In this document: piece by piece, positions 1 through 64,000 of the stretch
Layout of the letters: each line of letters opens with the position of its first letter
How positions within the stretch are numbered: position 1 is the stretch's first letter
NCBI GenBank assembly: GCA_964420035.1
Contig: CAYQQR010000001.1
Span: forward strand, 41,283-105,282
Reading direction: 5' to 3'
Source: an uncultured Bacteroidaceae bacterium
GTDB taxonomy: Bacteria; Bacteroidota; Bacteroidia; Bacteroidales; SM23-62
Length of the DNA: 64,000 nucleotides
Notes under the pieces: generated by a model
What the model was told of the DNA's origin: nothing
Seen by the model: only the letters and a program-made list of their open reading frames with translations
Database searches by the model: none
Translations under genes and position numbers: made by a program

Positions 1-107
1 TGTTTTTTTATGTTCTTCTTCCAGGATCTTTTTGATCCAGTTCCTGATCCTTCGTTTTTTTCCCTTTAATTCGTAACGGGGAGCTTCGTTATGGAGGTAT
101 ACGGCCA

Positions 108-503
108 CTAAAGATTGAAAACCAATTCGACCTGGCTTCCGTTTTCCGTAAATCTTAATTCGTCAGATAATTTTTCCATCAAGAATACACCTCTTCCGTT
201 TATTTTCTCAATATTCTCAGGTGCCGTGGGATCGGGTATGCTGAAGTAATCAAATCCCGGACCCTGGTCCTTGATCCTCATCCTCAGTTGCTTATCGGAC
301 AAATCATAATTTATCTTAATATCCTTCTTGCTATCCAGCTGATTACCATGCAGTATAGCATTATTGGCCGCTTCCAGGGTTGCGATAAGAATATTGCCAT
401 AGACTTCGTCGCTGAACTTATATTTATCGGATAGCTCATCGACAAGCTTTTCTACGATTCGCAGGTTCTCCATGTTGGATGGAATATTCAGTTCTTTGTC
501 CAT
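108..503 (-). CDS. small GHKL-type ATP-binding protein, anti-sigma regulatory factor/serine kinase-like (RsbW/SpoIIAB family)
   Basis: 131-aa ORF; EAANNAILHG (N-box-like) and DQGPGF...GRGVFLM (G-box-like) motifs; size typical of anti-sigma kinases. Confidence 0.6.
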   Translation of the reverse strand: MDKELNIPSNMENLRIVEKLVDELSDKYKFSDEVYGNILIATLEAANNAILHGNQLDSKKDIKINYDLSDKQLRMRIKDQGPGFDYFSIPDPTAPENIEKINGRGVFLMEKLSDELRFTENGSQVELVFNL

Positions 504-606
504 AATAACAGAATAGATTATGGTACTGCCCTCTTTTATACTGAATATTCTGCAATAAGGTTTCCTTATAGGAAGAAAATCTGATAATTTTTTTTTATCT
601 AACTAT

Positions 607-1803
607 TTATCGGTTCAGCCAAACTTCGGGATCCTGTTTCTCTATTTCCCTCCATATTTCCACGTGCAATACGCTTGTACCCCTGTCCTTATCGGTATAT
701 ACCGTACCTAAAGCTTGTTTGGTTTCAACCTGATCACCGGTTTTAACCAATACATCCACCAAATTCTGGTAGACGGTCAAATAATTCCCGTGCCGCATTA
801 TCACAGCATAGTTGGCACCTAAAATGGTAAACACTTTTGTTACTTCCCCCTTAAAAATAGCACGCGCCACAGCTCCTTCAACCGTTGTGATATCCACACC
901 GTTATTTTGTATGGTAATCCCCCCTAAAACCGGGTGTGGCTGTCTGCCGAATTTACTTGTAATGACCCCCCGCTCTGTCGGCCATGGCAATTTGCCCTGG
1001 TTGTCCCTGAAATTGTCCGATATCAGTTTCTGTTCCGGTGTAAGCTTGGCATAGATCTCAGATGTTTTAAGCCTTTCCGCTTCCTCTCTTATAATTCTTT
1101 CTATTTCTTCTTCGAGTCGCGCCGCGATACGTTCTTTTTCCCTTAATTGCCGCCTGAGTTCCTTTTCGCGTTCACTTAAACTACTTACGACCTCCTTTTT
1201 TTTATTTCTTTCTCTTGCCAGGGATCTTCGTTCTGTTTCTTTATTCCGGATCAGTGCTCTTTTTTCATTCCTTTGTTCTTCCAGGGCATCAATTTCTTCC
1301 GCGATGACATGCTGCATTTGCATAATGGACTCCCCCTGCTGTTTTCGGAATTCGGTATACTGCTCCAAATACCTTATTCTACGGTATGCCTGGTTGAAAT
1401 TTTTTGCCGACAGTATAAACATGATCTTGCTCATCCCGCCCCTTCCTTTCCATGCCCGGTAAATCATCCTCGCGTAATCTTTCTTGAGCATTTCCAGGTC
1501 CCCTTCCAGCTCTGCAATCAAATTTTCCTTTGTCCGTATTCCTTCCTCAATGATTTCCAGCTCATCTTCCATGGTATGGATAAGCTGTTCCCTTAACTCA
1601 ATCCTCTTATTGACCAATAATAACTGATCGTAATTGTCTTTACGTTCCTGTTGCGTTTTTTTGAGGACCTGATTGGTGAATTGTATTTCCTCTTCAGTCT
1701 TCTTTTTTTTGGCCTCCAGTGACGTACGGTCCTGGGCCCGGAGATTAAGACACACGAACAGGCTGATCAGATATATAATTATATGCCTTGGGTTGATGCT
1801 CAA
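607..1803 (-). CDS. M23 family metallopeptidase with long N-terminal coiled coil (EnvC-like murein hydrolase activator)
   Basis: 398 aa; signal-like N-terminus; about 230 aa of E/K/R/L-rich coiled coil; C-terminal LytM/M23-like domain (GVDITT...NYAVIMRHGNYLTVYQNL...VLHVEIW). Confidence 0.8.
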   Translation of the reverse strand: MSINPRHIIIYLISLFVCLNLRAQDRTSLEAKKKKTEEEIQFTNQVLKKTQQERKDNYDQLLLVNKRIELREQLIHTMEDELEIIEEGIRTKENLIAELEGDLEMLKKDYARMIYRAWKGRGGMSKIMFILSAKNFNQAYRRIRYLEQYTEFRKQQGESIMQMQHVIAEEIDALEEQRNEKRALIRNKETERRSLARERNKKKEVVSSLSEREKELRRQLREKERIAARLEEEIERIIREEAERLKTSEIYAKLTPEQKLISDNFRDNQGKLPWPTERGVITSKFGRQPHPVLGGITIQNNGVDITTVEGAVARAIFKGEVTKVFTILGANYAVIMRHGNYLTVYQNLVDVLVKTGDQVETKQALGTVYTDKDRGTSVLHVEIWREIEKQDPEVWLNR

Positions 1804-2597
1804 ATTTCTTTCCTGCTGTAATTATCCGGGATCCTTATCCTGGCTCTTATATCCTCGTTAATGGAATAAGATCGTATTTCCATTTCCCCTTCCAAAAATC
1901 TATTTCTGTAGTTGGTTTTCCAGTACAACTTGTTATAAAAATTCTCTTTCCCCTTTTTATGAAAACCATCATACTCAATTCTAATGTATGCACCCGAGCT
2001 TATATTTTTTATCCTAAATAGCTTAATAACACCCTGTTGCATGCTGGACATACTTTCAAACTGGTACAGTTCATTCTTTTGCTCCATTATACAGGCAAAG
2101 TACTGCATGCTGTCCCGTATCTCTGAATGCATCCCCCTGGCACGTATTGCTTCCACTTTCACTCTTGATATAAATTCATTTAACAATATATTTTCAAGCT
2201 CAAAAACCGATAAAGGAATCCCGTAGTATTCCTTAATTCTTTCATTGCTATCCCAAATGTAATACTTGTCTATTCTATTGATAATCAGTATGCTATCTTT
2301 GAGGGCAATGATCCTTGCAGCTTCGTAACCCATGGCAGGCACAACGGATATCATGATCATCGAATCTCTGATAACGCCCATGAATCCATTGAATCTCAGC
2401 ATCTCTGCTCCTGTATTTACCTTGATGTTGAGTCTTTCCAGCTTTAAAATCTTAATGCCGGCTCGTTCGGAATTTATCTTTTCAATGAGCCCGGCAATCG
2501 GCACAGTTTCAATTTCCTCCCGCAGCACAATCTTGCGCATTGTTTTACAAGCAGTTATTAAAACGGCCATGACCAATAGCAGGATGGTTCTTTTCAC
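1800..2597 (-). CDS. lipoprotein, DUF4292-like
   Basis: 265 aa; lipobox LITAC near N-terminus; 4-nt overlaps with both neighbours; sits in the TPR-DUF4292-M23 arrangement I recall from Bacteroidota. Confidence 0.5.
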   Translation of the reverse strand: MKRTILLLVMAVLITACKTMRKIVLREEIETVPIAGLIEKINSERAGIKILKLERLNIKVNTGAEMLRFNGFMGVIRDSMIMISVVPAMGYEAARIIALKDSILIINRIDKYYIWDSNERIKEYYGIPLSVFELENILLNEFISRVKVEAIRARGMHSEIRDSMQYFACIMEQKNELYQFESMSSMQQGVIKLFRIKNISSGAYIRIEYDGFHKKGKENFYNKLYWKTNYRNRFLEGEMEIRSYSINEDIRARIRIPDNYSRKEI

Positions 2598-4345
2598 TTT
2601 TTTCCCTCCTCCCTGTATTCCTCTATCTTTTTTTCCAGTCCTTTGTTTTCACCATTCATCTCCAGCGCTTTTTCCCAATATTCCAAAGCTTCCTCATTCA
2701 TGTCGTTTTTTAACAATATATCTCCATAATGCTCATAAATTTCGGGATCCCCGTTTGTAAGCAATAGCAGAGCTTCTTCAATATATTTCAGTGCCTCCTG
2801 GTACCTTCCATTTTTATAAAGCACCCATGCATAAGTGTCCAGGTATGTGGGGTTTTCCCCTTCAGCTTCAATAACCTTTTTGATCATTTCCAGGGCCCTG
2901 GTAAGTTGTGTTTCCTCTTCGGCCAGGAAATAACTATAATTATTCAATACGATAAGATTCTGAGGATTAATATCAAGCGTTTTTTCATAGTATTCAAAAG
3001 CTTTGTCCGCGTTGCCCGTACCGTAGTATGCATCCCCCATTATATTGAACAACTGCTCTTTCAGGGCCATGTTTTCTTCGCTCAGGTATTTTTCGGCTTT
3101 TTCCATTTCCTTCAGCGCCTCTTCAGGTTCTTCAAGCTGAAGATGTGCGATTCCGGAAAGGAAATACAATATTGGCTTTTCGCCAAAATATTTTTGCGCC
3201 TCCTTTGCCTGGCCTATCAATTCATCGAAGAGCCCCAGTATGTTTTTTATATAAAGGCTTTGTTCCCATATGTTGTACTTCCTTTTTTCCTTTTCCAGTA
3301 CAATTTCATACAGACTGTCGGCTGCTGCAAGATTTTTTACATTAACATAATAATCCGCCAATAAGTTCTTGGCCCTGATACTTCCCGGGTGATCCCCAAC
3401 GATGATATGGCACAGGCTATCAACATAATTCCTGTTCTCCATTAATAATTTTTTGTCTGATAAAAAGGGCAATAATGTACCGATCTTTTGATCCACTTTG
3501 AGCTGGGAATTGCTTATGGCCCTCCCGGTCCATTGAAGCCATTTATCCTTCTCTCCAAGCTGTTTATAGAATTCTGCAATAGACAAGAATGCCAATCCGT
3601 TCGACGGGTCAATCTTAAGAATCTCCCGGTACTGTTTCAGGGCTTCTTCATTATTTCCAATCGTCCCATAAAGCTCTGCAAGCATTCCCCGGTACCTTAT
3701 CCCTGTCGGTTCCGCCTCGACCAATTTCTTTAACTCCGCCACGGCTTTTTCGGCATTCCCGCGATTCAGCCATAGTTGATGTTTGAGCAAACTGACCGCT
3801 TCGCTTATTCCTTTTTCCTTCTCGATATTCTCCAGTATCACCAGGGCCTTCCTTTCATTTCCCTGCAGACCGTTCAGGCGAGCCAATTCGTACCGGACCT
3901 CAACTTTTTCAGGCCACTGTTCCGTTATTTGCTCATAGATAATCATGGCACTGTCATACTTCTCCTGCACATTATAAACATGAGCCAAACGCGCGTAAAA
4001 CCAATAATTGTCCGGTTTTGTCGATATGGCGCGCTGATAAAGTTGTACCGCGCTTTTCCAGTCCTGTATCATGCTGTATATATTCCCAAGCTGGTAATAT
4101 GCTGTCGCGCTTCCAGGATTGAATTCTATACATTTTTGGTACAGGGTCGCTGCTTCTTTCAGGTTCCCGAAAAGTTTTTGTTTTGTAGCTTCCGTTAATG
4201 CATATTGATACTCACTGTAGGCGGAGCGGTCCAGCTCAGTGTGCGCTTTTCTCAGTTTTCTGCCGCTGTCTTTAGTTCCGGCACAGGATCCCACGATCAA
4301 CGCGCTAATAAGATAAATGCTGCTCTTTATGAATAATCTGCCCAT
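2594..4345 (-). CDS. TPR-repeat lipoprotein
   Basis: I place the start at ATG 4345 (MGRLFIKSSIYLISALIVGSCAG, lipoprotein-type signal) because the longer ORF to 4537 overlaps dut; many 34-aa TPR-like repeats (AxxYYxLGxIY, EALxYxEKAL). Confidence 0.75.
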   Translation of the reverse strand: MGRLFIKSSIYLISALIVGSCAGTKDSGRKLRKAHTELDRSAYSEYQYALTEATKQKLFGNLKEAATLYQKCIEFNPGSATAYYQLGNIYSMIQDWKSAVQLYQRAISTKPDNYWFYARLAHVYNVQEKYDSAMIIYEQITEQWPEKVEVRYELARLNGLQGNERKALVILENIEKEKGISEAVSLLKHQLWLNRGNAEKAVAELKKLVEAEPTGIRYRGMLAELYGTIGNNEEALKQYREILKIDPSNGLAFLSIAEFYKQLGEKDKWLQWTGRAISNSQLKVDQKIGTLLPFLSDKKLLMENRNYVDSLCHIIVGDHPGSIRAKNLLADYYVNVKNLAAADSLYEIVLEKEKRKYNIWEQSLYIKNILGLFDELIGQAKEAQKYFGEKPILYFLSGIAHLQLEEPEEALKEMEKAEKYLSEENMALKEQLFNIMGDAYYGTGNADKAFEYYEKTLDINPQNLIVLNNYSYFLAEEETQLTRALEMIKKVIEAEGENPTYLDTYAWVLYKNGRYQEALKYIEEALLLLTNGDPEIYEHYGDILLKNDMNEEALEYWEKALEMNGENKGLEKKIEEYREEGKK

Positions 4346-4346
4346 A

Positions 4347-4790
4347 TTAATTATTTCCTGTATGGCCAAAGCCACCGCTTCCGCGTACACTTTTTTCCAG
4401 TTGTTCAACATTTTCCCATTCCACCTGTTCATGACTTGCAACGACCATCTGGCAAATCCTGTCGCCATCCCGGATAACAAATTCTTCTTTTGAAATATTC
4501 GCGAGAATGATCCCGACCTCTCCCCGGTAATCCGCATCGATGGTCCCGGGGCTGTTTACAACAGTGATTCCGTGCTTAAGGGCCAGTCCGCTTCGCGGTC
4601 TTATCTGGGCTTCGTGCCCTGGCGGCAATTGAATATATAACCCGGTGGGAACCAAAACACGCTGCATGGACTTCAATATTATTTCTTTTTCAAGGTTTGC
4701 CCGCAGATCCATCCCTGCTGCATGCTCAGTGCTATACCCGGGTAATGGATGTTTTGATTTATTGACTATTCTTACTTGTATTTTATTCAT
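4347..4790 (-). CDS. dut: dUTP diphosphatase
   Basis: 147 aa; conserved [29 protein letters not shown] and C-terminal [10 protein letters not shown] motifs. Confidence 0.95.
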
Positions 4791-6270
4791 GTAGCTTTTT
4801 TTTATGCAATATCCTGAATGGTTTTTCCTTTCTTATTGCATAAAGAACGAAAATAAGGAATAAACCCGTATTCATACTTAACTCAATAAGGGTTGAAGAG
4901 AACGCTACCAATTTATCGATCAGGAATAACAGGAGAGCTATGAGGCTATAAAAGCCAATTCGTTTCAGGTCATATTTTATCCTGTAATGTTTTCTTGACA
5001 AAAAATAAGACGCGATAACCATGGCCAAATAACAGGAGAAATGGGCCCAGGCCGAAGCATGATATCCGTACCGGGGTATAAATACGGCATTGATCAATAT
5101 GGTTATAACCGCACCCCCCAGGGTAATTTGTGCTCCATATTTCGTGAGATTCGTAAGCTTGTACCAGATGCTCAGGTTGATGTAGATCCCAAGGAACATA
5201 TTTGCCGCGAGCACCACCGGTACAATATCCAGTCCGCCGTGATAATTGGCAGCGATATAGTACTTCAGTATTTCTATATAAAAATTGACAAACAAGAAGA
5301 TGATCAGGGTAAAAATGATGAAGTATTTCATTATCCCCGCGTATTGCTCCCTGGCATCCTGGTCTTTGGAACGGGCAAAGTAATAGGGTTCCACCCCATA
5401 ACGGAACATTTGTATGAAGACCGTCATCAGAACCGCCAGCTTGTAATTGGCTCCGTATATACCAAGCTGTCCCAGGGCATTGACATCCTCCGGCAGTAAT
5501 TGCTTAAGCATCACCCGGTCTATGGTCTCATTCACTGTTCCGGCAAGTCCGGATATCAACAAAGGCAAAGAATAAATCATCAGCTCCTTCCATATATGAA
5601 TCTTTGTCTTTCCACGGATGATAAAGATTTCCTTGCTCAGTGCAATCAAATTAAATGTGCTGGCAACCAGGTTGGAAATAAACACATATCCGACGCCGAT
5701 GTCCGGGTTATAGATCAGGCGAATGACCGTGTGGGGATTATTCTCATGTATTGAAGGAAAAACATATAGAAAGAGAAAATTCAATAGAATATTCAATACC
5801 ACGCTCACTACTCTGATTATACTGAACTTGAGCGCCTTATTCTTTAATCGCAGATAAGCAAACGGTATGCTGGTGAACGCGTCCAAACCAACGATCCAGC
5901 CGACCATAATGATATATTCCGGGTGATCCGGATATTCCGTGATCCTGGCCAGCGGCTGGTTGAAGACAAGGATCAAAAGCAGAAAAAAGCTGGTGGTTAT
6001 AGCCAGAGAACTCAAAGCCGTCTTGAAAACATCCTGCCCGTTTTTATTTTGATTGGCAAAACGGAAGAATCCTGTTTCCAGTCCATAGGTCAGGATAACC
6101 ATCAGGAAGACTACATAGGCGTAAAATTCCGTGATGACACCGTACTGGGCGGTATCACTAAAATAGTAAGTGTGCAGGGGGGTGAGCAGTATAAAATTCA
6201 ATAATCTTGGTACAACGGTACCAGCACCATAAACCGCTGTTTGTCCGACTAAAGCTTTGTATCGATTCAA
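4783..6270 (-). CDS. MOP-superfamily polysaccharide/lipid flippase (Wzx-like polysaccharide biosynthesis protein)
   Basis: 495 aa, about 12-14 hydrophobic helices, N-terminal [18 protein letters not shown] pattern typical of polysaccharide biosynthesis flippases; 8-nt overlap with dut. Confidence 0.75.
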
Positions 6271-6322
6271 TGATCCCGTCTTTAAACCATCAAAGATACA
6301 ATCTATAGCGCTTTTATTAATT

Positions 6323-7177
6323 TTAAGTCAAATCCTTAATGATTTCTTCAACATTTTGATAACGGAAGCTGAATTTTTCCTGGTTCAACCGCCCGGGAAT
6401 AACTGCCTGGCCTTCCATTAACGTAAGGGCGGCCTTTCCATACAAAATTCTTAATGCAAAACCCGGAACAGTGAATAACGCGGGTCTGCGGACATCGCGG
6501 GCCAGCAGTTTTGTGAATTCCTTGTTGGTTGTATAGGAAGGTGCTGTAGTATTAAAAATCCCCTCCAGCTCTTTCTCTATGATATATTGTGTGGCACGGA
6601 CCAGGTCATTGATGTGTATCAGGCTCATATATTGTTTCCCGGAACTGATCTTTCCTCCGAGCCCCATCTTGAAAAGTTTTAACAGCCTTGGAAATGCCCC
6701 GCCCTCAATGCCCATTACAAGACTGAACCGCATGATGCTGTGCTTGTGTTTATCGGAAAGCTGCTGAACCGGTTGCTCCCATGCCCGTACGACTTCGGAA
6801 AGAAAATTATCTGCAAAATTCCTGCTTTGTTCATTGTGTACACCTTGATCATCATATACGCCAATTGCGGAAGCATTGACCAGGTGCTTACTTTCTTTCA
6901 TCCTGTTTATAGAATATACCAGCTTTTCAGTGGTTTTGACCCTTGAATCCAGTATTCGCTTCCTGGCGCTTTCGGTCCATCGCTGAACAATGGGCGCTCC
7001 CGCAAGATTCACTACAACATCGACCCTGTTTATTATTTTGTCCAGTTTTTCGGGACCTTCAACATCTCCCCGGCTTATCTCCATGACCTCGTATTTTTCT
7101 TCCAGCTCTTCGGAAAGTTTGCTCCCGACAAATCCATGGATCCCCCGTATGGCTATAATTTTTTTCATCATTTTCAA
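6323..7177 (-). CDS. YfcH/TIGR01777-type NAD-dependent epimerase family protein (SDR fold with DUF1731-like C-terminus)
   Basis: 284 aa; N-terminal GxxGFVG Rossmann motif; C-terminal LMEGQAVIPGRLNQEKFSFRY matches the family tail. Confidence 0.7.
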   Translation of the reverse strand: MKMMKKIIAIRGIHGFVGSKLSEELEEKYEVMEISRGDVEGPEKLDKIINRVDVVVNLAGAPIVQRWTESARKRILDSRVKTTEKLVYSINRMKESKHLVNASAIGVYDDQGVHNEQSRNFADNFLSEVVRAWEQPVQQLSDKHKHSIMRFSLVMGIEGGAFPRLLKLFKMGLGGKISSGKQYMSLIHINDLVRATQYIIEKELEGIFNTTAPSYTTNKEFTKLLARDVRRPALFTVPGFALRILYGKAALTLMEGQAVIPGRLNQEKFSFRYQNVEEIIKDLT

Positions 7178-7195
7178 TTCTAAACCGATTAAGCC

Positions 7196-7203
7196 TATCT
7201 TTG
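7196..7203 (+). promoter_or_regulatory. candidate Bacteroidota -7 promoter element (TAnnTTTG)
   Basis: TATCTTTG lies 21 nt upstream of the cyclophilin ATG, in the divergent gap 7178-7223. Confidence 0.3.
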
Positions 7204-7223
7204 CGGCATCGGATTAAGGTACA

Positions 7224-7883
7224 ATGAAAACTATTTTGTTTCCCATATTGTTCATTTTATCTGCCTGGAATGTCCATGCTCAGTCTGGCAATACCCGGAT
7301 TCTGATGCATACCGCCTTAGGAGATATTCGTCTTTTGCTCTATGATGAAACGCCCATGCATCGGGATAATTTTGTTGAACTGGTGCAGGCCGGTTTCTAT
7401 GACGGCCTCCTGTTTCACAGGGTTATCAAGGAGTTCATGATACAAACCGGCGATCCTGAAAGCAGAGATGCAGCACCGGGTGAACGGCTGGGCAATGGTG
7501 GCCCGGCTTATACCATCCCCGCGGAATTCAATCCCAAACTTTACCATAAAAGGGGTGCGCTGGCAGCTGCCAGGAAAGGAGACCCGGTTAATCCCGCGCG
7601 TGCCTCCTCCGGTTCACAGTTTTATATTGTGCTTGGTAAAACCTTCACTGATGCTCAATTAAAAGCTATGGAACAAAGTAGGCCGGTCCCTTTTACAGAA
7701 AAACAAAAACAGGTTTACAGCTCTTCCGGCGGAACGCCCCACCTGGATTATGCCTATACCGTTTTTGGTGAAGTTTTAGATGGTATGGACCTAGTTGATA
7801 AAATTGCCGAATTGCCTACAGATCAATATGACAGACCCCTTGAAGATTTGGTCATTTCTATGGAAATAATTGAAAATGAATAA
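7224..7883 (+). CDS. cyclophilin-type peptidyl-prolyl cis-trans isomerase, secreted
   Basis: 219 aa; signal peptide; FHRVIKEFMIQTGDP and SSGSQFYIV cyclophilin motifs. Confidence 0.9.
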   Translation: MKTILFPILFILSAWNVHAQSGNTRILMHTALGDIRLLLYDETPMHRDNFVELVQAGFYDGLLFHRVIKEFMIQTGDPESRDAAPGERLGNGGPAYTIPAEFNPKLYHKRGALAAARKGDPVNPARASSGSQFYIVLGKTFTDAQLKAMEQSRPVPFTEKQKQVYSSSGGTPHLDYAYTVFGEVLDGMDLVDKIAELPTDQYDRPLEDLVISMEIIENE

Positions 7884-7892
7884 GAAATTTTT

Positions 7893-8912
7893 ATGCTTCA
7901 TCGTATTAAAGAAATAAAAGAGGAAATAGAGAACTTCAAGCCAAAAACCGAAGATGCCGCCGAAGAGTTTCGCCTGCGTTATCTTGCCAGAAAAGGAGCG
8001 ATCCCTTCCTTGTTTGCAGATTTCAGGAACATTCCCCCCGAAGAAAAAAAATATACAGGCAGGAGCCTGAATGAAATCAAGCAAAGAGCCAATGATATTT
8101 ACAACAACCTGAAAACTGCCCAAACCAAAACGGAAGAGGCCGGAAAATTCGAAGACCATACCCTGCCGGCAGATCCTTTACATATTGGCGCACATCACCC
8201 GGTTAATATAGTCCGTAAAGAGATCATAGATGTATTTGCCCGTCTGGGTTTTGTCGTTGCCGAAGGCCCGGAGATTGAAGATGATTGGCATGTTTTCTCC
8301 GCCCTGAACTTTCCTCCTGAGCACCCGGCAAGAGATATGCAGGATACGTTTTTTGTTTCAGAAGACCGAAACTATTTGCTGCGAACCCATACCTCCTCGG
8401 TACAGGTGCGGGTTATGGAATCGCAAAAACCTCCCATACGCATCATTGCCCCGGGTCGTGTGTTCAGAAATGAAGCCATCTCCGCCCGTGCACATTGCAT
8501 TTTTCATCAGATCGAGGGACTGTATATCGATACAGAGGTATCTTTCGCGGATATGAAGCAGGTATTGCTCTATTTCGCTCATGAAATTTTCGGTCAGGAT
8601 ACACGGGTCCGTCTCCGTCCTTCCTATTTTCCTTTTACCGAACCTTCTGCAGAAATGGACGTTTCCTGCACCATATGCGGTGGCAAAGGTTGTAATGTGT
8701 GTAAATATACCGGTTGGCTGGAAATCATGGGCTGCGGTATGGTAGACCCCGCCGTTCTAAGCAATTGCCATATCAATCCGGAAACCTATACCGGTTATGC
8801 TTTTGGTATGGGTATCGAACGGGTAGCCATGCTCAAATACCAGATCAATGATCTTAGGCTATATTTCGAAAACGATAAGAGGTTCCTGAACCAGTTCAGC
8901 ACACATCCATAG
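7893..8912 (+). CDS. pheS: phenylalanine--tRNA ligase alpha subunit
   Basis: 339 aa; class II aaRS motifs (HPARDMQDTFF, RTHTSSVQVR, FRNEAISARAH, GMGIERVAML). Confidence 0.95.
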   Translation: MLHRIKEIKEEIENFKPKTEDAAEEFRLRYLARKGAIPSLFADFRNIPPEEKKYTGRSLNEIKQRANDIYNNLKTAQTKTEEAGKFEDHTLPADPLHIGAHHPVNIVRKEIIDVFARLGFVVAEGPEIEDDWHVFSALNFPPEHPARDMQDTFFVSEDRNYLLRTHTSSVQVRVMESQKPPIRIIAPGRVFRNEAISARAHCIFHQIEGLYIDTEVSFADMKQVLLYFAHEIFGQDTRVRLRPSYFPFTEPSAEMDVSCTICGGKGCNVCKYTGWLEIMGCGMVDPAVLSNCHINPETYTGYAFGMGIERVAMLKYQINDLRLYFENDKRFLNQFSTHP

Positions 8913-8913
8913 C

Positions 8914-9342
8914 TTATTTCTCGTTTATGAGCCTGATCTCATGGGTCAGCTCCATCACATCACGGTAGGTGGCACTGACCCCGCAATATCTTTCCTGTGA
9001 AAGGTTTACGGCCTTATTGATCTTATCCATGCTGCCTTTAAGATTCTTGCCGTAAAATTCATACCTGATATGCATCTTGGAATATTTCTTAGGATGTTCT
9101 TCTGTTAACGTTCCACTTACCTTGACCTTGAAATCTGTAAAATCAACCCGCATTTTCCGCAGTAAGGAAACAACATCCATCGCGGTGCAACCACCCAGGC
9201 TGGCCATCATCAGCGGTTTGGGCCTGGGTCCTTTGCCCTGACCACCATGTTCACCGGTTGCATCAATGGTTATGTTATATCCATCGACACTTATGTCAAA
9301 AACCATTCCGTCAACTAACTGTATATCTATTGATTCATTCAT
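8914..9342 (-). CDS. OsmC family peroxiredoxin-like protein
   Basis: 142 aa; GPRPKPLMMASLGGCTAMDV and C-terminal CGV motif typical of the OsmC/Ohr fold. Confidence 0.8.
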   Translation of the reverse strand: MNESIDIQLVDGMVFDISVDGYNITIDATGEHGGQGKGPRPKPLMMASLGGCTAMDVVSLLRKMRVDFTDFKVKVSGTLTEEHPKKYSKMHIRYEFYGKNLKGSMDKINKAVNLSQERYCGVSATYRDVMELTHEIRLINEK

Positions 9343-9451
9343 ACCTAACTATTTTGATATATTTATATTTCGCAAATTTAGCCATTAATTGTAAATTGCA
9401 TTATCTTCTTGACTGTATGATTTTTGCAGCAATACGGATGGATCTTTAGTT

Positions 9452-10159
9452 ATGAGAAATTTGCAAACCATGCAATGTGGGACGGACTGCCTGATCCGGT
9501 CCAACAGTATATTCAGGCATCTTACCAAGGAAGAATTGGACCGGGTAGCCTACGAAAAGACCGTAGAGAATTACAAACGTGGTAATATCCTATACAGGGA
9601 AGGCAGTAGGATTGCTGGTTTTTATTGCGTCCAGACCGGTATCATAAAAATATACAAGACCGGTATCGACGGTAAGGAACAAATTATAAGGTTTGCCAAA
9701 CCGGGGGATATTATAGGCTTTCGCTCTGTTCTTACGAATGAGCTTGCCTGTACCACGGCCAAGGTTATTGAAGATACGGTGGTGTGTTTTATACCCGGTG
9801 ATACCCTGATTTACCTGGTCAAAAACAACGGCAATTTTAGTATGGACCTGATGAGACTGACTTGCATGGAACTGGGAGAAGCCAATTCGTACATAACAGA
9901 CATCGCTCAAAAAACCGTTCGTGAACGTTTGGCCGAAGTGCTGATCCACTTAAAGCATAATTTTGACCTGGATGATAACAAGGTCCTTCAGATCTCACTG
10001 ACCCGAGAAGAGCTTGCCAATATTGTTGGCACTGCAACCGAGTCGGTGATCCGGCTCCTTTCAGAGTTCAAACAGGATGGATTTATCGACCTGAACGGCA
10101 GAAAAATTAAGCTGCTTGATGTTCCCGGACTGATGAAAGTCGGTAATCTCTACCAATAG
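9452..10159 (+). CDS. Crp/Fnr family transcriptional regulator
   Basis: 235 aa; cNMP-binding beta-roll followed by C-terminal HTH (TREELANIVGTATESVIRLLSEF). Confidence 0.85.
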   Translation: MRNLQTMQCGTDCLIRSNSIFRHLTKEELDRVAYEKTVENYKRGNILYREGSRIAGFYCVQTGIIKIYKTGIDGKEQIIRFAKPGDIIGFRSVLTNELACTTAKVIEDTVVCFIPGDTLIYLVKNNGNFSMDLMRLTCMELGEANSYITDIAQKTVRERLAEVLIHLKHNFDLDDNKVLQISLTREELANIVGTATESVIRLLSEFKQDGFIDLNGRKIKLLDVPGLMKVGNLYQ

Positions 10160-10161
10160 AC

Positions 10162-10338
10162 CTATTCTTCTATAAAGTACTTGTTGATCAGAATGTGTGC
10201 CAGCAGCCCAATAATTAGGAGGGCGCCGCTGACAGCCAGATAGGTGTTGGCATCGGTCCCCTTGAACATTGCGTAGGCCAAAAAACCGACAGCGATCAAA
10301 ATGACCAGTATACCGAGGTTTTGTAATAGGTTTTGCAT
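10162..10338 (-). CDS. small two-helix membrane protein (58 aa, below the ORF-track cutoff)
   Basis: My own translation: MQNLLQNLGILVILIAVGFLAYAMFKGTDANTYLAVSGALLIIGLLAHILINKYFIEE; two clear hydrophobic helices; fills an otherwise empty 219-nt gap. Confidence 0.35.
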   Translation of the reverse strand: MQNLLQNLGILVILIAVGFLAYAMFKGTDANTYLAVSGALLIIGLLAHILINKYFIEE

Positions 10339-10378
10339 GGCTGAAATATTTTTCTTTTGAAAAAATATAAAATTCCTC

Positions 10379-11404
10379 TTAAAAGAGCAAAGACTGATCT
10401 TCCCCTTTAATGTCCCTGTTCAGGTGTTTGTAAGCATGTTCCGTGGCCATTCTGCCCCTGGGGGTCCGTTTGATATAACCTTCTTTGATCAGGAAGGGTT
10501 CATAGACTTCCTCAATGGTTCCCGCGTCTTCACCCACGGCTGTGGCAATGGTACTTATACCCACCGGTCCTCCTGTGAATTTGTCTACGATCGTTAGTAG
10601 AATCTTGTTGTCCATTTCATCCAGGCCATGCTTATCGATATTCAAGGCATCCAACGCGTAACGGGTAATATTCATATCAATGACCCCGCTGCCCTTGACC
10701 TGGGCAAAATCTCTTACCCGTCTCAGCAAGGCATTGGCTATTCTTGGGGTACCCCGGCTTCTTCCTGAAAGTTCCGCGGAGGCCTCTTCTTTAATTTCTA
10801 TATTTAATAATCCTGCTGAACGTTTGATAATTCCTGCCAATACTTCTTTGTTATAATATTCCAGCAACATGGTTATACCGAACCGGGCCCTGAGGGGCCT
10901 GGTCAACAAACCGGACCGGGTCGTGGCACCAATGAGGGTGAAAGGAGCCAGGGATAATTGTACCGACCTGGCAGCCGGACCTTTATCGATCATAATGTCG
11001 ATCCGGAAATCTTCCATGGCAGCATAAAGGTATTCTTCAACAACAGGGGATAATCGGTGTATCTCATCAATAAACAGGATATCGCGTTCTTCCAGGTTGG
11101 TCAATACGCCGGCCAAGTCTCCGGGCTTATCCAGTACCGGACCGGAGGTAACTTTTATGCCTACATCCATCTCATTGGCAATGATATAGGCCAGGGTGGT
11201 TTTTCCCAGGCCCGGTGGCCCGTGAAGCAGCACATGATCAAGTGCTTCCTTTCTTTGCCTGGCTGCTTCTACGAATACTTTGAGGTTTCCGGTGACCTTG
11301 GTTTGTCCTTTGAAATCCCCAAATACCAGGGGTCTTAACTTCTGTTCGTATTCTTTGTCTGTTTCCAGGAATGTTTTACCTGGCATGTGGTATTCTTCGG
11401 ACAT
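10379..11404 (-). CDS. ruvB: Holliday junction branch migration DNA helicase RuvB
   Basis: 341 aa; Walker [12 protein letters not shown], Walker B FIDEIHRL, conserved C-terminal winged helix (PRGRMAT). Confidence 0.95.
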
Positions 11405-12973
11405 TTAGCGTATAATTTTTATATCACTTTCCGGCAATTTAATTCTTTTTCCATTGACCCTTGTTTCAACATTATCCTTGTAGGTAATGGTCATCACCAG
11501 GTTCCCTTCCCTGTCATATTTTTTCCAGTTGCTTTCCCGGATTCCCATAACATAATATTGTTCCTTCCTCAGCTGCTCATTTTCATAATAAAACCGGTGC
11601 TTACCATCCGGGAATCCCTGTATGTAATTGCCTTCGTATTTCAGGTTACCATTCTCATAAAAATGTTTCCATACACCATTTTCCATTCCACTGATATATT
11701 TGCCTTTTTCGGTGTGATCCCCAACGATATAGATCCATTCTCCTTCTTTCTCTCCATCGATATAGGCCCCTTTAGTCAGGATTTCTCCGTTACGGCTATA
11801 TTCTGTGGACTGACCGTCTTCTCTGCCCATTCTATAATATTCTTCCCTTAAAAGGTTTCCGTCATCATAATACCAGTTCCATAATCCGTGGGGCCTCCCC
11901 TGGATGTATGCTCCCTTTTGTTCGATATTGCCATTTTTAAAGTAAAATACCCACTGGCCCGTTCGCTTGTTGTCTTTATATTGCCCTTCGGCCCTGAGTT
12001 CTCCACTCAGATAATAATCTTTCCAGTTTCCTTCTTTTTTACCCTCCTGGGTCACAATGCCTTCAGATACAACTTTTCCATAATCATTATAAAGGACCGA
12101 AGAAATTACTTCTCCTCCGGCATTGTATCTTCTGTGTACCCCGATGGGAACATCATTCCGGTAAGGACCTGAGTAGATTAGTCTGTCTTCCTCGTCAAAT
12201 TCATTAAGTATCTCAACCCCTTCCTGTTCTTCCACTTCATCGGTCATTATCTTTCCGTTTGCATAGCGCATGGCCATCACCAGGGCACCTTTTTCATTGA
12301 ACTCCTTATACAATCCATTCAGCGCACCATCTATATAGCTCATTTCCTTTTTTATCCTTCCATCCGGGTAATATTCCCTCCAGGTACCAATCTTTTGATT
12401 CTTCTCATCGTAGCGGTTGATCTCTTCCTTGCCCGTGATGATGTTGTGGCGGTATTCCAGAACGGTTATGATCCTTCCGTCTCTAGCATATTCCCGGGCT
12501 TCTCCGTTTTTGCGCCCATTTTCATAAGTAACGGTCTCTTTCAGCGCACCATCCGGATAATAATAGTAGGCCATTCCTTCCCGCTTATCGTTCACGAATA
12601 ATTCTCTTGATATTACATTTCCCCGGTTGTTTGGATCGTTTGTAACACTGTAATCATAGCTAATGGAATACCCGTTCTTCTTTCCGTACATATAACTGAT
12701 CTTCTTCAGGGTATCCCCCGTTTCCGAAAAGAATAACCAAATGCTGTCCAGTAAATGATTGTTCCTTTTCCCTTCCGATTTCTTAACTCCGCTTATGTAA
12801 TAGGTGGTCCAATAACCATCCGGCTTTCCATTAACGATCATCCCCTCGCTGGCTACCTGTCCGTTGGGATATTTAAATTGTGTAAAACCATCCGTTAATT
12901 GCTCTTCCTGCGCTATCAGTGAACCCGCGGATAAAACCAATAATATCAATATGTATCGAAAAATCTTTCCCAT
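11405..12973 (-). CDS. secreted MORN-variant/YwqK-type repeat protein
   Basis: 522 aa; signal peptide; about 20 tandem ~23-aa repeats of the G.W..YY.NG....EG.Y..GK..G type. Confidence 0.7.
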   Translation of the reverse strand: MGKIFRYILILLVLSAGSLIAQEEQLTDGFTQFKYPNGQVASEGMIVNGKPDGYWTTYYISGVKKSEGKRNNHLLDSIWLFFSETGDTLKKISYMYGKKNGYSISYDYSVTNDPNNRGNVISRELFVNDKREGMAYYYYPDGALKETVTYENGRKNGEAREYARDGRIITVLEYRHNIITGKEEINRYDEKNQKIGTWREYYPDGRIKKEMSYIDGALNGLYKEFNEKGALVMAMRYANGKIMTDEVEEQEGVEILNEFDEEDRLIYSGPYRNDVPIGVHRRYNAGGEVISSVLYNDYGKVVSEGIVTQEGKKEGNWKDYYLSGELRAEGQYKDNKRTGQWVFYFKNGNIEQKGAYIQGRPHGLWNWYYDDGNLLREEYYRMGREDGQSTEYSRNGEILTKGAYIDGEKEGEWIYIVGDHTEKGKYISGMENGVWKHFYENGNLKYEGNYIQGFPDGKHRFYYENEQLRKEQYYVMGIRESNWKKYDREGNLVMTITYKDNVETRVNGKRIKLPESDIKIIR

Positions 12974-12981
12974 TTTTATTT

Positions 12982-13980
12982 TTATAATCCTAAGCGCTCT
13001 GATATTTCCAGCATTCTCTTGATGGGTTTTTCTGCCCTTATTCTCAGGTTTTCATCTAAAATTACTTCCGGCATTTCATATTTAATACAATTGTATAGTT
13101 TTTTTATTGTGATCATTTTCATGAATTTGCAATCACTGCAGGCACAGGTTAAATCTTTCGGGGGAGCAGGGATATACTCTTTACGCGGATTGGCCTTTCT
13201 CATCTGGTGAATAATCCCGCTTTCAGTGGCGACTATATATTTCTCTGCCGGATCCTCCTTAGTGAATTTTAACAATGAAGAAGTTGATCCAATATGATCC
13301 GCCACTAGCAGAACAGGTTTTTCACATTCCGGGTGTGCAATTATCCTGGCATCTTTATGTTCTTTTTTAAGCTCTAATATACGTTCAAGGGAAAATTCCT
13401 CATGTACGTGGCAAGCACCAGACCATATAATCATTTTTCTTCCCGTCACACTATTCACATAATTCCCCAGGTTCCGGTCCGGTGCAAAAATTAATTTTTC
13501 ATCCTTTGGCAGACTTTCTACAATTTGTGCTGCATTGGATGAAGTACATATTATATCTGAAAGTGCCTTTATTTCAGCTGTGGTATTAACATAGGTCACT
13601 ACGGTATGACCGGGATACTGATCTATGAATTCCTTAAAAGCACCGGCCGGACAGGATTCAGCAAGGGAACACCCTGCATTAATATCAGGTATCAATACTT
13701 TTTTATCCGGAGACAATATTTTTGCTGTTTCTGCCATGAAGTGTACACCGGCGAATACAATGATCTCTGCTTTGGTTTTTGCCGCTTGTTGTGACAAGGC
13801 CAGACTATCTCCCACGAAATCAGCTATATCCTGTATTTCCCCTTCCTGATAAAAATGAGCCAGAATGACCGCGTTCTTTTCTTTTTTTAACCAGTTTATC
13901 TCCTGTAACATGTCAACAGAAGAATCAACCGGTATATCGATGAAGCCTTTACGGGCAACTTCTTTTTTATATAATATCAT
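12982..13980 (-). CDS. nadA: quinolinate synthase
   Basis: 332 aa; AHFYQ..EIQDIADFVGDSL, VHFMAE, TYVNT and HPEC motifs of NadA. Confidence 0.95.
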   Translation of the reverse strand: MILYKKEVARKGFIDIPVDSSVDMLQEINWLKKEKNAVILAHFYQEGEIQDIADFVGDSLALSQQAAKTKAEIIVFAGVHFMAETAKILSPDKKVLIPDINAGCSLAESCPAGAFKEFIDQYPGHTVVTYVNTTAEIKALSDIICTSSNAAQIVESLPKDEKLIFAPDRNLGNYVNSVTGRKMIIWSGACHVHEEFSLERILELKKEHKDARIIAHPECEKPVLLVADHIGSTSSLLKFTKEDPAEKYIVATESGIIHQMRKANPRKEYIPAPPKDLTCACSDCKFMKMITIKKLYNCIKYEMPEVILDENLRIRAEKPIKRMLEISERLGL

Positions 13981-14383
13981 TTATATTATATATATATTTA
14001 ATTAATAATGATGTTGTGCTGTTGATAGTGTTTATTAAATATTGAGGTTTTTCTTGTTTGTTTTGATATTAAGGTTTTCAAAACACAAAATTAACAGTAC
14101 ATTTTATTATTCCTTTTTGTATTCCAATCAATTACATATTTATCAACATGTTGTTTAAAATAGAAACATCTGATAAATTGCAGAGTTCAAACGAAAAATA
14201 TCTTTTAATATAATGTTCGAATATCGATATATTTTTCAAGTCATATTTTTGATCATTAGTATAATTTTTCAGTATCCCGGTAATTAAGGGTCCACACTGA
14301 GGTTTTGAAAAGAAATTAACAAGTGGTTAACAGGTATTTAAATAAAAGTCAAAGCTTTTTTTGGAATTTAAGACTTTAATATT

Positions 14384-14478
14384 TATAAACTACCTCGCGG
14401 CAGAGCCACGAGGTATTAACAAAATTAATACTTCTTCTCGAAGCAGAGCTTCGGGGAACTAACCCCATAGAGATTAGA
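14384..14478 (+). repeat. intergenic hairpin-module repeat, type R1 (copy 1)
   Basis: 95/95 nt identical to the reverse complement of 44231-44325 (checked base by base); contains hairpins 14391-14415 (TACCTCGCGG-CAGAG-CCACGAGGTA) and 14437-14455. Confidence 0.9.
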
Positions 14479-14486
14479 TATTTAAT

Positions 14487-14614
14487 GGACTACGCGAGCG
14501 CGTTCCCTGTAACCCTGCCGCGGGGTAAGCAAGCACCATTAAAATAAACAATTAATCGATGATTGGCTCCGCCGGGTTAAAGGTTCCTCGTGGCTTGCCG
14601 CGAGGAGAGTCAAT
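14487..14614 (+). repeat. intergenic hairpin-module repeat, type R2 (copy a)
   Basis: Ungapped alignment to 56303-56430 gives 13 mismatches in 128 positions by my count; the first half also matches 18088-18144; terminal hairpin CCTCGTGG-CTTG-CCGCGAGG at 14586-14605. Confidence 0.85.
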
Positions 14615-14756
14615 TATTTAACTAAATTTGGTTCAATTCTTTTTCGCGTACCGTTCCGGCGGACGGGAAGAAATGGATTTAATTCCCTGGGGTTCAGATC
14701 GGTGAAGATGTGTACGGAGTTATACCCTGGGGTTAGAACCATTTATCATTTTCACT

Positions 14757-15206
14757 ATGAAAGAAAAAATTATAGCAATTGCTTCTGATCATGCCGGCTA
14801 TGAATTGAAAAATAAAGCCAGGGAACATTTAGAAAAAAGAGGATGGGAGGTAGATGACCTTGGCAGTTTTAAATATGATCCTGTTGATGACTATCCGGAT
14901 TTCGCGCATAAAATCGCGAAATCAATAGAAGAGGGCAAATACAACAGAGGCATATCCCTTTGCGGTACAGGAAACGGGATCAGTATTGTCGCCAACAAGC
15001 ATCAGGGCATAAGATCCGCGGTTTGCTGGAACAAAGAAATGGCGGATCTGGCGGTACGTCATAACGATGCAAACATCTGTGCATTACCGGCAAGGTTCCT
15101 TAGTGATAAAAAGGCCATTGAAATTATTGATGCCTATTTGAATGCTGCATTTGATGGTGGAAGACATGAAAGAAGAATCAAAAAGATACCCATACAAAGC
15201 AAATAA
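14757..15206 (+). CDS. rpiB: ribose-5-phosphate isomerase B
   Basis: 149 aa; IAIASDHAGYELK and CGTGNGISIVANK motifs. Confidence 0.9.
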   Translation: MKEKIIAIASDHAGYELKNKAREHLEKRGWEVDDLGSFKYDPVDDYPDFAHKIAKSIEEGKYNRGISLCGTGNGISIVANKHQGIRSAVCWNKEMADLAVRHNDANICALPARFLSDKKAIEIIDAYLNAAFDGGRHERRIKKIPIQSK

Positions 15207-15211
15207 CAACC

Positions 15212-15643
15212 ATGTTATCGAATACATCAAAGTATGCCATTAGAGCGGTAATCTATCTGGCACTGCATGAAGAAGAAAACAAGAAAACAGGCATCAAGCA
15301 GATATCCAAAGACCTGGGCATACCGACACCCTTTCTTGGAAAAATATTGCAGACCCTGGCCAAACAGAAACTTCTTTCATCCACCAAAGGGCCTCATGGA
15401 GGCTTTGGTTTGGGGAAACCGGCCAATATGATAAGCCTGATGGAAATTGTGGACATCATCGATGGCAGGGATCTTTTCACAAAATGCCTTATAAGCCTTA
15501 AGGATTGCAGTGAGGAAAAAAAATACTGTGCCATACATGATCAATATTCAGAATTGAGAAGTAAACTTCGAAAACTATTTGAAGAAATCAAAATATCCGA
15601 ACTGGCAACCAATATAAAAGGAGGGAAGGACATTACTTTATAG
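15212..15643 (+). CDS. Rrf2 family transcriptional regulator
   Basis: 143 aa; N-terminal SKYAIRAVIYLA winged-helix signature, GPHGGFGL motif, Cys residues in C-terminal half. Confidence 0.85.
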   Translation: MLSNTSKYAIRAVIYLALHEEENKKTGIKQISKDLGIPTPFLGKILQTLAKQKLLSSTKGPHGGFGLGKPANMISLMEIVDIIDGRDLFTKCLISLKDCSEEKKYCAIHDQYSELRSKLRKLFEEIKISELATNIKGGKDITL

Positions 15644-16007
15644 CCCACCGTACAACCAGGGCGGCAATTATTCCGGCTCCATTGATAAGGGCATCTGTGA
15701 TACTTGCCGTACGGTAATCTGTAAACCATAGTTGTAATAATTCCATTAAACAGCCATAGCTGAATAAAAGCAAAAAGGCAAAAAAGAAGACAACAGGACC
15801 TGAATTCTTGTTGTGGAAACTTATTTCTCTCAAAAAAATAAGGGTAAGCAGCAAATAAGAGATGGCATGGATCCATTTATCCATATAAGGAATTGGAAAT
15901 TTGAATTGGCTGTTGGGATATCCACCATACAGGCTGCCCAGAAGAATAAGCAAGGCAAAAAGAACAGAACCCAGGTAATAACGGTGTACTAACTTCAAAA
16001 CATTCAT
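15633..16007 (-). CDS. VanZ-like membrane protein
   Basis: 124 aa, 4 helices, DKWIH, ELLQ and R....D signature residues of the VanZ family. Confidence 0.65.
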   Translation of the reverse strand: MNVLKLVHRYYLGSVLFALLILLGSLYGGYPNSQFKFPIPYMDKWIHAISYLLLTLIFLREISFHNKNSGPVVFFFAFLLLFSYGCLMELLQLWFTDYRTASITDALINGAGIIAALVVRWAIK

Positions 16008-16024
16008 CGCGTAAAAATCATTGT

Positions 16025-17155
16025 TTAAAAGAGTGCCCCGGTAATATAATCAGAAATGAATTTTCCGGTTCGCGATAATCGCAAAACATTATCCTTCAAT
16101 ACCAATTCACCATTTTCAATAAATTTCGTGGCCTTTGACACCAATTCATTCTTTGAGTTTTCACCGAATTTTGAAGCGATAAGATCAAGGTTCAGGCCCC
16201 ATTGGGTTCGAATAGCGGAAAGAATATAATCTTGTTTTAGTGTTTCCGCGTTATAGTTTTCTTCCTGGTAGAATAAATTACCTTTTTCAATATTTAGCAT
16301 GTAGCTCTGATTCCCGGGTGGGTTCCATTGGCGTATCTCTCCGGTAAAAGAATGGGCCGCCGGACCAATACCCAAAAAAGGTTCCAGGCCCCAATAAACA
16401 GAATTATGCCTTGAATAATATCCTTTTCGTGCAAAATTTGATATTTCGTATTGTTCATATCCATGTTCTTCGCAACGGTCTGTTAATAACGCGAACTGGT
16501 CGAGACTATCCTGTTCAGAGACTTCTGAAATTTTATTCTTTTTCAGCTGTTGGTGGAAAATGGTATTGGCCTCAAAACCCAGGTGGTAAGCAGACAAATG
16601 CGGGATCTTTGCATTGAAGAAAAGGTCAAGTGTATTATCCCATTGTTCAAGATACATATCCGGTAAACCGTAGATGAGATCTATACTGATGTTACGAAAT
16701 CCGCACAAACGTGAGAGTTGGATACATTCCAGGGCCCTGGCAGCATTATGGCGCCTGTTCATCTTTTTCAGGTGTTCATCATGAAAGGATTGAACCCCGA
16801 TGCTAAGACGGTTTATACCCGCGTTTTTTATGGCGCACAAATATTCATGGTTAAGATCATCCGGGTTGACCTCCATAGTGATCTCCATGTCTTCATAACC
16901 GCCAAATACACCAAGGGCTTTTTCAACGATGCTTTTGATTTGCTTCGGGGTTAATACAGATGGTGTTCCGCCGCCCAGGTACAGGGTATTCAAGCCGCCT
17001 TCTTCAAAGAAATCTTTCCTCAGTTCAATTTCTTTAACAAGGGCATGAATCATTCTTTCCTTTTGCCTGAGATCTATACTGAAGTGGAAATCACAATAAT
17101 AACAGGCTTCCCTGCAAAAAGGAATATGAACATAAAGGGAAGCCATATTGCGCAT
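16025..17155 (-). CDS. hemW: radical SAM family heme chaperone HemW (oxygen-independent coproporphyrinogen oxidase-like)
   Basis: 376 aa; CxxxCxxC radical-SAM motif in LYVHIPFCREACYYCDFH; HemN_C-like tail. Confidence 0.9.
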   Translation of the reverse strand: MRNMASLYVHIPFCREACYYCDFHFSIDLRQKERMIHALVKEIELRKDFFEEGGLNTLYLGGGTPSVLTPKQIKSIVEKALGVFGGYEDMEITMEVNPDDLNHEYLCAIKNAGINRLSIGVQSFHDEHLKKMNRRHNAARALECIQLSRLCGFRNISIDLIYGLPDMYLEQWDNTLDLFFNAKIPHLSAYHLGFEANTIFHQQLKKNKISEVSEQDSLDQFALLTDRCEEHGYEQYEISNFARKGYYSRHNSVYWGLEPFLGIGPAAHSFTGEIRQWNPPGNQSYMLNIEKGNLFYQEENYNAETLKQDYILSAIRTQWGLNLDLIASKFGENSKNELVSKATKFIENGELVLKDNVLRLSRTGKFISDYITGALF

Positions 17156-17158
17156 TAA

Positions 17159-18076
17159 CTATTTGAGCAGGAAGGAGGAGGTACCGATAAGGTTGTTTTC
17201 AGCATAAAGATTTACGGAATAGGAACCTTCGATCAACTGACCGTCATCATCCCAGTAAATACACAGATCCACATCCTGGTTTTCGTAATCTACCTCCCTG
17301 CTGGCTGTATACACCATTTGCTCGTCCAGGTATTCAAAAAGATTAACCCCGGTAGTAAGGATCACACTGTCGGGGCGCATAATGCGCATAAAAATCTCCT
17401 TGGTCCCGGGTTGAACAATCGCGTTCTCACGCAGGGTGAAACAAACCCGTAATTTTTCAATTTTCCTGACCTTGTCCTTTTCCCTGGAGCGCCTGTTCAG
17501 GCCGTCAACCATGATATTTTTTGCCTGAAGCACGGAAGCCTGTTCCACCATGGAGCTCAGATCTTCCCGTTCTTCCTCCAGTTCCCTGGTTGTTTTTTCC
17601 ATCACCATCAATTGGGTTTTGACTTCATAATTTTCAGCCCGAAGCTGTTGGTTGGCAGTATTCAATGAATCGATCTGGACGATATAACTGCGCATAATTT
17701 CGCGTAAAGTACCCAGTTCTTCTTTATACAGGCGGATTTTATAGACATTGTTGGCCCGTATCTTCAACAATTCTTCAATTTTTTCCTGTTCGGCTGCCAG
17801 CAGTTTATTGATGCTGTCGTTCTCGGTCTTCATGGAATCATATTGCACATACATCTGCTTCAATTCCTCTTCCAGCTCTTCTTTTTGATGCTCCAGCTCG
17901 ACCTTGTACACGGTCAACTCCTCCGTTTCTTTTCTTTCCTGCAGATAAACGTAAGTCAGGGCACCAATAGCAAGCGCCAGCACGATGATGGTAAAGACCA
18001 GAAACCCGGAGGTTCTTTTTCCCGGCTTGTTCTGTTGTATGTTCAGGTCCTTTCCCGGACCGGTATTCTCTGCCAT
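17159..18076 (-). CDS. membrane-anchored coiled-coil protein, function unknown
   Basis: 305 aa; one N-terminal TM helix (FLVFTIIVLALAIGALTYVY), about 150 aa coiled coil, beta-rich C-terminal domain. Confidence 0.6.
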   Translation of the reverse strand: MAENTGPGKDLNIQQNKPGKRTSGFLVFTIIVLALAIGALTYVYLQERKETEELTVYKVELEHQKEELEEELKQMYVQYDSMKTENDSINKLLAAEQEKIEELLKIRANNVYKIRLYKEELGTLREIMRSYIVQIDSLNTANQQLRAENYEVKTQLMVMEKTTRELEEEREDLSSMVEQASVLQAKNIMVDGLNRRSREKDKVRKIEKLRVCFTLRENAIVQPGTKEIFMRIMRPDSVILTTGVNLFEYLDEQMVYTASREVDYENQDVDLCIYWDDDGQLIEGSYSVNLYAENNLIGTSSFLLK

Positions 18077-18087
18077 AATTGTATTTT

Positions 18088-18144
18088 GAATTACGCGAGC
18101 GCGTTCCCCGTAGCTCTGCCTCGGGGTAAGCGAGCACCATTAAA
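18088..18144 (+). repeat. intergenic hairpin-module repeat, type R2 (partial copy c)
   Basis: 57 nt aligning to the first half of 56303-56430 with 6 mismatches by my count; begins 12 nt upstream of the ATG at 18076. Confidence 0.8.
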
Positions 18145-18208
18145 TTATTTAGATACAAAATTACAATTATTAACAGAATCAGTACCTTAGATATTGTGCA
18201 ATCCTTAA

Positions 18209-18829
18209 TTATTCGAGTAATTTCAAACCTTCTGCCGCAGACTCATCCCCGGGGTTGTACAATTGAACTTTCTGAAACAAAACAATAGCCTCGTTTGTTT
18301 TCTTCATTTGTAATTTGGTCCAGGCAAGCAAGATAAGACCATCATAATCAAAGGGATATAGATTAACCACCTTTTGAAGATAAGATTCGGCAAGCTCATA
18401 CTCTTTGCGTCCGTAATAAATGCTGCCCAGGCGGTACAACACGATAGAATTATTTGGGGTGATCTCCAGTATTTTGTTGTATTGATCTATCACCAACTCC
18501 CAATTACCCATTGCACCGGCAGGATAAGCTATCCCAAGACGGGGTTCGATGGCAAAAGATCTCAGGTTGATGCAATTATTATAATAGGAAAGCGATTCTG
18601 TAAAGAACCCTGCCTGGTAGCTGAGCCAACCCAGGCGGAGGTTTAATTCATAATGGTCTTCCCCGTATTGTTTTTTTAAAACATTAATGGCTTCAGTATA
18701 TTTTCCTTCTTTTGCAAGCCGGTAACTTGAGCTGAAAGCATTGACCAGAACCCGGTGGCTCTGCCCGGCCAAAAGGCCGGGTAATAGGACAAAGTTCAGA
18801 GCGATGATTAATTTCCTGAGATGTTCCAT
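18209..18829 (-). CDS. secreted TPR-repeat protein (last gene of the PqqD/ATP-grasp operon)
   Basis: 206 aa; signal peptide MEHLRKLIIALNFVLLPGLLAGQ; TPR-like repeats; 22-nt overlap with the upstream gene. Confidence 0.65.
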   Translation of the reverse strand: MEHLRKLIIALNFVLLPGLLAGQSHRVLVNAFSSSYRLAKEGKYTEAINVLKKQYGEDHYELNLRLGWLSYQAGFFTESLSYYNNCINLRSFAIEPRLGIAYPAGAMGNWELVIDQYNKILEITPNNSIVLYRLGSIYYGRKEYELAESYLQKVVNLYPFDYDGLILLAWTKLQMKKTNEAIVLFQKVQLYNPGDESAAEGLKLLE

Positions 18830-20151
18830 TTTATTCCTCCTGTTATGGTGTGTAATTCATAAGGTATATTGATATCCGTTGCATTCAGGGGATCGGTTCC
18901 CAATATAAAATTCGCCCCCAATCTTGCATACCTGTAATTCACAAAAAACCGGTTGCCCCGGTTTCCGGGACTGTATATTAATTTCAGGGTATATAACCGG
19001 TCAATGGGATTGGGATCATTGTAAAAAAAATAACCATAATTCAGGGTTTGGTACCTGATCTTTCCTAAATGATACTGATTTTCTATCCAGATGTTCCCGG
19101 CCGGCTTAAATCCCAGCATGATATACCCGTTATAACGATCTTCTTTTTGATTATTTAACTCAAAGATGGATTTAAACACGGAACCCAAATAGAAGTTTAA
19201 ATTGCCCAGGGGATAATACAGCAACTGCATTTCGTTCTCGACCTGCCGGATGCCGCCTATTTCGCTGTATGCGGGAAACCAGAGCAGGGATATTTTTGAA
19301 ATGTTATAATTAATTCCCAGACCGGCTATAAAAGAAAAATCCTTCTGAGTACCTGTTTCACCGAGGAAAAGATTACCCATCCTGATTGTTTCGGTGTAAG
19401 CAGGCCACGATGAACGCACCAAATGTACAGCAGGCGTTATGGTCCAACCATACCCGGGCGTTATGGACAGGGCAAGATAATACTGATCCTGCATGATCTT
19501 TTCGTTCCTGATCAGGTAATAATCAGAATAGAACCGACTGATCCGGTCCTGGAATTTTTGCAGGCGCGAATATCCATGAAAAAGCCTCATTCGTGTTCCC
19601 AATTCGTGTTCCAGGTTAAAGGTAAGTACGGAATATTGTGAAACAACAGAACCCGGATCATAAGAAGGCATCAGATTGGCTTGATGCAGGTCTTCCCTGG
19701 ATTGATCGTTCAGTAAGCCGCCGTAAGTATAGTCGAGATTCACCGACCGGATCAATGCCGGGAATTTCATACCGGTAACTTTTTTTCGCGCAGGGGTCAG
19801 TTCCTGGTAACAGAGCGATGCGGCGTTTTTCCGGTTTAGGAACAAGCTGGCATAAAACAAATATTCCCTTGCAATGGTGTCTTCCGGGTTTTGTTTTACT
19901 GCTTTTTTGAAATGCCGTATGGAACCGGCATAATTTTTTTTATTATATTCCGCGGCCCCAACCCGTAATCTTAAATAGTAAAAATCAATACCCGATTTAA
20001 AAGCTCTTTTCCCTGTTTGGATCAGTTCGTTCCATGAAGACCTCATAAATTGCCCATAGGTAGCCGTATCCACCTGATAGCTGTTCAGGGACTGGGAAAA
20101 ACACAAGGTTCCCGTTGTTAATAGAACCAAACCAAGGATCACTCTTTGCAT
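18808..20151 (-). CDS. secreted protein with TPR-like N-terminus and beta-strand-rich C-terminal two thirds (possible outer-membrane barrel)
   Basis: 447 aa; signal peptide; alternating aromatic/polar pattern with many Y/F/G/N in the C-terminal part; 13-nt overlap with the upstream gene. Confidence 0.5.
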   Translation of the reverse strand: MQRVILGLVLLTTGTLCFSQSLNSYQVDTATYGQFMRSSWNELIQTGKRAFKSGIDFYYLRLRVGAAEYNKKNYAGSIRHFKKAVKQNPEDTIAREYLFYASLFLNRKNAASLCYQELTPARKKVTGMKFPALIRSVNLDYTYGGLLNDQSREDLHQANLMPSYDPGSVVSQYSVLTFNLEHELGTRMRLFHGYSRLQKFQDRISRFYSDYYLIRNEKIMQDQYYLALSITPGYGWTITPAVHLVRSSWPAYTETIRMGNLFLGETGTQKDFSFIAGLGINYNISKISLLWFPAYSEIGGIRQVENEMQLLYYPLGNLNFYLGSVFKSIFELNNQKEDRYNGYIMLGFKPAGNIWIENQYHLGKIRYQTLNYGYFFYNDPNPIDRLYTLKLIYSPGNRGNRFFVNYRYARLGANFILGTDPLNATDINIPYELHTITGGIKWNISGN

Positions 20152-22331
20152 CGTTTCAGGGATATTGATTTGTGTTTTGTTTCTTTGATCGTGTGTATAC
20201 CCGAACGGTCTATTTCAATGTCAAAGCTGAAATGTAATTGGAGTTTTCCCAGGACTTTTTTCAATGTGCCGCTTTCTATCTGAATGCGGGAGGGAGAAAT
20301 TTCATCATCCCTGTTCCGGTGCCGCGAAAAATATTCAGCGCTTAACCAGGTAAAGAAAGGAGCACTAAAATCATGAAGGGTCATTTTCCAGGTTTTATGG
20401 ACCAGGTTGGCCGGGAAGGAATCCGTAATTTTCAAGTCCTGGTAGTATCCCTGAATTACCTTGTAAAGCGCATTTACAAAAAAGTAAAGGCCTGAGGATT
20501 TGGGGCCCTTGAATTTCGTGAAATAGAAGACATTGTTGGTATTGACAAAATATGCCATGGCACCGGTTTCAGCACAATGCAGGTAGGACTGATTGTATGG
20601 ATCAGTGTGAATTTCAAAGGTCAACCTGCTTGATTTCCCTTTAGTATTGAACATGAAGCACAACCTTCTTCCCGGCACAAAATCAAAAGCTTCTTTTAAC
20701 AGCTTATCCGAAGTGATCCTGGAGATTCGGTCGTTTTCTTCAGGATAGCCAAAGGATAAAAATTTACTTTTGTCCTTTCCATGTAAGATGTAGAAGGAAA
20801 CAGGATATTTTCGGGTAGCAGAACCTATATAAGGTGTTTCCTGTATCTGAAAATGCAAATGGGGATAAGGAGAACGCCCCGAATTACCACACCGGGCCAG
20901 AACCTGACCTGTAGAAACCCTGTCCCCTGCACGTACATTAATGCTCCCCTTTTTCAAGTGGCTCAATTTTGAATATAAATGATCATCGTGTTTGATTATT
21001 ACGGTGTTCCCCCAGTTTTCTTCAAGATTAATTTCACCCACCCGATTGTCTTTTACCTGGTCCTGAATGGTTTCAATGGTTCCCGGTCCGGGAGCCAGTA
21101 TCTGACGACCATAGCAAAAATAGTCTTCATGCTTGTTACCCTCATTTTTATACTGTTTGTCATTACGTCCAAGGATTACGAAATCCCAGGCATAGCGCCA
21201 CTCATCTTTATGGGTGTATTTTCCGTTAAATGCCTGTGAAACCGACCAGGTTCCGTAAAAAGGAAGAAGCAGTTGATGTTTTCCCTGCCCTTGAAAACGT
21301 TTCCGGTTCAGAAAATGATTGTAAAGGTTTTTTTCCGGGACAAATTCCTGTACGTACACTTCTTTTAAACCCTCAGAGGGATGTGTCCTGTATTTCAGCG
21401 CATACAGGTAAAGTAAAACAATTATATTAAATGGCAGAGAATAAACCGGCAGTCCAATGATGGACAACACACCGTTAAGACTAACTGTGACCAGTGCAAC
21501 CACAGGGATCAGTATAACCACCCAAACATATGAACGAATGCCCGGTACAACAAAGTATCCACCTATGGCTATAGCGGTTAGAATGTAGTTGAATCCAATA
21601 TAACTGTAATTCAGATCGGTAAGATCGGCACCAATAAATGTATAGAAAAGATAAGCTGAAAAAAATCCCAGGAAGGAAAGGGTCCAGGCAATCCGGGAAT
21701 AGATCAGAATGCCAATGGAAATGATGACCCCGGAAAACACACTGAATTGAAAAAAAATGGCACCAAGGGAAATAAAATATATCCTCAATGTTCGTGGAAT
21801 GGCCAAATGGTTCCACCATTCATAGATTTGCACGAGTTTATTGCCCCCGAGCATGTACAGATCGTTAAGCTTAAAGATTGCCCGCGTACTCAATCCAAGA
21901 GCATCAAACTGTGAAGCGGACAACAAAAGGGTCCATACACCAAAAAGGAATGGGATGCTGAGATAGGGCAAACCGTATTTAGTAAGTATTCCCTGGAATA
22001 AAAGGGTCACGAACAAAGTAAAAATACCGCCCAGGATAATGAGAAGCGTTAATTCAATACAAGGCTCATAGTTGATGCCCAGACCCAGGCCCACCAGAAG
22101 GGCATTGAATCCATAATGGCCCTCCCGGATCATATAGGCACTCATGCGCATCAGGGAGGCAACTAAATTGGCAGTAAGTACACTCAGCAGACCGTACAAA
22201 CCTGTATATACATCAAAGAAGGTAACGAAGACCAGAATTCCGGAAAATAACAGATTTCTTGAGAAAAAAACCTGCGAATAACCGCGGGCAAGTGATTTCA
22301 GGAAAGTTATTGTTGTTAATTTTTCCTGCAT
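20139..22331 (-). CDS. fusion protein: urea-transporter-like polytopic membrane domain + M23 peptidase domain + C-terminal domain of unknown function
   Basis: 730 aa; N-terminal LARGYSQVFFSRNLLFSGILVF resembles the UT family signature, followed by about 9-10 helices; M23 core GNTVIIKHDDHLYSKLSHL...GNSGRSPYPHLHFQIQ. Confidence 0.7.
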   Translation of the reverse strand: MQEKLTTITFLKSLARGYSQVFFSRNLLFSGILVFVTFFDVYTGLYGLLSVLTANLVASLMRMSAYMIREGHYGFNALLVGLGLGINYEPCIELTLLIILGGIFTLFVTLLFQGILTKYGLPYLSIPFLFGVWTLLLSASQFDALGLSTRAIFKLNDLYMLGGNKLVQIYEWWNHLAIPRTLRIYFISLGAIFFQFSVFSGVIISIGILIYSRIAWTLSFLGFFSAYLFYTFIGADLTDLNYSYIGFNYILTAIAIGGYFVVPGIRSYVWVVILIPVVALVTVSLNGVLSIIGLPVYSLPFNIIVLLYLYALKYRTHPSEGLKEVYVQEFVPEKNLYNHFLNRKRFQGQGKHQLLLPFYGTWSVSQAFNGKYTHKDEWRYAWDFVILGRNDKQYKNEGNKHEDYFCYGRQILAPGPGTIETIQDQVKDNRVGEINLEENWGNTVIIKHDDHLYSKLSHLKKGSINVRAGDRVSTGQVLARCGNSGRSPYPHLHFQIQETPYIGSATRKYPVSFYILHGKDKSKFLSFGYPEENDRISRITSDKLLKEAFDFVPGRRLCFMFNTKGKSSRLTFEIHTDPYNQSYLHCAETGAMAYFVNTNNVFYFTKFKGPKSSGLYFFVNALYKVIQGYYQDLKITDSFPANLVHKTWKMTLHDFSAPFFTWLSAEYFSRHRNRDDEISPSRIQIESGTLKKVLGKLQLHFSFDIEIDRSGIHTIKETKHKSISLKRCKE

Positions 22332-22336
22332 GCAGC

Positions 22337-23683
22337 TTATTTAAGATGTTCCGGTAATACTTCCTTCGACAGAATGTCGTCAAGAGATTCTGCCTTCCGG
22401 ATCACATGGGGTTGACCTTTCATATCGATCATCACTACATTAGGACGCAGGGTGATAAACTGCAGCCACTGAGTCATATTGTATGCACCGACTCTCTTGA
22501 TAACATAATGATCACCTTTTTTTAGCAATGGGAACGAAACCGCTTCACGGATCACGTCAATATTCATGCACAGCGGACCGTAAATGCTCATGTCTTCCTG
22601 GTGTTCCGACACGGGTTGGGCCGGGTGGATCTCATGTTCATACCAGAAGGAAGTAAACAACAGGTTTACTCCGGTATCCACAATCGTTGATCTTCGGCCA
22701 TCCGATAATCTTTTGTTGGCCAGGACCGTACCCAACAAGTATCCGGCATCATCGATCAGGGCCCGGCCGGTTTCCAGGATCAGTAAGGGCAGATTGTCGG
22801 GTTTAATATTGGAATTCAGCAGGGCGCCGGTAATTGCATCTGCATATTCATCGGGCCCGGGGACAATATCCGTGCCGGGCAGATAAGAACCTTTCAATGT
22901 GTTCCTGGAGGCAAACCCCCCGCCAACATCAATATAGCTTATCTTATGATCAAATTTGTCCATGATGCTGAATGCAAGATGTGCCAATTTTTCCGTGGCG
23001 ATTTTGTAGGCATTGGATGTCAGCATGAAGGTGCCGATGTGGGTATGCAGTCCTGTCAACTCCATCCGTTTGTTATACATGATCCGGTTCAAAGCATCCC
23101 AGGCATCCCCGTTCTCGTAACTGAATCCAAAACGGTCCCATATGGGATAAACCCCGGTATCCATATTGACCCTGATGGCAACACGGGGTTTCTTCTCAGT
23201 CTTCTGTGCCAATTTGTCAATAGTGAACAATTCATCAAAATGATCGATGTGGATCAGGGAGTTGTTTTTAATGGCCAGATCCAGATCTTCCCCCGTCTTG
23301 TCCGGACCGTTGAATATAATATTGGATCCCTTGACCCCCAGGTGCAGTGCCTTTCTATATTCAAATCCAGACACTACCTCTGCCCATGAACCTTCCTGGT
23401 GAAAAACCCGGCAAACGGAATCCAGGTAGTTGGTCTTGTATGACCAGGCAAACTGAACTTTGGGATAACGGGAAGCGAACAGATCCTTAAACTCATTATA
23501 GGTTTCCCTGATAGTCTTTTCCGAAAGGACAAAAAGCGGGGACCCATACTGATCCAATAGTCCCTTTACCGATACATTATCAATATGGGTTATCGGTTCT
23601 ATGCCTGTTTTAAGGCCGAACTTTTCGGGCATTCCCGTTGATAATTTTTTGATGTAGGGCCGCTCAAAAGGTAATTTATCCAT
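22337..23683 (-). CDS. fold-type III PLP-dependent decarboxylase (Orn/DAP/Arg decarboxylase family)
   Basis: 448 aa; candidate PLP-lysine in AWSYKTNY, glycine loop DVGGGF, ETGRAL (EPGR-like), catalytic-Cys motif GPLCMNID. Confidence 0.8.
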   Translation of the reverse strand: MDKLPFERPYIKKLSTGMPEKFGLKTGIEPITHIDNVSVKGLLDQYGSPLFVLSEKTIRETYNEFKDLFASRYPKVQFAWSYKTNYLDSVCRVFHQEGSWAEVVSGFEYRKALHLGVKGSNIIFNGPDKTGEDLDLAIKNNSLIHIDHFDELFTIDKLAQKTEKKPRVAIRVNMDTGVYPIWDRFGFSYENGDAWDALNRIMYNKRMELTGLHTHIGTFMLTSNAYKIATEKLAHLAFSIMDKFDHKISYIDVGGGFASRNTLKGSYLPGTDIVPGPDEYADAITGALLNSNIKPDNLPLLILETGRALIDDAGYLLGTVLANKRLSDGRRSTIVDTGVNLLFTSFWYEHEIHPAQPVSEHQEDMSIYGPLCMNIDVIREAVSFPLLKKGDHYVIKRVGAYNMTQWLQFITLRPNVVMIDMKGQPHVIRKAESLDDILSKEVLPEHLK

Positions 23684-23695
23684 GTGGTTTATTCT

Positions 23696-24742
23696 TTAGT
23701 ATTCTCCTGTTGTTGATATGGCTTCAAAAGCTTTCAGGTCGCAGATCATATCGTATGAATAGCGAACAAACATTTTACCTGTATCATATTTGTTATAAGG
23801 CTCAATTTCCTTACCCAGGGCAAGCAAGACCAATGCTTCCGGTAAATTCTGCCCGGCTCCGACGGCAAGATATACCCAGGCCGGGATCCGGGGATTGATC
23901 TCGATTAGGTACAATTCGTCATCGGCATTTCTGATCAACTCCAGCTCCATCCCTCCGCGCCATTTGGTTTCGGCAATAACACGGTGGGTAAGGTCCAGCA
24001 TGTTCTTGTCATCTACAGTGATTCCTCCCCAGGCCTTGCCTTTATCGGTAATATATTGTTTTCTCATGGGGACCGCGCCCACCGTGTTGCCATGACCGTC
24101 ACCCAGGGCCACCACATTAACCTCGGTACCTTTAATGAATTCCTGAACAATGATGGGAAGGCCCCATTTGGCCATGATCTTATGGTAATACATTATTACC
24201 TGTTCATCATTATAAGCCGTATATGCATCATAAAACCGGCCTTTCACAAAAACAGGATATTCAAATTCTTTTTTAATCCTTGCGATATCCGAAAGATTAA
24301 AAAGCGAAATACTGTTGGGAACAGAAACTTTATACTTTTTGCCAAACTCGGGTAGGTTTTCTTTATGCCTTTCCTCTAACTGTTGCAGACCGGGCAGGAA
24401 AGTTTTTATCCCCATATTCGTTAACTGTGCAGAGGCTTTTATAAAGGTATAGAGCTCCGCATCAAAATTGGGGATGAGGAGATCGACAGAAGCTTTATTG
24501 TTAATTTCCCGGATGCGCTCCAATACGGCATTGGTTCCTTTCGAAGGATATGGTATCTGATAGGTTTTATCCACCAGTTCCCTGAGATAAATGCCGGGTT
24601 CAAGGCTCTCGTAAGCCAAACCTATTATATAGGGTTCCAGTACCTTTGATTCCCGGATGCCGCGTATGACCGGAATGCCCGGACCGGGATTATCCGTATT
24701 ATTAAGTCCCGTTATAGCGATGTTGACCTTAATTTTCTTCAT
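23696..24742 (-). CDS. ATP-grasp domain ligase
   Basis: 348 aa; YPVFVKG, IVQEFIKGTE and LYLIEINPRIPAW motifs characteristic of ATP-grasp (carboxylate-amine/thiol ligase) enzymes. Confidence 0.8.
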   Translation of the reverse strand: MKKIKVNIAITGLNNTDNPGPGIPVIRGIRESKVLEPYIIGLAYESLEPGIYLRELVDKTYQIPYPSKGTNAVLERIREINNKASVDLLIPNFDAELYTFIKASAQLTNMGIKTFLPGLQQLEERHKENLPEFGKKYKVSVPNSISLFNLSDIARIKKEFEYPVFVKGRFYDAYTAYNDEQVIMYYHKIMAKWGLPIIVQEFIKGTEVNVVALGDGHGNTVGAVPMRKQYITDKGKAWGGITVDDKNMLDLTHRVIAETKWRGGMELELIRNADDELYLIEINPRIPAWVYLAVGAGQNLPEALVLLALGKEIEPYNKYDTGKMFVRYSYDMICDLKAFEAISTTGEY

Positions 24743-24983
24743 TTTCCTCGATAAGGTGGTATGTTCTCAGACTTGATGTGAAGTCGAGCAAATGACGGTC
24801 CAATGTTTCATGGTCAACATCATATTTATCCATCATAATGGACGTAAGCTCCTCCATTGATTTACCTTCCTGTTGTAAAGCAATAATATCCCGGCCAACC
24901 TGGTTCAGGGAAAATGACTCCCCGGTTGAGGGATTGAAAAGAAATCCGGAAGGACTGAGCGCTATATTATCTTTTATTTTCAT
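24729..24983 (-). CDS. PqqD family protein (RRE-like peptide/carrier chaperone)
   Basis: 84 aa; G.SF.LN..G..I pattern, then a helical part ending DFTSSLRTYHLIE, as in PqqD-like proteins; 14-nt overlap with the ATP-grasp gene. Confidence 0.7.
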   Translation of the reverse strand: MKIKDNIALSPSGFLFNPSTGESFSLNQVGRDIIALQQEGKSMEELTSIMMDKYDVDHETLDRHLLDFTSSLRTYHLIEENEEN

Positions 24984-25084
24984 TGAGATTATTATGAACG
25001 TATTCTATAAACATTACAAGGCACATATTGGTATAAACACACATGAACATCAATAAACCCCTATTATTAAACCTTAATCTATAT

Positions 25085-26032
25085 TTATGAACCACAGTCT
25101 CTGTCTTCTTCGGTGAACAGGTCATCTCTCGTGATTCCATACTTTTCCTCTTTCTCAATATTACCATAGGGTTCAATATGGATCACAACGTCGTAGATAT
25201 TATCAATGGCTTTGCGGATACTATACTCAACTTTTTGCCCGATCTCATGGGCCTTATAAACATTCTGGTCTCCATCCACTTCCAGGTCGATGGCCACCAG
25301 GTAAAACTTGGCGATCTTCCTGATCCTGATCCGGTGTGGATTATGGGCACCCGGAACCTGCTCCACGGCATGGATCACGGTACTGTACAAGCCGGGATCA
25401 TCCACCCCGTCCATCAGATCCCGGTTGGTCTGCATGAAAATCTGAAATGCCACTTTCAAAATCCAGGCACTTACCAGCAAAGCTGCAACAGAATCAAGAA
25501 TGGGCATCTCCAGGATAAAGGTGAAGAACAATCCGACCAGTACAGCAAGGGAAATAAGTACGTCATTTTGCATGTTCCGCGCGTTGGCCCGGAGCATTTC
25601 GCTCATACTTTTTTTCCCTCGGCTGTGAAGGTAACGGGCCAGTATGAATTTGGCGAGGATGGAAAAAATGGTCACGTGAATAGCAATTATACCAGGCATT
25701 TCCCGGGGCGTTCCTTCGATCAGGGCACCTGTGGTTGAAATGGCCAGTTGGGCCCCGGCAAAGGCAATCACAAAAGACAGGGCCTTGGTGGCCACGGTAT
25801 CGGCTTTCAAATACCCATAAGGATATCGTTTATCCGGGGGCCTGGCAATAATTCTGGCCGTGAACAAGGTGATCAGGGAGGTGATGATATCACTTGCCGA
25901 GTCAATGCCATCGCCGATAACCGCCAAACTTCCGGAAATCAAACCGACAGAGATCTTAAGTGCAGCCAATAGGGCATTTCCGGCAATACTGATCCGGGAA
26001 GCCCGGATGATGGTTTTGGCAAAAGCATTCAT
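25085..26032 (-). CDS. cation diffusion facilitator family transporter (FieF-like)
   Basis: 315 aa; SGSLAVIGDGIDSASD signature, 6 TM helices, cytoplasmic C-terminal domain. Confidence 0.85.
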   Translation of the reverse strand: MNAFAKTIIRASRISIAGNALLAALKISVGLISGSLAVIGDGIDSASDIITSLITLFTARIIARPPDKRYPYGYLKADTVATKALSFVIAFAGAQLAISTTGALIEGTPREMPGIIAIHVTIFSILAKFILARYLHSRGKKSMSEMLRANARNMQNDVLISLAVLVGLFFTFILEMPILDSVAALLVSAWILKVAFQIFMQTNRDLMDGVDDPGLYSTVIHAVEQVPGAHNPHRIRIRKIAKFYLVAIDLEVDGDQNVYKAHEIGQKVEYSIRKAIDNIYDVVIHIEPYGNIEKEEKYGITRDDLFTEEDRDCGS

Positions 26033-26094
26033 ACCTGCGAACTTAGAAAAAAAGAATATATGAATGTATTAATACCAGTTTTACTCCACGAATT

Positions 26095-26183
26095 TTCACC
26101 CACCCTCTATATCTCGCTCCCTAAAAATGTATACCAAGTGTCTAGCACGTTGTATACTTTCTTTAGGGGGTGGGGCGGGTGAA
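26095..26183. promoter_or_regulatory. 89-nt segmented imperfect palindrome in a divergent promoter region
   Basis: Nested arms TTCACCCACCC/GGGCGGGTGAA, CCCTAAA/TTTAGGG, GTATAC/GTATAC; lies between CDF (-, start 26032) and the Cys-rich gene (+, start 26331). Confidence 0.4.
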
Positions 26184-26330
26184 TGAATTAAAAATGGAAT
26201 GGGTAATTTCCTGTTCCTATAAGATGAATTTAAGTCAAATCGGTGATATTTAAGACTTTGCTGTTAATAACTTGTTAAAGCTCACGATATTGTGAAATCA
26301 TGAATCTTAGAATCATATTTTTGCCCTTGC

Positions 26331-26777
26331 ATGAATTATCTCAGGTACATATTGAACCTGTTTTTAATGGTACCATTCCTGATGGCATCGGCCGGCATAG
26401 GGATATATCTGCATCATTGCAATATGCAGAAAACATCACATGTATCCCTCACAGCCGTAGAATCCTGTTGCCTGCAAAACAGGGATGCTGGTCCGGATGA
26501 TTGCTGTGACACCGGCCATAATAAAGAAAGTTTCAGCAATGATATCGAAAAGGATTGTTGCAACACCGACTTTGAATACTATAAAATAGAAAACGATTAT
26601 AAAGTATCCCAGGAGAAAAAAACGGTCCCACCGGTTATCACTGTAAATAACCAATCACCCCGGGCCGATTTAGGAGCTCAGGCTTCTGTTCAGAAAAAAG
26701 GGAACGTCAACCATTATTTTCCCCCTGGATCCTCTTCTTCACCCATCTACATCCGGATTGCCCATTTACGCTTATGA
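26331..26777 (+). CDS. Cys-rich single-pass membrane protein (HxC/CC/PP motif family; I believe it corresponds to the family named HYC_CC_PP), paralog 1
   Basis: 148 aa; N-terminal TM helix, then GIGIYLHHC, SCC, DCC, DCC, YYKIENDYKV and tail FPPGSSSSPIYIRIAHLRL; alignable along its length with 32599-33041. Confidence 0.6.
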   Translation: MNYLRYILNLFLMVPFLMASAGIGIYLHHCNMQKTSHVSLTAVESCCLQNRDAGPDDCCDTGHNKESFSNDIEKDCCNTDFEYYKIENDYKVSQEKKTVPPVITVNNQSPRADLGAQASVQKKGNVNHYFPPGSSSSPIYIRIAHLRL

Positions 26778-26864
26778 GTTTCTGCACTGTCCTGCACCCC
26801 TGCAGGATTAGTCTGATTCTTTCCCCAATCCAGCTATTATAAATCGCATAAGTGTAAATTAACA

Positions 26865-29105
26865 ATGAAAAAATTAATCCTTTTATTCAGTATCCTATTG
26901 TACCCGTTGACCCTCGTGAACCTGAATGCCCAGGAGCATGATCATGAACCGGGGGTCCATGGACGGGTGGTACAGCTCGGTGCCGACGGGGAAAAGATCC
27001 CCCTTGAATTTGTAAATGTATATTGGCTCGGAGCGACCAGGGGAACCATCACCGGTAAAGACGGTCATTTTCACCTGCCCGGGCGCCGTGAAAGCGAAGC
27101 AAAACTTGTCGTCAGCTACATTGGCTTCGAAAATGATACCATTGCGGTTCCCGGCGGCACGGATCATTTTGAGATCCTCCTTGAGAAGGCCCGGGAGATA
27201 GAAGAAGTAGTTGTTGCCAAAAGGCTGGGGGGGACCATGATCTCAAGGATTCAACCCATGCAGATCTCCACCATCACCGAAAAGGGCTTGCAAAAGCTTG
27301 CCTGTTGCAACCTTTCGGAGAGTTTTGAGAACAGCGCCACGGTTGATGTGGGCTTCAGCGACGCGGTAACCGGTTCGAAAAAGATACAGATGCTTGGACT
27401 AGACGGAGTCTACAGCCAGATGATGTTTGAAAATATTCCCATACTCCGGGGCCTGGAGGCCGCTTACGGACTCAGTCATATACCCGGTACCTGGATGGAA
27501 TCCATACAGGTTTCCAAAGGCACCGCTTCGGTGATGAACGGCTATGAGTCCACCACCGGACAGATCAATCTGGAATACCGGAAGCCCCAGGATTCCGAAC
27601 CTCTATACGTCAACCTGTATGGAAACAGCAAAGGACGCCTGGAGGCTAATTTTCACAGCGCTGTTCCGGTGGGGGAGAAATTAGCAACTATGCTGCTGGG
27701 ACATATCTCGATGACAGGAACCAAACACGATAAAAACCAGGACGGATTCCTGGATATTCCACTCTCCCAACAGATAAATCTTTTTAACCGGTGGAAATAT
27801 ACCGGGGAACGTTCCAGTGCTCAATTCGGACTGTCTTATCTGGATGAAACACGCGACGGGGGACAGGTTGATTATGATCATGATGAAGATATCAGGACCA
27901 ACGGTTTGTACGGGACCAGTATACACTCCAGGAGGTACCATGCCTATGGTAAATACGGGATCAGCTATCCCTCCAAACCCTATCAAAGCATAGGTTTTAT
28001 AGGATCATTCACCCGGCACGAACAGGATTCCTATTTTGGGAATAACGATTATACGGGTGAGCAGACCAGCGGGTATTTCAACATGATCTACCAGGGGATC
28101 CTGGGAACCACGGCTCATAAGATCAACGGAGGTTTCAGTTTTACCTATGATCATATTATGGAAAGCTATGACAGTCTGAGCTTTGACAGGCAAGAGTATG
28201 TCCCGGGCATATTCGGGCAGTATACCTATTCCGACCTGGAAAACTGGACCGTGATAGTGGGCATACGCCTGGATTATAATTCGCATCACGGACTCTTGTA
28301 TACACCCAGGCTGCATAGCAAATACGATTTCGATGAAAACACCATTCTGCGCGCTACCCTGGGTAAAGCTTACCGCTCACCCAACATCTTTTCTGAAAAC
28401 CAGCGTTACCTGGTAAGCTCCAGGAACATGATCATTCAGGAAGAACCTGAGATCGAAGAAGCCTGGAACATGGGATTGAACCTGACCCGTCATTTTCCCC
28501 TGGCCGGGCAGAGGGAAGCCGTATTCAGCGTGGATTTTTACAGGACCCGGTTTGTAAAACAACTTATCGTTGATGCCGACCAAAGTGCACGGGCCGTATA
28601 CTTTTATAATCTTGACGGTACATCCTATTCCAATGCCTTGCAGGCAGATTTCCTCGTGCAGCCCCTGAACGGCCTGGAAATTAACCTGGCCTACCGGCTG
28701 AACGATGTACATGCCACCTACAATGGAGCATTGAAAGAAGTTCCCCTGGTGGGCAGGCACAAGGGATTGTTTTCCCTTGGTTATGCAACCCGGTTTGAAA
28801 TCTGGCAGGTGGATTTTACCGGTCAGTGGACCGGCAGCGCGCACCTGCCCAATACCGGGGATAATCCACCGGAGTATCAGCGGGGTAAAAGATCGCCCGA
28901 CTTTTTCATGATCCATGCCCAGCTGACCAGGCGTTTTAAGCATTTTGATGTCTATGCGGGTGGTGAAAACCTCCTCGACTTCAGGCAGGAGGATCCCATT
29001 GTTGCAGCAGACGATCCCTTCGGGGAATATTTCGATGCCTCCATGATATGGGGTCCGCTGAGCGGAAGAATGTTCTACGCGGGATTAAGAATAAGTATTG
29101 AATAA
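26865..29105 (+). CDS. TonB-dependent receptor with N-terminal carboxypeptidase-regulatory-like domain
   Basis: 746 aa; signal peptide, His-rich EHDHEPGVHG, CarboxypepD_reg-like HGRVV...TGKDGHFHL, plug, long beta-barrel, C-terminal ...FYAGLRISIE. Confidence 0.9.
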   Translation: MKKLILLFSILLYPLTLVNLNAQEHDHEPGVHGRVVQLGADGEKIPLEFVNVYWLGATRGTITGKDGHFHLPGRRESEAKLVVSYIGFENDTIAVPGGTDHFEILLEKAREIEEVVVAKRLGGTMISRIQPMQISTITEKGLQKLACCNLSESFENSATVDVGFSDAVTGSKKIQMLGLDGVYSQMMFENIPILRGLEAAYGLSHIPGTWMESIQVSKGTASVMNGYESTTGQINLEYRKPQDSEPLYVNLYGNSKGRLEANFHSAVPVGEKLATMLLGHISMTGTKHDKNQDGFLDIPLSQQINLFNRWKYTGERSSAQFGLSYLDETRDGGQVDYDHDEDIRTNGLYGTSIHSRRYHAYGKYGISYPSKPYQSIGFIGSFTRHEQDSYFGNNDYTGEQTSGYFNMIYQGILGTTAHKINGGFSFTYDHIMESYDSLSFDRQEYVPGIFGQYTYSDLENWTVIVGIRLDYNSHHGLLYTPRLHSKYDFDENTILRATLGKAYRSPNIFSENQRYLVSSRNMIIQEEPEIEEAWNMGLNLTRHFPLAGQREAVFSVDFYRTRFVKQLIVDADQSARAVYFYNLDGTSYSNALQADFLVQPLNGLEINLAYRLNDVHATYNGALKEVPLVGRHKGLFSLGYATRFEIWQVDFTGQWTGSAHLPNTGDNPPEYQRGKRSPDFFMIHAQLTRRFKHFDVYAGGENLLDFRQEDPIVAADDPFGEYFDASMIWGPLSGRMFYAGLRISIE

Positions 29106-29124
29106 TCATTAAAAAAGATAAACG

Positions 29125-29469
29125 ATGAAAACACTAAGCTTGATTATGTTTTTGGGACTCATAATGTCGGTCCAGACCCTCGAAGCCCAAACCGGTAAGT
29201 TCAAAGAGATCAAAATAAAGACCTCGGCACAATGCGAGATGTGCAAAGAAACCATTGAAGAAGCCATGGCCTTTGAAAAAGGGATTAAATCCGCGGAGCT
29301 GGATCTGGACACAAAGATGCTTACGGTGAAGTATAAACCCCAAAAGACCGACCCGAAAACCATAAAGAAAGCCATAGCCAGGGAAGGCTATGATGCCGAC
29401 GAGGTCAAAACCGACCCGAAAGCTTATGAAAAGCTGGAAGCGTGTTGTAAGAAGCCGGAAGACCGTTAG
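29125..29469 (+). CDS. secreted heavy-metal-associated (HMA) domain protein
   Basis: 114 aa; signal peptide; CxxC metal site (SAQCEMCKETIE) in a ferredoxin-like HMA pattern; extra C-terminal ACCKKPE. Confidence 0.75.
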   Translation: MKTLSLIMFLGLIMSVQTLEAQTGKFKEIKIKTSAQCEMCKETIEEAMAFEKGIKSAELDLDTKMLTVKYKPQKTDPKTIKKAIAREGYDADEVKTDPKAYEKLEACCKKPEDR

Positions 29470-29569
29470 CCCTTCGGGCGGTCTGGAGCCCTTCGGGTAG
29501 TTGAAATTCGCGTGGGGCGGGAGTAAGTTTTTCCATGAAATCTGGTTATGGAATGGTTATTGTGTTATA

Positions 29570-29596
29570 TTTGTCCTATCAAATATATAGGACAAA
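29570..29596. promoter_or_regulatory. perfect 10-bp inverted repeat (TTTGTCCTAT-N7-ATAGGACAAA), candidate operator
   Basis: Ends 15 nt upstream of the yceI-like ATG (29612); this operon ends with an Rrf2 regulator gene. Confidence 0.45.
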
Positions 29597-29611
29597 ATTA
29601 ACAAATATGAT

Positions 29612-30241
29612 ATGAACATCATAAAAACAAAAGTGATTCCGGCTTTGATATTTGGCTTGATCGGACTGCAGGTCATACAAGCGCAGGTATCCTATAAGTT
29701 CATAAAGGAAGGATCACTGATCCGGGTTACCGGTACATCCACGATCCACGATTGGGCCATGGAAGCAAAGGATCCTGACGGGGTGGTGCAATTTAAGATC
29801 GACAAAAACACGCTCGCCGGAATAAAGGATCTTCATGTTACCATCCGGTCCGACAGGATCCTCAGTGATAACCGGATCATGAACAACAAAACTCATGAAG
29901 CCCTTGCTGCAAAAAAACATCCTGAAATTATTTTCCACCTGAACGAAGTAAAAGGGTTCAAAATCGAAGACAGAAAAATATCGGGTCAGGTGACGGGAAC
30001 ACTCAGGATAGCAGGCAAGAGCAGGGAAATATCCCTCCCTTTCACAGGGATATATAAAGGTGAAGAAATAAAGATAATGGGGAATAAGATACTCAACATG
30101 TCTGATTTCGGTATCGAGCCCCCGACGGCCATGCTGGGAACCCTGAAAACAGGCGACAAGGTGGCAGTAAATTTTGTGACCACCTGGAGACAGCAGGATC
30201 AGGGTACCGCGTACCTGAAAGAAAAACAAAATAAAAAATAG
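29612..30241 (+). CDS. YceI family periplasmic protein
   Basis: 209 aa; signal peptide; GTSTIHDW, KHPEIIFH and ...KVAVNF motifs of the YceI-like lipocalin fold. Confidence 0.85.
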   Translation: MNIIKTKVIPALIFGLIGLQVIQAQVSYKFIKEGSLIRVTGTSTIHDWAMEAKDPDGVVQFKIDKNTLAGIKDLHVTIRSDRILSDNRIMNNKTHEALAAKKHPEIIFHLNEVKGFKIEDRKISGQVTGTLRIAGKSREISLPFTGIYKGEEIKIMGNKILNMSDFGIEPPTAMLGTLKTGDKVAVNFVTTWRQQDQGTAYLKEKQNKK

Positions 30242-30249
30242 CAACAATC

Positions 30250-31482
30250 ATGATTAAAAAAATATTCATTTTAACCATATTATCATTTGTAGCATTAATT
30301 GTTAGTGCACAGGAATTTGAAGAGGCAAAGCTGGATCCGGATAGCTTCGAAAAACTCAAGGTCCGGGTGGGCGCCGATTTTGCCCTGCAGTTCCAGGGAT
30401 TGGACCATAGTGCCGACAGTACCCTGATCCCATTGGGCAGGAACGTGAACCTGCCAACGGCCAACTTCAATATAAGTGCCGATCTCGCCCCGGGGATACA
30501 GGTCAATCTGATAACCTACCTCTCATCCAGGCATCATCCTGAAGCCTGGGTAAAGGGAGGATACCTTCTGATCGACCGTCTGCCCTTTATCAATTCTGAT
30601 TTTCTTAACCGGATCATGGAGATTTCCACCCTTAAAGCGGGGGTTATGGAGGTCAATTACGGGGATGCCCATTTTCGCCGTTCGGATAATGGCAGGGTGA
30701 TCGACAATCCCTTTGTCGGGAACTATGTAATGGATGCTTTTACAACGGCTCCGGCCCTCGAAGCCATGATGAGGACCAGGGGATGGACCGTGCTGGGAGG
30801 AATTTCGACAGGTAGTCTCAGACCCGATCTGGTCCGCTACAGTTCTTTTAGCGACCGTTATACCTCCTATAACATCGGGGAAGAGCTGGCAGTATACACC
30901 AAGCTCGGTTATGACAAACAATTCAGTGAAGACTTCAGGATCCGGGGTACGGTTTCAGGCTATTATAACGGGAATCATCATTTTGGATCCCTGTATTATG
31001 GCGACCGGGCCGGTTCCAGGTATTACCTGGTTATGAACCGGCAAACCGGAAGTTCCGATGATGTGGATCCTTCACAGAATCATACTTCGAGCCGCTGGGG
31101 TCCGGGCTTTACAGACAAAAACCAGGCATTTATGGTCAACCTGTTTACCCGCTTCCATGGATTGGAATTTTTCGGCACCTATGAACGTACAGCAGGTACG
31201 GGTGCTTTTAGCGGTGCCGAATACGGGTACAGCCAGTTTGCAGCCGAACTGATTTACCGTTTCGGCAACAGGGAACAATTCTATGGCGGTGGAAAATTAA
31301 ATAAGGTTTCCAACGACAAGGACCAGGATATTTCGAGGTTTCAGATCGGAGCAGGATGGTTGATAACAGAGAATATCATTTTCAAGGCTGAATATGTCAA
31401 CCAGGGTTATAACAATTTCAGTGATTACGGACAGGATGCAGGCTTTAACGGACTTATGCTTGAAGCCGGCATTTCCTTTTAA
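30250..31482 (+). CDS. outer-membrane porin-like beta-barrel protein
   Basis: 410 aa; signal peptide; alternating beta-strand pattern; C-terminal GLMLEAGISF (terminal aromatic beta-signal). Confidence 0.5.
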   Translation: MIKKIFILTILSFVALIVSAQEFEEAKLDPDSFEKLKVRVGADFALQFQGLDHSADSTLIPLGRNVNLPTANFNISADLAPGIQVNLITYLSSRHHPEAWVKGGYLLIDRLPFINSDFLNRIMEISTLKAGVMEVNYGDAHFRRSDNGRVIDNPFVGNYVMDAFTTAPALEAMMRTRGWTVLGGISTGSLRPDLVRYSSFSDRYTSYNIGEELAVYTKLGYDKQFSEDFRIRGTVSGYYNGNHHFGSLYYGDRAGSRYYLVMNRQTGSSDDVDPSQNHTSSRWGPGFTDKNQAFMVNLFTRFHGLEFFGTYERTAGTGAFSGAEYGYSQFAAELIYRFGNREQFYGGGKLNKVSNDKDQDISRFQIGAGWLITENIIFKAEYVNQGYNNFSDYGQDAGFNGLMLEAGISF

Positions 31483-32108
31483 TGCATATGAGCAGACTTA
31501 TCAAGCCTATATCGTTAATTCTGCTGCTGTTAGGGTTCGGTACCGCCTCCAACGCGGATAAACCCGCCGGCAGGGAACCCTCGTGTGCAGCTTTTATCCG
31601 GATTGAAGGCAATACCAATTTGAACACATTCGAATTGATGTATTCTTTCCGTGACGAATCGGTCGTGTTGCATTCATCCTCCGGATCAACCCCCGCTGAT
31701 CTGCAAAAGATCAAGATCCCCGTGAGGGATTTCCGTGGCGATTCCAAAGCCATGGAAAGGGATTTTCATCAACTGGTCAAATCGGAACAACATCCTGCCA
31801 TAGTAATTGACTTCAAAGGATTCCGTGAATTGAATTCCAGGGAAGGCAATTACATGGCCATGGTCAACATCACCATGGCCGGTATAACACGGTCCTATAG
31901 CATACCGGTACGCATCCACTCACACCGGGAAGGGAGCCTCTGCCTCCAGGGGAAAAAAGCAATCAGGATCACGGATTTTAACCTGCAACCTCCCGAAAAG
32001 TTCTTCGGTTTGGTCGAAGTCCGCGATTATATCCATATCGATTTTTCTTTTAATTTTATACCCGACAAACCCAGGAATTTCCTCAGTACCAATGAAATTC
32101 AATACTAA
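31482..32108 (+). CDS. YceI-like domain protein (divergent)
   Basis: 208 aa; signal peptide; MERDFHQLVKSEQHPAIVIDF and ITDFNLQPP...DYIHIDFSFNF resemble YceI family blocks. Confidence 0.55.
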   Translation: MHMSRLIKPISLILLLLGFGTASNADKPAGREPSCAAFIRIEGNTNLNTFELMYSFRDESVVLHSSSGSTPADLQKIKIPVRDFRGDSKAMERDFHQLVKSEQHPAIVIDFKGFRELNSREGNYMAMVNITMAGITRSYSIPVRIHSHREGSLCLQGKKAIRITDFNLQPPEKFFGLVEVRDYIHIDFSFNFIPDKPRNFLSTNEIQY

Positions 32109-32517
32109 AGTCAGATATGGTTTGCGTGCCATGGTCGAAATAGCGATGGCTGAACAGGAGCGGGGCGTATTTCAAAAAGACATTGCCCGGAACCAGGATA
32201 TATCGGTCCGGTATCTCGACCACATCATAGCATCCTTGAAAGCAGCAGGATTGATACGCAATGTCGCCGGGAAAAACAGTGGCTACAGGTTAAACCGTTC
32301 ACCGGAAGAGATTACTGCTTACGATATATACCAGGCTTTTGAATATGAATTGGAGATCAACGAGTGCGTGGGGAAAGATTATCGTTGTGAGCGCTACAAA
32401 ATCTGTCCAGTAAGAGATTTCTGGACCGGCCTGAACGAGTTGATGGTCGATTACATGCAATCCCATACCCTGGAGGATCTGCGCGAGAAACAAGAGATAC
32501 TGACTTCAGAGGTCTGA
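32092..32517 (+). CDS. Rrf2 family transcriptional regulator
   Basis: 141 aa; KVRYGLRAMVEIA winged-helix signature; three Cys (C-x6-C-x5-C in NECVGKDYRCERYKICPV); 17-nt overlap with the upstream gene. Confidence 0.85.
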   Translation: MKFNTKVRYGLRAMVEIAMAEQERGVFQKDIARNQDISVRYLDHIIASLKAAGLIRNVAGKNSGYRLNRSPEEITAYDIYQAFEYELEINECVGKDYRCERYKICPVRDFWTGLNELMVDYMQSHTLEDLREKQEILTSEV

Positions 32518-32598
32518 CCCCACCCCGTGCTGTTAAATGTCTGTTAAATATAGTTTTACAGAAAAAATTTTCATAAATAAGTTATATTTTCGATTCAA

Positions 32599-33041
32599 AT
32601 GAAAACCGTTCGAAACATTGCAGGCCTTCTGGCAATGATTCCCTTCCTGATAAGTGCAACCGGGGTTGGGATTCATAGCCATATTTGCAAGAACCTGGAA
32701 ACTGAATACACGGGGTTCTTCTCACATCAGTCATGCTGCAATACAACGGATGATGAGCTCCTGTCCTGTTGTCAAAATGAAGGATCGAAGCCGGACAACA
32801 CATGCACTATCAAAGAAGAAGTTTGCTGTTCCGGGGACTATCACTATTTGAAACTGGATGATGAATACCAGGTACAGCGGGAAGAAAATAAAATACCCGT
32901 GATCAGGATAAGTGATCAGCATCAAATCTCAATTATCTTACAATGTCCTTTAAGCTGCGGTCAGGACTTTTTTGTAAGTAAATCCCCCCGGATGCATTAA
33001 AAATACCTCCTTATCTTCTGAATGCTCAATTACGCTTGTAG
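32599..33041 (+). pseudogene. Cys-rich HxC/CC/PP membrane protein, paralog 2, interrupted by a 1-nt frameshift in a C6 tract
   Basis: The annotated frame stops at 33000 (..SKSPRMH*). A shifted frame from the C-run 32984-32989 reads PPDALKIPPYLLNAQLRL* (stop 33039-33041), which aligns residue for residue with the paralog-1 tail PPGSSSSPIYIRIAHLRL*. Confidence 0.55.
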
Positions 33042-33223
33042 ACCGCCCGTGTAAGCATCATTAAATGATGATGTTTTGCCACATTATGCTGTGGTATCGG
33101 GTTTCGGTTTATAATTGATTACCAGCGGTTTGATTTGTTTGGAATCCATCTTGCTGTACCTGGCTTAACAATCGGTATCATCCGGCCGGGCTCAGCAGCT
33201 CACCATATCAATTGAATTGAGTC

Positions 33224-34720
33224 ACGTTAAACAGATTTATCAGGTTTTTTCTTGAAAACAGGTTGGTCACCTATATTTTATTATTCAGCTTCATTGTTTG
33301 GGGTATTGTAACCGCACCTTTTAACTGGGATATCGGAATTATTCCCCGTGATCCGGTTTCTGTCGATGCCATCCCGGATATTGGTGAAAACCAACAGATT
33401 GTTTATACCGAGTGGCCCGGACGTTCACCACAGGATGTAGAGGATCAGATATCTTATCCTCTGACGACTGCATTGCTGGGCATCCCGGGCGTTAAAGATA
33501 TACGCAGCAATTCGATATTCGGGCCTTCGAGTATTTACATAATCTTTGAGGAAAATGTTGAATTTTACTGGAGCCGGACACGGATTCTCGAAAAACTGAA
33601 TTCTTTGCCGGCCGGAACCTTACCCAAGGAAGTTACACCCGCATTGGGCCCGGATGCTACCGCACTGGGTCAGATTTATTGGTATACCCTCGAAGGGAGA
33701 GATAGTGAAGGAAATCCGGCAGGAGGATGGGATCCCCATGAACTGAGGACCATTCAGGATTTTTATGTGAAGTATGCCTTATCCTCAGCCAGGGGTATTG
33801 CCGAGGTGGCGTCAATCGGGGGTTTTGTCAAAGAATACCAGGTGGATATCGATCCGGCAGCTATGCGTGCACAAGGTGTGAATGTGCACCAGATAATGAA
33901 AGCAGTCAAAGAGAGTAACCTGGATATTGGGGCCCGTACCATTGAATTCAACCGGGCCGAATAACTGGTACGATCACTGGGATACATCAAATCACTTGAG
34001 GATATTGAGGAAAGCGTCGTTACGGTGCGCAACAATGTTCCTATCCGGGTCAAGGATGTTGCAGTGGTTAACTACGGTCCTGCAACCCGGCGTGGCGGAC
34101 TCGATAAAGGAGGGGCAGAAGCCGTTGGAGGTGTTGTGGTGGCAAGATATGGAGCCAATCCTCTGGATGCGATCAACAATATCAAAGAGAAGATATCTGA
34201 AATTTCCCCCGGATTGCCGTCCAAGACCCTGGAAGACGGGTCAACCTCAAAAGTAGCCATTGTACCATTTTACGACCGTACCGGCTTGATAAAAGAAACC
34301 CTGGGAACTCTGGAATCTACACTGACCGAGGAGGTTATTATCAGTATTATCGTTGTCATTTTACTGGTTCTGAACCCCAGGGCTTCCATCCTCATTTCCG
34401 GTCTGCTACCCCTGGGGGTTTTGATGACCTTTATTACCATGCGTTATTTTAAGGTCGATGCCAATATTGTTGCCTTATCGGGTATTGCTATTGCCATCGG
34501 GGTTATGGTGGATGTAGGGGTGGTATTTACTGAAAATATTCTCAGGCACTTGAATTTGCCTGAAAACCGGGGAGCACAAGGAAAAAAACTGATCCATGTA
34601 ATCTACGAAGCAACCACAGAAGTAGGTTCTGCCGTATTAACCGCATTGCTGACCACTGTGGTCAGTTTCCTTCCGGTATTTGCCATGCAGGCAGCAGAAG
34701 GTAAATTATTCAAATCTTGA
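33224..34720 (+). pseudogene. CusA/CzcA-family heavy-metal RND permease, degraded (start lost, in-frame TAA, 3' half deleted)
   Basis: Frame reads (ACG)LNRFIRFFLENRLVTYILL..., the typical family N-terminus but with ACG where ATG is expected. TAA at 33962-33964 replaces the conserved Tyr in ..AE-Y-LVRSLGYIKSLED. Homology stops at ..AAEGKLF (about residue 497 of a protein normally >1000 aa). Confidence 0.85.
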
Positions 34721-35087
34721 AATGATCGTTAATCATGCACGAACCGTAAAGCAGGCTCTGGACCGGGTCGATATGAATCTGCTGGGAAAAGAAGCCCATA
34801 TCCGGTGGATGAAATATCTGAAAAACATGGAAAATCCCTTAGAAACAATCCTTGACAGTGAGAATATTGAGGACCAGCGTGCCGCTTTCGCATCATTTAA
34901 CCTCTCATGGTATAAAGCTGTTAAAGAATTCGGTCTCAAAGAACAGACGGTTTACTACCAGTACTGCCCCATGGCCATTGGGAATAAAGGAGCTTACTGG
35001 TTCAGTAATGACAAACAGATCAACAATCCCTATTTCGGAGATGCCATGTTACGTTGCGGAGAAACTCACGAGACTCTGGAATATTAA
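34716..35087 (+). pseudogene. DUF3347-like protein, 5'-truncated remnant fused to the cusA breakpoint
   Basis: Translation ..LGKEAHIRWMKYL...IEDQRAAFASFNLSWYKAVKEFG...VYYQYCPMAIGNKGAYWFSNDKQINNPYFGDAMLRCGE matches the C-terminal part of DUF3347 proteins; no signal peptide or N-terminal half. Confidence 0.6.
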
Positions 35088-35119
35088 TTAGGGTATAGAA
35101 AAATAAATAGTGACTCAAA

Positions 35120-35341
35120 TTGCAAAACATGCTGATAAAGACAATATTCATATCGGTTATTATTGTAGCAATTATCATGCTGGCATTGGGTATAAAAATG
35201 CTCTTCAATTCCAATGCAGAATTTTTTGTTCATTCCTGTGCTCTTGAAGATGGTAGTTTTAATAAGGAAGGAGCCTGCTCAAAATGTCAGTTGAAAGATC
35301 TTGCTGACTGTCCTGAAAAAGTGGATAAATCAGAAGAATAA
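35120..35341 (+). CDS. small membrane protein with Cys-rich tail
   Basis: 73 aa; one TM helix (IFISVIIVAIIMLALGI), then HSC...GACSKC...DC. Confidence 0.45.
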   Translation: MQNMLIKTIFISVIIVAIIMLALGIKMLFNSNAEFFVHSCALEDGSFNKEGACSKCQLKDLADCPEKVDKSEE

Positions 35342-35379
35342 TGGATTAGTTTATTGCAATATTAAAAAAGTATTCAGTC

Positions 35380-35721
35380 ATGAAACTAATTAAAGCATAT
35401 ATAAGACATCGTAAAACAGAAGAAGTCTATAATGGGCTTGAGAAATCAGGGTATTGTTGTATGACCTGGGTTGAATGCGAAGGGACGGGACAGTACACCG
35501 GTCATGAAAAAGAGCACATTAGTGAAAAGTACCCATTTGCCAATGCTTACCGGGTGATAAAACTTGAAATCCTGGCCGCGGATCATGATGTACAGGACAT
35601 AATTAAAATTATAAAAGAAAACGGGCGTACCGGCTACCAGGGGGATGGAATGATTATTGTTTCCCCTGTCGATGAAGTATACAAAATACGAACAGATGAG
35701 GTGGGGGTTCAATATATTTGA
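35380..35721 (+). CDS. P-II-like signal-transduction fold protein
   Basis: 113 aa; MKLIKAYIR...beta-alpha-beta pattern and GDGMIIVSPVDEVYKIRT resembling the GlnB/P-II family C-terminus. Confidence 0.55.
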   Translation: MKLIKAYIRHRKTEEVYNGLEKSGYCCMTWVECEGTGQYTGHEKEHISEKYPFANAYRVIKLEILAADHDVQDIIKIIKENGRTGYQGDGMIIVSPVDEVYKIRTDEVGVQYI

Positions 35722-35756
35722 TCCGAAATATGTTTAACCAAAATAAAATCAGAATT

Positions 35757-36149
35757 ATGGCTTACTATTATTCTAAAAAACTAAATAATGCTGATTTCGA
35801 TGAAACCATCGAGAAAGTCACAGAAGCACTAAAAGAAGAAGGATTTGGTGTGCTTACTGAAATTGATGTGCAGCAAACCCTGAAGAAAAAACCCGACGTT
35901 GATTTCAGGAAGTACAGGATCCTGGGGGCCTGCAATCCTCCCTATGCCCATAAGGCATTACAGGCGGAGGATAAAGTCGGGACCATGCTGCCCTGCAATG
36001 TGATCGTCCGGGAAACAGGGGATAATACCATAGAGGTGGCTGCCGTTGATCCCGTAGCTTCCATGGCGGCCATCGAAAACCCGGATCTGGAAGCAATAGC
36101 GATTGAGATAAGGAATAAACTCAGATCGGTGATCGATAGCCTGGCCTGA
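35757..36149 (+). CDS. DUF302 domain protein
   Basis: Start moved to ATG 35757 (MAYYYSKKL..FDETIEKVTEALKEEGFGVLTEIDV), which matches the usual DUF302 N-terminus; the track start at 35718 is a TTG overlapping the upstream stop. Confidence 0.75.
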   Translation: MAYYYSKKLNNADFDETIEKVTEALKEEGFGVLTEIDVQQTLKKKPDVDFRKYRILGACNPPYAHKALQAEDKVGTMLPCNVIVRETGDNTIEVAAVDPVASMAAIENPDLEAIAIEIRNKLRSVIDSLA

Positions 36150-36315
36150 TCCGGATCCCGCCCATTATCAGCCTGGTAATTTTCTTCCGGGTTAATTGTG
36201 GATATCGGTGTATAACTGGTGGAAAGTGGGTAATAAATTCGACACTTCCTGTTTCAGATAGTCCCGATTTCCTGTTGGCACAGTTTTCCCGGTATTTTAT
36301 CAGAAAAAATGGATT

Positions 36316-36573
36316 ATGGACGAAATTACTTTACTCAGTGGATGGCTCCAGGGTAACTGGATCTGGTTCTTAGGGGCACTGATCATTCTGGTACTGGCAG
36401 TACTGATCATGTATCTCTTCAGCCGCCGGCACAGGAAAGAACAACTTACCCCTTTAAACAACCTGGAGCAGCTTTATCACAAGGAAAGGATCACGGAAGA
36501 CGAATTCCGGGCCCGCCGGCAAAAATTGCTTGAAAAACAGCAAAAACAGGAGGAACAGGAAAAAACGAACTGA
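36316..36573 (+). CDS. SHOCT domain membrane protein
   Basis: 85 aa; TM helix, then LEQLYHKERITEDEFRARRQKLL (SHOCT motif). Confidence 0.65.
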   Translation: MDEITLLSGWLQGNWIWFLGALIILVLAVLIMYLFSRRHRKEQLTPLNNLEQLYHKERITEDEFRARRQKLLEKQQKQEEQEKTN

Positions 36574-36588
36574 AAAACAAAAAATTTT

Positions 36589-37665
36589 ATGATTATGGAT
36601 ACACCACGGAATACTTTAAACGACATACAGAACTTTCTCGGAAAAGACAAGGATAATCTGCTTGAGTACCGTTCCGAAACCCTCGGCAAGGATCATTTAC
36701 ATCAAACCGGGCCTTCCCATGTTGATGCAATCTTTGGAAACAGCGACCGGAACCCCCGGGTTTTAAGGAATCTTTCCCTGATATACAATACAGGAAGACT
36801 CGGGGGAACGGGGTATTTATCCATATTGCCCGTAGACCAGGGGATCGAACATACCGCCGGGGCTTCTTTTGCCCCGAATCCCGAATATTTCGATCCGGAG
36901 AATATCATCCGGCTGGCCATTGAAGGGGGATGCAATGCCGTGGCGACAACCTTGGGCGGACTTGCCCTTCATGCCCGGAAATATGCTCATAAGATCCCCT
37001 TTGTGGTCAAGATCAACCACAATGAACTGCTGACCTATCCCAATAAATACGACCAGGTGATGTTCGGTTCCGTGGAAGAAGCATGGAACCTTGGAGCTGC
37101 AGCAGTAGGAGCTACGGTCTATTTTGGTTCCGGGGAATCGAACCGGCAGCTGGTAGAGGTTTCGGCTGCATTCGAACGGGCCCATGAACTGGGTATGGCT
37201 ACCATACTCTGGTGCTATACGCGCAACAGTGCATTCAAAAAAGAAGGTACGGATTATCATACTGCAGCGGACCTTACCGGACAGGCCAATCACCTGGGTG
37301 TAACCATCAAGGCCGACCTGATCAAACAAAAACTGCCCGACAAAAACAAAGGATTTGAAGCCATTGGATTCGGGAAAGTACACGAAGACATGTATAAAAA
37401 ATTGTCTTCCGGCCATCCCATCGATCTGTGCCGGTACCAGGTTATTCATTGCTACATGGGTAAGATCGGCCTGATCAATTCAGGAGGAGCCTCAGGAGAA
37501 TCCGACTTTGCCGATGTGGTAAGAACGGCCGTGATAAACAAACGTGCCAGCGGTTCGGGCTTGATCACCGGCCGAAAGGCTTTCCAGAGGCCCTTTGAAG
37601 AAGGGGCTAAATTACTCAACCTGGTTCAGGATGTCTACCTGCTGGATGAGATTGATCTGGCGTAA
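36589..37665 (+). CDS. fbaB: class I (Schiff-base, metal-independent) fructose-bisphosphate aldolase, FbaB/DhnA type
   Basis: 358 aa; long collinear similarity to E. coli FbaB as I remember it ([59 protein letters not shown]). Confidence 0.9.
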
Positions 37666-37737
37666 AATATAGTATGCACCATCATGAAGGGATGCATTAA
37701 AATTGGAGAAAACAATTAAAAACTGGAGGAGCATGTT

Positions 37738-37959
37738 ATGCATTTTTTTAACGGACACGGATGGGGCATGGGATGGGGCTGGATCATCGGCCTGGTCCTT
37801 CTTGTGGTCCTGATACTTTTCATTGTGAAACTTGCAAATCAAAGCAACAGGATGCCCCGATCCCCGGAAAAATCCCCGCTGGATATCTTAAAGGAGCGTT
37901 ATGCCCGGGGTGAGATCGATAAAGAGGAATTCGAACAACGCGAGAAAGATCTGAGTTGA
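37738..37959 (+). CDS. SHOCT domain membrane protein
   Basis: 73 aa; Gly/Trp-rich TM segment, then LDILKERYARGEIDKEEFEQREKDL (SHOCT motif). Confidence 0.65.
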   Translation: MHFFNGHGWGMGWGWIIGLVLLVVLILFIVKLANQSNRMPRSPEKSPLDILKERYARGEIDKEEFEQREKDLS

Positions 37960-37975
37960 TCTGAAAATTTTTGAA

Positions 37976-40024
37976 ATGCACGACCATACGGAAAAGCACG
38001 ACAAGCATAAAGACCACCAGGCCCATAAAAAACATCAAGAGTCAGGGCATGATCATGCTTCACATGACCACGGCGGCCACCATGCCATGATGATCCGGGA
38101 TTTTCGCGGGCGTTTCTTTGTCTCGTTAGCCCTTACCATACCCATCCTTGTGCTATCGCCCATGATACAGGAGCTCCTGGGGTACCGGCTGGATGTTCCC
38201 GGCGGGGAATATATTTTATTTGCCCTGTCCACAACCGTGTTTTTTTACGGGGGTTGGCCCTTTTTAACCGGACTGCTAAGCGAACTGAAAGAAAAGAGAC
38301 CGGGTATGATGACCCTGATCGCCGTGGCCATAACGGTGGCCTGGGGTTACAGTACAGCCACTACTTTCGGACTGGAAGGTAAAAAATTCTTCTGGGAGCT
38401 GGCTACCCTGATCGATATAATGCTGCTGGGACACTGGATCGAAATGAAGTCGGTGATGGGTGCCTCCCGTTCACTGGAAAAACTCGTGGAAATGATGCCC
38501 CGTGAAGCGCACCTGATCGATGAAGACGGGAACACAAAGGAGGTTTCCATTGAAGAATTGAATAAGGACCAGGTCGTTTTAATCAAGCCCGGCGAAAAAA
38601 TCCCGGTTGACGGTAAGATCATCGAGGGAAAGAGCCAGGTGAACGAATCCATGATCACCGGGGAGTCCAAACCGGTAGCAAAGGAGACCGAAGATAAGGT
38701 GATCGGCGGAACGATCAACGGGAACGGGTCCCTGAAGGTCAAAATTGAAGAGACCGGAGAAAACGCATACCTCAGTAAAGTTATCGATCTGGTGAGGGAG
38801 GCACAGGAAAAAAAATCAAGATCCCAGAACCTGGCCGACCGGATCGCTTTTTGGCTGACCATCATAGCACTGACCGTAGGGATCGGAACCCTGACCGTGT
38901 GGCTGATCCTCGGACAACCCTTTGTATTTGCCCTGGAACGCATGGCCAGCGTGATGGTGATCACCTGTCCCCATGCCCTGGGATTGGCCGTACCGTTGGT
39001 GGTGGCCATTTCTACCACCCTGTCCGCGCAGAACGGTCTGCTGATCCGTAACCGCACGGCATTTGAAAATTCAAGGAAGATCAGCCTGCTGGCCTTCGAC
39101 AAGACCGGAACCCTGACCAAGGGTGAATTTGGCGTTTCCCGGATAGGGTCCCTGGATGAAGATCTTAAAGATAAAGAGATACTTCAGTTGGCAGTTTCCC
39201 TGGAATCCCGGTCGGAACACCCCCTTGCGGCGGGGATCCTGGAAAGAGCCGAAAAGGATGATGTCAGGATTAAGGAAGTGAATGATTTCAATGCCATCAG
39301 CGGTAAAGGAGTGGAAGGAACGATCGGGGGAACCCGCTACATGGTTGCCGGTACGGGATATCTGAAAGAAAAGAATATTGAACTTCCGGAAAGCACCAAA
39401 GAACAAGAAGGAGAAACAATTGTTTATATGTTGAAAGAAGGCCGGATCATAGGCTTCATCACCCTGGCCGACGAAATAAGGCCGGAATCGGATGATGCAG
39501 TGAAGAAACTCAAAGACCAGGGCATTAAGGTGATCATGATGACCGGGGATCAGGAAAGTGTAGCGAAAAAGGTCAGTGAAGAACTCGGTCTGGATGATTA
39601 TTACGCGGGTATTCTTCCGGAGCAGAAACAGGAGAAAGTGACAGAATTTCAGGAAAAAGGAGAATTTGTTGCCATGACCGGAGATGGCGTGAACGACGCT
39701 CCCGCGCTGGCTACGGCAGATATCGGCATCGCCGTCGGATCGGGTACGGATGTTGCGGCAGAGACCGCGGACATCATCCTGGTGGAAAGCAACCCGCGGG
39801 ATATAGCCAATCTGATTTTATTTGGCAGGAAGACCTATAATAAAATGGTTCAGAATTTTATATGGGCAACGGGCTATAATGTAGTGGCCATTCCCCTGGC
39901 TGCAGGCGTTCTTTTCAGCGCCGGCATCCTGATCTCACCGGCCGTTGGAGCTTTGCTGATGAGCGCCAGCACAGTGGTGGTAGCCTTCAATGCCCAATTG
40001 TTAAGAAGACATTTGAAAAAATAA
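37976..40024 (+). CDS. heavy-metal translocating P1B-type ATPase, CopB-like (His-rich N-terminus, CPH motif)
   Basis: 682 aa; N-terminal MHDHTEKHDKHKDHQAHKKHQESGHDHASHDHGGHH; TM CPH (VITCPHALGLA), DKTGTLT, GDGVNDAPAL. Confidence 0.9.
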   Translation: MHDHTEKHDKHKDHQAHKKHQESGHDHASHDHGGHHAMMIRDFRGRFFVSLALTIPILVLSPMIQELLGYRLDVPGGEYILFALSTTVFFYGGWPFLTGLLSELKEKRPGMMTLIAVAITVAWGYSTATTFGLEGKKFFWELATLIDIMLLGHWIEMKSVMGASRSLEKLVEMMPREAHLIDEDGNTKEVSIEELNKDQVVLIKPGEKIPVDGKIIEGKSQVNESMITGESKPVAKETEDKVIGGTINGNGSLKVKIEETGENAYLSKVIDLVREAQEKKSRSQNLADRIAFWLTIIALTVGIGTLTVWLILGQPFVFALERMASVMVITCPHALGLAVPLVVAISTTLSAQNGLLIRNRTAFENSRKISLLAFDKTGTLTKGEFGVSRIGSLDEDLKDKEILQLAVSLESRSEHPLAAGILERAEKDDVRIKEVNDFNAISGKGVEGTIGGTRYMVAGTGYLKEKNIELPESTKEQEGETIVYMLKEGRIIGFITLADEIRPESDDAVKKLKDQGIKVIMMTGDQESVAKKVSEELGLDDYYAGILPEQKQEKVTEFQEKGEFVAMTGDGVNDAPALATADIGIAVGSGTDVAAETADIILVESNPRDIANLILFGRKTYNKMVQNFIWATGYNVVAIPLAAGVLFSAGILISPAVGALLMSASTVVVAFNAQLLRRHLKK

Positions 40025-40067
40025 TAAACCAATCCAATTTTTTATTAATCTTTAAATATCAAAAATT

Positions 40068-40481
40068 ATGGCAATCCAGGAATTAATCAACGGACTCAAT
40101 GAACAGTTAAACCGAGAAGTTTCCACTTTCCTTCGGTATATGCTTCAGGCCGCTACCATCAAGGGAGCAGAATTTGAACCGGTTCGGCAGATGTACCTCG
40201 AGGAAGTTCAGGACGAAGTGGGACACGCTCAATATCTCTCCAATCAGATCGAGATGCTGGGCGGAACGCCAAAACTCGATCCCGACCTGACCCGTCCTCC
40301 TGGGGATGTTCGTGAAATGCTGAAGAACGATGCCGAACAGGAGGTTAATGATGTTAAAAATTACATGCGCCTGGCCGAACTCGCCGGGAAGGAAGGATTT
40401 TTTGCCCTGAAACTGCAAATGGAAGAACAGGCCGCTGACGAGGACGAACATGGACAGGAGATGAGGAGACTGTTGTCGTAG
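40068..40481 (+). CDS. ferritin-like di-iron domain protein
   Basis: 137 aa; four-helix pattern with E...E..H twice (EEVQDEVGHA; EEQAADEDEHG). Confidence 0.7.
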   Translation: MAIQELINGLNEQLNREVSTFLRYMLQAATIKGAEFEPVRQMYLEEVQDEVGHAQYLSNQIEMLGGTPKLDPDLTRPPGDVREMLKNDAEQEVNDVKNYMRLAELAGKEGFFALKLQMEEQAADEDEHGQEMRRLLS

Positions 40482-40488
40482 AATTTTA

Positions 40489-40577
40489 GTAATTGGTGGA
40501 TATTAAAAAAGGTATTTGTGGTAATTGATGGTTATTTATTGATATTTGTTGTAGAACAATCAATTACCACCAATTAC
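40489..40577. terminator. long AT-rich hairpin region between convergent genes (alternative stems)
   Basis: 12-bp perfect stem 40518-40529/40559-40570 (GTGGTAATTGAT/ATCAATTACCAC); alternative 11-bp pairing 40489-40499/40567-40577. Confidence 0.4.
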
Positions 40578-40611
40578 AATAAATATCTTTCTCCAGAATT
40601 AATGATCCAGA

Positions 40612-41913
40612 TTAATTTCCTGGATCCTGCCCACCATACTCATACCCGACTTCTTCAATCCTGGATTTGACCTCATCCAGGTTGATATCTTCTCCTTCCA
40701 GCACCAGCCGGTTGGCAACGATATCCGCTTCAGCCGATTCTACACCTTTCACCGACCGGGCGGCGTTCTCGACATTGGCCTTGCAATGATTGCAGGTCAT
40801 GCCGTTGACGATCACGTTCATGCTTTTCATGTCCAGACTTAGTTTGTTTTCTGCCTCCTCTGGGTGTCGGAACCAGGACAGGATTTTTGATTTGTATTTG
40901 TTCCACAGGCCATTGATCAATAAAAGCCCCAGCAAAACCGAGGATGCGATCTGCAACCAGCGGGGCAATATCCCATGGGCATGCTCACCTCCATGAATTT
41001 GGTGAATGGCCCGGGTGAACCATTCCTTTGGGAGGAACTGGTTGGTCACGAACCCGAACAGCAGGGCCCCGGTGATGATCGAAAACAGGTAGACCAGCAG
41101 GGTTTTTCTTCCCATAACCTTACCGATTACGGTCATGGTGGCCGCGTTGGTAGCCGGTCCGGCCATCAGGAATACAATAGCGGCCCCGGGAGAAAGACCT
41201 TTCAGCATCAGGGCAGCGGCTATGGGTACCGATCCCGTGGCACATACATACAGGGGTACGGCAGCCACCAGCACCAGCAGCATCTCCAGCCAGGGATTGC
41301 CCAGGTACAGGGTAAAGAAATTATCCGGGACAAGGACGGAGATCAGGGCCGCGATCAGCAGACCAATAAGCAGCCACTGGGCAATGTCTTCAATGAATTC
41401 GACAAAAGCATAGCGAATCATACCCCGCGGGGAACGATCCTTGTTTGCATCCTGCTCCATGTCTTGCTGAAGGGCAGATTCAGCATTCTTTTCTTTCTTG
41501 TCCGTGAAATTAGAAACGATACCTCCGTAAATTCCCGTGATGAATGCGATGATGGGTTTAATGATGGCCATGGGTAAACCAAGAAGCGAATAGGTGACCA
41601 GGATAGAGTCGATACCGGTCTGGGGCGTGGAGATCAAAAAGCTAACCGAGGATCCCTTGGATGCACCGGAGCGGTAAAAAGAAATACCCGTGGGAATTAC
41701 ACCGCAGCTGCAAAGGGGAAGGGGAACCCCGATGACCGAAGCGTTCAATACCGAGATCCGGTTTTGCCGCCCCAGGTAACGGTACACCTTCTTTTTTGGG
41801 AAGTAGATATAGAGTATCCCGGCAAACAAAAATCCCAGCAAAAGATAAAAGGACATTTCATGGCCTATGCTTACCAGGTCCCTGAAAAATATGTTCACAT
41901 ATTCCAACATCAC
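40612..41913 (-). CDS. permease (SO_0444-type putative Cu/Zn efflux transporter) fused to a C-terminal HMA domain
   Basis: 433 aa; polytopic with PLCSCGVIP motif; C-terminal VNGMTCNHCKANVE HMA metal site. Confidence 0.75.
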   Translation of the reverse strand: MMLEYVNIFFRDLVSIGHEMSFYLLLGFLFAGILYIYFPKKKVYRYLGRQNRISVLNASVIGVPLPLCSCGVIPTGISFYRSGASKGSSVSFLISTPQTGIDSILVTYSLLGLPMAIIKPIIAFITGIYGGIVSNFTDKKEKNAESALQQDMEQDANKDRSPRGMIRYAFVEFIEDIAQWLLIGLLIAALISVLVPDNFFTLYLGNPWLEMLLVLVAAVPLYVCATGSVPIAAALMLKGLSPGAAIVFLMAGPATNAATMTVIGKVMGRKTLLVYLFSIITGALLFGFVTNQFLPKEWFTRAIHQIHGGEHAHGILPRWLQIASSVLLGLLLINGLWNKYKSKILSWFRHPEEAENKLSLDMKSMNVIVNGMTCNHCKANVENAARSVKGVESAEADIVANRLVLEGEDINLDEVKSRIEEVGYEYGGQDPGN

Positions 41914-42830
41914 TACAAGCCTTCGTCATTGATCATACTCTTATTATCGCCACAACCGTATTCAAGTTGCAAGGTAACATGATGAACACTATATTTTTCA
42001 ACAAGCATTTCCTCGATTTGTTCCCTTATCTTTTCCGCTTCACTGATTCGTATATCGCGGGAGAGATCAATATGAGCCTCAAAATGCACCTGCTGATCGG
42101 TCAGTTTCCATGCATGGATATGGTGGATGTTTTTGACGTCTTTTATTTTCTCCACGGTGGTTTTGATATTGTTTAAATCAAGATCCCGGGGTGTAGTTTG
42201 CATCAGGATACCAAAACTTTCCTTGATGATCTTAATGGCTTCATAAAGGATATATATCCCGATAAATATGGTGACCAAAGGGTCAATCCAGTATAGATTG
42301 AAGAAAAGGATTAAAATACCCCCGGCGATAACAGCAATAGAAGATAAGGTGTCCCCGAGCAGGTGGAGATAAGCTGCTTTAACATTGATGTTGCTGGAAG
42401 AATCGGCATGCAGAAGAAGCACGGCGACAAGGTTGGCCAGAAAACCAACGGTAGCAACTCCCAGCATGATCCCTCCTTTAATTTCGGATGGCTCAACAAA
42501 GCGACGATACGCTTCAATGAACAGGTAGATGGTTATAACGATCAGTACCACCGCGTTGAGCAGTGCCGCGATGATCTCAACGCGCTTGTACCCGAAAGTA
42601 CTTACCGGACTGGATTTTATTTCCGCGATCCGGTTGGCGACATAAGCCAGAAAAACTGCAATGGTGTCCCCAAGATTATGCAGGGCATCCGATAGCAGAG
42701 CCAGGCTGTTACTCAACAGTCCTCCAATGACCTCGGCAATGGTAATGATAAGGTTCAGGAGTGTGGCCCAGAGAAGGCGTTTTCTCCTGATAGGATTCTT
42801 CTTGGTTGAACTTTGAGCGTGCATGATCAA
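41913..42830 (-). CDS. cation diffusion facilitator transporter (CzcD/ZitB-like)
   Basis: 305 aa; LLSDALHNLGDT and HLLGDTLSS motifs; C-terminal cytoplasmic domain; start overlaps the downstream gene by 1 nt. Confidence 0.85.
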   Translation of the reverse strand: MIMHAQSSTKKNPIRRKRLLWATLLNLIITIAEVIGGLLSNSLALLSDALHNLGDTIAVFLAYVANRIAEIKSSPVSTFGYKRVEIIAALLNAVVLIVITIYLFIEAYRRFVEPSEIKGGIMLGVATVGFLANLVAVLLLHADSSSNINVKAAYLHLLGDTLSSIAVIAGGILILFFNLYWIDPLVTIFIGIYILYEAIKIIKESFGILMQTTPRDLDLNNIKTTVEKIKDVKNIHHIHAWKLTDQQVHFEAHIDLSRDIRISEAEKIREQIEEMLVEKYSVHHVTLQLEYGCGDNKSMINDEGL

Positions 42831-42840
42831 AGATCGATTC

Positions 42841-43659
42841 TCAGGGGATGAACAATAATAAACTAAGAGCCATGACCGCCATTCCGGTAATCAAACCGTA
42901 TACCGAAAGGTGATGATGTCCATATTCCCTTGCTGTGGGAAGGAGTTCGTCAATGGATATAAAGACCATGATGCCGGCTACTCCGCCAAACAAAAAGCCC
43001 ATGACACTGTCGTTAAAAATAAAATAAAGCAGGAAATAACCGATCAGCGCACCAAGCGGTTCTGCCAAACCGGAGAGGAATGACAGCAGGAAAGCTTTTC
43101 TTCTTTTTCCGGTAGCATAATAAATGGGAATGGATACGGCAATGCCTTCAGGTATGTTGTGAATGGCAATGGCAATGGCGATAGGAATGGCAATCTTCAC
43201 GTCTGCCAGCCCGGCTGCAAAGGTGGCCAACCCTTCCGGGAAATTGTGAATGGCAATGGCCAGGGCAGTAAATAAACCCACGCGCATCAAACCCTGACGG
43301 TTGATGAAAGACTTGCCCTTGCTGTCAATTTCTTCAACCCGGTGTATTTCATGTGGATTGTCATATTCGGGAATGATATGATCAATCAGGGCAATCAGGA
43401 TCATCCCTGCAAAAAATGAGATAACTACAAGCCAGTTGCCCAGGGATTCACCATGTGTCAGGGTCAGCAAATCCCTGGATTTCTTGAGTATCTCGGCGAA
43501 GGAAACATAGATCATTACGCCTCCCGAAAATCCCAAGGCCGCGGAAAGGAACCTGGTGCTTGTCGACTTGGTGAAAAAAGCCAGAGCGCTTCCTATTCCG
43601 GTAGATAAACCGGCAAATACAGTAAGTCCGAAAGCCAACCAAAAATTGTCTGCTTGCAT
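42841..43659 (-). CDS. zupT: ZIP family zinc transporter ZupT
   Basis: 272 aa; HNFPEGLA and HNIPEGIAV motifs, 8 TM pattern. Confidence 0.85.
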   Translation of the reverse strand: MQADNFWLAFGLTVFAGLSTGIGSALAFFTKSTSTRFLSAALGFSGGVMIYVSFAEILKKSRDLLTLTHGESLGNWLVVISFFAGMILIALIDHIIPEYDNPHEIHRVEEIDSKGKSFINRQGLMRVGLFTALAIAIHNFPEGLATFAAGLADVKIAIPIAIAIAIHNIPEGIAVSIPIYYATGKRRKAFLLSFLSGLAEPLGALIGYFLLYFIFNDSVMGFLFGGVAGIMVFISIDELLPTAREYGHHHLSVYGLITGMAVMALSLLLFIP

Positions 43660-43721
43660 GTTTCCCCGCCCTCCTTTAGCTTATTTTCGAGCTGCAAAAT
43701 AAATGCTTATTTGTGATTTTT

Positions 43722-44216
43722 TCAATTTCTGAGAACCTTAATCCAGGAACGCAAACGTTTTTCAGTTAATTCAGGCTGATTGACTTCATCCAGCGGCAGG
43801 CCGACAAACTTTCCATCACGCAGGGCAAAGGATCTTTCAAAACGGTACCCTTCAGAAGGGATGTTCCCGACCAGCCTGCAATTTTTTTCTTTCAGAAAAT
43901 CAAATAATAAACCCATGGCGTCACAAAAAGTAAATGGATACGATTCCTGGTCGCCCAGACCAAAAATTGCGGCCTTTTTATCTTTCAGCTCTGCTTTTTC
44001 CAGTTTGGATAAAAATTCCTCCCATTCATCCGGCATGGCACCAATGCCCCAGGTAGAGATACCGAAGATCAGCAGATCAAAAGAAGCCAGGGATGCAACA
44101 GTGTTTTCCTCAATATCAATCAAGGTGACCTCAGGCGGAGCCAGCATCTTTGCTAATCTCAACGCTACGGATTCCGTCATTCCGCTCGGTGATCCATATA
44201 AAATGACTGCAGGCAT
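43722..44216 (-). CDS. flavodoxin
   Basis: 164 aa; FMN-phosphate loop YGSPSGMTE, WGIGAMPDEW region. Confidence 0.85.
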   Translation of the reverse strand: MPAVILYGSPSGMTESVALRLAKMLAPPEVTLIDIEENTVASLASFDLLIFGISTWGIGAMPDEWEEFLSKLEKAELKDKKAAIFGLGDQESYPFTFCDAMGLLFDFLKEKNCRLVGNIPSEGYRFERSFALRDGKFVGLPLDEVNQPELTEKRLRSWIKVLRN

Positions 44217-44230
44217 TAAATTGGAATCAT

Positions 44231-44325
44231 TCTAATCTCTATGGGGTTAGTTCCCCGAAGCTCTGCTTCGAGAAGAAGTATTAATTTTGTTAATACCTCG
44301 TGGCTCTGCCGCGAGGTAGTTTATA
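44231..44325 (-). repeat. intergenic hairpin-module repeat, type R1 (copy 2, inverted)
   Basis: Exact reverse complement of 14384-14478; begins 15 nt upstream of the flavodoxin ATG (44216). Confidence 0.9.
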
Positions 44326-44374
44326 TAAACAAATGTAAAAAAACCGGGTAGAAAAGGAGCAATCCGGTAAAATA

Positions 44375-45196
44375 TCATTCCTTTTTGTTTACCACGATAG
44401 CTTCGGGCTTTTTTCTTGAAACATAGATCAGTATACCCAATCCCAAAAGGAAAAAGGGAATACTCAATATTTGTCCCATATTCAGGACCATGTCACTTTC
44501 GAAGGGAACCTGGGGTTCCTTGATGAATTCAATAAAAAAACGCATGCCAAATACCCCGATCAGGAAAATACCGAACAATAAACCCGGTCGCATCCCGGCA
44601 TCTGACCTCAGGTAGATACGGTGCAGAATGATATAAATAATAAGGTAAGACAAGGATTCATAGATCTGGGTAGGATGTTTGGGAACGATTTCCCCTCTTT
44701 GTTCGAAGATGAATCCCCAGGGTAAATCGGTTTGCACTCCGTAGATCTCACTGTTCATAAGATTTCCGAATCGGATGAATGCTCCGGCAAGGGCAACGAC
44801 GATCACGATACGGTCAAGAATCCAGATAAAAGGGAACTTGTACTTTCTGATGAAAAGCCAAAGGGCCAGGAGAATACCGATGGCGGCGCCATGACTGGCC
44901 AGTCCGCCCCGCCAGATCTTCAATATCTCAACGGGATTGTTCAGATAATATTCGGGTTCATAAAAAAAGCAATGGCCCAAACGTGCACCCAAAATGGTTC
45001 CGACCGCCATATAGATGGTCAGCTTATCCAAAAGGTCCACATTCAGGTTTTCTTTTTTGAATACGCGCAGGAAGATCCAATAACCTATCAAAAAGGAGGA
45101 GGCAAAAAGTAAACCATACCAATGAATGGCAAAATTACCAATACTGAAGATCTCTTTATCGACGTTCCAGCTAATGGCCGCGGGGATCATAGGCAA
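44375..45196 (-). CDS. lgt: prolipoprotein diacylglyceryl transferase
   Basis: 273 aa; HWYGLLFASSF, GARLGH, RFGNLMNSEIYG, HPTQIYES motifs. Confidence 0.92.
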   Translation of the reverse strand: MPMIPAAISWNVDKEIFSIGNFAIHWYGLLFASSFLIGYWIFLRVFKKENLNVDLLDKLTIYMAVGTILGARLGHCFFYEPEYYLNNPVEILKIWRGGLASHGAAIGILLALWLFIRKYKFPFIWILDRIVIVVALAGAFIRFGNLMNSEIYGVQTDLPWGFIFEQRGEIVPKHPTQIYESLSYLIIYIILHRIYLRSDAGMRPGLLFGIFLIGVFGMRFFIEFIKEPQVPFESDMVLNMGQILSIPFFLLGLGILIYVSRKKPEAIVVNKKE

Positions 45197-45298
45197 AGAT
45201 TTTGGTCTTCGAAAGTAATAATTTTTTTTCTTTTCGTTCTTCTATGGAGCAGGGAACAGCAGTTCATTCACTGTTTTCTTGCTATGTTTGTATTCCGG

Positions 45299-47122
45299 AT
45301 GAATAAAAGCATTATAGGTATTTATGGTTTTGTCCTGGGAGCCTTGGCGCTCCTGGTCCTTCCGCGTTGTGCCAAAGTTGGCATGCCATCCGGTGGACTT
45401 AAGGATTCATTGCCTCCTGTTCCTGTTAAGGCCGACCCGCCCAATTACAGCATAAATTTCAGCAGCAACCGTATCGATGTACAGTTCAATGAATTTATCC
45501 AGTTAAAGAATGTAAACCGAGAACTGATCATATCTCCTCCACTGGAAAAAGATCCCGTTGTGCGGCTCAGGGGCAAGGGCTTTGTGGTGGACCTTGATGC
45601 CGAACTCAGGGACAGCACAACCTATACCCTGAATTTCGGCAATGCAGTGGCCGACAATAATGAAGGGAATGTACGGGTCAATTATGAATATGTTTTTTCA
45701 ACAGGAAGTTACCTGGATTCTCTTTTCATCCAAGGAAAGATCCTGCACGCATTTACACATAAACCCCCGGAGGAACCCTTCTTCATCAACCTGTACCGCT
45801 CGCTGGAAGATTCGGTTCCACTAAAAGAAGCTCCGGACTTTATCAGTAAAAGCCGGGAAGAAGGAACTTTTGCCATCAATAATCTCTTGTCCGATACTTT
45901 TCGCTTGTTTGCCCTCATAGATGCGAATTTTAACCTGATCTACGATATACGCGAAGAACCCATTGCTTTTCTGGATTCAAATATTATCCTGAACCCCGAA
46001 GATTTTAAGCTGCCTCCCCTTCCCGATACCAGCCTTTTAACCGCTGACACCATACAAAGCGGTCTTACTGCAGACAGCCTGGTTCAGGACAGCATCAGAC
46101 AATTAAAAAGAAAACGGGGTTTACCCGAACTGGTATTGTATTTCTTTACAGCTGAGCCGGAAATACAATACATTACGGATTATACCCGTACGAAGGAGGA
46201 CCAGCTGACCATCCTTTTTAACCGGCCCCCGCGGGGTGAAGTTGACTTCCGGGCCCTGAATATCCCCGACAGCAACTGGTACATCCGGGAACCCTCTTTA
46301 CTGGGCGACACAATTAGTCTGTGGGTGGTTGATTCCCAGGCAGTGGCAATGGATTCCATCGAGCTGGCTTTTCATTATTACAAAACGGATTCTTTTTTGA
46401 ATTTGCAAGCCTTTACAGACACCTTAATATTCCAATATTTTGAAGGTTCGAAAGCGTCCGGTAAAAAACGAAGTGAAAGTGCGCAAGCGACGGAAAGCCC
46501 CTTTAATCTGAATGTCACAACGATACCCAGAAAAGGCGGGGTTCTCGACATGAACCGGGAGTATACCTTCCGGTTTCCCAGGCCCCCTCGATCCTATGAT
46601 ACCAGTCTTATGGACTTTTTCCGCGTAGAAGACACTTTGCAGATTCCTGAACTTCCAGTATTGTACCGGAAAGAAAACAAACCCCTGGACCTTTACTTAA
46701 AATTGAGACAGGAGGGAGGGGAACAATACAAACTCGACCTTTATCCCGGCGCCTTCCGGGATTACCTGGGCAATACCAATGACACGACGCAATTGACATT
46801 CAGTGTTCAGGTTCCGGAACATTATGGAAGTATATTTCTGAACCTGGGCGGATTGAAAAAGCGTTCCGTCATACAATTACTGGATAAAAGCGACAAGCCG
46901 GTCAGGCAGAAACCCGCCTTGATGGATGGGAGCATTGAGTTCCCCTTTCTGGAACCGGGGGAATACCGGTTTCGCCTGTTCTATGATCCCAATGCCAACG
47001 AGCGCTGGGATACGGGTGATTACCTGGAGAAGAAGCAACCGGAAAGAGCATTTCACTTCGAACAATTTGTCAATGTACGGGCCAATTGGGATCTGGAAGT
47101 AAGCTGGGACCTTCAGGAATAA
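45299..47122 (+). CDS. lipoprotein with Ig-like (SbsA/Big_5-type) N-terminal domain, function unknown
   Basis: Start moved to ATG 45299 (MNKSIIGIYGFVLGALALLVLPRCAK, lipobox) because the longer ORF overlaps lgt; N-terminal PPVPVKADPPNYSINFSSNRIDVQFNEFI pattern. Confidence 0.5.
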   Translation: MNKSIIGIYGFVLGALALLVLPRCAKVGMPSGGLKDSLPPVPVKADPPNYSINFSSNRIDVQFNEFIQLKNVNRELIISPPLEKDPVVRLRGKGFVVDLDAELRDSTTYTLNFGNAVADNNEGNVRVNYEYVFSTGSYLDSLFIQGKILHAFTHKPPEEPFFINLYRSLEDSVPLKEAPDFISKSREEGTFAINNLLSDTFRLFALIDANFNLIYDIREEPIAFLDSNIILNPEDFKLPPLPDTSLLTADTIQSGLTADSLVQDSIRQLKRKRGLPELVLYFFTAEPEIQYITDYTRTKEDQLTILFNRPPRGEVDFRALNIPDSNWYIREPSLLGDTISLWVVDSQAVAMDSIELAFHYYKTDSFLNLQAFTDTLIFQYFEGSKASGKKRSESAQATESPFNLNVTTIPRKGGVLDMNREYTFRFPRPPRSYDTSLMDFFRVEDTLQIPELPVLYRKENKPLDLYLKLRQEGGEQYKLDLYPGAFRDYLGNTNDTTQLTFSVQVPEHYGSIFLNLGGLKKRSVIQLLDKSDKPVRQKPALMDGSIEFPFLEPGEYRFRLFYDPNANERWDTGDYLEKKQPERAFHFEQFVNVRANWDLEVSWDLQE

Positions 47123-48078
47123 TCTTCAAGATCCTTCCAGATAAGACTGCTTGCCCCCAGGACGGCTGCATTTTTATCCTGTATGCCGGAGGGCCGGATC
47201 TTCACTTTGTTCTTGAAAACCCCCAAAAGGAATTTTTCCATATGTTTTTTCGCCGGCTTGAAGATAAGATCACCGGCTTTTGCCAGACCGCCAAAAAGGA
47301 AAAATGCTTCAGGACTCAGGTGGGCAACGGTGTCGGCCAGACCGCGACCCAGTATTTTGCCCGTATAATTAAAGGCCTCTTTCGCGATGGGATCTCCCTG
47401 GCGGGCTGCCTTATAGATCATCTCAGAGGTCAGTTCTTCAAAATGTATCTCCCGAAGTTCACTGGCTTCGATCATGATGGCCATCAATTCAAAAGCGGTG
47501 CGTTTTAAACCTGTTGCGGAAACATAGGTTTCCAGGCACCCTTTTTTACCACAATTACATTGCCTGCCCCCTTCCACTGCCAGGGTATGACCGAGCTCTC
47601 CTGCAAACCCGTCGTGTCCGTAAACAACGTTGCCATTGACAACAAGACCGCTACCCAGACCGGTGCCCAAAGTTATCACCACAAAATCACGCATGTCCCT
47701 GGCGCCGCCGTACATCATTTCGCCCAGTGCAGCAGCATTGGCATCATTGGTAATGGCTATGGGGATATCATAATGTTTTTTCAGCAGTTCGGTAACCGGA
47801 ATGACCCCTTTCCAATCCAGGTTGGGTGCATATTCAATGGTCCCGTGATAATAATTACCGTTGGGAGCACCCACCCCAATGCCCAGAACTTCAAATTCCT
47901 GCTTTTCTTTTTTCCTGGTCTTTTCAATGTTGTTGTGCAGATATTGCAAATAGGAATTGATATCCTGGTGATCGGTGGTCCTGATGTTTCCTTCAGCATA
48001 AGTGTTTCCCTGGCGATCGACCAGACCGAATTTTGTAAATGTACCTCCGATATCAATGCCGATAACGACCTTTTTCAT
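47113..48078 (-). CDS. ROK family sugar kinase (glucokinase-like)
   Basis: 321 aa; GIDIGGT, ITNDANAAALGE, zinc motif CNCGKKGCLETY. Confidence 0.85.
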   Translation of the reverse strand: MKKVVIGIDIGGTFTKFGLVDRQGNTYAEGNIRTTDHQDINSYLQYLHNNIEKTRKKEKQEFEVLGIGVGAPNGNYYHGTIEYAPNLDWKGVIPVTELLKKHYDIPIAITNDANAAALGEMMYGGARDMRDFVVITLGTGLGSGLVVNGNVVYGHDGFAGELGHTLAVEGGRQCNCGKKGCLETYVSATGLKRTAFELMAIMIEASELREIHFEELTSEMIYKAARQGDPIAKEAFNYTGKILGRGLADTVAHLSPEAFFLFGGLAKAGDLIFKPAKKHMEKFLLGVFKNKVKIRPSGIQDKNAAVLGASSLIWKDLEDYS

Positions 48079-48193
48079 TATGGATTGGATTTTATATTGG
48101 GGCTCAAATGTACAATTTTTATGGAAAACAGTCTTATTTCACGAAGCCCGCTTTGGCTTTACAAAAAATGTGTAAATTAGTTCGTTAAACAAT

Positions 48194-49063
48194 ATGAGCA
48201 TGGAACTAAAAAATTTTATTGTCCCGATTGATTTTTCCGGGGAATCATTGAACGGTCTGAAGATGGCCATGTTATTTGGCAAAAAAAGGCCGGTTAACAT
48301 TCAGATGGTCTACGTTCAAAAAACCAGTGCTGATTATTTTCAACCCGGCTATCATGAAGAAGAAAAAAACTGGGCCACAAAGAAATTTGAAAAGATCGTC
48401 AAAGAGTTCACGCCCAAACTGGAAAATGATTCCAAATTAAAATACATCATTAAAAGCGGTAAGATTTACAAGGAGGTAGTCAACCAGGTTGAATCTTACA
48501 GCGATGCTATGGTGGTGGCATCCACCCATGGAGCATCAGGGTTTGAAGAATTTTTTCTGGGAAGCAATGCTTATAAGATTATTTCGGCCACCAACAAACC
48601 GGTTATCACCATAAGGAAAGGAGAAGTTCCCCATGGCATCAGTAAAATTGTAATGACCCTGATCGCTAATGTGGATACCCGTCAGAAAGTGCCCATAACT
48701 GCTGAAATTGCTGAATTGTTCGGTGCGGAAATACATGTAATTACCGTTTCCTCCTCAAAAAGCAGCCGGGTTCAGCAAAGACTGGATGCTTATGCAAGGC
48801 AGGCGATAGGCTACCTGAATGCAAAAAAGATCAAACATTACCATAAATCCTTTGTCGGAGACAACCTGGCCGATCTTTCTGTAGTTTACGCCAGCTCGAT
48901 CGATGCCGATATGATCAGCATCATGAAACAACAGGGTAAATCCCTGAATGTTTTCCTGGGTAATTACGCGCAACAGGTTATGAACAAGGCCACCATTCCG
49001 GTTCTGTCCATATCGGTACGGGAAACGCATATTGCTACCGGATTTGTTGCATCGGGCGGTTGA
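48194..49063 (+). CDS. tandem universal stress protein (UspA) domain protein
   Basis: 289 aa; two Usp-like halves (VVASTHGASGFEEFFLGSNAYKII; NVFLGNYAQQVMNKATIPVL). Confidence 0.8.
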   Translation: MSMELKNFIVPIDFSGESLNGLKMAMLFGKKRPVNIQMVYVQKTSADYFQPGYHEEEKNWATKKFEKIVKEFTPKLENDSKLKYIIKSGKIYKEVVNQVESYSDAMVVASTHGASGFEEFFLGSNAYKIISATNKPVITIRKGEVPHGISKIVMTLIANVDTRQKVPITAEIAELFGAEIHVITVSSSKSSRVQQRLDAYARQAIGYLNAKKIKHYHKSFVGDNLADLSVVYASSIDADMISIMKQQGKSLNVFLGNYAQQVMNKATIPVLSISVRETHIATGFVASGG

Positions 49064-49065
49064 TC

Positions 49066-49875
49066 CTATTTTGCTTTACCGGCGATGATCTCCTTGCGGA
49101 ATTCCCTGGATAAAATACGCTCCTTCAATCCTCCCGGAATGATGGTTCCCAGGAAAAGAAGGAAATAATTGCTCGCACCGGGAATGATCATCCTTTTACC
49201 CTGAAGCATTTTTTTAATCGAAACGCGGGCCACTTTTTCGGCATCCAACATAAAAAGTTTACCCATGGCACCATGTGCATCTGTTCTCGCGATGGTGGCA
49301 TAATTGGTTTTTACGCCGTTTGGACATACCACGGATACACGAAGCCCTGTATGTTTCAATTCTTCCCGCAATGAAGTGCTGAAGCGGACAACAAAAGATT
49401 TACTGGCCGAATAAATAGTCTTGAAGGGAATGGGGAAGAAAGCCGACATGCTGCCCACATTCAGAATATGAGCGCGTTTTTTTTTGACCAAGTCAGGTAA
49501 AAACAGACGGGTAAGCAAAACCAGGGTCCGTATATTCAGCAGTATCCGTTGATCGGTATATTCGATATCGGAATCAAGAAAATAAGTCGATCCGGCAAGG
49601 CCGGCATTGTTGATCAGAATATCCACATCATATTGATTCGACCGGCACCATTGATATACATCTTTGTGCCCGCCGGTATCGGTGAGATCCTTCTCCAGGA
49701 AGTGAACCTGCACGCTAAAATTTTTTTCTATGTCCTTTGCAACTTCAGCCAGCTCTTTGCCCGGAAGGGCCACCAGCAGAAGGTTCATATTCCTGCGTGC
49801 ACATTCATAAGCCATGGCTTTCCCGATACCGGCACTGCCACCTGTTATTAGGGTATATGAATTTGAGCTGTTCAT
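49066..49875 (-). CDS. short-chain dehydrogenase/reductase (SDR)
   Basis: Start moved to ATG 49875 (MNSSNSYTLITGGSAGIGKA), giving an ATGA overlap with the upstream gene; TGxxxGIG, NNAG and YSASK motifs. Confidence 0.8.
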   Translation of the reverse strand: MNSSNSYTLITGGSAGIGKAMAYECARRNMNLLLVALPGKELAEVAKDIEKNFSVQVHFLEKDLTDTGGHKDVYQWCRSNQYDVDILINNAGLAGSTYFLDSDIEYTDQRILLNIRTLVLLTRLFLPDLVKKKRAHILNVGSMSAFFPIPFKTIYSASKSFVVRFSTSLREELKHTGLRVSVVCPNGVKTNYATIARTDAHGAMGKLFMLDAEKVARVSIKKMLQGKRMIIPGASNYFLLFLGTIIPGGLKERILSREFRKEIIAGKAK

Positions 49876-50864
49876 GCAATCCTGCCGTTTTCTTTTAACC
49901 ACTCCAAGGTTGTTTGAAAAGCCTGTCTCAGGTTTTTGGGATGATAATCCAGTTCCTGCGCTGCTTTTGCTGAGGATATCTTCCAATTTTGGTTGAATTT
50001 CCTCACATGTGCCGGGGTGATCAGGGGGACTTTACCACTTATCCGGGCCCACAGGACCGTCATCGTGGCAAAACCGGTCATTAAGCCGTAGGGAACCCGG
50101 AACAATCTGTATTTTTTACCGGTGCATTCCCGCAAAATTTTAAAAAAATCATTATAAATCACATTCTCTCCTCCCAATATATAAACCTCCCCGGCTCGTC
50201 CCTTTTGCATGGCCAGAACATGGCCCTCCACTACATCGTGAACGAGCACATAATTAGCGATGCACTTACCGTTACCGGGAATAAAATGCCATTTTCCCTT
50301 CGCATAGAGTTCGATCATACGGGCGACTGCATTACTGCTGCCGGCCCGGCCCGGACCAAAAACACGGGTGGGGCGGACTATCACTATATCCAGTCCTTTA
50401 TTGAAATAAGAAAGGGCCAATTTTTCCGCTTCCGCCTTTGAGGCCTCATAAGCAGTAAAATGCCTGGCGGAATAAGCATGCTTTTCATCAATCTCATCTG
50501 CATTCGACGGGCGCGTTACCCCCGCTGTTGAGGTAAATACAACTTTCTTAACCTTGTGTTTCAGGGCTAATTCAAATATAGTCCCTGCTCCTTCCAGGTT
50601 AAATTTGAAAAATTCAGAAGAATCCCTTATCCAGGGTAGGGTAAGGGCAGCAATGTGATAGACCTGGTCACTACCCTTAATGGCTTTTTCCAATATTCCG
50701 GGTTGATCAAGGCTGCCCATAAAGGGTGTGATGTTGGGATGGTCCAGGAATGGCAGAAAGGCCTCGTTCCTTATCAGGGCATGGATCCTGTGTCCCTCCC
50801 CGGCGAGTTTTTCAACCAGGTGAGCGCCTATGAATCCGGTGGCTCCGCTTATAAATATCCTCAT
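49872..50864 (-). CDS. NAD-dependent epimerase/dehydratase family protein (extended SDR)
   Basis: Start moved to ATG 50864 (MRIFISGATGFIGAHL), giving an ATGA overlap with the upstream gene; YEASK catalytic motif. Confidence 0.8.
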   Translation of the reverse strand: MRIFISGATGFIGAHLVEKLAGEGHRIHALIRNEAFLPFLDHPNITPFMGSLDQPGILEKAIKGSDQVYHIAALTLPWIRDSSEFFKFNLEGAGTIFELALKHKVKKVVFTSTAGVTRPSNADEIDEKHAYSARHFTAYEASKAEAEKLALSYFNKGLDIVIVRPTRVFGPGRAGSSNAVARMIELYAKGKWHFIPGNGKCIANYVLVHDVVEGHVLAMQKGRAGEVYILGGENVIYNDFFKILRECTGKKYRLFRVPYGLMTGFATMTVLWARISGKVPLITPAHVRKFNQNWKISSAKAAQELDYHPKNLRQAFQTTLEWLKENGRIA

Positions 50865-51589
50865 GACCACGAAGGTATGAATTTGAACCGAGGATGATGT
50901 TTCAATGTAAACCATTCATTGGATAAAGCCAGGGTCAGGTGGGTCAGGCCGGCAAACCAGATGGTTCCGGTATCTAAAGTACCCAGGCACAGAATTATAC
51001 CCAGGGGAATGGATCCTAAAGCAAGCTTTGAGGATCTGGGCAGATGTACCAGGGCATAAATGCAGGTATTCAAGACAATGGCCGGCCAGATACCGATATT
51101 TTCCACGGCAGTGAACAAAAAGAAACCACGAAACATGAATTCATAAGCCAGCAGATAAGCCGTCCAACCAGAAGCGCTTAAGATCAGCAGGGGCCAATTC
51201 CATTCCGGGCAATCGATCAGCTGGTCTTGCTTGATATCAGAATGACTTCGGGGCGAAAAGGCGATGGTCAAGATCAACAATGCTCCACAAGGAAGGTACC
51301 AGATCAAAGTACGGGTAAAATGAACCGGACCGGTTCCGGGAATATTATGATCTTCCAGCAGGAATAAGGAAACGGCCATGGGAATCAATCCAAAGAAAAA
51401 GACACCCGATAAACGGGTGAATAATGCTGAACGAAGAGAAGCCGGACAAGGCTCATGTTTTTTAAACAACCATTTTTGTGGAGGATTTTCCAGGGTCAGC
51501 CAGTGGTGAAATAGGTATCCAATGCTGACTGTAGCCACAACAACTAAGAGTTCGTTCCAGCCCGAATCTCCATTAAACTGAAATAACAT
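50861..51589 (-). CDS. CPBP (CAAX) family intramembrane protease-like protein
   Basis: 242 aa polytopic; LAYEFMFRGF (EExxxR-like), CIYALVHL and GLTHLTLA motifs. Confidence 0.6.
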   Translation of the reverse strand: MLFQFNGDSGWNELLVVVATVSIGYLFHHWLTLENPPQKWLFKKHEPCPASLRSALFTRLSGVFFFGLIPMAVSLFLLEDHNIPGTGPVHFTRTLIWYLPCGALLILTIAFSPRSHSDIKQDQLIDCPEWNWPLLILSASGWTAYLLAYEFMFRGFFLFTAVENIGIWPAIVLNTCIYALVHLPRSSKLALGSIPLGIILCLGTLDTGTIWFAGLTHLTLALSNEWFTLKHHPRFKFIPSWS

Positions 51590-51649
51590 AGAATACTTCC
51601 TTTAAGACCTTAAATTAGTAAAATATAAATAGTATGATTTTGTTCTTCC

Positions 51650-53122
51650 ATGCAAAATGACCCAGAAGCGAATGCTATTGTTGCAGGTGCCGGTATAGGG
51701 GGTATTGCCACCGCCGTCAGACTTGCAGCAAAAGGCTACAAGGTAAAGGTTTTTGAGACCAACAGCTATCCGGGTGGAAAACTTTCAGAGATCCGGGCAG
51801 GGAAATACCGCTTTGACGCGGGACCTTCCTTATTTACCCTTCCGGAGAATGTAGAAAAGCTTTTTAAACTGGCCGGGGAAGAACCGGAAGAACATTTTCA
51901 GTACGCTTCACTGGAGGTACTGTGCAATTATTTTTTTTCCGGCGGAACACGATTGCAGGCCTGCCAGGATAAGGAAAAATTTGCAGGCGAAATTGAAAAA
52001 AAAACAAGCGACCAAGCGGACACCGTCCTAAAATTCCTGCGTAAGTCGGCACAGCTCTATGATCTTACCGACCGGGTTTTTATACGTTCTTCTTTCCACC
52101 GCCTGAAAACCTTTCTCTCTAAATACATGCTCCGGGCCGGAGTAAACTGGTGGCGCCTGAATGCCTTTACTACCATGCACAAGGTGATTGAAAAGTACTT
52201 CAAGGATCCCAGAACCATTCAATTGTTTGACCGCTATGCCACCTACAATGGTTCCAGTCCCTATAAAGCACCCGGAACCCTGAATGTCATCCCCCACCTG
52301 GAATATAACCTGGGGGCCTATATCCCCCGGGGAGGAATGCATGCGATCACCATGAGCCTGGTCTGTCTGGCAGAAAGAATGGGGACGGAATTTTATTTCG
52401 AAACGCCGGTAGAGCAAATCATCCATGAACAGGGTCGTGTACAAGGCGTGCGGGCCGGGGGAGAATTGCATCATGCCGCGGTAGTTATATCGGATGTGGA
52501 TCTTGTCCGGGCCTACGATCTGATCGATGGCCATGATATTCCCACCCAATATTTGAAACAGGAAAGGTCCTCTTCTGCCCTGGTTTTCTATTGGGGTATC
52601 AAAAAAAGCTTTCCCGACCTGGACCTGCATAATATATTCTTCAGTGATAACTATAAGGAAGAATTTGATAACCTTTTTGACAGGAAAGGGTTTTATCCCG
52701 ACCCGACCATTTATATCAATATTACTTCCAAGTATGTTCCGGGGGATGCACCGGACGGATGTGAAAACTGGTTTACCATGATCAATGTGCCCGAGAATGT
52801 CGGACAGGATTGGGAAAAAATACGCGCTGAAGCCCGCGGGATCATCATCAAAAAACTCAACAAAATACTGGATGTCGATATAGAAGCTCTGATAGAAGAA
52901 GAGGATTACCTGGACCCCGTTTTAATAGAGCAGCGGACGGCATCCTGGCACGGGTCACTTTACGGGAACAGCTCTAATTCCATGTTTGCTGCTTTCCGCA
53001 GGCATCCCAATTTCAGTCCCGCGCTTAAGGGACTCTATTTCACCGGCGGCAGTGTGCATCCCGGGGGAGGAATCCCCCTCTGTCTTTCTTCCGCGGAGAT
53101 TATCGACGACATGATACGGTAG
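51650..53122 (+). CDS. phytoene desaturase (CrtI/CrtD) family FAD-dependent oxidoreductase
   Basis: 490 aa; GAGIGGIATAVRLAAKGYKVKVFE dinucleotide fold; C-terminal LYFTGGSVHPGGGIP. Confidence 0.8.
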   Translation: MQNDPEANAIVAGAGIGGIATAVRLAAKGYKVKVFETNSYPGGKLSEIRAGKYRFDAGPSLFTLPENVEKLFKLAGEEPEEHFQYASLEVLCNYFFSGGTRLQACQDKEKFAGEIEKKTSDQADTVLKFLRKSAQLYDLTDRVFIRSSFHRLKTFLSKYMLRAGVNWWRLNAFTTMHKVIEKYFKDPRTIQLFDRYATYNGSSPYKAPGTLNVIPHLEYNLGAYIPRGGMHAITMSLVCLAERMGTEFYFETPVEQIIHEQGRVQGVRAGGELHHAAVVISDVDLVRAYDLIDGHDIPTQYLKQERSSSALVFYWGIKKSFPDLDLHNIFFSDNYKEEFDNLFDRKGFYPDPTIYINITSKYVPGDAPDGCENWFTMINVPENVGQDWEKIRAEARGIIIKKLNKILDVDIEALIEEEDYLDPVLIEQRTASWHGSLYGNSSNSMFAAFRRHPNFSPALKGLYFTGGSVHPGGGIPLCLSSAEIIDDMIR

Positions 53123-53204
53123 CTCATTCGAAGCAGGCAGTTGAATATTTCTGATTGATTTGAATAATTCCTAAATTGAGCCTTCTAACACAAAGCCCGA
53201 TATT

Positions 53205-54848
53205 ATGCTAGAAAGGAACCTGGTTCAGACCTACCAGGACAGTCTGAACAAAAACAAAGAACATCCGGCCTTCACCGATTATAATGGAGGTAGTTACACG
53301 TACAGGGAAGCAGGGGATTGGATTAGAAAATTACATGCCATCTATAAAGCCGCCGGTATCAAAAAGGGAGATAAAATCGCTCTGCTCGGTAAGAATTCTG
53401 CCAACTGGGGAATCATTTACCTGGCCACCATAAGCTATGGGGCGGTGATCGTACCCATATTGCCGGATTTTACACCCGAAGATATGGGGCACATCATCGA
53501 TCATTCCGATTCCGTCTTGCTTTTCGTCGGAGATATCCTGTGGCCCCCGCTTGAAGCCTTCAAGCTTAAAAAATTGAGGGGAATATTCTTTATCCAGGAT
53601 TTCAAACTGGTTGAGGACAGGTACAAGAAAAGAATAGAAAAAGTACTGGATGATCTGGATACACAGGCCGAAATGCAATTCGGCAAGGAGGCGGAACTGA
53701 ACTTCCCGGAGATTGGCAATGAAGAACTGGCTGTTATCTCCTATACCTCCGGGACCACCGGATTTTCCAAAGGGGTTATGCTTTCCCATAACAGCCTGAT
53801 GGCCAATATCCAGTTCGCCCAGGAACATATGCCCCTGGAGCCCAAGGATGACATCGTTTCCTTCCTGCCCCTGGCTCATGCTTACGGTTGTGCTTTTGAA
53901 TTCCTTTTTCCGGTAACCCTGGGTTGTCATATTACCTTCCTTACAAAAACACCCTCTCCGCAGATCATCACCCGGGCATTCCGGGAGATCCGGCCGCGTC
54001 TGATCCTGTCGGTCCCCCTGGTGATTGAAAAGATTTACAAGAAGAGGATTCTTCCGGCCCTGAACAAACCGACAATAAAATTCATGATGAAGGTACCCTT
54101 ACTCAACAGGGTGGTATACAAGAAAGTCTACAAGCAGGTATTTAATACTTTCGGGGGCAACTTCGTGGAGCTTGTTATCGGCGGTGCCGCCCTTAGTCCG
54201 GAAGCCGAGGATTTCTTCAGAAAGATAGGACTTCATTTTACAGTAGGTTATGGCATGACCGAATGTGGTCCACTGATCAGCTACGCCAGCTGGGATACCA
54301 CCAAACCCCGGTCCGCGGGTAAACTTGTCGACACCCTGGAGCTCAAGATCGATTCCCCAGACCCCTATAAGGAAGTGGGAGAGATCATGGTCCGGGGAGA
54401 GAACGTGATGGAAGGCTACTATAAAAATGAAGAAGCCACCAAAGCTGTGCTTGATGAAGACGGATGGTTTCATACCGGAGATCTGGGCCTGACGGATAAG
54501 GACCAGTTCATATTCATCCGGGGACGCAGTAAAAGTATGTTGCTGGGACCCAGCGGACAGAATATATATCCCGAGGAGATCGAAGCCAGGCTGAATAACT
54601 TACCCCTGGTAAGTGAATCCGTGGTGGTTCAAAGGGAACAAAAACTGGTGGCACTGGTTCATCCTGACGAAGAAGTAATGAAAGCCGAGGGCTTAAACAA
54701 AGAGGACCTCCGGGAAAAATTCGCGGAATACCGTTTTGACATCAATAGGTCGCTGGCAACCTATATGACGCTCTCTGATATCCAGCTGCATGAGGAAGAA
54801 TTTGTGAAAACACCTAAAAGAAGCATCAAGCGCTTCCTCTATCAGTAG
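53205..54848 (+). CDS. AMP-binding enzyme (long-chain fatty acid--CoA ligase-like)
   Basis: 547 aa; YTSGTTGFSKGVMLSH AMP-binding motif, GYGMTE, HTGDLG. Confidence 0.85.
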   Translation: MLERNLVQTYQDSLNKNKEHPAFTDYNGGSYTYREAGDWIRKLHAIYKAAGIKKGDKIALLGKNSANWGIIYLATISYGAVIVPILPDFTPEDMGHIIDHSDSVLLFVGDILWPPLEAFKLKKLRGIFFIQDFKLVEDRYKKRIEKVLDDLDTQAEMQFGKEAELNFPEIGNEELAVISYTSGTTGFSKGVMLSHNSLMANIQFAQEHMPLEPKDDIVSFLPLAHAYGCAFEFLFPVTLGCHITFLTKTPSPQIITRAFREIRPRLILSVPLVIEKIYKKRILPALNKPTIKFMMKVPLLNRVVYKKVYKQVFNTFGGNFVELVIGGAALSPEAEDFFRKIGLHFTVGYGMTECGPLISYASWDTTKPRSAGKLVDTLELKIDSPDPYKEVGEIMVRGENVMEGYYKNEEATKAVLDEDGWFHTGDLGLTDKDQFIFIRGRSKSMLLGPSGQNIYPEEIEARLNNLPLVSESVVVQREQKLVALVHPDEEVMKAEGLNKEDLREKFAEYRFDINRSLATYMTLSDIQLHEEEFVKTPKRSIKRFLYQ

Positions 54849-54919
54849 CATCTGGTTCTCGTCAAGGGGCAAAGTTGAGGGAATGGACCAGGGGCATCAT
54901 GGTCCGGAAAATGTTCACC

Positions 54920-55603
54920 ATGACCAAAAAGTTTGTACTTGTTGCAGCCGGGGGAACGGGTCGTCGAATGCAGACAGAAATTCCGAAACAATTCCTGGAG
55001 ATCCATGGAGTTCCCGTACTGGTGCATACCATGCGGGCTTTCTATGACAGCCTGCCCGAAGCAGAAACCATCCTGGTGGTCCACCCGGAATGGACCGATC
55101 GATGGAAAAATATGGCCAATGAATATCTTCCCAATCGCTCTTTCCGCCTTGTCGAAGGGGGCAAAACCCGTTTTGATTCCGTCCGGAATGGCCTGGACGA
55201 AATAAAGGGGCCCGGGTTGGTTGCCGTGCACGATGCCGTCAGACCCCTGGTCCATAAAAACCTGATAAATAATTTGTTCTCGGAAGCAGAAAAAAATGAC
55301 AATGCCATTCCCGCAGTACCTGCTGGTGATACCGTGCGGATAATGAAGGAGGGCTACCCGGTGGGAATGGAACGGGAACAGGTTTTTCTGATACAGACCC
55401 CCCAGGTTTTCGATGTCGATCTATTAAAAAAAGCCTACAGGAAAAATTTCGAAACGCGATTTACGGACGATGCCACCGTATACGAATCCGATGGCCATAA
55501 GATCAGCCTGGTCCCGGGATCGGCAATGAACATCAAGATCACCCTGGAAAAGGATCTTGAGATAGCGGCCTCTTTCCTGAATAAGAGAACTTACTCCAAA
55601 TAG
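54920..55603 (+). CDS. ispD: 2-C-methyl-D-erythritol 4-phosphate cytidylyltransferase
   Basis: Start moved to ATG 54920 (MTKKFVLVAAGGTGRRM); VAAGGxGxRM, KQFL and VHDAVRP motifs. Confidence 0.9.
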   Translation: MTKKFVLVAAGGTGRRMQTEIPKQFLEIHGVPVLVHTMRAFYDSLPEAETILVVHPEWTDRWKNMANEYLPNRSFRLVEGGKTRFDSVRNGLDEIKGPGLVAVHDAVRPLVHKNLINNLFSEAEKNDNAIPAVPAGDTVRIMKEGYPVGMEREQVFLIQTPQVFDVDLLKKAYRKNFETRFTDDATVYESDGHKISLVPGSAMNIKITLEKDLEIAASFLNKRTYSK

Positions 55604-56277
55604 GTCTTTATGATCTCGCCACCAAAAGAATCATTGCTTTTGATCCTGTCCGGATCGCCTACATAACCGATAAATCCCCTGGTACTGGCCCGGGCATTCA
55701 AAAAATCACTGACCTGCACCTTTGCTTTTCCCCCGGTATTGGCCGTCACAATACATTCATTGCTTTTCATTTCATAGGCCGAGTACGTGCCACCGGAAGT
55801 AATTTTTACTTCCTGCCTGTCGGTTTGGCCGTAAAGCTGTATGATGCTGCCCTGACCAACCTTGGCTTTCAGATTATCCAACCATACCTCCAGTTGAATA
55901 TCTCCTCCGGAGAAAGCATTCAGTTCAAGGTAATCGTCCGTGAAAACTTCATCCGACCAGATCATGCCGCCTGTAGTGGCCGTTAATTTATTCAGGTCGT
56001 CAAAAGTAACCCGGACCAATACCTGACGTTCATCAGGATAAATATCCGGCTTCATCTTGATCTGCAATTCCTTGCCGTCCGATTCGGTAATAACCTTCCC
56101 GGGTTCCACATGGTGCACCTCAACTTCCACCCTTTCTTCATCACCCAGAATTAGTTCAACTTCAATCTTTCCGGAAACATAGATCTCTTCAAAAGGATCC
56201 AGCATCCTGGGCTCGGTGGTTTGCCCTTTTAGAAGCAAACTGCAGGCTGACAGCAGTGTGATAAAGACTATTTTCAT
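55591..56277 (-). CDS. secreted DUF2807/GIN-domain (beta-helix) protein
   Basis: Start moved to ATG 56277 (MKIVFITLLSACSLLLKGQ), because the longer N-terminus is translated from repeat R2; F..I.VSG.I.V.L pattern of DUF2807. Confidence 0.6.
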   Translation of the reverse strand: MKIVFITLLSACSLLLKGQTTEPRMLDPFEEIYVSGKIEVELILGDEERVEVEVHHVEPGKVITESDGKELQIKMKPDIYPDERQVLVRVTFDDLNKLTATTGGMIWSDEVFTDDYLELNAFSGGDIQLEVWLDNLKAKVGQGSIIQLYGQTDRQEVKITSGGTYSAYEMKSNECIVTANTGGKAKVQVSDFLNARASTRGFIGYVGDPDRIKSNDSFGGEIIKTYLE

Positions 56278-56302
56278 GATTTCTATGTTGTTAAACGGGT
56301 TT

Positions 56303-56430
56303 GAATTACGCGAGCATATTCCCCGTGGCTCTGCCGCGGGGTAAGCAAGCACCATTAAAATAAACAATTAATCGATGATTGGCTCCGCCGAGCTAAAGGT
56401 TCCTCGCGGCTTGCCGCGAGGAGGGTCAAT
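56303..56430 (+). repeat. intergenic hairpin-module repeat, type R2 (copy b)
   Basis: See 14487-14614; hairpins 56321-56341 (CCCCGTGG-CTCTG-CCGCGGGG) and 56402-56421 (CCTCGCGG-CTTG-CCGCGAGG, perfect). Confidence 0.85.
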
Positions 56431-56589
56431 ATTTTAAGTGTATAACGTAAAAAAACGGGTCTGGGTTATACCGGTATAAAGCAACAAATAATGAATTAAA
56501 TAGAAAAATAACGTCTATTTAACTTAGGGAGTGAACAAAAATTATACGTTTGCACTTTATAGTACTATGAAAACTTTGGAAACTTTTAC

Positions 56590-57270
56590 ATGCACATGAG
56601 TTTTCTACAGGAGATCACCCACAAACTGGAACTGGACCGGGAGATTATGGGGATACTTGAGCGGGTTCAGCCCCTCTATCAGAAATACGGAATAAAGAGC
56701 GTCACCATGGAGGATGTGTCCCGTGCCCTGGGAGTATCTAAAAAGACCCTGTACGGCCATATCCGCGACAAAGAGGAGTTGGTCCGGCTTACGGTACAAT
56801 TCGAGATTCATAAACACCTTGAATTTATTGACGGGATCATTCATTCTGAGGAACATGCCATAGAAGAATTGATCAGGGTGTGGTCCTATATGAATGAAAT
56901 GCTGGCTTCCTACAGTGAAACCGCAGAATATGATCTGAAGAAATACTATCCGGATCTTTATTCCGAGGTAGAGGAGATGCGACAGGAACAATTGTATCAA
57001 TGCGTACTGAACAATATTCACAAAGGAAAAAAAACCGGTCTGTACCGCCAGGATCTTGACGAGGAAGTCATAGCTAAATTGCATGCAGGACGTTTGCAGA
57101 AGATCTCTGATGATGAGTTGTTTACCCGTAATGAGCTTATATCGCCTAAATTCTTCCATGAATTCATGATCTATCACATACGGGGGATCGCGTCACCAAA
57201 GGGGATCGGGTACCTGGAAGAGCATATGGACCGGATCGGACAAATGAAGGAGGGGTGGAAGGGGCAGTAA
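56590..57270 (+). CDS. TetR/AcrR family transcriptional regulator
   Basis: 226 aa; N-terminal HTH KSVTMEDVSRALGVSKKTLYGHIRDKEELV. Confidence 0.85.
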   Translation: MHMSFLQEITHKLELDREIMGILERVQPLYQKYGIKSVTMEDVSRALGVSKKTLYGHIRDKEELVRLTVQFEIHKHLEFIDGIIHSEEHAIEELIRVWSYMNEMLASYSETAEYDLKKYYPDLYSEVEEMRQEQLYQCVLNNIHKGKKTGLYRQDLDEEVIAKLHAGRLQKISDDELFTRNELISPKFFHEFMIYHIRGIASPKGIGYLEEHMDRIGQMKEGWKGQ

Positions 57271-57333
57271 GCAGTGAGCAGTATGCAGTAAGCAGTGAGC
57301 AGTAAGCAGTGAGCAGTATGCAGTAAGTAGTAC
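57264..57333. repeat. heptanucleotide tandem array, 10 units of GCAGTRW
   Basis: gcagtaa gcagtga gcagtat gcagtaa gcagtga gcagtaa gcagtga gcagtat gcagtaa gtagtac; the first unit contains the TetR stop codon; the array ends 14 nt before the TolC ATG. Confidence 0.9.
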
Positions 57334-57347
57334 GAAATACTAATCAT

Positions 57348-58697
57348 ATGAAAAGGGTTTTATTGATAAGCAGTTTTTTATTTGTTTTTTTCTCGGCCGG
57401 GGCTCAAGTGCCTGCAGAACAGAAAGACACCGTTTACTTTTCACTGCAGGAGGCTATTGATTATGCCCTGGAGAACAATAGGAACGTTGACAATGCACGC
57501 AGGGATGTGGAAAGTTCACAGGGCAGGGTGTGGGAAACAACGGCTACCGGGCTGCCCCGGGTGAGTGCAAACGTCAGTTACCAGAATAACCTGGAATTGA
57601 TGACCACCCTGATACCGGCGGAATTCTTCGGCGGGGAGCCGGGAACCTACCAGCCGGTGCAATTTGGCACCCAGCACAATGCAGTGGCCACCCTGTCGGC
57701 CTCCCAGCTTATCTTCAGCGGACCCTACATCGTTGGTCTGCAAGCCGCAAACACCTACCGGGAACTGGCAAAGAAAAACCTGGTAAAATCGGAAACCGAC
57801 CTTAAGTCCCAGGTCATAGGTTCCTACTACAGTATTCTGATGGCAGAAGGAAACCTGGAGATTATCCGGAAAAACTTCAATTTGATCAATACCCGGTACC
57901 TGGAAACCAAAGCGATGTATGAGGCGGGATTTATAGAAGAGACCGATGTGGATCAATTGGAGATCTCCCGCACCAGCCTGGAAAATGACATCAGGACCGC
58001 TGAAAGTTCCGTTGAAATTTCTTACCGTCTTTTAAAATATGCCATGGATTATCCCATGGACCGGGAGATCAGAATAACGGAAAATCTGGAAGATTTTATG
58101 CAGGAAGTGACTCGCGGGATCATCAACAGGAATTTCAATATTGAAGACCATATTGAATATAAATTAATGAAAACCCGGGAACAACTGGCCTGGTTGAATA
58201 TGCGCCGGCAGCAGGCAGAATACCTTCCCTCGCTCTCGGCCAGCTATACCTACCAGGAGATGGCCCAGCGCAATGAGTTTAATTTCTTTGATTCTTCGGA
58301 GGATTGGTACCCTTCTTCTGTATTGGGCTTCAACCTGAACATACCCATCTTTGCCTCCGGCATGAGACGGGCCCGGGTAAACCAGGCCCGGGTAGAATGG
58401 GAAAAGGCAAAGAACAACAAGGAATACCTTGCCCGGGGACTGGAACTGGGGGTCTCCCGGGCCCGCCTGGATTTCGTCAGGGCTTACGAGCAATATGAGA
58501 GCCAGAAACGCAATGTTCAGTTATCTGAAAAAGTATTCAATAAGACGTCCATTAAGTACCAGGAAGGGATGGCATCCAGCCTGGAACTGACCCAGGTCAG
58601 CAACCAGCTGATACAAAACCAATCGGCCCTGCTAATGCATAAGGTTGAACTGCTGAATGCCAAGCTGAGCCTGGATCAAGCCTTAGGATACCTGTAA
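57348..58697 (+). CDS. TolC family outer-membrane efflux protein
   Basis: 449 aa; signal peptide; two-repeat alpha/beta TolC organisation (LSLQEAIDYALENN start typical). Confidence 0.85.
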   Translation: MKRVLLISSFLFVFFSAGAQVPAEQKDTVYFSLQEAIDYALENNRNVDNARRDVESSQGRVWETTATGLPRVSANVSYQNNLELMTTLIPAEFFGGEPGTYQPVQFGTQHNAVATLSASQLIFSGPYIVGLQAANTYRELAKKNLVKSETDLKSQVIGSYYSILMAEGNLEIIRKNFNLINTRYLETKAMYEAGFIEETDVDQLEISRTSLENDIRTAESSVEISYRLLKYAMDYPMDREIRITENLEDFMQEVTRGIINRNFNIEDHIEYKLMKTREQLAWLNMRRQQAEYLPSLSASYTYQEMAQRNEFNFFDSSEDWYPSSVLGFNLNIPIFASGMRRARVNQARVEWEKAKNNKEYLARGLELGVSRARLDFVRAYEQYESQKRNVQLSEKVFNKTSIKYQEGMASSLELTQVSNQLIQNQSALLMHKVELLNAKLSLDQALGYL

Positions 58698-58718
58698 AAA
58701 TTCAATAATCAGTATACA

Positions 58719-59840
58719 ATGAAAAAACTCATTATTTTATTCTTCATTCTGGCACTGGCTGCATGCGGCAATGAAGCCGGACAGATCGAATCCCGGATCA
58801 TAAAGAAAAAACAACAGGTCAGCAAGTTGACCGGTCAGATCAATGAACTGGAAGCTAAGCTCGGCGAACTCAAAAATACTGCAGATAATGCCTTTCGGGT
58901 CTCGGTAGCCGTCAAGCAGCTAAGCAGGGATACCTTTAATCACTACATCCGGGTGAAAGGTACCGTGAAAGCTGAAAACGAGGCCATGATCAGTCCCGAA
59001 ACCATGGGGCAGATCAAAAGGATCCACGTCAGCGAAGGAGAAGAAGTCAGGAAAGGACAGTTGCTGGTAAGCCTCAATACCTCGGTTACGGAAAGCACCA
59101 TTCAGGAGGTAAAAACCCGTCTTGAACTGGCGGAAAAGGTTTATGAGCGTCGAAAATCCCTCTGGGAACAGAATATAGGATCAGAAATTCAGTACCTGGA
59201 AGCTAAAAACAACAAGGAATCGGCAGAAGCCAGTCTCAAAACCCTGCAGGCACAGTTGGATATGGCAACCATCGAGGTCCCATTTAACGGGATCATAGAT
59301 GCAATAAGCATGGAGATCGGCGAACTGGCCTCCCCGGGTGTACAGGTCATGCACCTTGTAAGTTTGCAATATCTGAAGATCTATGCCGATGTTTCCGAGA
59401 AATACCTGAAAAGCATCAGGGAAGGGGAAAGGGTGGTTGTGGAATTTCCCGAGCTGGACGGTCTGACCAGGAACCTCACCATTTTCAGAAAAGGGAAAGT
59501 GATTGATATGGATTCCCGCACTTTCCGTATTGAGTTGAAACTGAACAATCCAAAAGAGATCATCAACCCCAACCTGATCGCGGTGATCAACATCAATGAT
59601 TACAGCAACGAAAAGGCCCTGGTGGTTCCTTCCATCGTCATCAAACAGGATATCCGGGGATATTATTTGTTTGTTGTCCGCAACCAAGGAGGCAGGCAGC
59701 TTGCCAGGAAGATCTATGTTGAGCCGGGGATGTCTTACGAAGACCGGACCGAAATCAAAAGCGGACTCAATGAGAATGACCGGGTTATCGTGAAGGGTTA
59801 CAACACAGTATCCAACGGGGTTGAAGTACAAATTGTATAA
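58719..59840 (+). CDS. efflux RND transporter periplasmic adaptor subunit
   Basis: 373 aa; lipobox LALAAC; coiled-coil hairpin, lipoyl and beta-barrel segments (GEEVRKGQLLVSL). Confidence 0.9.
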   Translation: MKKLIILFFILALAACGNEAGQIESRIIKKKQQVSKLTGQINELEAKLGELKNTADNAFRVSVAVKQLSRDTFNHYIRVKGTVKAENEAMISPETMGQIKRIHVSEGEEVRKGQLLVSLNTSVTESTIQEVKTRLELAEKVYERRKSLWEQNIGSEIQYLEAKNNKESAEASLKTLQAQLDMATIEVPFNGIIDAISMEIGELASPGVQVMHLVSLQYLKIYADVSEKYLKSIREGERVVVEFPELDGLTRNLTIFRKGKVIDMDSRTFRIELKLNNPKEIINPNLIAVININDYSNEKALVVPSIVIKQDIRGYYLFVVRNQGGRQLARKIYVEPGMSYEDRTEIKSGLNENDRVIVKGYNTVSNGVEVQIV

Positions 59841-59852
59841 AATAGGGCAAAC

Positions 59853-62800
59853 ATGGGCAAGGACATAAAACGGGAATCCATCATCAGGGAATTCAAACCG
59901 ACCACCATGGCCCTGAAGAACAGGAACTCGGTTTTCCTGTTGACCTTTATTATTATCGCATTCGGTATCATTTCCTATCGGTCGTTACCCAAGGAACTCT
60001 TCCCGGAGATCGTGATACCGACCGTGCTGGTACAAACCACCTACCTGGGGAACCCCCCCGTGGATATTGAAAACCTGATCACCCGGCCCCTGGAAAAAGA
60101 GATTGAAACCATCAACGGCATCAGGGAACTCACTTCCACCTCTGCCCAGGATGCTTCCATGATCTTCGTGGAATTCAACACCGATGTGAATATCGAGGAT
60201 GCACTGGCCGACATTAGGGATAAGGTCGACCAGGCCAAGAGCAAATTACCCACCAACGATCCCTTTTTCTTCGAGCCCCTGGTGATGGATATCGACCTTT
60301 CGGAATTTCCCATCATCAACATCAATCTTTCAGGGGATTACAGCATTGAAGAACTAAGAAGCTATGCAGAATACCTTGAAGACCGGATAGAAGAGATAAA
60401 TGAAATCTCTAAAGTGGAGATCAAAGGGATCAATGAAAGGGAAGTCAGGATCAACGTCGATCTCTATAAGATGGAAGCCCTGGAACTTAGCTTCTATGAC
60501 ATAGAGATGGCCGTCAAGGAGGAGAACGTATCCATGTCAGGCGGAGAGATCCTGCTCGGTCAAGCCAAAAGAACCATCCGTACCATAGGGGAATTTGAAG
60601 ATATTTCTGAACTGGAAAATATCATCATCAAGGAATCCAACGCTAAGGTCGTTTATCTGAAAGATGTTGCTGATGTCATAGACGGCTATAAGGAACCCAA
60701 CAGTTTTGCCCGTCTCAACAAACAGCCGGTCGTATCGGTCCAGGTAGTAAAAAAATCAGGTGAGAACTTGTTATCGGCCACCGATAAGGTTTTTGGTGTC
60801 CTGGATGAAGCCCGTGCATCGAGAAACATCCCGGTGGATATGAGCGTATCGATCACCAATGACCAGTCGGAAATGGTACGCATGCAGCTCAGTAACCTGG
60901 AAAACAGCATGTTCATGGGGATCATCTTCGTGGTACTGGTGCTGTTTTATTTTTTGGGTACCAGAAACGCGCTTTTTGTTGGAATCGCCATTCCCATGTC
61001 TATGTTCCTCTCTTTCGCGGTGATCAACGTCATAGGCTTCCAGATCAATATGATCGTCCTCTTTTCCCTGATCCTGGCCCTGGGAATGCTGGTGGATAAT
61101 GCCATTGTAACGGTGGAAAACATTTATCGATATGTCTCCAGGGGTTACAGGCCTTTTGAGGCGGCCCGGCAGGCCGTGGGAGAAATAGCCTGGCCCATCA
61201 TCACCTCAACATCCACCACCCTGGCAGCATTTCTGCCCCTGGCCTTCTGGGGTGGCATAACCGGTGAGTTCATGAAGTACCTGCCCATCACCCTGATCAT
61301 TGTTCTGACCTCCTCACTTTTTGTGGCCCTGGTGATCATTCCTGTTTTCTCGGCCACCTTCATCAAGGTAAGGGGAACGCGGTACGACAGCAAGCCCAAC
61401 AAAAAGAAAGGATACCGTTTTGCCGTTGGGATGATCCTTCTTTCCATCCCCCTGTATATCGTCGGATGGACCATCCCGGCCAATCTGCTGGTCCTTTTTG
61501 CTATAATAGGAATTTTGAACCTGGCTTATTTCCATAAAGCTGAAGCCTGGTTCCAGGACGTTTTCCTGGTGTGGCTGGAGGAAGTCTATCTGAAGATACT
61601 GAGCTATGCATTGTACCGGAAAAGACCCCTGTGGTTTTTTACAGGAACGGTCCTCCTGTTGGTGGTCACCCTCATTATGTTCGGTGTACGGCAACCCAAG
61701 ATATCTTTTTTCCCGGACAACGATCCAGGCTATATCAATGTGCAGGCCGACCTGCCCATCGGTACGGATATTTATACCACCGATGAATTTACGCGAAATA
61801 CCCTGGAGAAAGATATTTTCGATTTACTGGAGCCCTATGAAGATATTGTAGCGTCGGTCCTGACCACCACGGGTACCGGCAGTAACGAGGACCTGTCCTC
61901 CATGAGTGCTGGAGGCACCCCGCACAAAGCACTGACCACCATAACTTTTATAGATTATGAAGACCGGGGGGATGTGAATACTTCAGTGGTTATGCAGGAA
62001 TTATCCCAAGGACTGTTGAACAGGTATCCCGGCGTGGAGTTGTCCATCACCAAGAACCAAATGGGTCCGCCCACCGGCCGGGCCATCAACATTGAAGCTT
62101 CCGGACAGGATTACGATCGTTTGCTGCAACTGGCAGACACCATGATGTTTGTAATTGAGCAGGCAGGTATTGACGGTATCGAGGGCCTGAACATGGATCT
62201 GAATGTTGGCAAACCAGAGCTCCTGGTTCACATAAACCGGGAAAAAGCAAGACGGTTCGGACTGGGTACCCAGATCATTGCATCAACCATTCGTACAGCG
62301 CTTTTTGGCTCCGAAATATCCGATTATAAAGTGGGTGAGGATGAATATCCCATCAACATGCGGCTCAAAGATGAGTACCGATATTCCCTGCCCGAACTTT
62401 TCAATCAGAAGATCACCTTCAACAAGGAGGGAAGGAACATCCAGTTGCCCATTTCTGCCGTGGCAGATTACAGTTACAGCACCACCTACGGATCGGTGCG
62501 GCGTAAGAACATGGACCGGGTCATCACCCTTTATTCAAACGTGATCCAGGGTTACAATGCCAACAGTGTGAACGAGCAGATCAAGATGGTATTGAACAAT
62601 TTTCAGCTTCCGGAAGGTTACAAGTATGAATTCACCGGGGAACAGGCCGAGCAGCAAGAGTCGCTGAACTTCCTGGGACGGGCCATGCTGATCGCCCTGG
62701 CCCTGATCCTCCTGATCCTGGTCACCCAATTCAATTCGGTGGTCCGGCCGGCCATCATACTGGCCTCGGTTGTTTTCAGTACCATCGGGGTGTTCGGCGG

Positions 62801-63314
62801 TATCGCCACCTTCAGGATGGATTTCATCATCGTTATGACCGGGGTGGGCATCATCTCCCTGGCCGGTATTGTGGTGAACAATGCCATCGTACTGGTTGAT
62901 TTTATCGAATTAAGAAAAGCACGGCGGCGGAAGGAGCTCGGATTAAAGAGCGGTGACTTTCTTCCTATTGAAGAAGCAACGGAAGCCGTAGTACGGGCCG
63001 GTAAGACCAGGCTTCGCCCGGTGTTGCTGACAGCCATAACGACCATATTGGGGTTGCTTCCCCTGGCCGTCGGGATCAACCTGGATTTCGAGGGACTGTT
63101 CTCCCGCTTTGAGCCCAATCTCTATTTCGGCGGGGAACAGGTCATATTTTGGGGCCCCATGGCCTGGACCGTGATCTTTGGCCTGACTTTCGCCACCTTC
63201 CTCACCCTGGTGATCGTACCGGTGATGTATCGGCTGACCACTTTGCTTCAGAAAAAACTGTATGAGGCGATACATCTGAGAACCGAGAACCGAGAACCGA
63301 GAACTGAGAACTGA
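59853..63314 (+). CDS. efflux RND transporter permease subunit (AcrB/HAE1-like)
   Basis: 1153 aa; 12-TM/2-loop architecture, GMLVDNAIV and GIVVNNAIVLVD motifs; the last 12 codons (LRTENREPRTEN) are translated from the heptamer array. Confidence 0.95.
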   Translation: MGKDIKRESIIREFKPTTMALKNRNSVFLLTFIIIAFGIISYRSLPKELFPEIVIPTVLVQTTYLGNPPVDIENLITRPLEKEIETINGIRELTSTSAQDASMIFVEFNTDVNIEDALADIRDKVDQAKSKLPTNDPFFFEPLVMDIDLSEFPIININLSGDYSIEELRSYAEYLEDRIEEINEISKVEIKGINEREVRINVDLYKMEALELSFYDIEMAVKEENVSMSGGEILLGQAKRTIRTIGEFEDISELENIIIKESNAKVVYLKDVADVIDGYKEPNSFARLNKQPVVSVQVVKKSGENLLSATDKVFGVLDEARASRNIPVDMSVSITNDQSEMVRMQLSNLENSMFMGIIFVVLVLFYFLGTRNALFVGIAIPMSMFLSFAVINVIGFQINMIVLFSLILALGMLVDNAIVTVENIYRYVSRGYRPFEAARQAVGEIAWPIITSTSTTLAAFLPLAFWGGITGEFMKYLPITLIIVLTSSLFVALVIIPVFSATFIKVRGTRYDSKPNKKKGYRFAVGMILLSIPLYIVGWTIPANLLVLFAIIGILNLAYFHKAEAWFQDVFLVWLEEVYLKILSYALYRKRPLWFFTGTVLLLVVTLIMFGVRQPKISFFPDNDPGYINVQADLPIGTDIYTTDEFTRNTLEKDIFDLLEPYEDIVASVLTTTGTGSNEDLSSMSAGGTPHKALTTITFIDYEDRGDVNTSVVMQELSQGLLNRYPGVELSITKNQMGPPTGRAINIEASGQDYDRLLQLADTMMFVIEQAGIDGIEGLNMDLNVGKPELLVHINREKARRFGLGTQIIASTIRTALFGSEISDYKVGEDEYPINMRLKDEYRYSLPELFNQKITFNKEGRNIQLPISAVADYSYSTTYGSVRRKNMDRVITLYSNVIQGYNANSVNEQIKMVLNNFQLPEGYKYEFTGEQAEQQESLNFLGRAMLIALALILLILVTQFNSVVRPAIILASVVFSTIGVFGGIATFRMDFIIVMTGVGIISLAGIVVNNAIVLVDFIELRKARRRKELGLKSGDFLPIEEATEAVVRAGKTRLRPVLLTAITTILGLLPLAVGINLDFEGLFSRFEPNLYFGGEQVIFWGPMAWTVIFGLTFATFLTLVIVPVMYRLTTLLQKKLYEAIHLRTENREPRTEN

Positions 63315-63353
63315 GAACCGAGAACCGAGAACCGAGAACCGAGAACCGAGAAC
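63277..63353. repeat. heptanucleotide tandem array, 11 units of YGAGAAC
   Basis: tgagaac cgagaac x3 tgagaac x2 cgagaac x5; spans the RND 3' end, its TGA stop (63312-63314) and the whole convergent gap up to the stop of the minus-strand gene (63353-63355). Confidence 0.9.
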
Positions 63354-64000
63354 TACTTCAACACCACCCACCCTCTTGGTTTCGAGATTGTATTCAGTAA
63401 GGTATCGATGTCCCGCTTCTGGGCCTGGAGTTCGGTGATATCTTCCTGTGTATTTTTTCCGTCCTGGATGCTGGCAATCTCCTTTTCTTTTTCTTTCTGG
63501 GCCTTTTCAAGGATCTTGCGTTTGAATTCCAGCACGGCCTTGGGCACATTCTCTTTCAGCAGCATGTCCTCGGTAGTGATGTGTGCCCCTTTCTTGCTGT
63601 GTATCTTGCTCATGGTATAGGGAAAGCTCAGCAGGTCGACAGTGAGTTGTGCGAAATCTTCATCCGGGTGTTTGATAAAATCCTTACTGTCGATTACTTC
63701 GCCGGCTTTGATCTTGTTGAATATCTCCTCGAATATGTTGGCGTAAACCAGGTTGCTGAATTTAAGCTGGTCGTTCTGAATCTCGTTGATGATGAATTCG
63801 GCTACAGTGATGTATTCCAGATCCTGGTTGCCGTTATCCATCTCGAATAACCTTTCGTTGCCGTATTGCAGCAGGAAACGGATCAGGAGCTTCTCCTGCT
63901 CTTCAACAAAGATCTTGGATACATAAGAAGGAACCCTGGTGGTCTGTAGCTTGACCTCCTCCGATTTGAGGTCTTTTTTGTAATAATCTTCCGCTTTTTT
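63353..64000 (-). CDS. dnaG: probable DNA primase, C-terminal part (5' end beyond the window)
   Basis: The reading frame stays open from 63841 to the window edge (my translation ..KKAEDYYKKDLKSEEVKLQTTRVPSYVSKIFVEEQEKLLIRFLLQYGNERLFEMDNGN..); resembles the helicase-interaction tail of Bacteroidota DnaG as I recall it; identification is tentative. Confidence 0.45.
   Translation of the reverse strand, partial: KKAEDYYKKDLKSEEVKLQTTRVPSYVSKIFVEEQEKLLIRFLLQYGNERLFEMDNGNQDLEYITVAEFIINEIQNDQLKFSNLVYANIFEEIFNKIKAGEVIDSKDFIKHPDEDFAQLTVDLLSFPYTMSKIHSKKGAHITTEDMLLKENVPKAVLEFKRKILEKAQKEKEKEIASIQDGKNTQEDITELQAQKRDIDTLLNTISKPRGWVVLK

Follow-up and report, generated by a model that had tools for sequence, protein, structure and literature searches.

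A conserved orphan operon combining an ATP-grasp ligase and a decarboxylase with a putative export module in Bacteroidota-group genomes

Six linked genes and their products

Six minus-strand genes lie between positions 18,209 and 24,983 of the window, the 64,000-nucleotide stretch of Bacteroidaceae DNA analyzed here (CAYQQR010000001.1). In the order of reading, they encode a PqqD-type protein, an ATP-grasp ligase, a PLP-dependent decarboxylase, a urea transporter (UT)-M23 peptidase fusion, a β-barrel protein, and a tetratricopeptide repeat (TPR) protein. Successive genes are separated by a 14-nt overlap, a 12-nt gap, a 5-nt gap, a 13-nt overlap, and a 22-nt overlap. A gap of 101 nt separates the first gene from an upstream CDF efflux gene, while a downstream gap of 132 nt carries the direct repeat TACGCGAGC/TAAGCGAGC and a small hairpin. 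The preliminary description of this locus held in full as an observation: all coordinates, junctions, and sequence motifs were recovered, and all six domain calls passed Pfam gathering scores. A single transcript is inferred from gene arrangement alone. A scan for sigma-70 promoters was uninformative (23 sites against 21 expected) and terminator-like sites numbered 16 against 10.0 expected.

The first gene (24729..24983, minus strand) encodes an 84-aa PqqD/RRE-type protein (Pfam PqqD, 42.3 bits, E = 9e-11). Its closest solved relatives are the lasso peptide leader-binding proteins TbiB1 (E = 8e-10) and TfuB1, and it is likewise closest to the NCBIfam lasso and peptide-chaperone models. The C-terminal tail is usually acidic, but varies across homologs from 2 to about 20 residues and ends in E, D, N, A, G, S, R, K, and others. 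The second gene (23696..24742, minus strand) encodes a 348-aa ATP-grasp ligase with an ExNPR motif (ATPgrasp_Ter, 43.9 bits; ATP-grasp_3, 35.0 bits). In NCBIfam it matched the uncharacterized "CPS-like" PRK12767 models below their cutoffs, and weak matches to archaeal pseudomurein ligase and Ddl models were also seen in the family searches. A profile search of the PDB returned the carbamoyl-phosphate synthetase large chain (4e-9), 2PN1, biotin carboxylases, urea amidolyase (weakly), PurD, and PurK, with no hits to RimK, LysX, Ddl, or GshB. The ligase belongs to the carbamoyl-phosphate synthetase/biotin carboxylase/Pur (PurT-like) branch rather than to the peptide-modifying branch.

The third gene (22337..23683, minus strand) encodes a 448-aa PLP decarboxylase of the alanine racemase fold (Orn_Arg_deC_N, 93.6 bits; Orn_DAP_Arg_deC, 52.2 bits). 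It is closest to FigC/FslC, the N-citrylornithine decarboxylase (7KH2, E = 3e-58), compared to 2e-39 for DAP decarboxylase (DAPDC) and 6e-28 for BtrK, although it scored below the NCBIfam cutoffs for FslC (227 against 500) and LysA. With residue roles taken from the FigC study (PMC7857480), the PLP lysine, Gly loop, Arg, Cys372-Met373 pair, and T344 and Y348 of the specificity helix are kept, whereas the citrate contacts of FigC (T330, H357, R387, and N389) are replaced by W347, I375, Q405, and M/L407. All of these positions are invariant or nearly so in 75 homologs. The pocket is more hydrophobic, lacks the Asp that binds a free side-chain amine in ODC and DAPDC, and lacks the DAPDC residues for the distal carboxylate and amine.

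The fourth gene (20139..22331, minus strand) encodes a 730-aa fusion of a urea-transporter-fold channel (residues 12 to 312; Pfam UT, 197.2 bits, 4e-58), an M23 metallopeptidase (about 360 to 500; 60.9 bits, 1e-16), and a β-rich C-terminal domain (about 500 to 730). In an AlphaFold model (pLDDT 78), Foldseek matched the channel to dvUT (TM about 0.79) and also recovered M23 domains. Alignment to dvUT is full length and the paired GFN and LPxxS/TxPF pore motifs are largely kept, but the equivalent of E187 is an invariant Ala and the protein scored below the NCBIfam urea transporter cutoff (137.7 against 274.6). The M23 residues H374, D383, H458, H491, and H493, which match known zinc-ligand and catalytic positions, are invariant in 56 sequences. 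The C-terminal domain is family specific: it occurs only in this architecture (288 representative clusters), with no Pfam or PDB match.

The peptidase is most likely cytoplasmic, in which case it probably belongs with the chemistry enzymes rather than acting on the cell wall. This placement rests on homology and charge bias: the protein aligns with the full UT profile and no hydrophobic segment follows it, UT-B termini are intracellular, other C-terminal UT fusions are ankyrin and EF-hand domains, and the family-wide charge pattern is +1 at the N terminus, -1.5 in the central loop, and +3 in the post-membrane linker. Two partly covarying cysteines in the C-terminal domain (both present in 37 sequences, neither in 8, and mixed in 11) leave a little room for a periplasmic, disulfide-bonded domain.

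The fifth gene (18808..20151, minus strand) encodes a 447-aa protein with a signal peptide, a TPR-like domain of about 100 residues, and a predicted outer membrane β-barrel of about 14 strands (AlphaFold pLDDT 83.6). Foldseek matches were OmpG, FadL/TodX, and CymA, with the TPR-porins BcsC and PelB in the top 10. The family consensus ends in GGIxWxF, and the protein evolves fast (27% median identity). The last gene (18209..18829, minus strand) encodes a 206-aa TPR protein (multiple TPR Pfam families, best E = 1.5e-17), predicted to be periplasmic from an N-terminal signal-like sequence judged from the sequence only.

Conservation of the cassette

The same six genes, in the same order and strand, were found in 55 complete loci among the best 80 of at least 591 ATP-grasp matches in species-representative genomes of Bacteroidota, plus Ignavibacteria and Chlorobiota metagenome-assembled genomes. 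With unrelated flanks between loci, this arrangement is far beyond chance. Cultured carriers include Cyclobacterium, Algoriphagus, and Labilibaculum. A lack of synteny in other genomes had been set beforehand as a condition that would refute the interpretation, and the cluster passed this test. The junction overlaps are themselves conserved: PqqD and ligase genes overlap in 53 of 81 loci, UT-M23 and barrel genes in 45 of 58, and barrel and TPR genes in 44 of 55, of which 41 overlap by exactly 13 nt. One natural PqqD-ligase fusion exists (designated P0130/L084), and two loci keep only the PqqD-ligase-decarboxylase trio, which marks it as a separable core. Median identity of the ligase across loci is 67%, and the enzymes as a whole are unusually conserved (67 to 68%). 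A usual seventh gene, an AraC-type regulator upstream, was missed in the preliminary description and is absent from this window. Beyond this regulator and DUF2202, neighboring genes gave no clear pathway context: no mur, ldc, amp, or other wall genes recurred nearby and no siderophore receptor or uptake genes were enriched. No conserved small ORF was found within 10 kb in about 80 loci, and the gap between regulator and PqqD gene can be only 13 to 18 nt.

Comparison with characterized systems

The cassette matched no characterized pathway in Pfam, NCBIfam, PADLOC, or the literature searched, and no paper was found that describes it. The FigA/FigC (FslA/FslC) rhizoferrin route and the related SbnH and AcsE steps of NIS siderophore synthesis share the logic of ligating first and then decarboxylating the conjugated amino acid, but there the ligase is an IucA/IucC NIS synthetase rather than an ATP-grasp. 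Lasso peptide B1/B2/C systems likewise join an RRE protein to a peptidase and an ATP-dependent amide-forming enzyme, and small molecules are built on, and then cut from, ribosomal scaffold peptides (mycofactocin, pearlins, and fosfazinomycin [PMC13622209]). Here, however, no precursor or scaffold gene was found within 10 kb, the peptidase is M23 rather than a transglutaminase-fold enzyme, the ligase is not asparagine synthetase-like, and conservation and breadth are much higher than is usual for RiPP clusters. Butirosin side-chain assembly by BtrI/BtrJ/BtrK also combines an ATP-grasp, an alanine racemase-fold decarboxylase, and a partner of about 85 aa, but that partner is a phosphopantetheinylated carrier, and no other btr-like genes are present here. 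Like the TPR-porin exporters (BcsC, PelB/PelC, PgaA, and AlgK/AlgE), the cassette encodes a barrel with a periplasmic TPR arm and a separate TPR protein, tightly gene-coupled to an inner membrane component. The barrel is much smaller and the arm much shorter, and the inner membrane partner is a channel-peptidase fusion rather than a polysaccharide synthase. Compared to urea transporters (dvUT, Yut, and UT-A/UT-B), the full-length fold is shared, but the channel is always embedded in this six-gene cassette. The UT-M23 architecture was listed in a 2026 survey (PMC12998343), which assigned it no function.

Putative function

The interpretation first offered for the locus was partly supported. One coupled operon, the six domain assignments, the lack of a precursor gene (within 10 kb), and the split into a chemistry module and an envelope module all held. 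The analogy to BtrI/BtrJ/BtrK is weak, the ligase is not graspetide- or microviridin-like, and the "secreted beta-rich protein" is a TPR plus predicted outer membrane barrel. A butirosin-like route in which the 84-aa protein is a covalent carrier, or a LysW-type variant using a C-terminal Glu, is very unlikely. BtrK is a detectable relative, the small protein is coupled to the ligase, and its tail is usually acidic, but it belongs to the PqqD/RRE fold family rather than that of an acyl carrier or LysW, its tail is inconstant, the ligase shows no relation to LysX or RimK, and FigC is a far closer relative of the decarboxylase.

Other readings are also unlikely, to differing degrees. The least improbable is a true RiPP pathway with its precursor encoded elsewhere in the genome, in which the PqqD protein binds the leader, the ATP-grasp and decarboxylase modify the core, the M23 domain is the leader peptidase, and the envelope proteins export a mature peptide. 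Similarity to lasso B1 proteins and an apparently active peptidase favor this logic, MccE shows that a decarboxylase of this clade can tailor a peptide conjugate (PMC7857480), and scaffold and precursor genes can go unnoticed for years. However, beyond the lack of a conserved small ORF within 10 kb and the short regulator gap, the ligase is unrelated to known peptide-modifying ATP-grasps, a UT-fold pore is too narrow for a peptide, and the conservation of the enzymes and their invariant pocket across at least 591 hits fits a fixed physiological product better than a diversifying natural product. Slightly less likely is editing or recycling of cell wall peptides, with the ligase adding an amino acid to a peptidoglycan stem peptide or precursor as D-aspartate ligase or Ddl-type enzymes do, the decarboxylase acting on the free end of a bound diamino acid, and the M23 domain cleaving stem-peptide or cross-link bonds. 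All characterized M23 relatives found are peptidoglycan hydrolases or their regulators, DAP decarboxylases are the second-best relatives of the decarboxylase, the ligase has its weak pseudomurein ligase and Ddl matches, and TPR and outer membrane partners are common in envelope machineries. Against this stand the predicted cytoplasmic peptidase, the missing DAPDC residues and sub-cutoff LysA score, and the absence of recurring wall genes, and PqqD domains are not known to bind muropeptides.

Uptake of a small urea- or amide-like solute through the barrel and a passive channel, followed by trapping through ATP-dependent ligation under a substrate-induced AraC-type regulator, is more doubtful still. 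The UT pore signatures are largely kept, 14-strand barrels such as OmpG, CymA, and FadL are uptake channels, the ligase resembles carbamoyl-phosphate synthetase and, weakly, the urea amidolyase ATP-grasp, and AraC regulators often control catabolic operons. Yet no urease, allophanate hydrolase, biotin carrier, or carboxyltransferase was found in or near the cassette, this route gives no role to the PqqD partner, the peptidase, or an amino acid decarboxylase, the urea transporter score is below cutoff, and a periplasmic TPR arm with overlapping genes is the hallmark of export conduits. Least likely is an amino acid-based exopolymer polymerized by the ATP-grasp, trimmed by the M23 domain, and secreted by a synthase-dependent-type exporter. 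The BcsC and PelB matches and a separate TPR protein recalling AlgK favor it, but the barrel has only about 14 strands and a short arm, no synthase, glycosyltransferase, or c-di-GMP module was found, a UT-fold protein is not a plausible polymer translocon, and the decarboxylase would have no role.

What the analysis establishes is a conserved, overlapping gene unit with two coupled submodules (PqqD with the ligase, and the channel-peptidase with the barrel and TPR protein), the enzyme families, the conservation of key catalytic-site residues in the decarboxylase and M23 domain, and, from homology and structural models, the urea transporter and outer membrane barrel folds. Catalysis, substrate, product, and transport, including its direction, are inferred. 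We tentatively propose that the ligase spends ATP to join a small, uncharged carboxylate to the side-chain amine of an ornithine- or lysine-type amino acid, or that the carboxylate belongs to a peptide held by the PqqD partner. The FigC-like decarboxylase, which in this view needs a free alpha-amino acid end and tolerates a blocked side chain, would then remove the alpha-carboxyl group to leave an N-acyl diamine. The peptidase, on the cytoplasmic side of the channel, would cut the product free from its peptide or protecting handle, and the small polar product would leave through the channel, the periplasmic TPR protein, and the TPR-barrel. An AraC-type regulator would normally control the cassette. 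Several findings favor this model. The decarboxylase clade (FigC, SbnH, AcsE, MccE, and BtrK) serves specialized metabolites rather than polyamine synthesis (PMC7857480). As far as is known, each of these enzymes acts on an amino acid moiety already conjugated at its far end. The ligase belongs to the branch that activates small carboxylates, the PqqD protein is closest to leader-peptide binders and coupled to the ligase, the TPR-barrel architecture resembles that of trans-envelope exporters, and fosfazinomycin offers a precedent for building small molecules on an overlooked ribosomal scaffold peptide with an RRE. The peptide handle nevertheless remains hypothetical, the cycle would be futile if the peptidase cleaved the very bond that the ligase makes, and a urea transporter pore is narrow, with nothing to show that it carries anything but urea-like solutes. 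On present evidence, the locus is one copy of a conserved cassette of the Bacteroidota/Ignavibacteria/Chlorobiota group, which may make a small amide-linked amine in the cytoplasm, possibly built on a peptide handle, and pass it out through its own two-membrane route.

Conservation and gene order of the cassette

The six minus-strand ORFs are present exactly as the preliminary description had placed them, at 24983-24729 (84 aa), 24742-23696 (348 aa), 23683-22337 (448 aa), 22331-20139 (730 aa), 20151-18808 (447 aa), and 18829-18209 (206 aa), and its observation therefore held in full, including every motif it had listed. The junctions are a 14-nt overlap, a 12-nt gap, a 5-nt gap, a 13-nt overlap, and a 22-nt overlap. 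Upstream, a 101-nt gap separates the cassette from a CDF cation-efflux gene, and downstream there is a 132-nt gap that carries a short direct repeat and a hairpin. All domain calls pass Pfam gathering scores: PqqD (42.3 bits against a cutoff of 23.4), ATP-grasp (ATPgrasp_Ter, ATP-grasp_3), both halves of the Orn/DAP/Arg decarboxylase fold, UT (197 bits) plus Peptidase_M23, and TPR. In contrast, none of the six proteins reaches the curated cutoff of any NCBIfam model, and none matches a PADLOC defense model, which led us to reject a role as an anti-phage system. A riboswitch or other RNA element was likewise rejected, as Rfam gave no hits in the window. A sigma-70 promoter scan was no better than shuffled sequence, which is unsurprising, since Bacteroidota use other promoter types.

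The UT-M23 fusion has more than 3,600 homologs, of which the best 120 are all about 730 aa and about 50% identical, while the ATP-grasp has more than 6,800 homologs, of which the best 120 are 67-72% identical. Three metagenomic contigs chosen through the fusion protein carry all six genes in the same order, with unrelated flanks. A scan of one genome per species returned at least 591 ATP-grasp matches, from which the best 80 loci were retrieved and only these were examined for gene order (loci are numbered here with the prefix L). They include many Bacteroidales and Bacteroidota MAGs, cultured Cyclobacteriaceae (Cyclobacterium, Algoriphagus, Rhodonellum, Shivajiella, Fontibacter), Labilibaculum, a Lacibacter MAG, Flavobacteriales MAGs, and Ignavibacteria and Chlorobiota MAGs. 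Matching the six proteins of the window against all ORFs of all loci gave 55 complete six-gene cassettes, always in the same order and on the same strand. Lack of synteny among homologs had been named beforehand as a condition that would refute the proposed operon, and it was not observed. Median identity to the window was 67% for the ligase, 68% for the decarboxylase, 53% for the TPR protein, 47.5% for UT-M23, 46% for PqqD, and 27% for the barrel protein. The overlaps are themselves conserved and define two coupled submodules: PqqD and the ligase overlap in 53 of 81 loci, UT-M23 and the barrel in 45 of 58, and the barrel and the TPR gene in 44 of 55, where the overlap is exactly 13 nt in 41.

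Among loci with enough sequence there are few exceptions. Locus L061 has only the PqqD, ligase, and decarboxylase genes, and in L057 the same three are followed by a 140-aa UT-M23 remnant (L057:12481-12903), suggesting that the cytoplasmic trio can stand alone or that the envelope genes can decay. In L082, from a Chlorobiota MAG, a 347-aa polytopic membrane protein with no NCBIfam match (L082:12543-13586) is inserted between the decarboxylase and UT-M23 genes, and no TPR gene was detected at the end of that cassette. A DUF4405 membrane protein (277-286 aa) is inserted between the PqqD and ATP-grasp genes in two loci (L008:7090-7923 and L017:9148-10008).

The ligase, the decarboxylase, and the PqqD protein

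The closest solved relative of the decarboxylase is FigC/FslC, the N-citrylornithine decarboxylase (7KH2, E 3e-58), far ahead of DAP decarboxylases (2e-39), BtrK (6e-28), and D-Orn/Lys decarboxylase. FigC has been placed in a clade with SbnH, AcsE, MccE, and BtrK, whose members, if not a DAP or D-ornithine decarboxylase, are stated to be likely to serve specialized metabolites rather than polyamine synthesis (PMC7857480). Mapping the alignment onto the numbering of that study showed that the window enzyme keeps the PLP lysine, the glycine loop, the phosphate-binding Arg, the Cys-Met pair (C372-M373), and T344 and Y348 of the specificity helix. Like FigC, it has no Asp after the catalytic Cys, the residue that ODC and DAPDC use to hold a free side-chain amine. 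The proposed citrate contacts of FigC (T330, H357, R387, N389) are replaced by W347, I375, Q405, and M/L407, positions that are invariant or nearly so in 75 family members. Scores fell below the NCBIfam cutoffs both for FslC (227 against 500) and for LysA (TIGR01048, 215.7 against 297.9). We infer a single fixed substrate: an amino acid with a free alpha end whose side chain is blocked by a group smaller and less charged than citrate.

For the ligase, a profile search of solved structures, even at E up to 10, matched only carbamoyl-phosphate synthetase (4e-9), the uncharacterized 2PN1, biotin carboxylases including urea amidolyase, and PurD and PurK-type enzymes; RimK, LysX, Ddl, GshB, and graspetide ligases did not appear. 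The ExNPR motif in its sequence fits that branch. The ligase is therefore an amide- or acyl-phosphate-forming enzyme of the "small carboxylate" kind by homology, and not a known peptide-modifying ATP-grasp. The PqqD protein is closest to the stand-alone lasso-peptide leader binders TbiB1 (8e-10) and TfuB1 and to NCBIfam peptide-chaperone models. Its gene is coupled to that of the ligase, and one natural PqqD-ATP-grasp fusion of 435 aa was found (protein P0130, L084:1269-2576), although this could be either a genuine fusion or a frameshift in the usual short overlap between the two genes. The C-terminal tail is usually acidic but varies from 2 to about 20 residues and ends in E in 22, D in 20, N in 18, and another residue in 22 of 82 sequences. 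We considered and rejected a LysW-like covalent carrier with a fixed C-terminal residue on the basis of this variation, and the ligase shows no LysX or RimK similarity.

A precursor peptide gene was sought upstream of, inside, and around the cassette, as ORFs of at least 12 aa with an ATG start within 1.5 kb and as ORFs of 18-89 aa with any start in true intergenic DNA across the whole ±10 kb of every locus (about 80 loci) and the whole window. Neither search found a conserved small ORF other than PqqD itself and out-of-frame shadows of the PqqD and AraC-type regulator genes. The gap between regulator and PqqD can be as short as 13-18 nt, too short for a precursor gene, and the in-cassette junctions overlap; a precursor gene upstream, inside, or within 10 kb was therefore rejected within the size range of these searches. 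A peptide substrate, if there is one, is encoded elsewhere, is under 12 aa, or is part of one of the cassette's own proteins.

Predicted envelope proteins and neighboring genes

The AlphaFold model of the UT-M23 protein (pLDDT 78) matches dvUT and mammalian UTs (TM about 0.79 normalized to the target) and M23 domains. The channel part aligns over the full length of dvUT and, taking a 3-residue offset between the dvUT chain index and its published numbering, keeps the paired pore signatures: Q20, the two GFN motifs, and two LPxxSxPF motifs with Ser in place of Thr. However, the equivalent of dvUT E187 is an invariant Ala, and the score against the urea transporter equivalog TIGR03441 is 137.7, below the cutoff of 274.6. 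No hydrophobic segment follows the UT domain. UT-B has an intracellular N-tail and C-terminal loop, and other C-terminal UT fusions are ankyrin and EF-hand modules (PMC12998343). The family-wide net charge is +1 at the N terminus, -1.5 in the central loop, and +3 (six K/R) in the post-membrane linker. From this homology and charge bias we infer that the M23 domain and the domain after it face the cytoplasm. Residues H374, D383, H458, H491, and H493 are invariant in 56 sequences and, by our comparison with LytM and LasA, match the zinc-ligand and catalytic positions, so that the peptidase looks active as judged from sequence. The Tyr at position 380 of the window M23 motif was considered as an inactivating change but rejected, because that position varies naturally (H in 43, Y in 11, N in 2). 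The last 230 residues or so are modeled as a confident beta-rich domain that gave no PDB profile hit and no consistent Pfam signal and occurs only in this architecture (288 representative clusters among 1.84 billion proteins); in the whole-protein Foldseek search, UT and M23 hits masked this domain. Two of its cysteines covary only partly.

The 447-aa protein is modeled (pLDDT 83.6) as a signal peptide, a TPR-like domain of about 100 residues, and about 14 long strands. Foldseek matches are the 14-strand barrels OmpG, FadL/TodX, and CymA, with the TPR-porins BcsC and PelB also in the top ten, and the family consensus ends in an aromatic residue. The 206-aa protein is a TPR protein with a signal-like N terminus. 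Taken together, this looks like a small trans-envelope conduit.

An AraC-type regulator of about 197 aa lies just upstream of the cassette in 42 loci (e.g., L022:8555-9148, L081:8813-9409, and L084:403-996), that is, 34 of the 64 loci with at least 1.5 kb of upstream sequence, and on the same strand in 33; the window has no copy. Its N-terminal domain of about 90 aa carries a cysteine motif, NM[VLI][CS]xCC, which recalls metal-binding MxCxxC sites, but an HMA metal-binding domain was rejected for want of a Pfam HMA hit. A DUF2202 (ferritin-like) lipoprotein gene recurs within a few kb upstream in 16 loci (e.g., L046:6386-7033 and L001:3948-4568), and a CDF gene occurs nearby in 9, including the window. 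A protein of about 260 aa with a signal peptide, an N-terminal domain of about 165 aa, and a T9SS (Por_Secre_tail) sorting domain accompanies the cassette in 9 loci (L001:12172-12963, L002:12171-12962, L003:5789-6571, L013, L026, L031, L042, L069, and L076). It follows the TPR gene in 8 and sits between the ligase and decarboxylase genes in L003. Only its sorting domain matched anything, and we rejected it as a universal partner, as it is confined to these 9 loci and absent from the window.

Immediately downstream of the window cassette, a 305-aa coiled-coil membrane protein (17159-18076, minus strand) is conserved in that position in 17 loci, accompanied in 13 by a HemN-like radical SAM gene, but this is probably local synteny rather than part of the system. 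On the other side, a 148-aa Cys/His-rich protein with a hydrophobic N terminus and no Pfam or NCBIfam match (26331-26777, plus strand) lies between the CDF efflux gene (25085-26032) and a TonB-dependent receptor (26865-29105), followed by two YceI-like proteins (29612-30241 and 31482-32108), which may represent a metal-related neighborhood. Further along, two adjacent plus-strand ORFs of about 230 aa (33263-33964 and 34025-34720) match consecutive parts (profile positions 23-220 and 250-461 of 1021) of an AcrB-type RND efflux pump, a gene that appears broken by frameshifts, either as a pseudogene or through assembly indels. The CDF gene, TonB receptor, and Cys-rich protein, together with the FigC similarity and the DUF2202, ABC-3, and hemerythrin genes at other loci, prompted the hypothesis of a siderophore or metallophore cluster. 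However, in an unbiased Pfam census of 136 neighbor genes from 26 loci, only AraC (13) and DUF2202 (6) recurred, and no TonB-receptor family was among the 25 families listed. The siderophore idea is therefore not supported by context and remains only a weak hint.

Possible functions and comparison with known systems

Our preferred reading, which is tentative, is that the ligase, helped by the PqqD partner, forms an amide between a small uncharged carboxylate (or a peptide carboxylate) and the side-chain amine of an Orn/Lys-type amino acid, after which the FigC-like enzyme would decarboxylate the free alpha end. The cytoplasmic M23 domain would then cut the product from its handle at the mouth of the UT-fold channel, and the product would leave through the channel, the TPR protein, and the barrel. 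What the analysis establishes is limited to the parts list, the conservation of key catalytic-site residues, the folds, and the gene coupling, whereas substrate, product, direction of transport, and topology are inferred. The ligate-modify-cleave logic has precedents in FigA/FigC, butirosin, microcin C (MccE), and scaffold-peptide routes such as fosfazinomycin, where the scaffold gene was overlooked for years.

Alternative hypotheses are an RRE-dependent RiPP pathway with a remote precursor, editing of peptidoglycan peptides, uptake and trapping of a urea-like solute, the butirosin-like carrier-protein route of the preliminary description, and export of an exopolymer. A PqqD/RRE peptide-binding domain is present, as a RiPP cluster would require, but no precursor gene was found within 10 kb. 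By the profile search of solved structures, the ATP-grasp is not of the MdnB/MdnC or RimK-like branch that acts on a neighboring precursor in graspetide systems, and neither a B2 transglutaminase-fold protease nor the asparagine-synthetase-like cyclase of lasso systems is present in the six proteins or among the 25 neighbor families listed. The M23 domain retains the putative zinc ligands and catalytic histidines of peptidoglycan endopeptidases, but homology to UT topology and the charge bias predict a cytoplasmic rather than an extracytoplasmic location. The UT fold and pore motifs are kept, without equivalog-level similarity to urea transporters.

The interpretation offered in the preliminary description was only partly supported. 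The small protein matches PqqD/RRE models only, rather than an acyl carrier protein with a phosphopantetheine attachment site as in the butirosin BtrI/J/K module, and BtrK is a relative of the decarboxylase, but FigC and DAP decarboxylases are closer. An IucA/IucC-family synthetase, as in NIS siderophore pathways of the FigA/FigC type, is absent from the cassette and from the 25 neighbor families listed. An outer-membrane barrel with a periplasmic TPR arm, as in synthase-dependent exopolysaccharide exporters, is predicted, but the cassette has no cognate inner-membrane glycosyltransferase or synthase, and glycosyltransferases account for only 4 of 136 neighbor genes. For each family considered (RiPP clusters, graspetides, lasso systems, BtrIJK, LysW carriers, NIS siderophore pathways, LysA, bona fide urea transporters, and synthase-dependent exporters), the cassette thus fails at least one tested defining feature.

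Literature searches found no description of the cassette, and a 2026 survey merely lists UT-M23 fusions as a domain architecture, without a function. We tentatively regard the cassette as a ligase/decarboxylase biosynthetic operon with a putative dedicated exporter, on present evidence without a product or phenotype in hand. It is less likely, although a realistic chance, that it represents a previously unrecognized kind of pathway, widespread in the Bacteroidota group. In this view, a small amine or ureido-type metabolite is assembled by an RRE-assisted ATP-grasp ligase and a FigC-like decarboxylase on a peptide or protecting handle, released by a cytoplasmic M23 peptidase directly at the mouth of a urea-transporter-fold channel, and taken across the outer membrane by a dedicated TPR-barrel conduit. 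This would mean a new job for M23 peptidases (as a cytoplasmic release enzyme), a new job for UT channels (metabolite export), and a new physiological small molecule.

The cassette combines parts in unexpected ways: a leader-peptide-type binding protein with no peptide gene in sight, an M23 "cell-wall" peptidase that appears to face the cytoplasm, a urea-channel fold that never occurs here without a ligase and a decarboxylase, and a miniature TPR-porin. Each of these challenges the default annotations that databases give these proteins, namely "urea transporter," "carbamoyl-phosphate synthase large subunit," and, as we would expect, "diaminopimelate decarboxylase." As cultured carriers exist (Cyclobacterium, Algoriphagus, Labilibaculum, Rhodonellum, Shivajiella, Fontibacter), the question can be tested directly. 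With at least 591 hits in species-representative genomes and thousands of metagenomic homologs, the cassette is common and strongly conserved but has no assigned function, so that solving it would annotate six or seven genes in a large share of environmental Bacteroidota.
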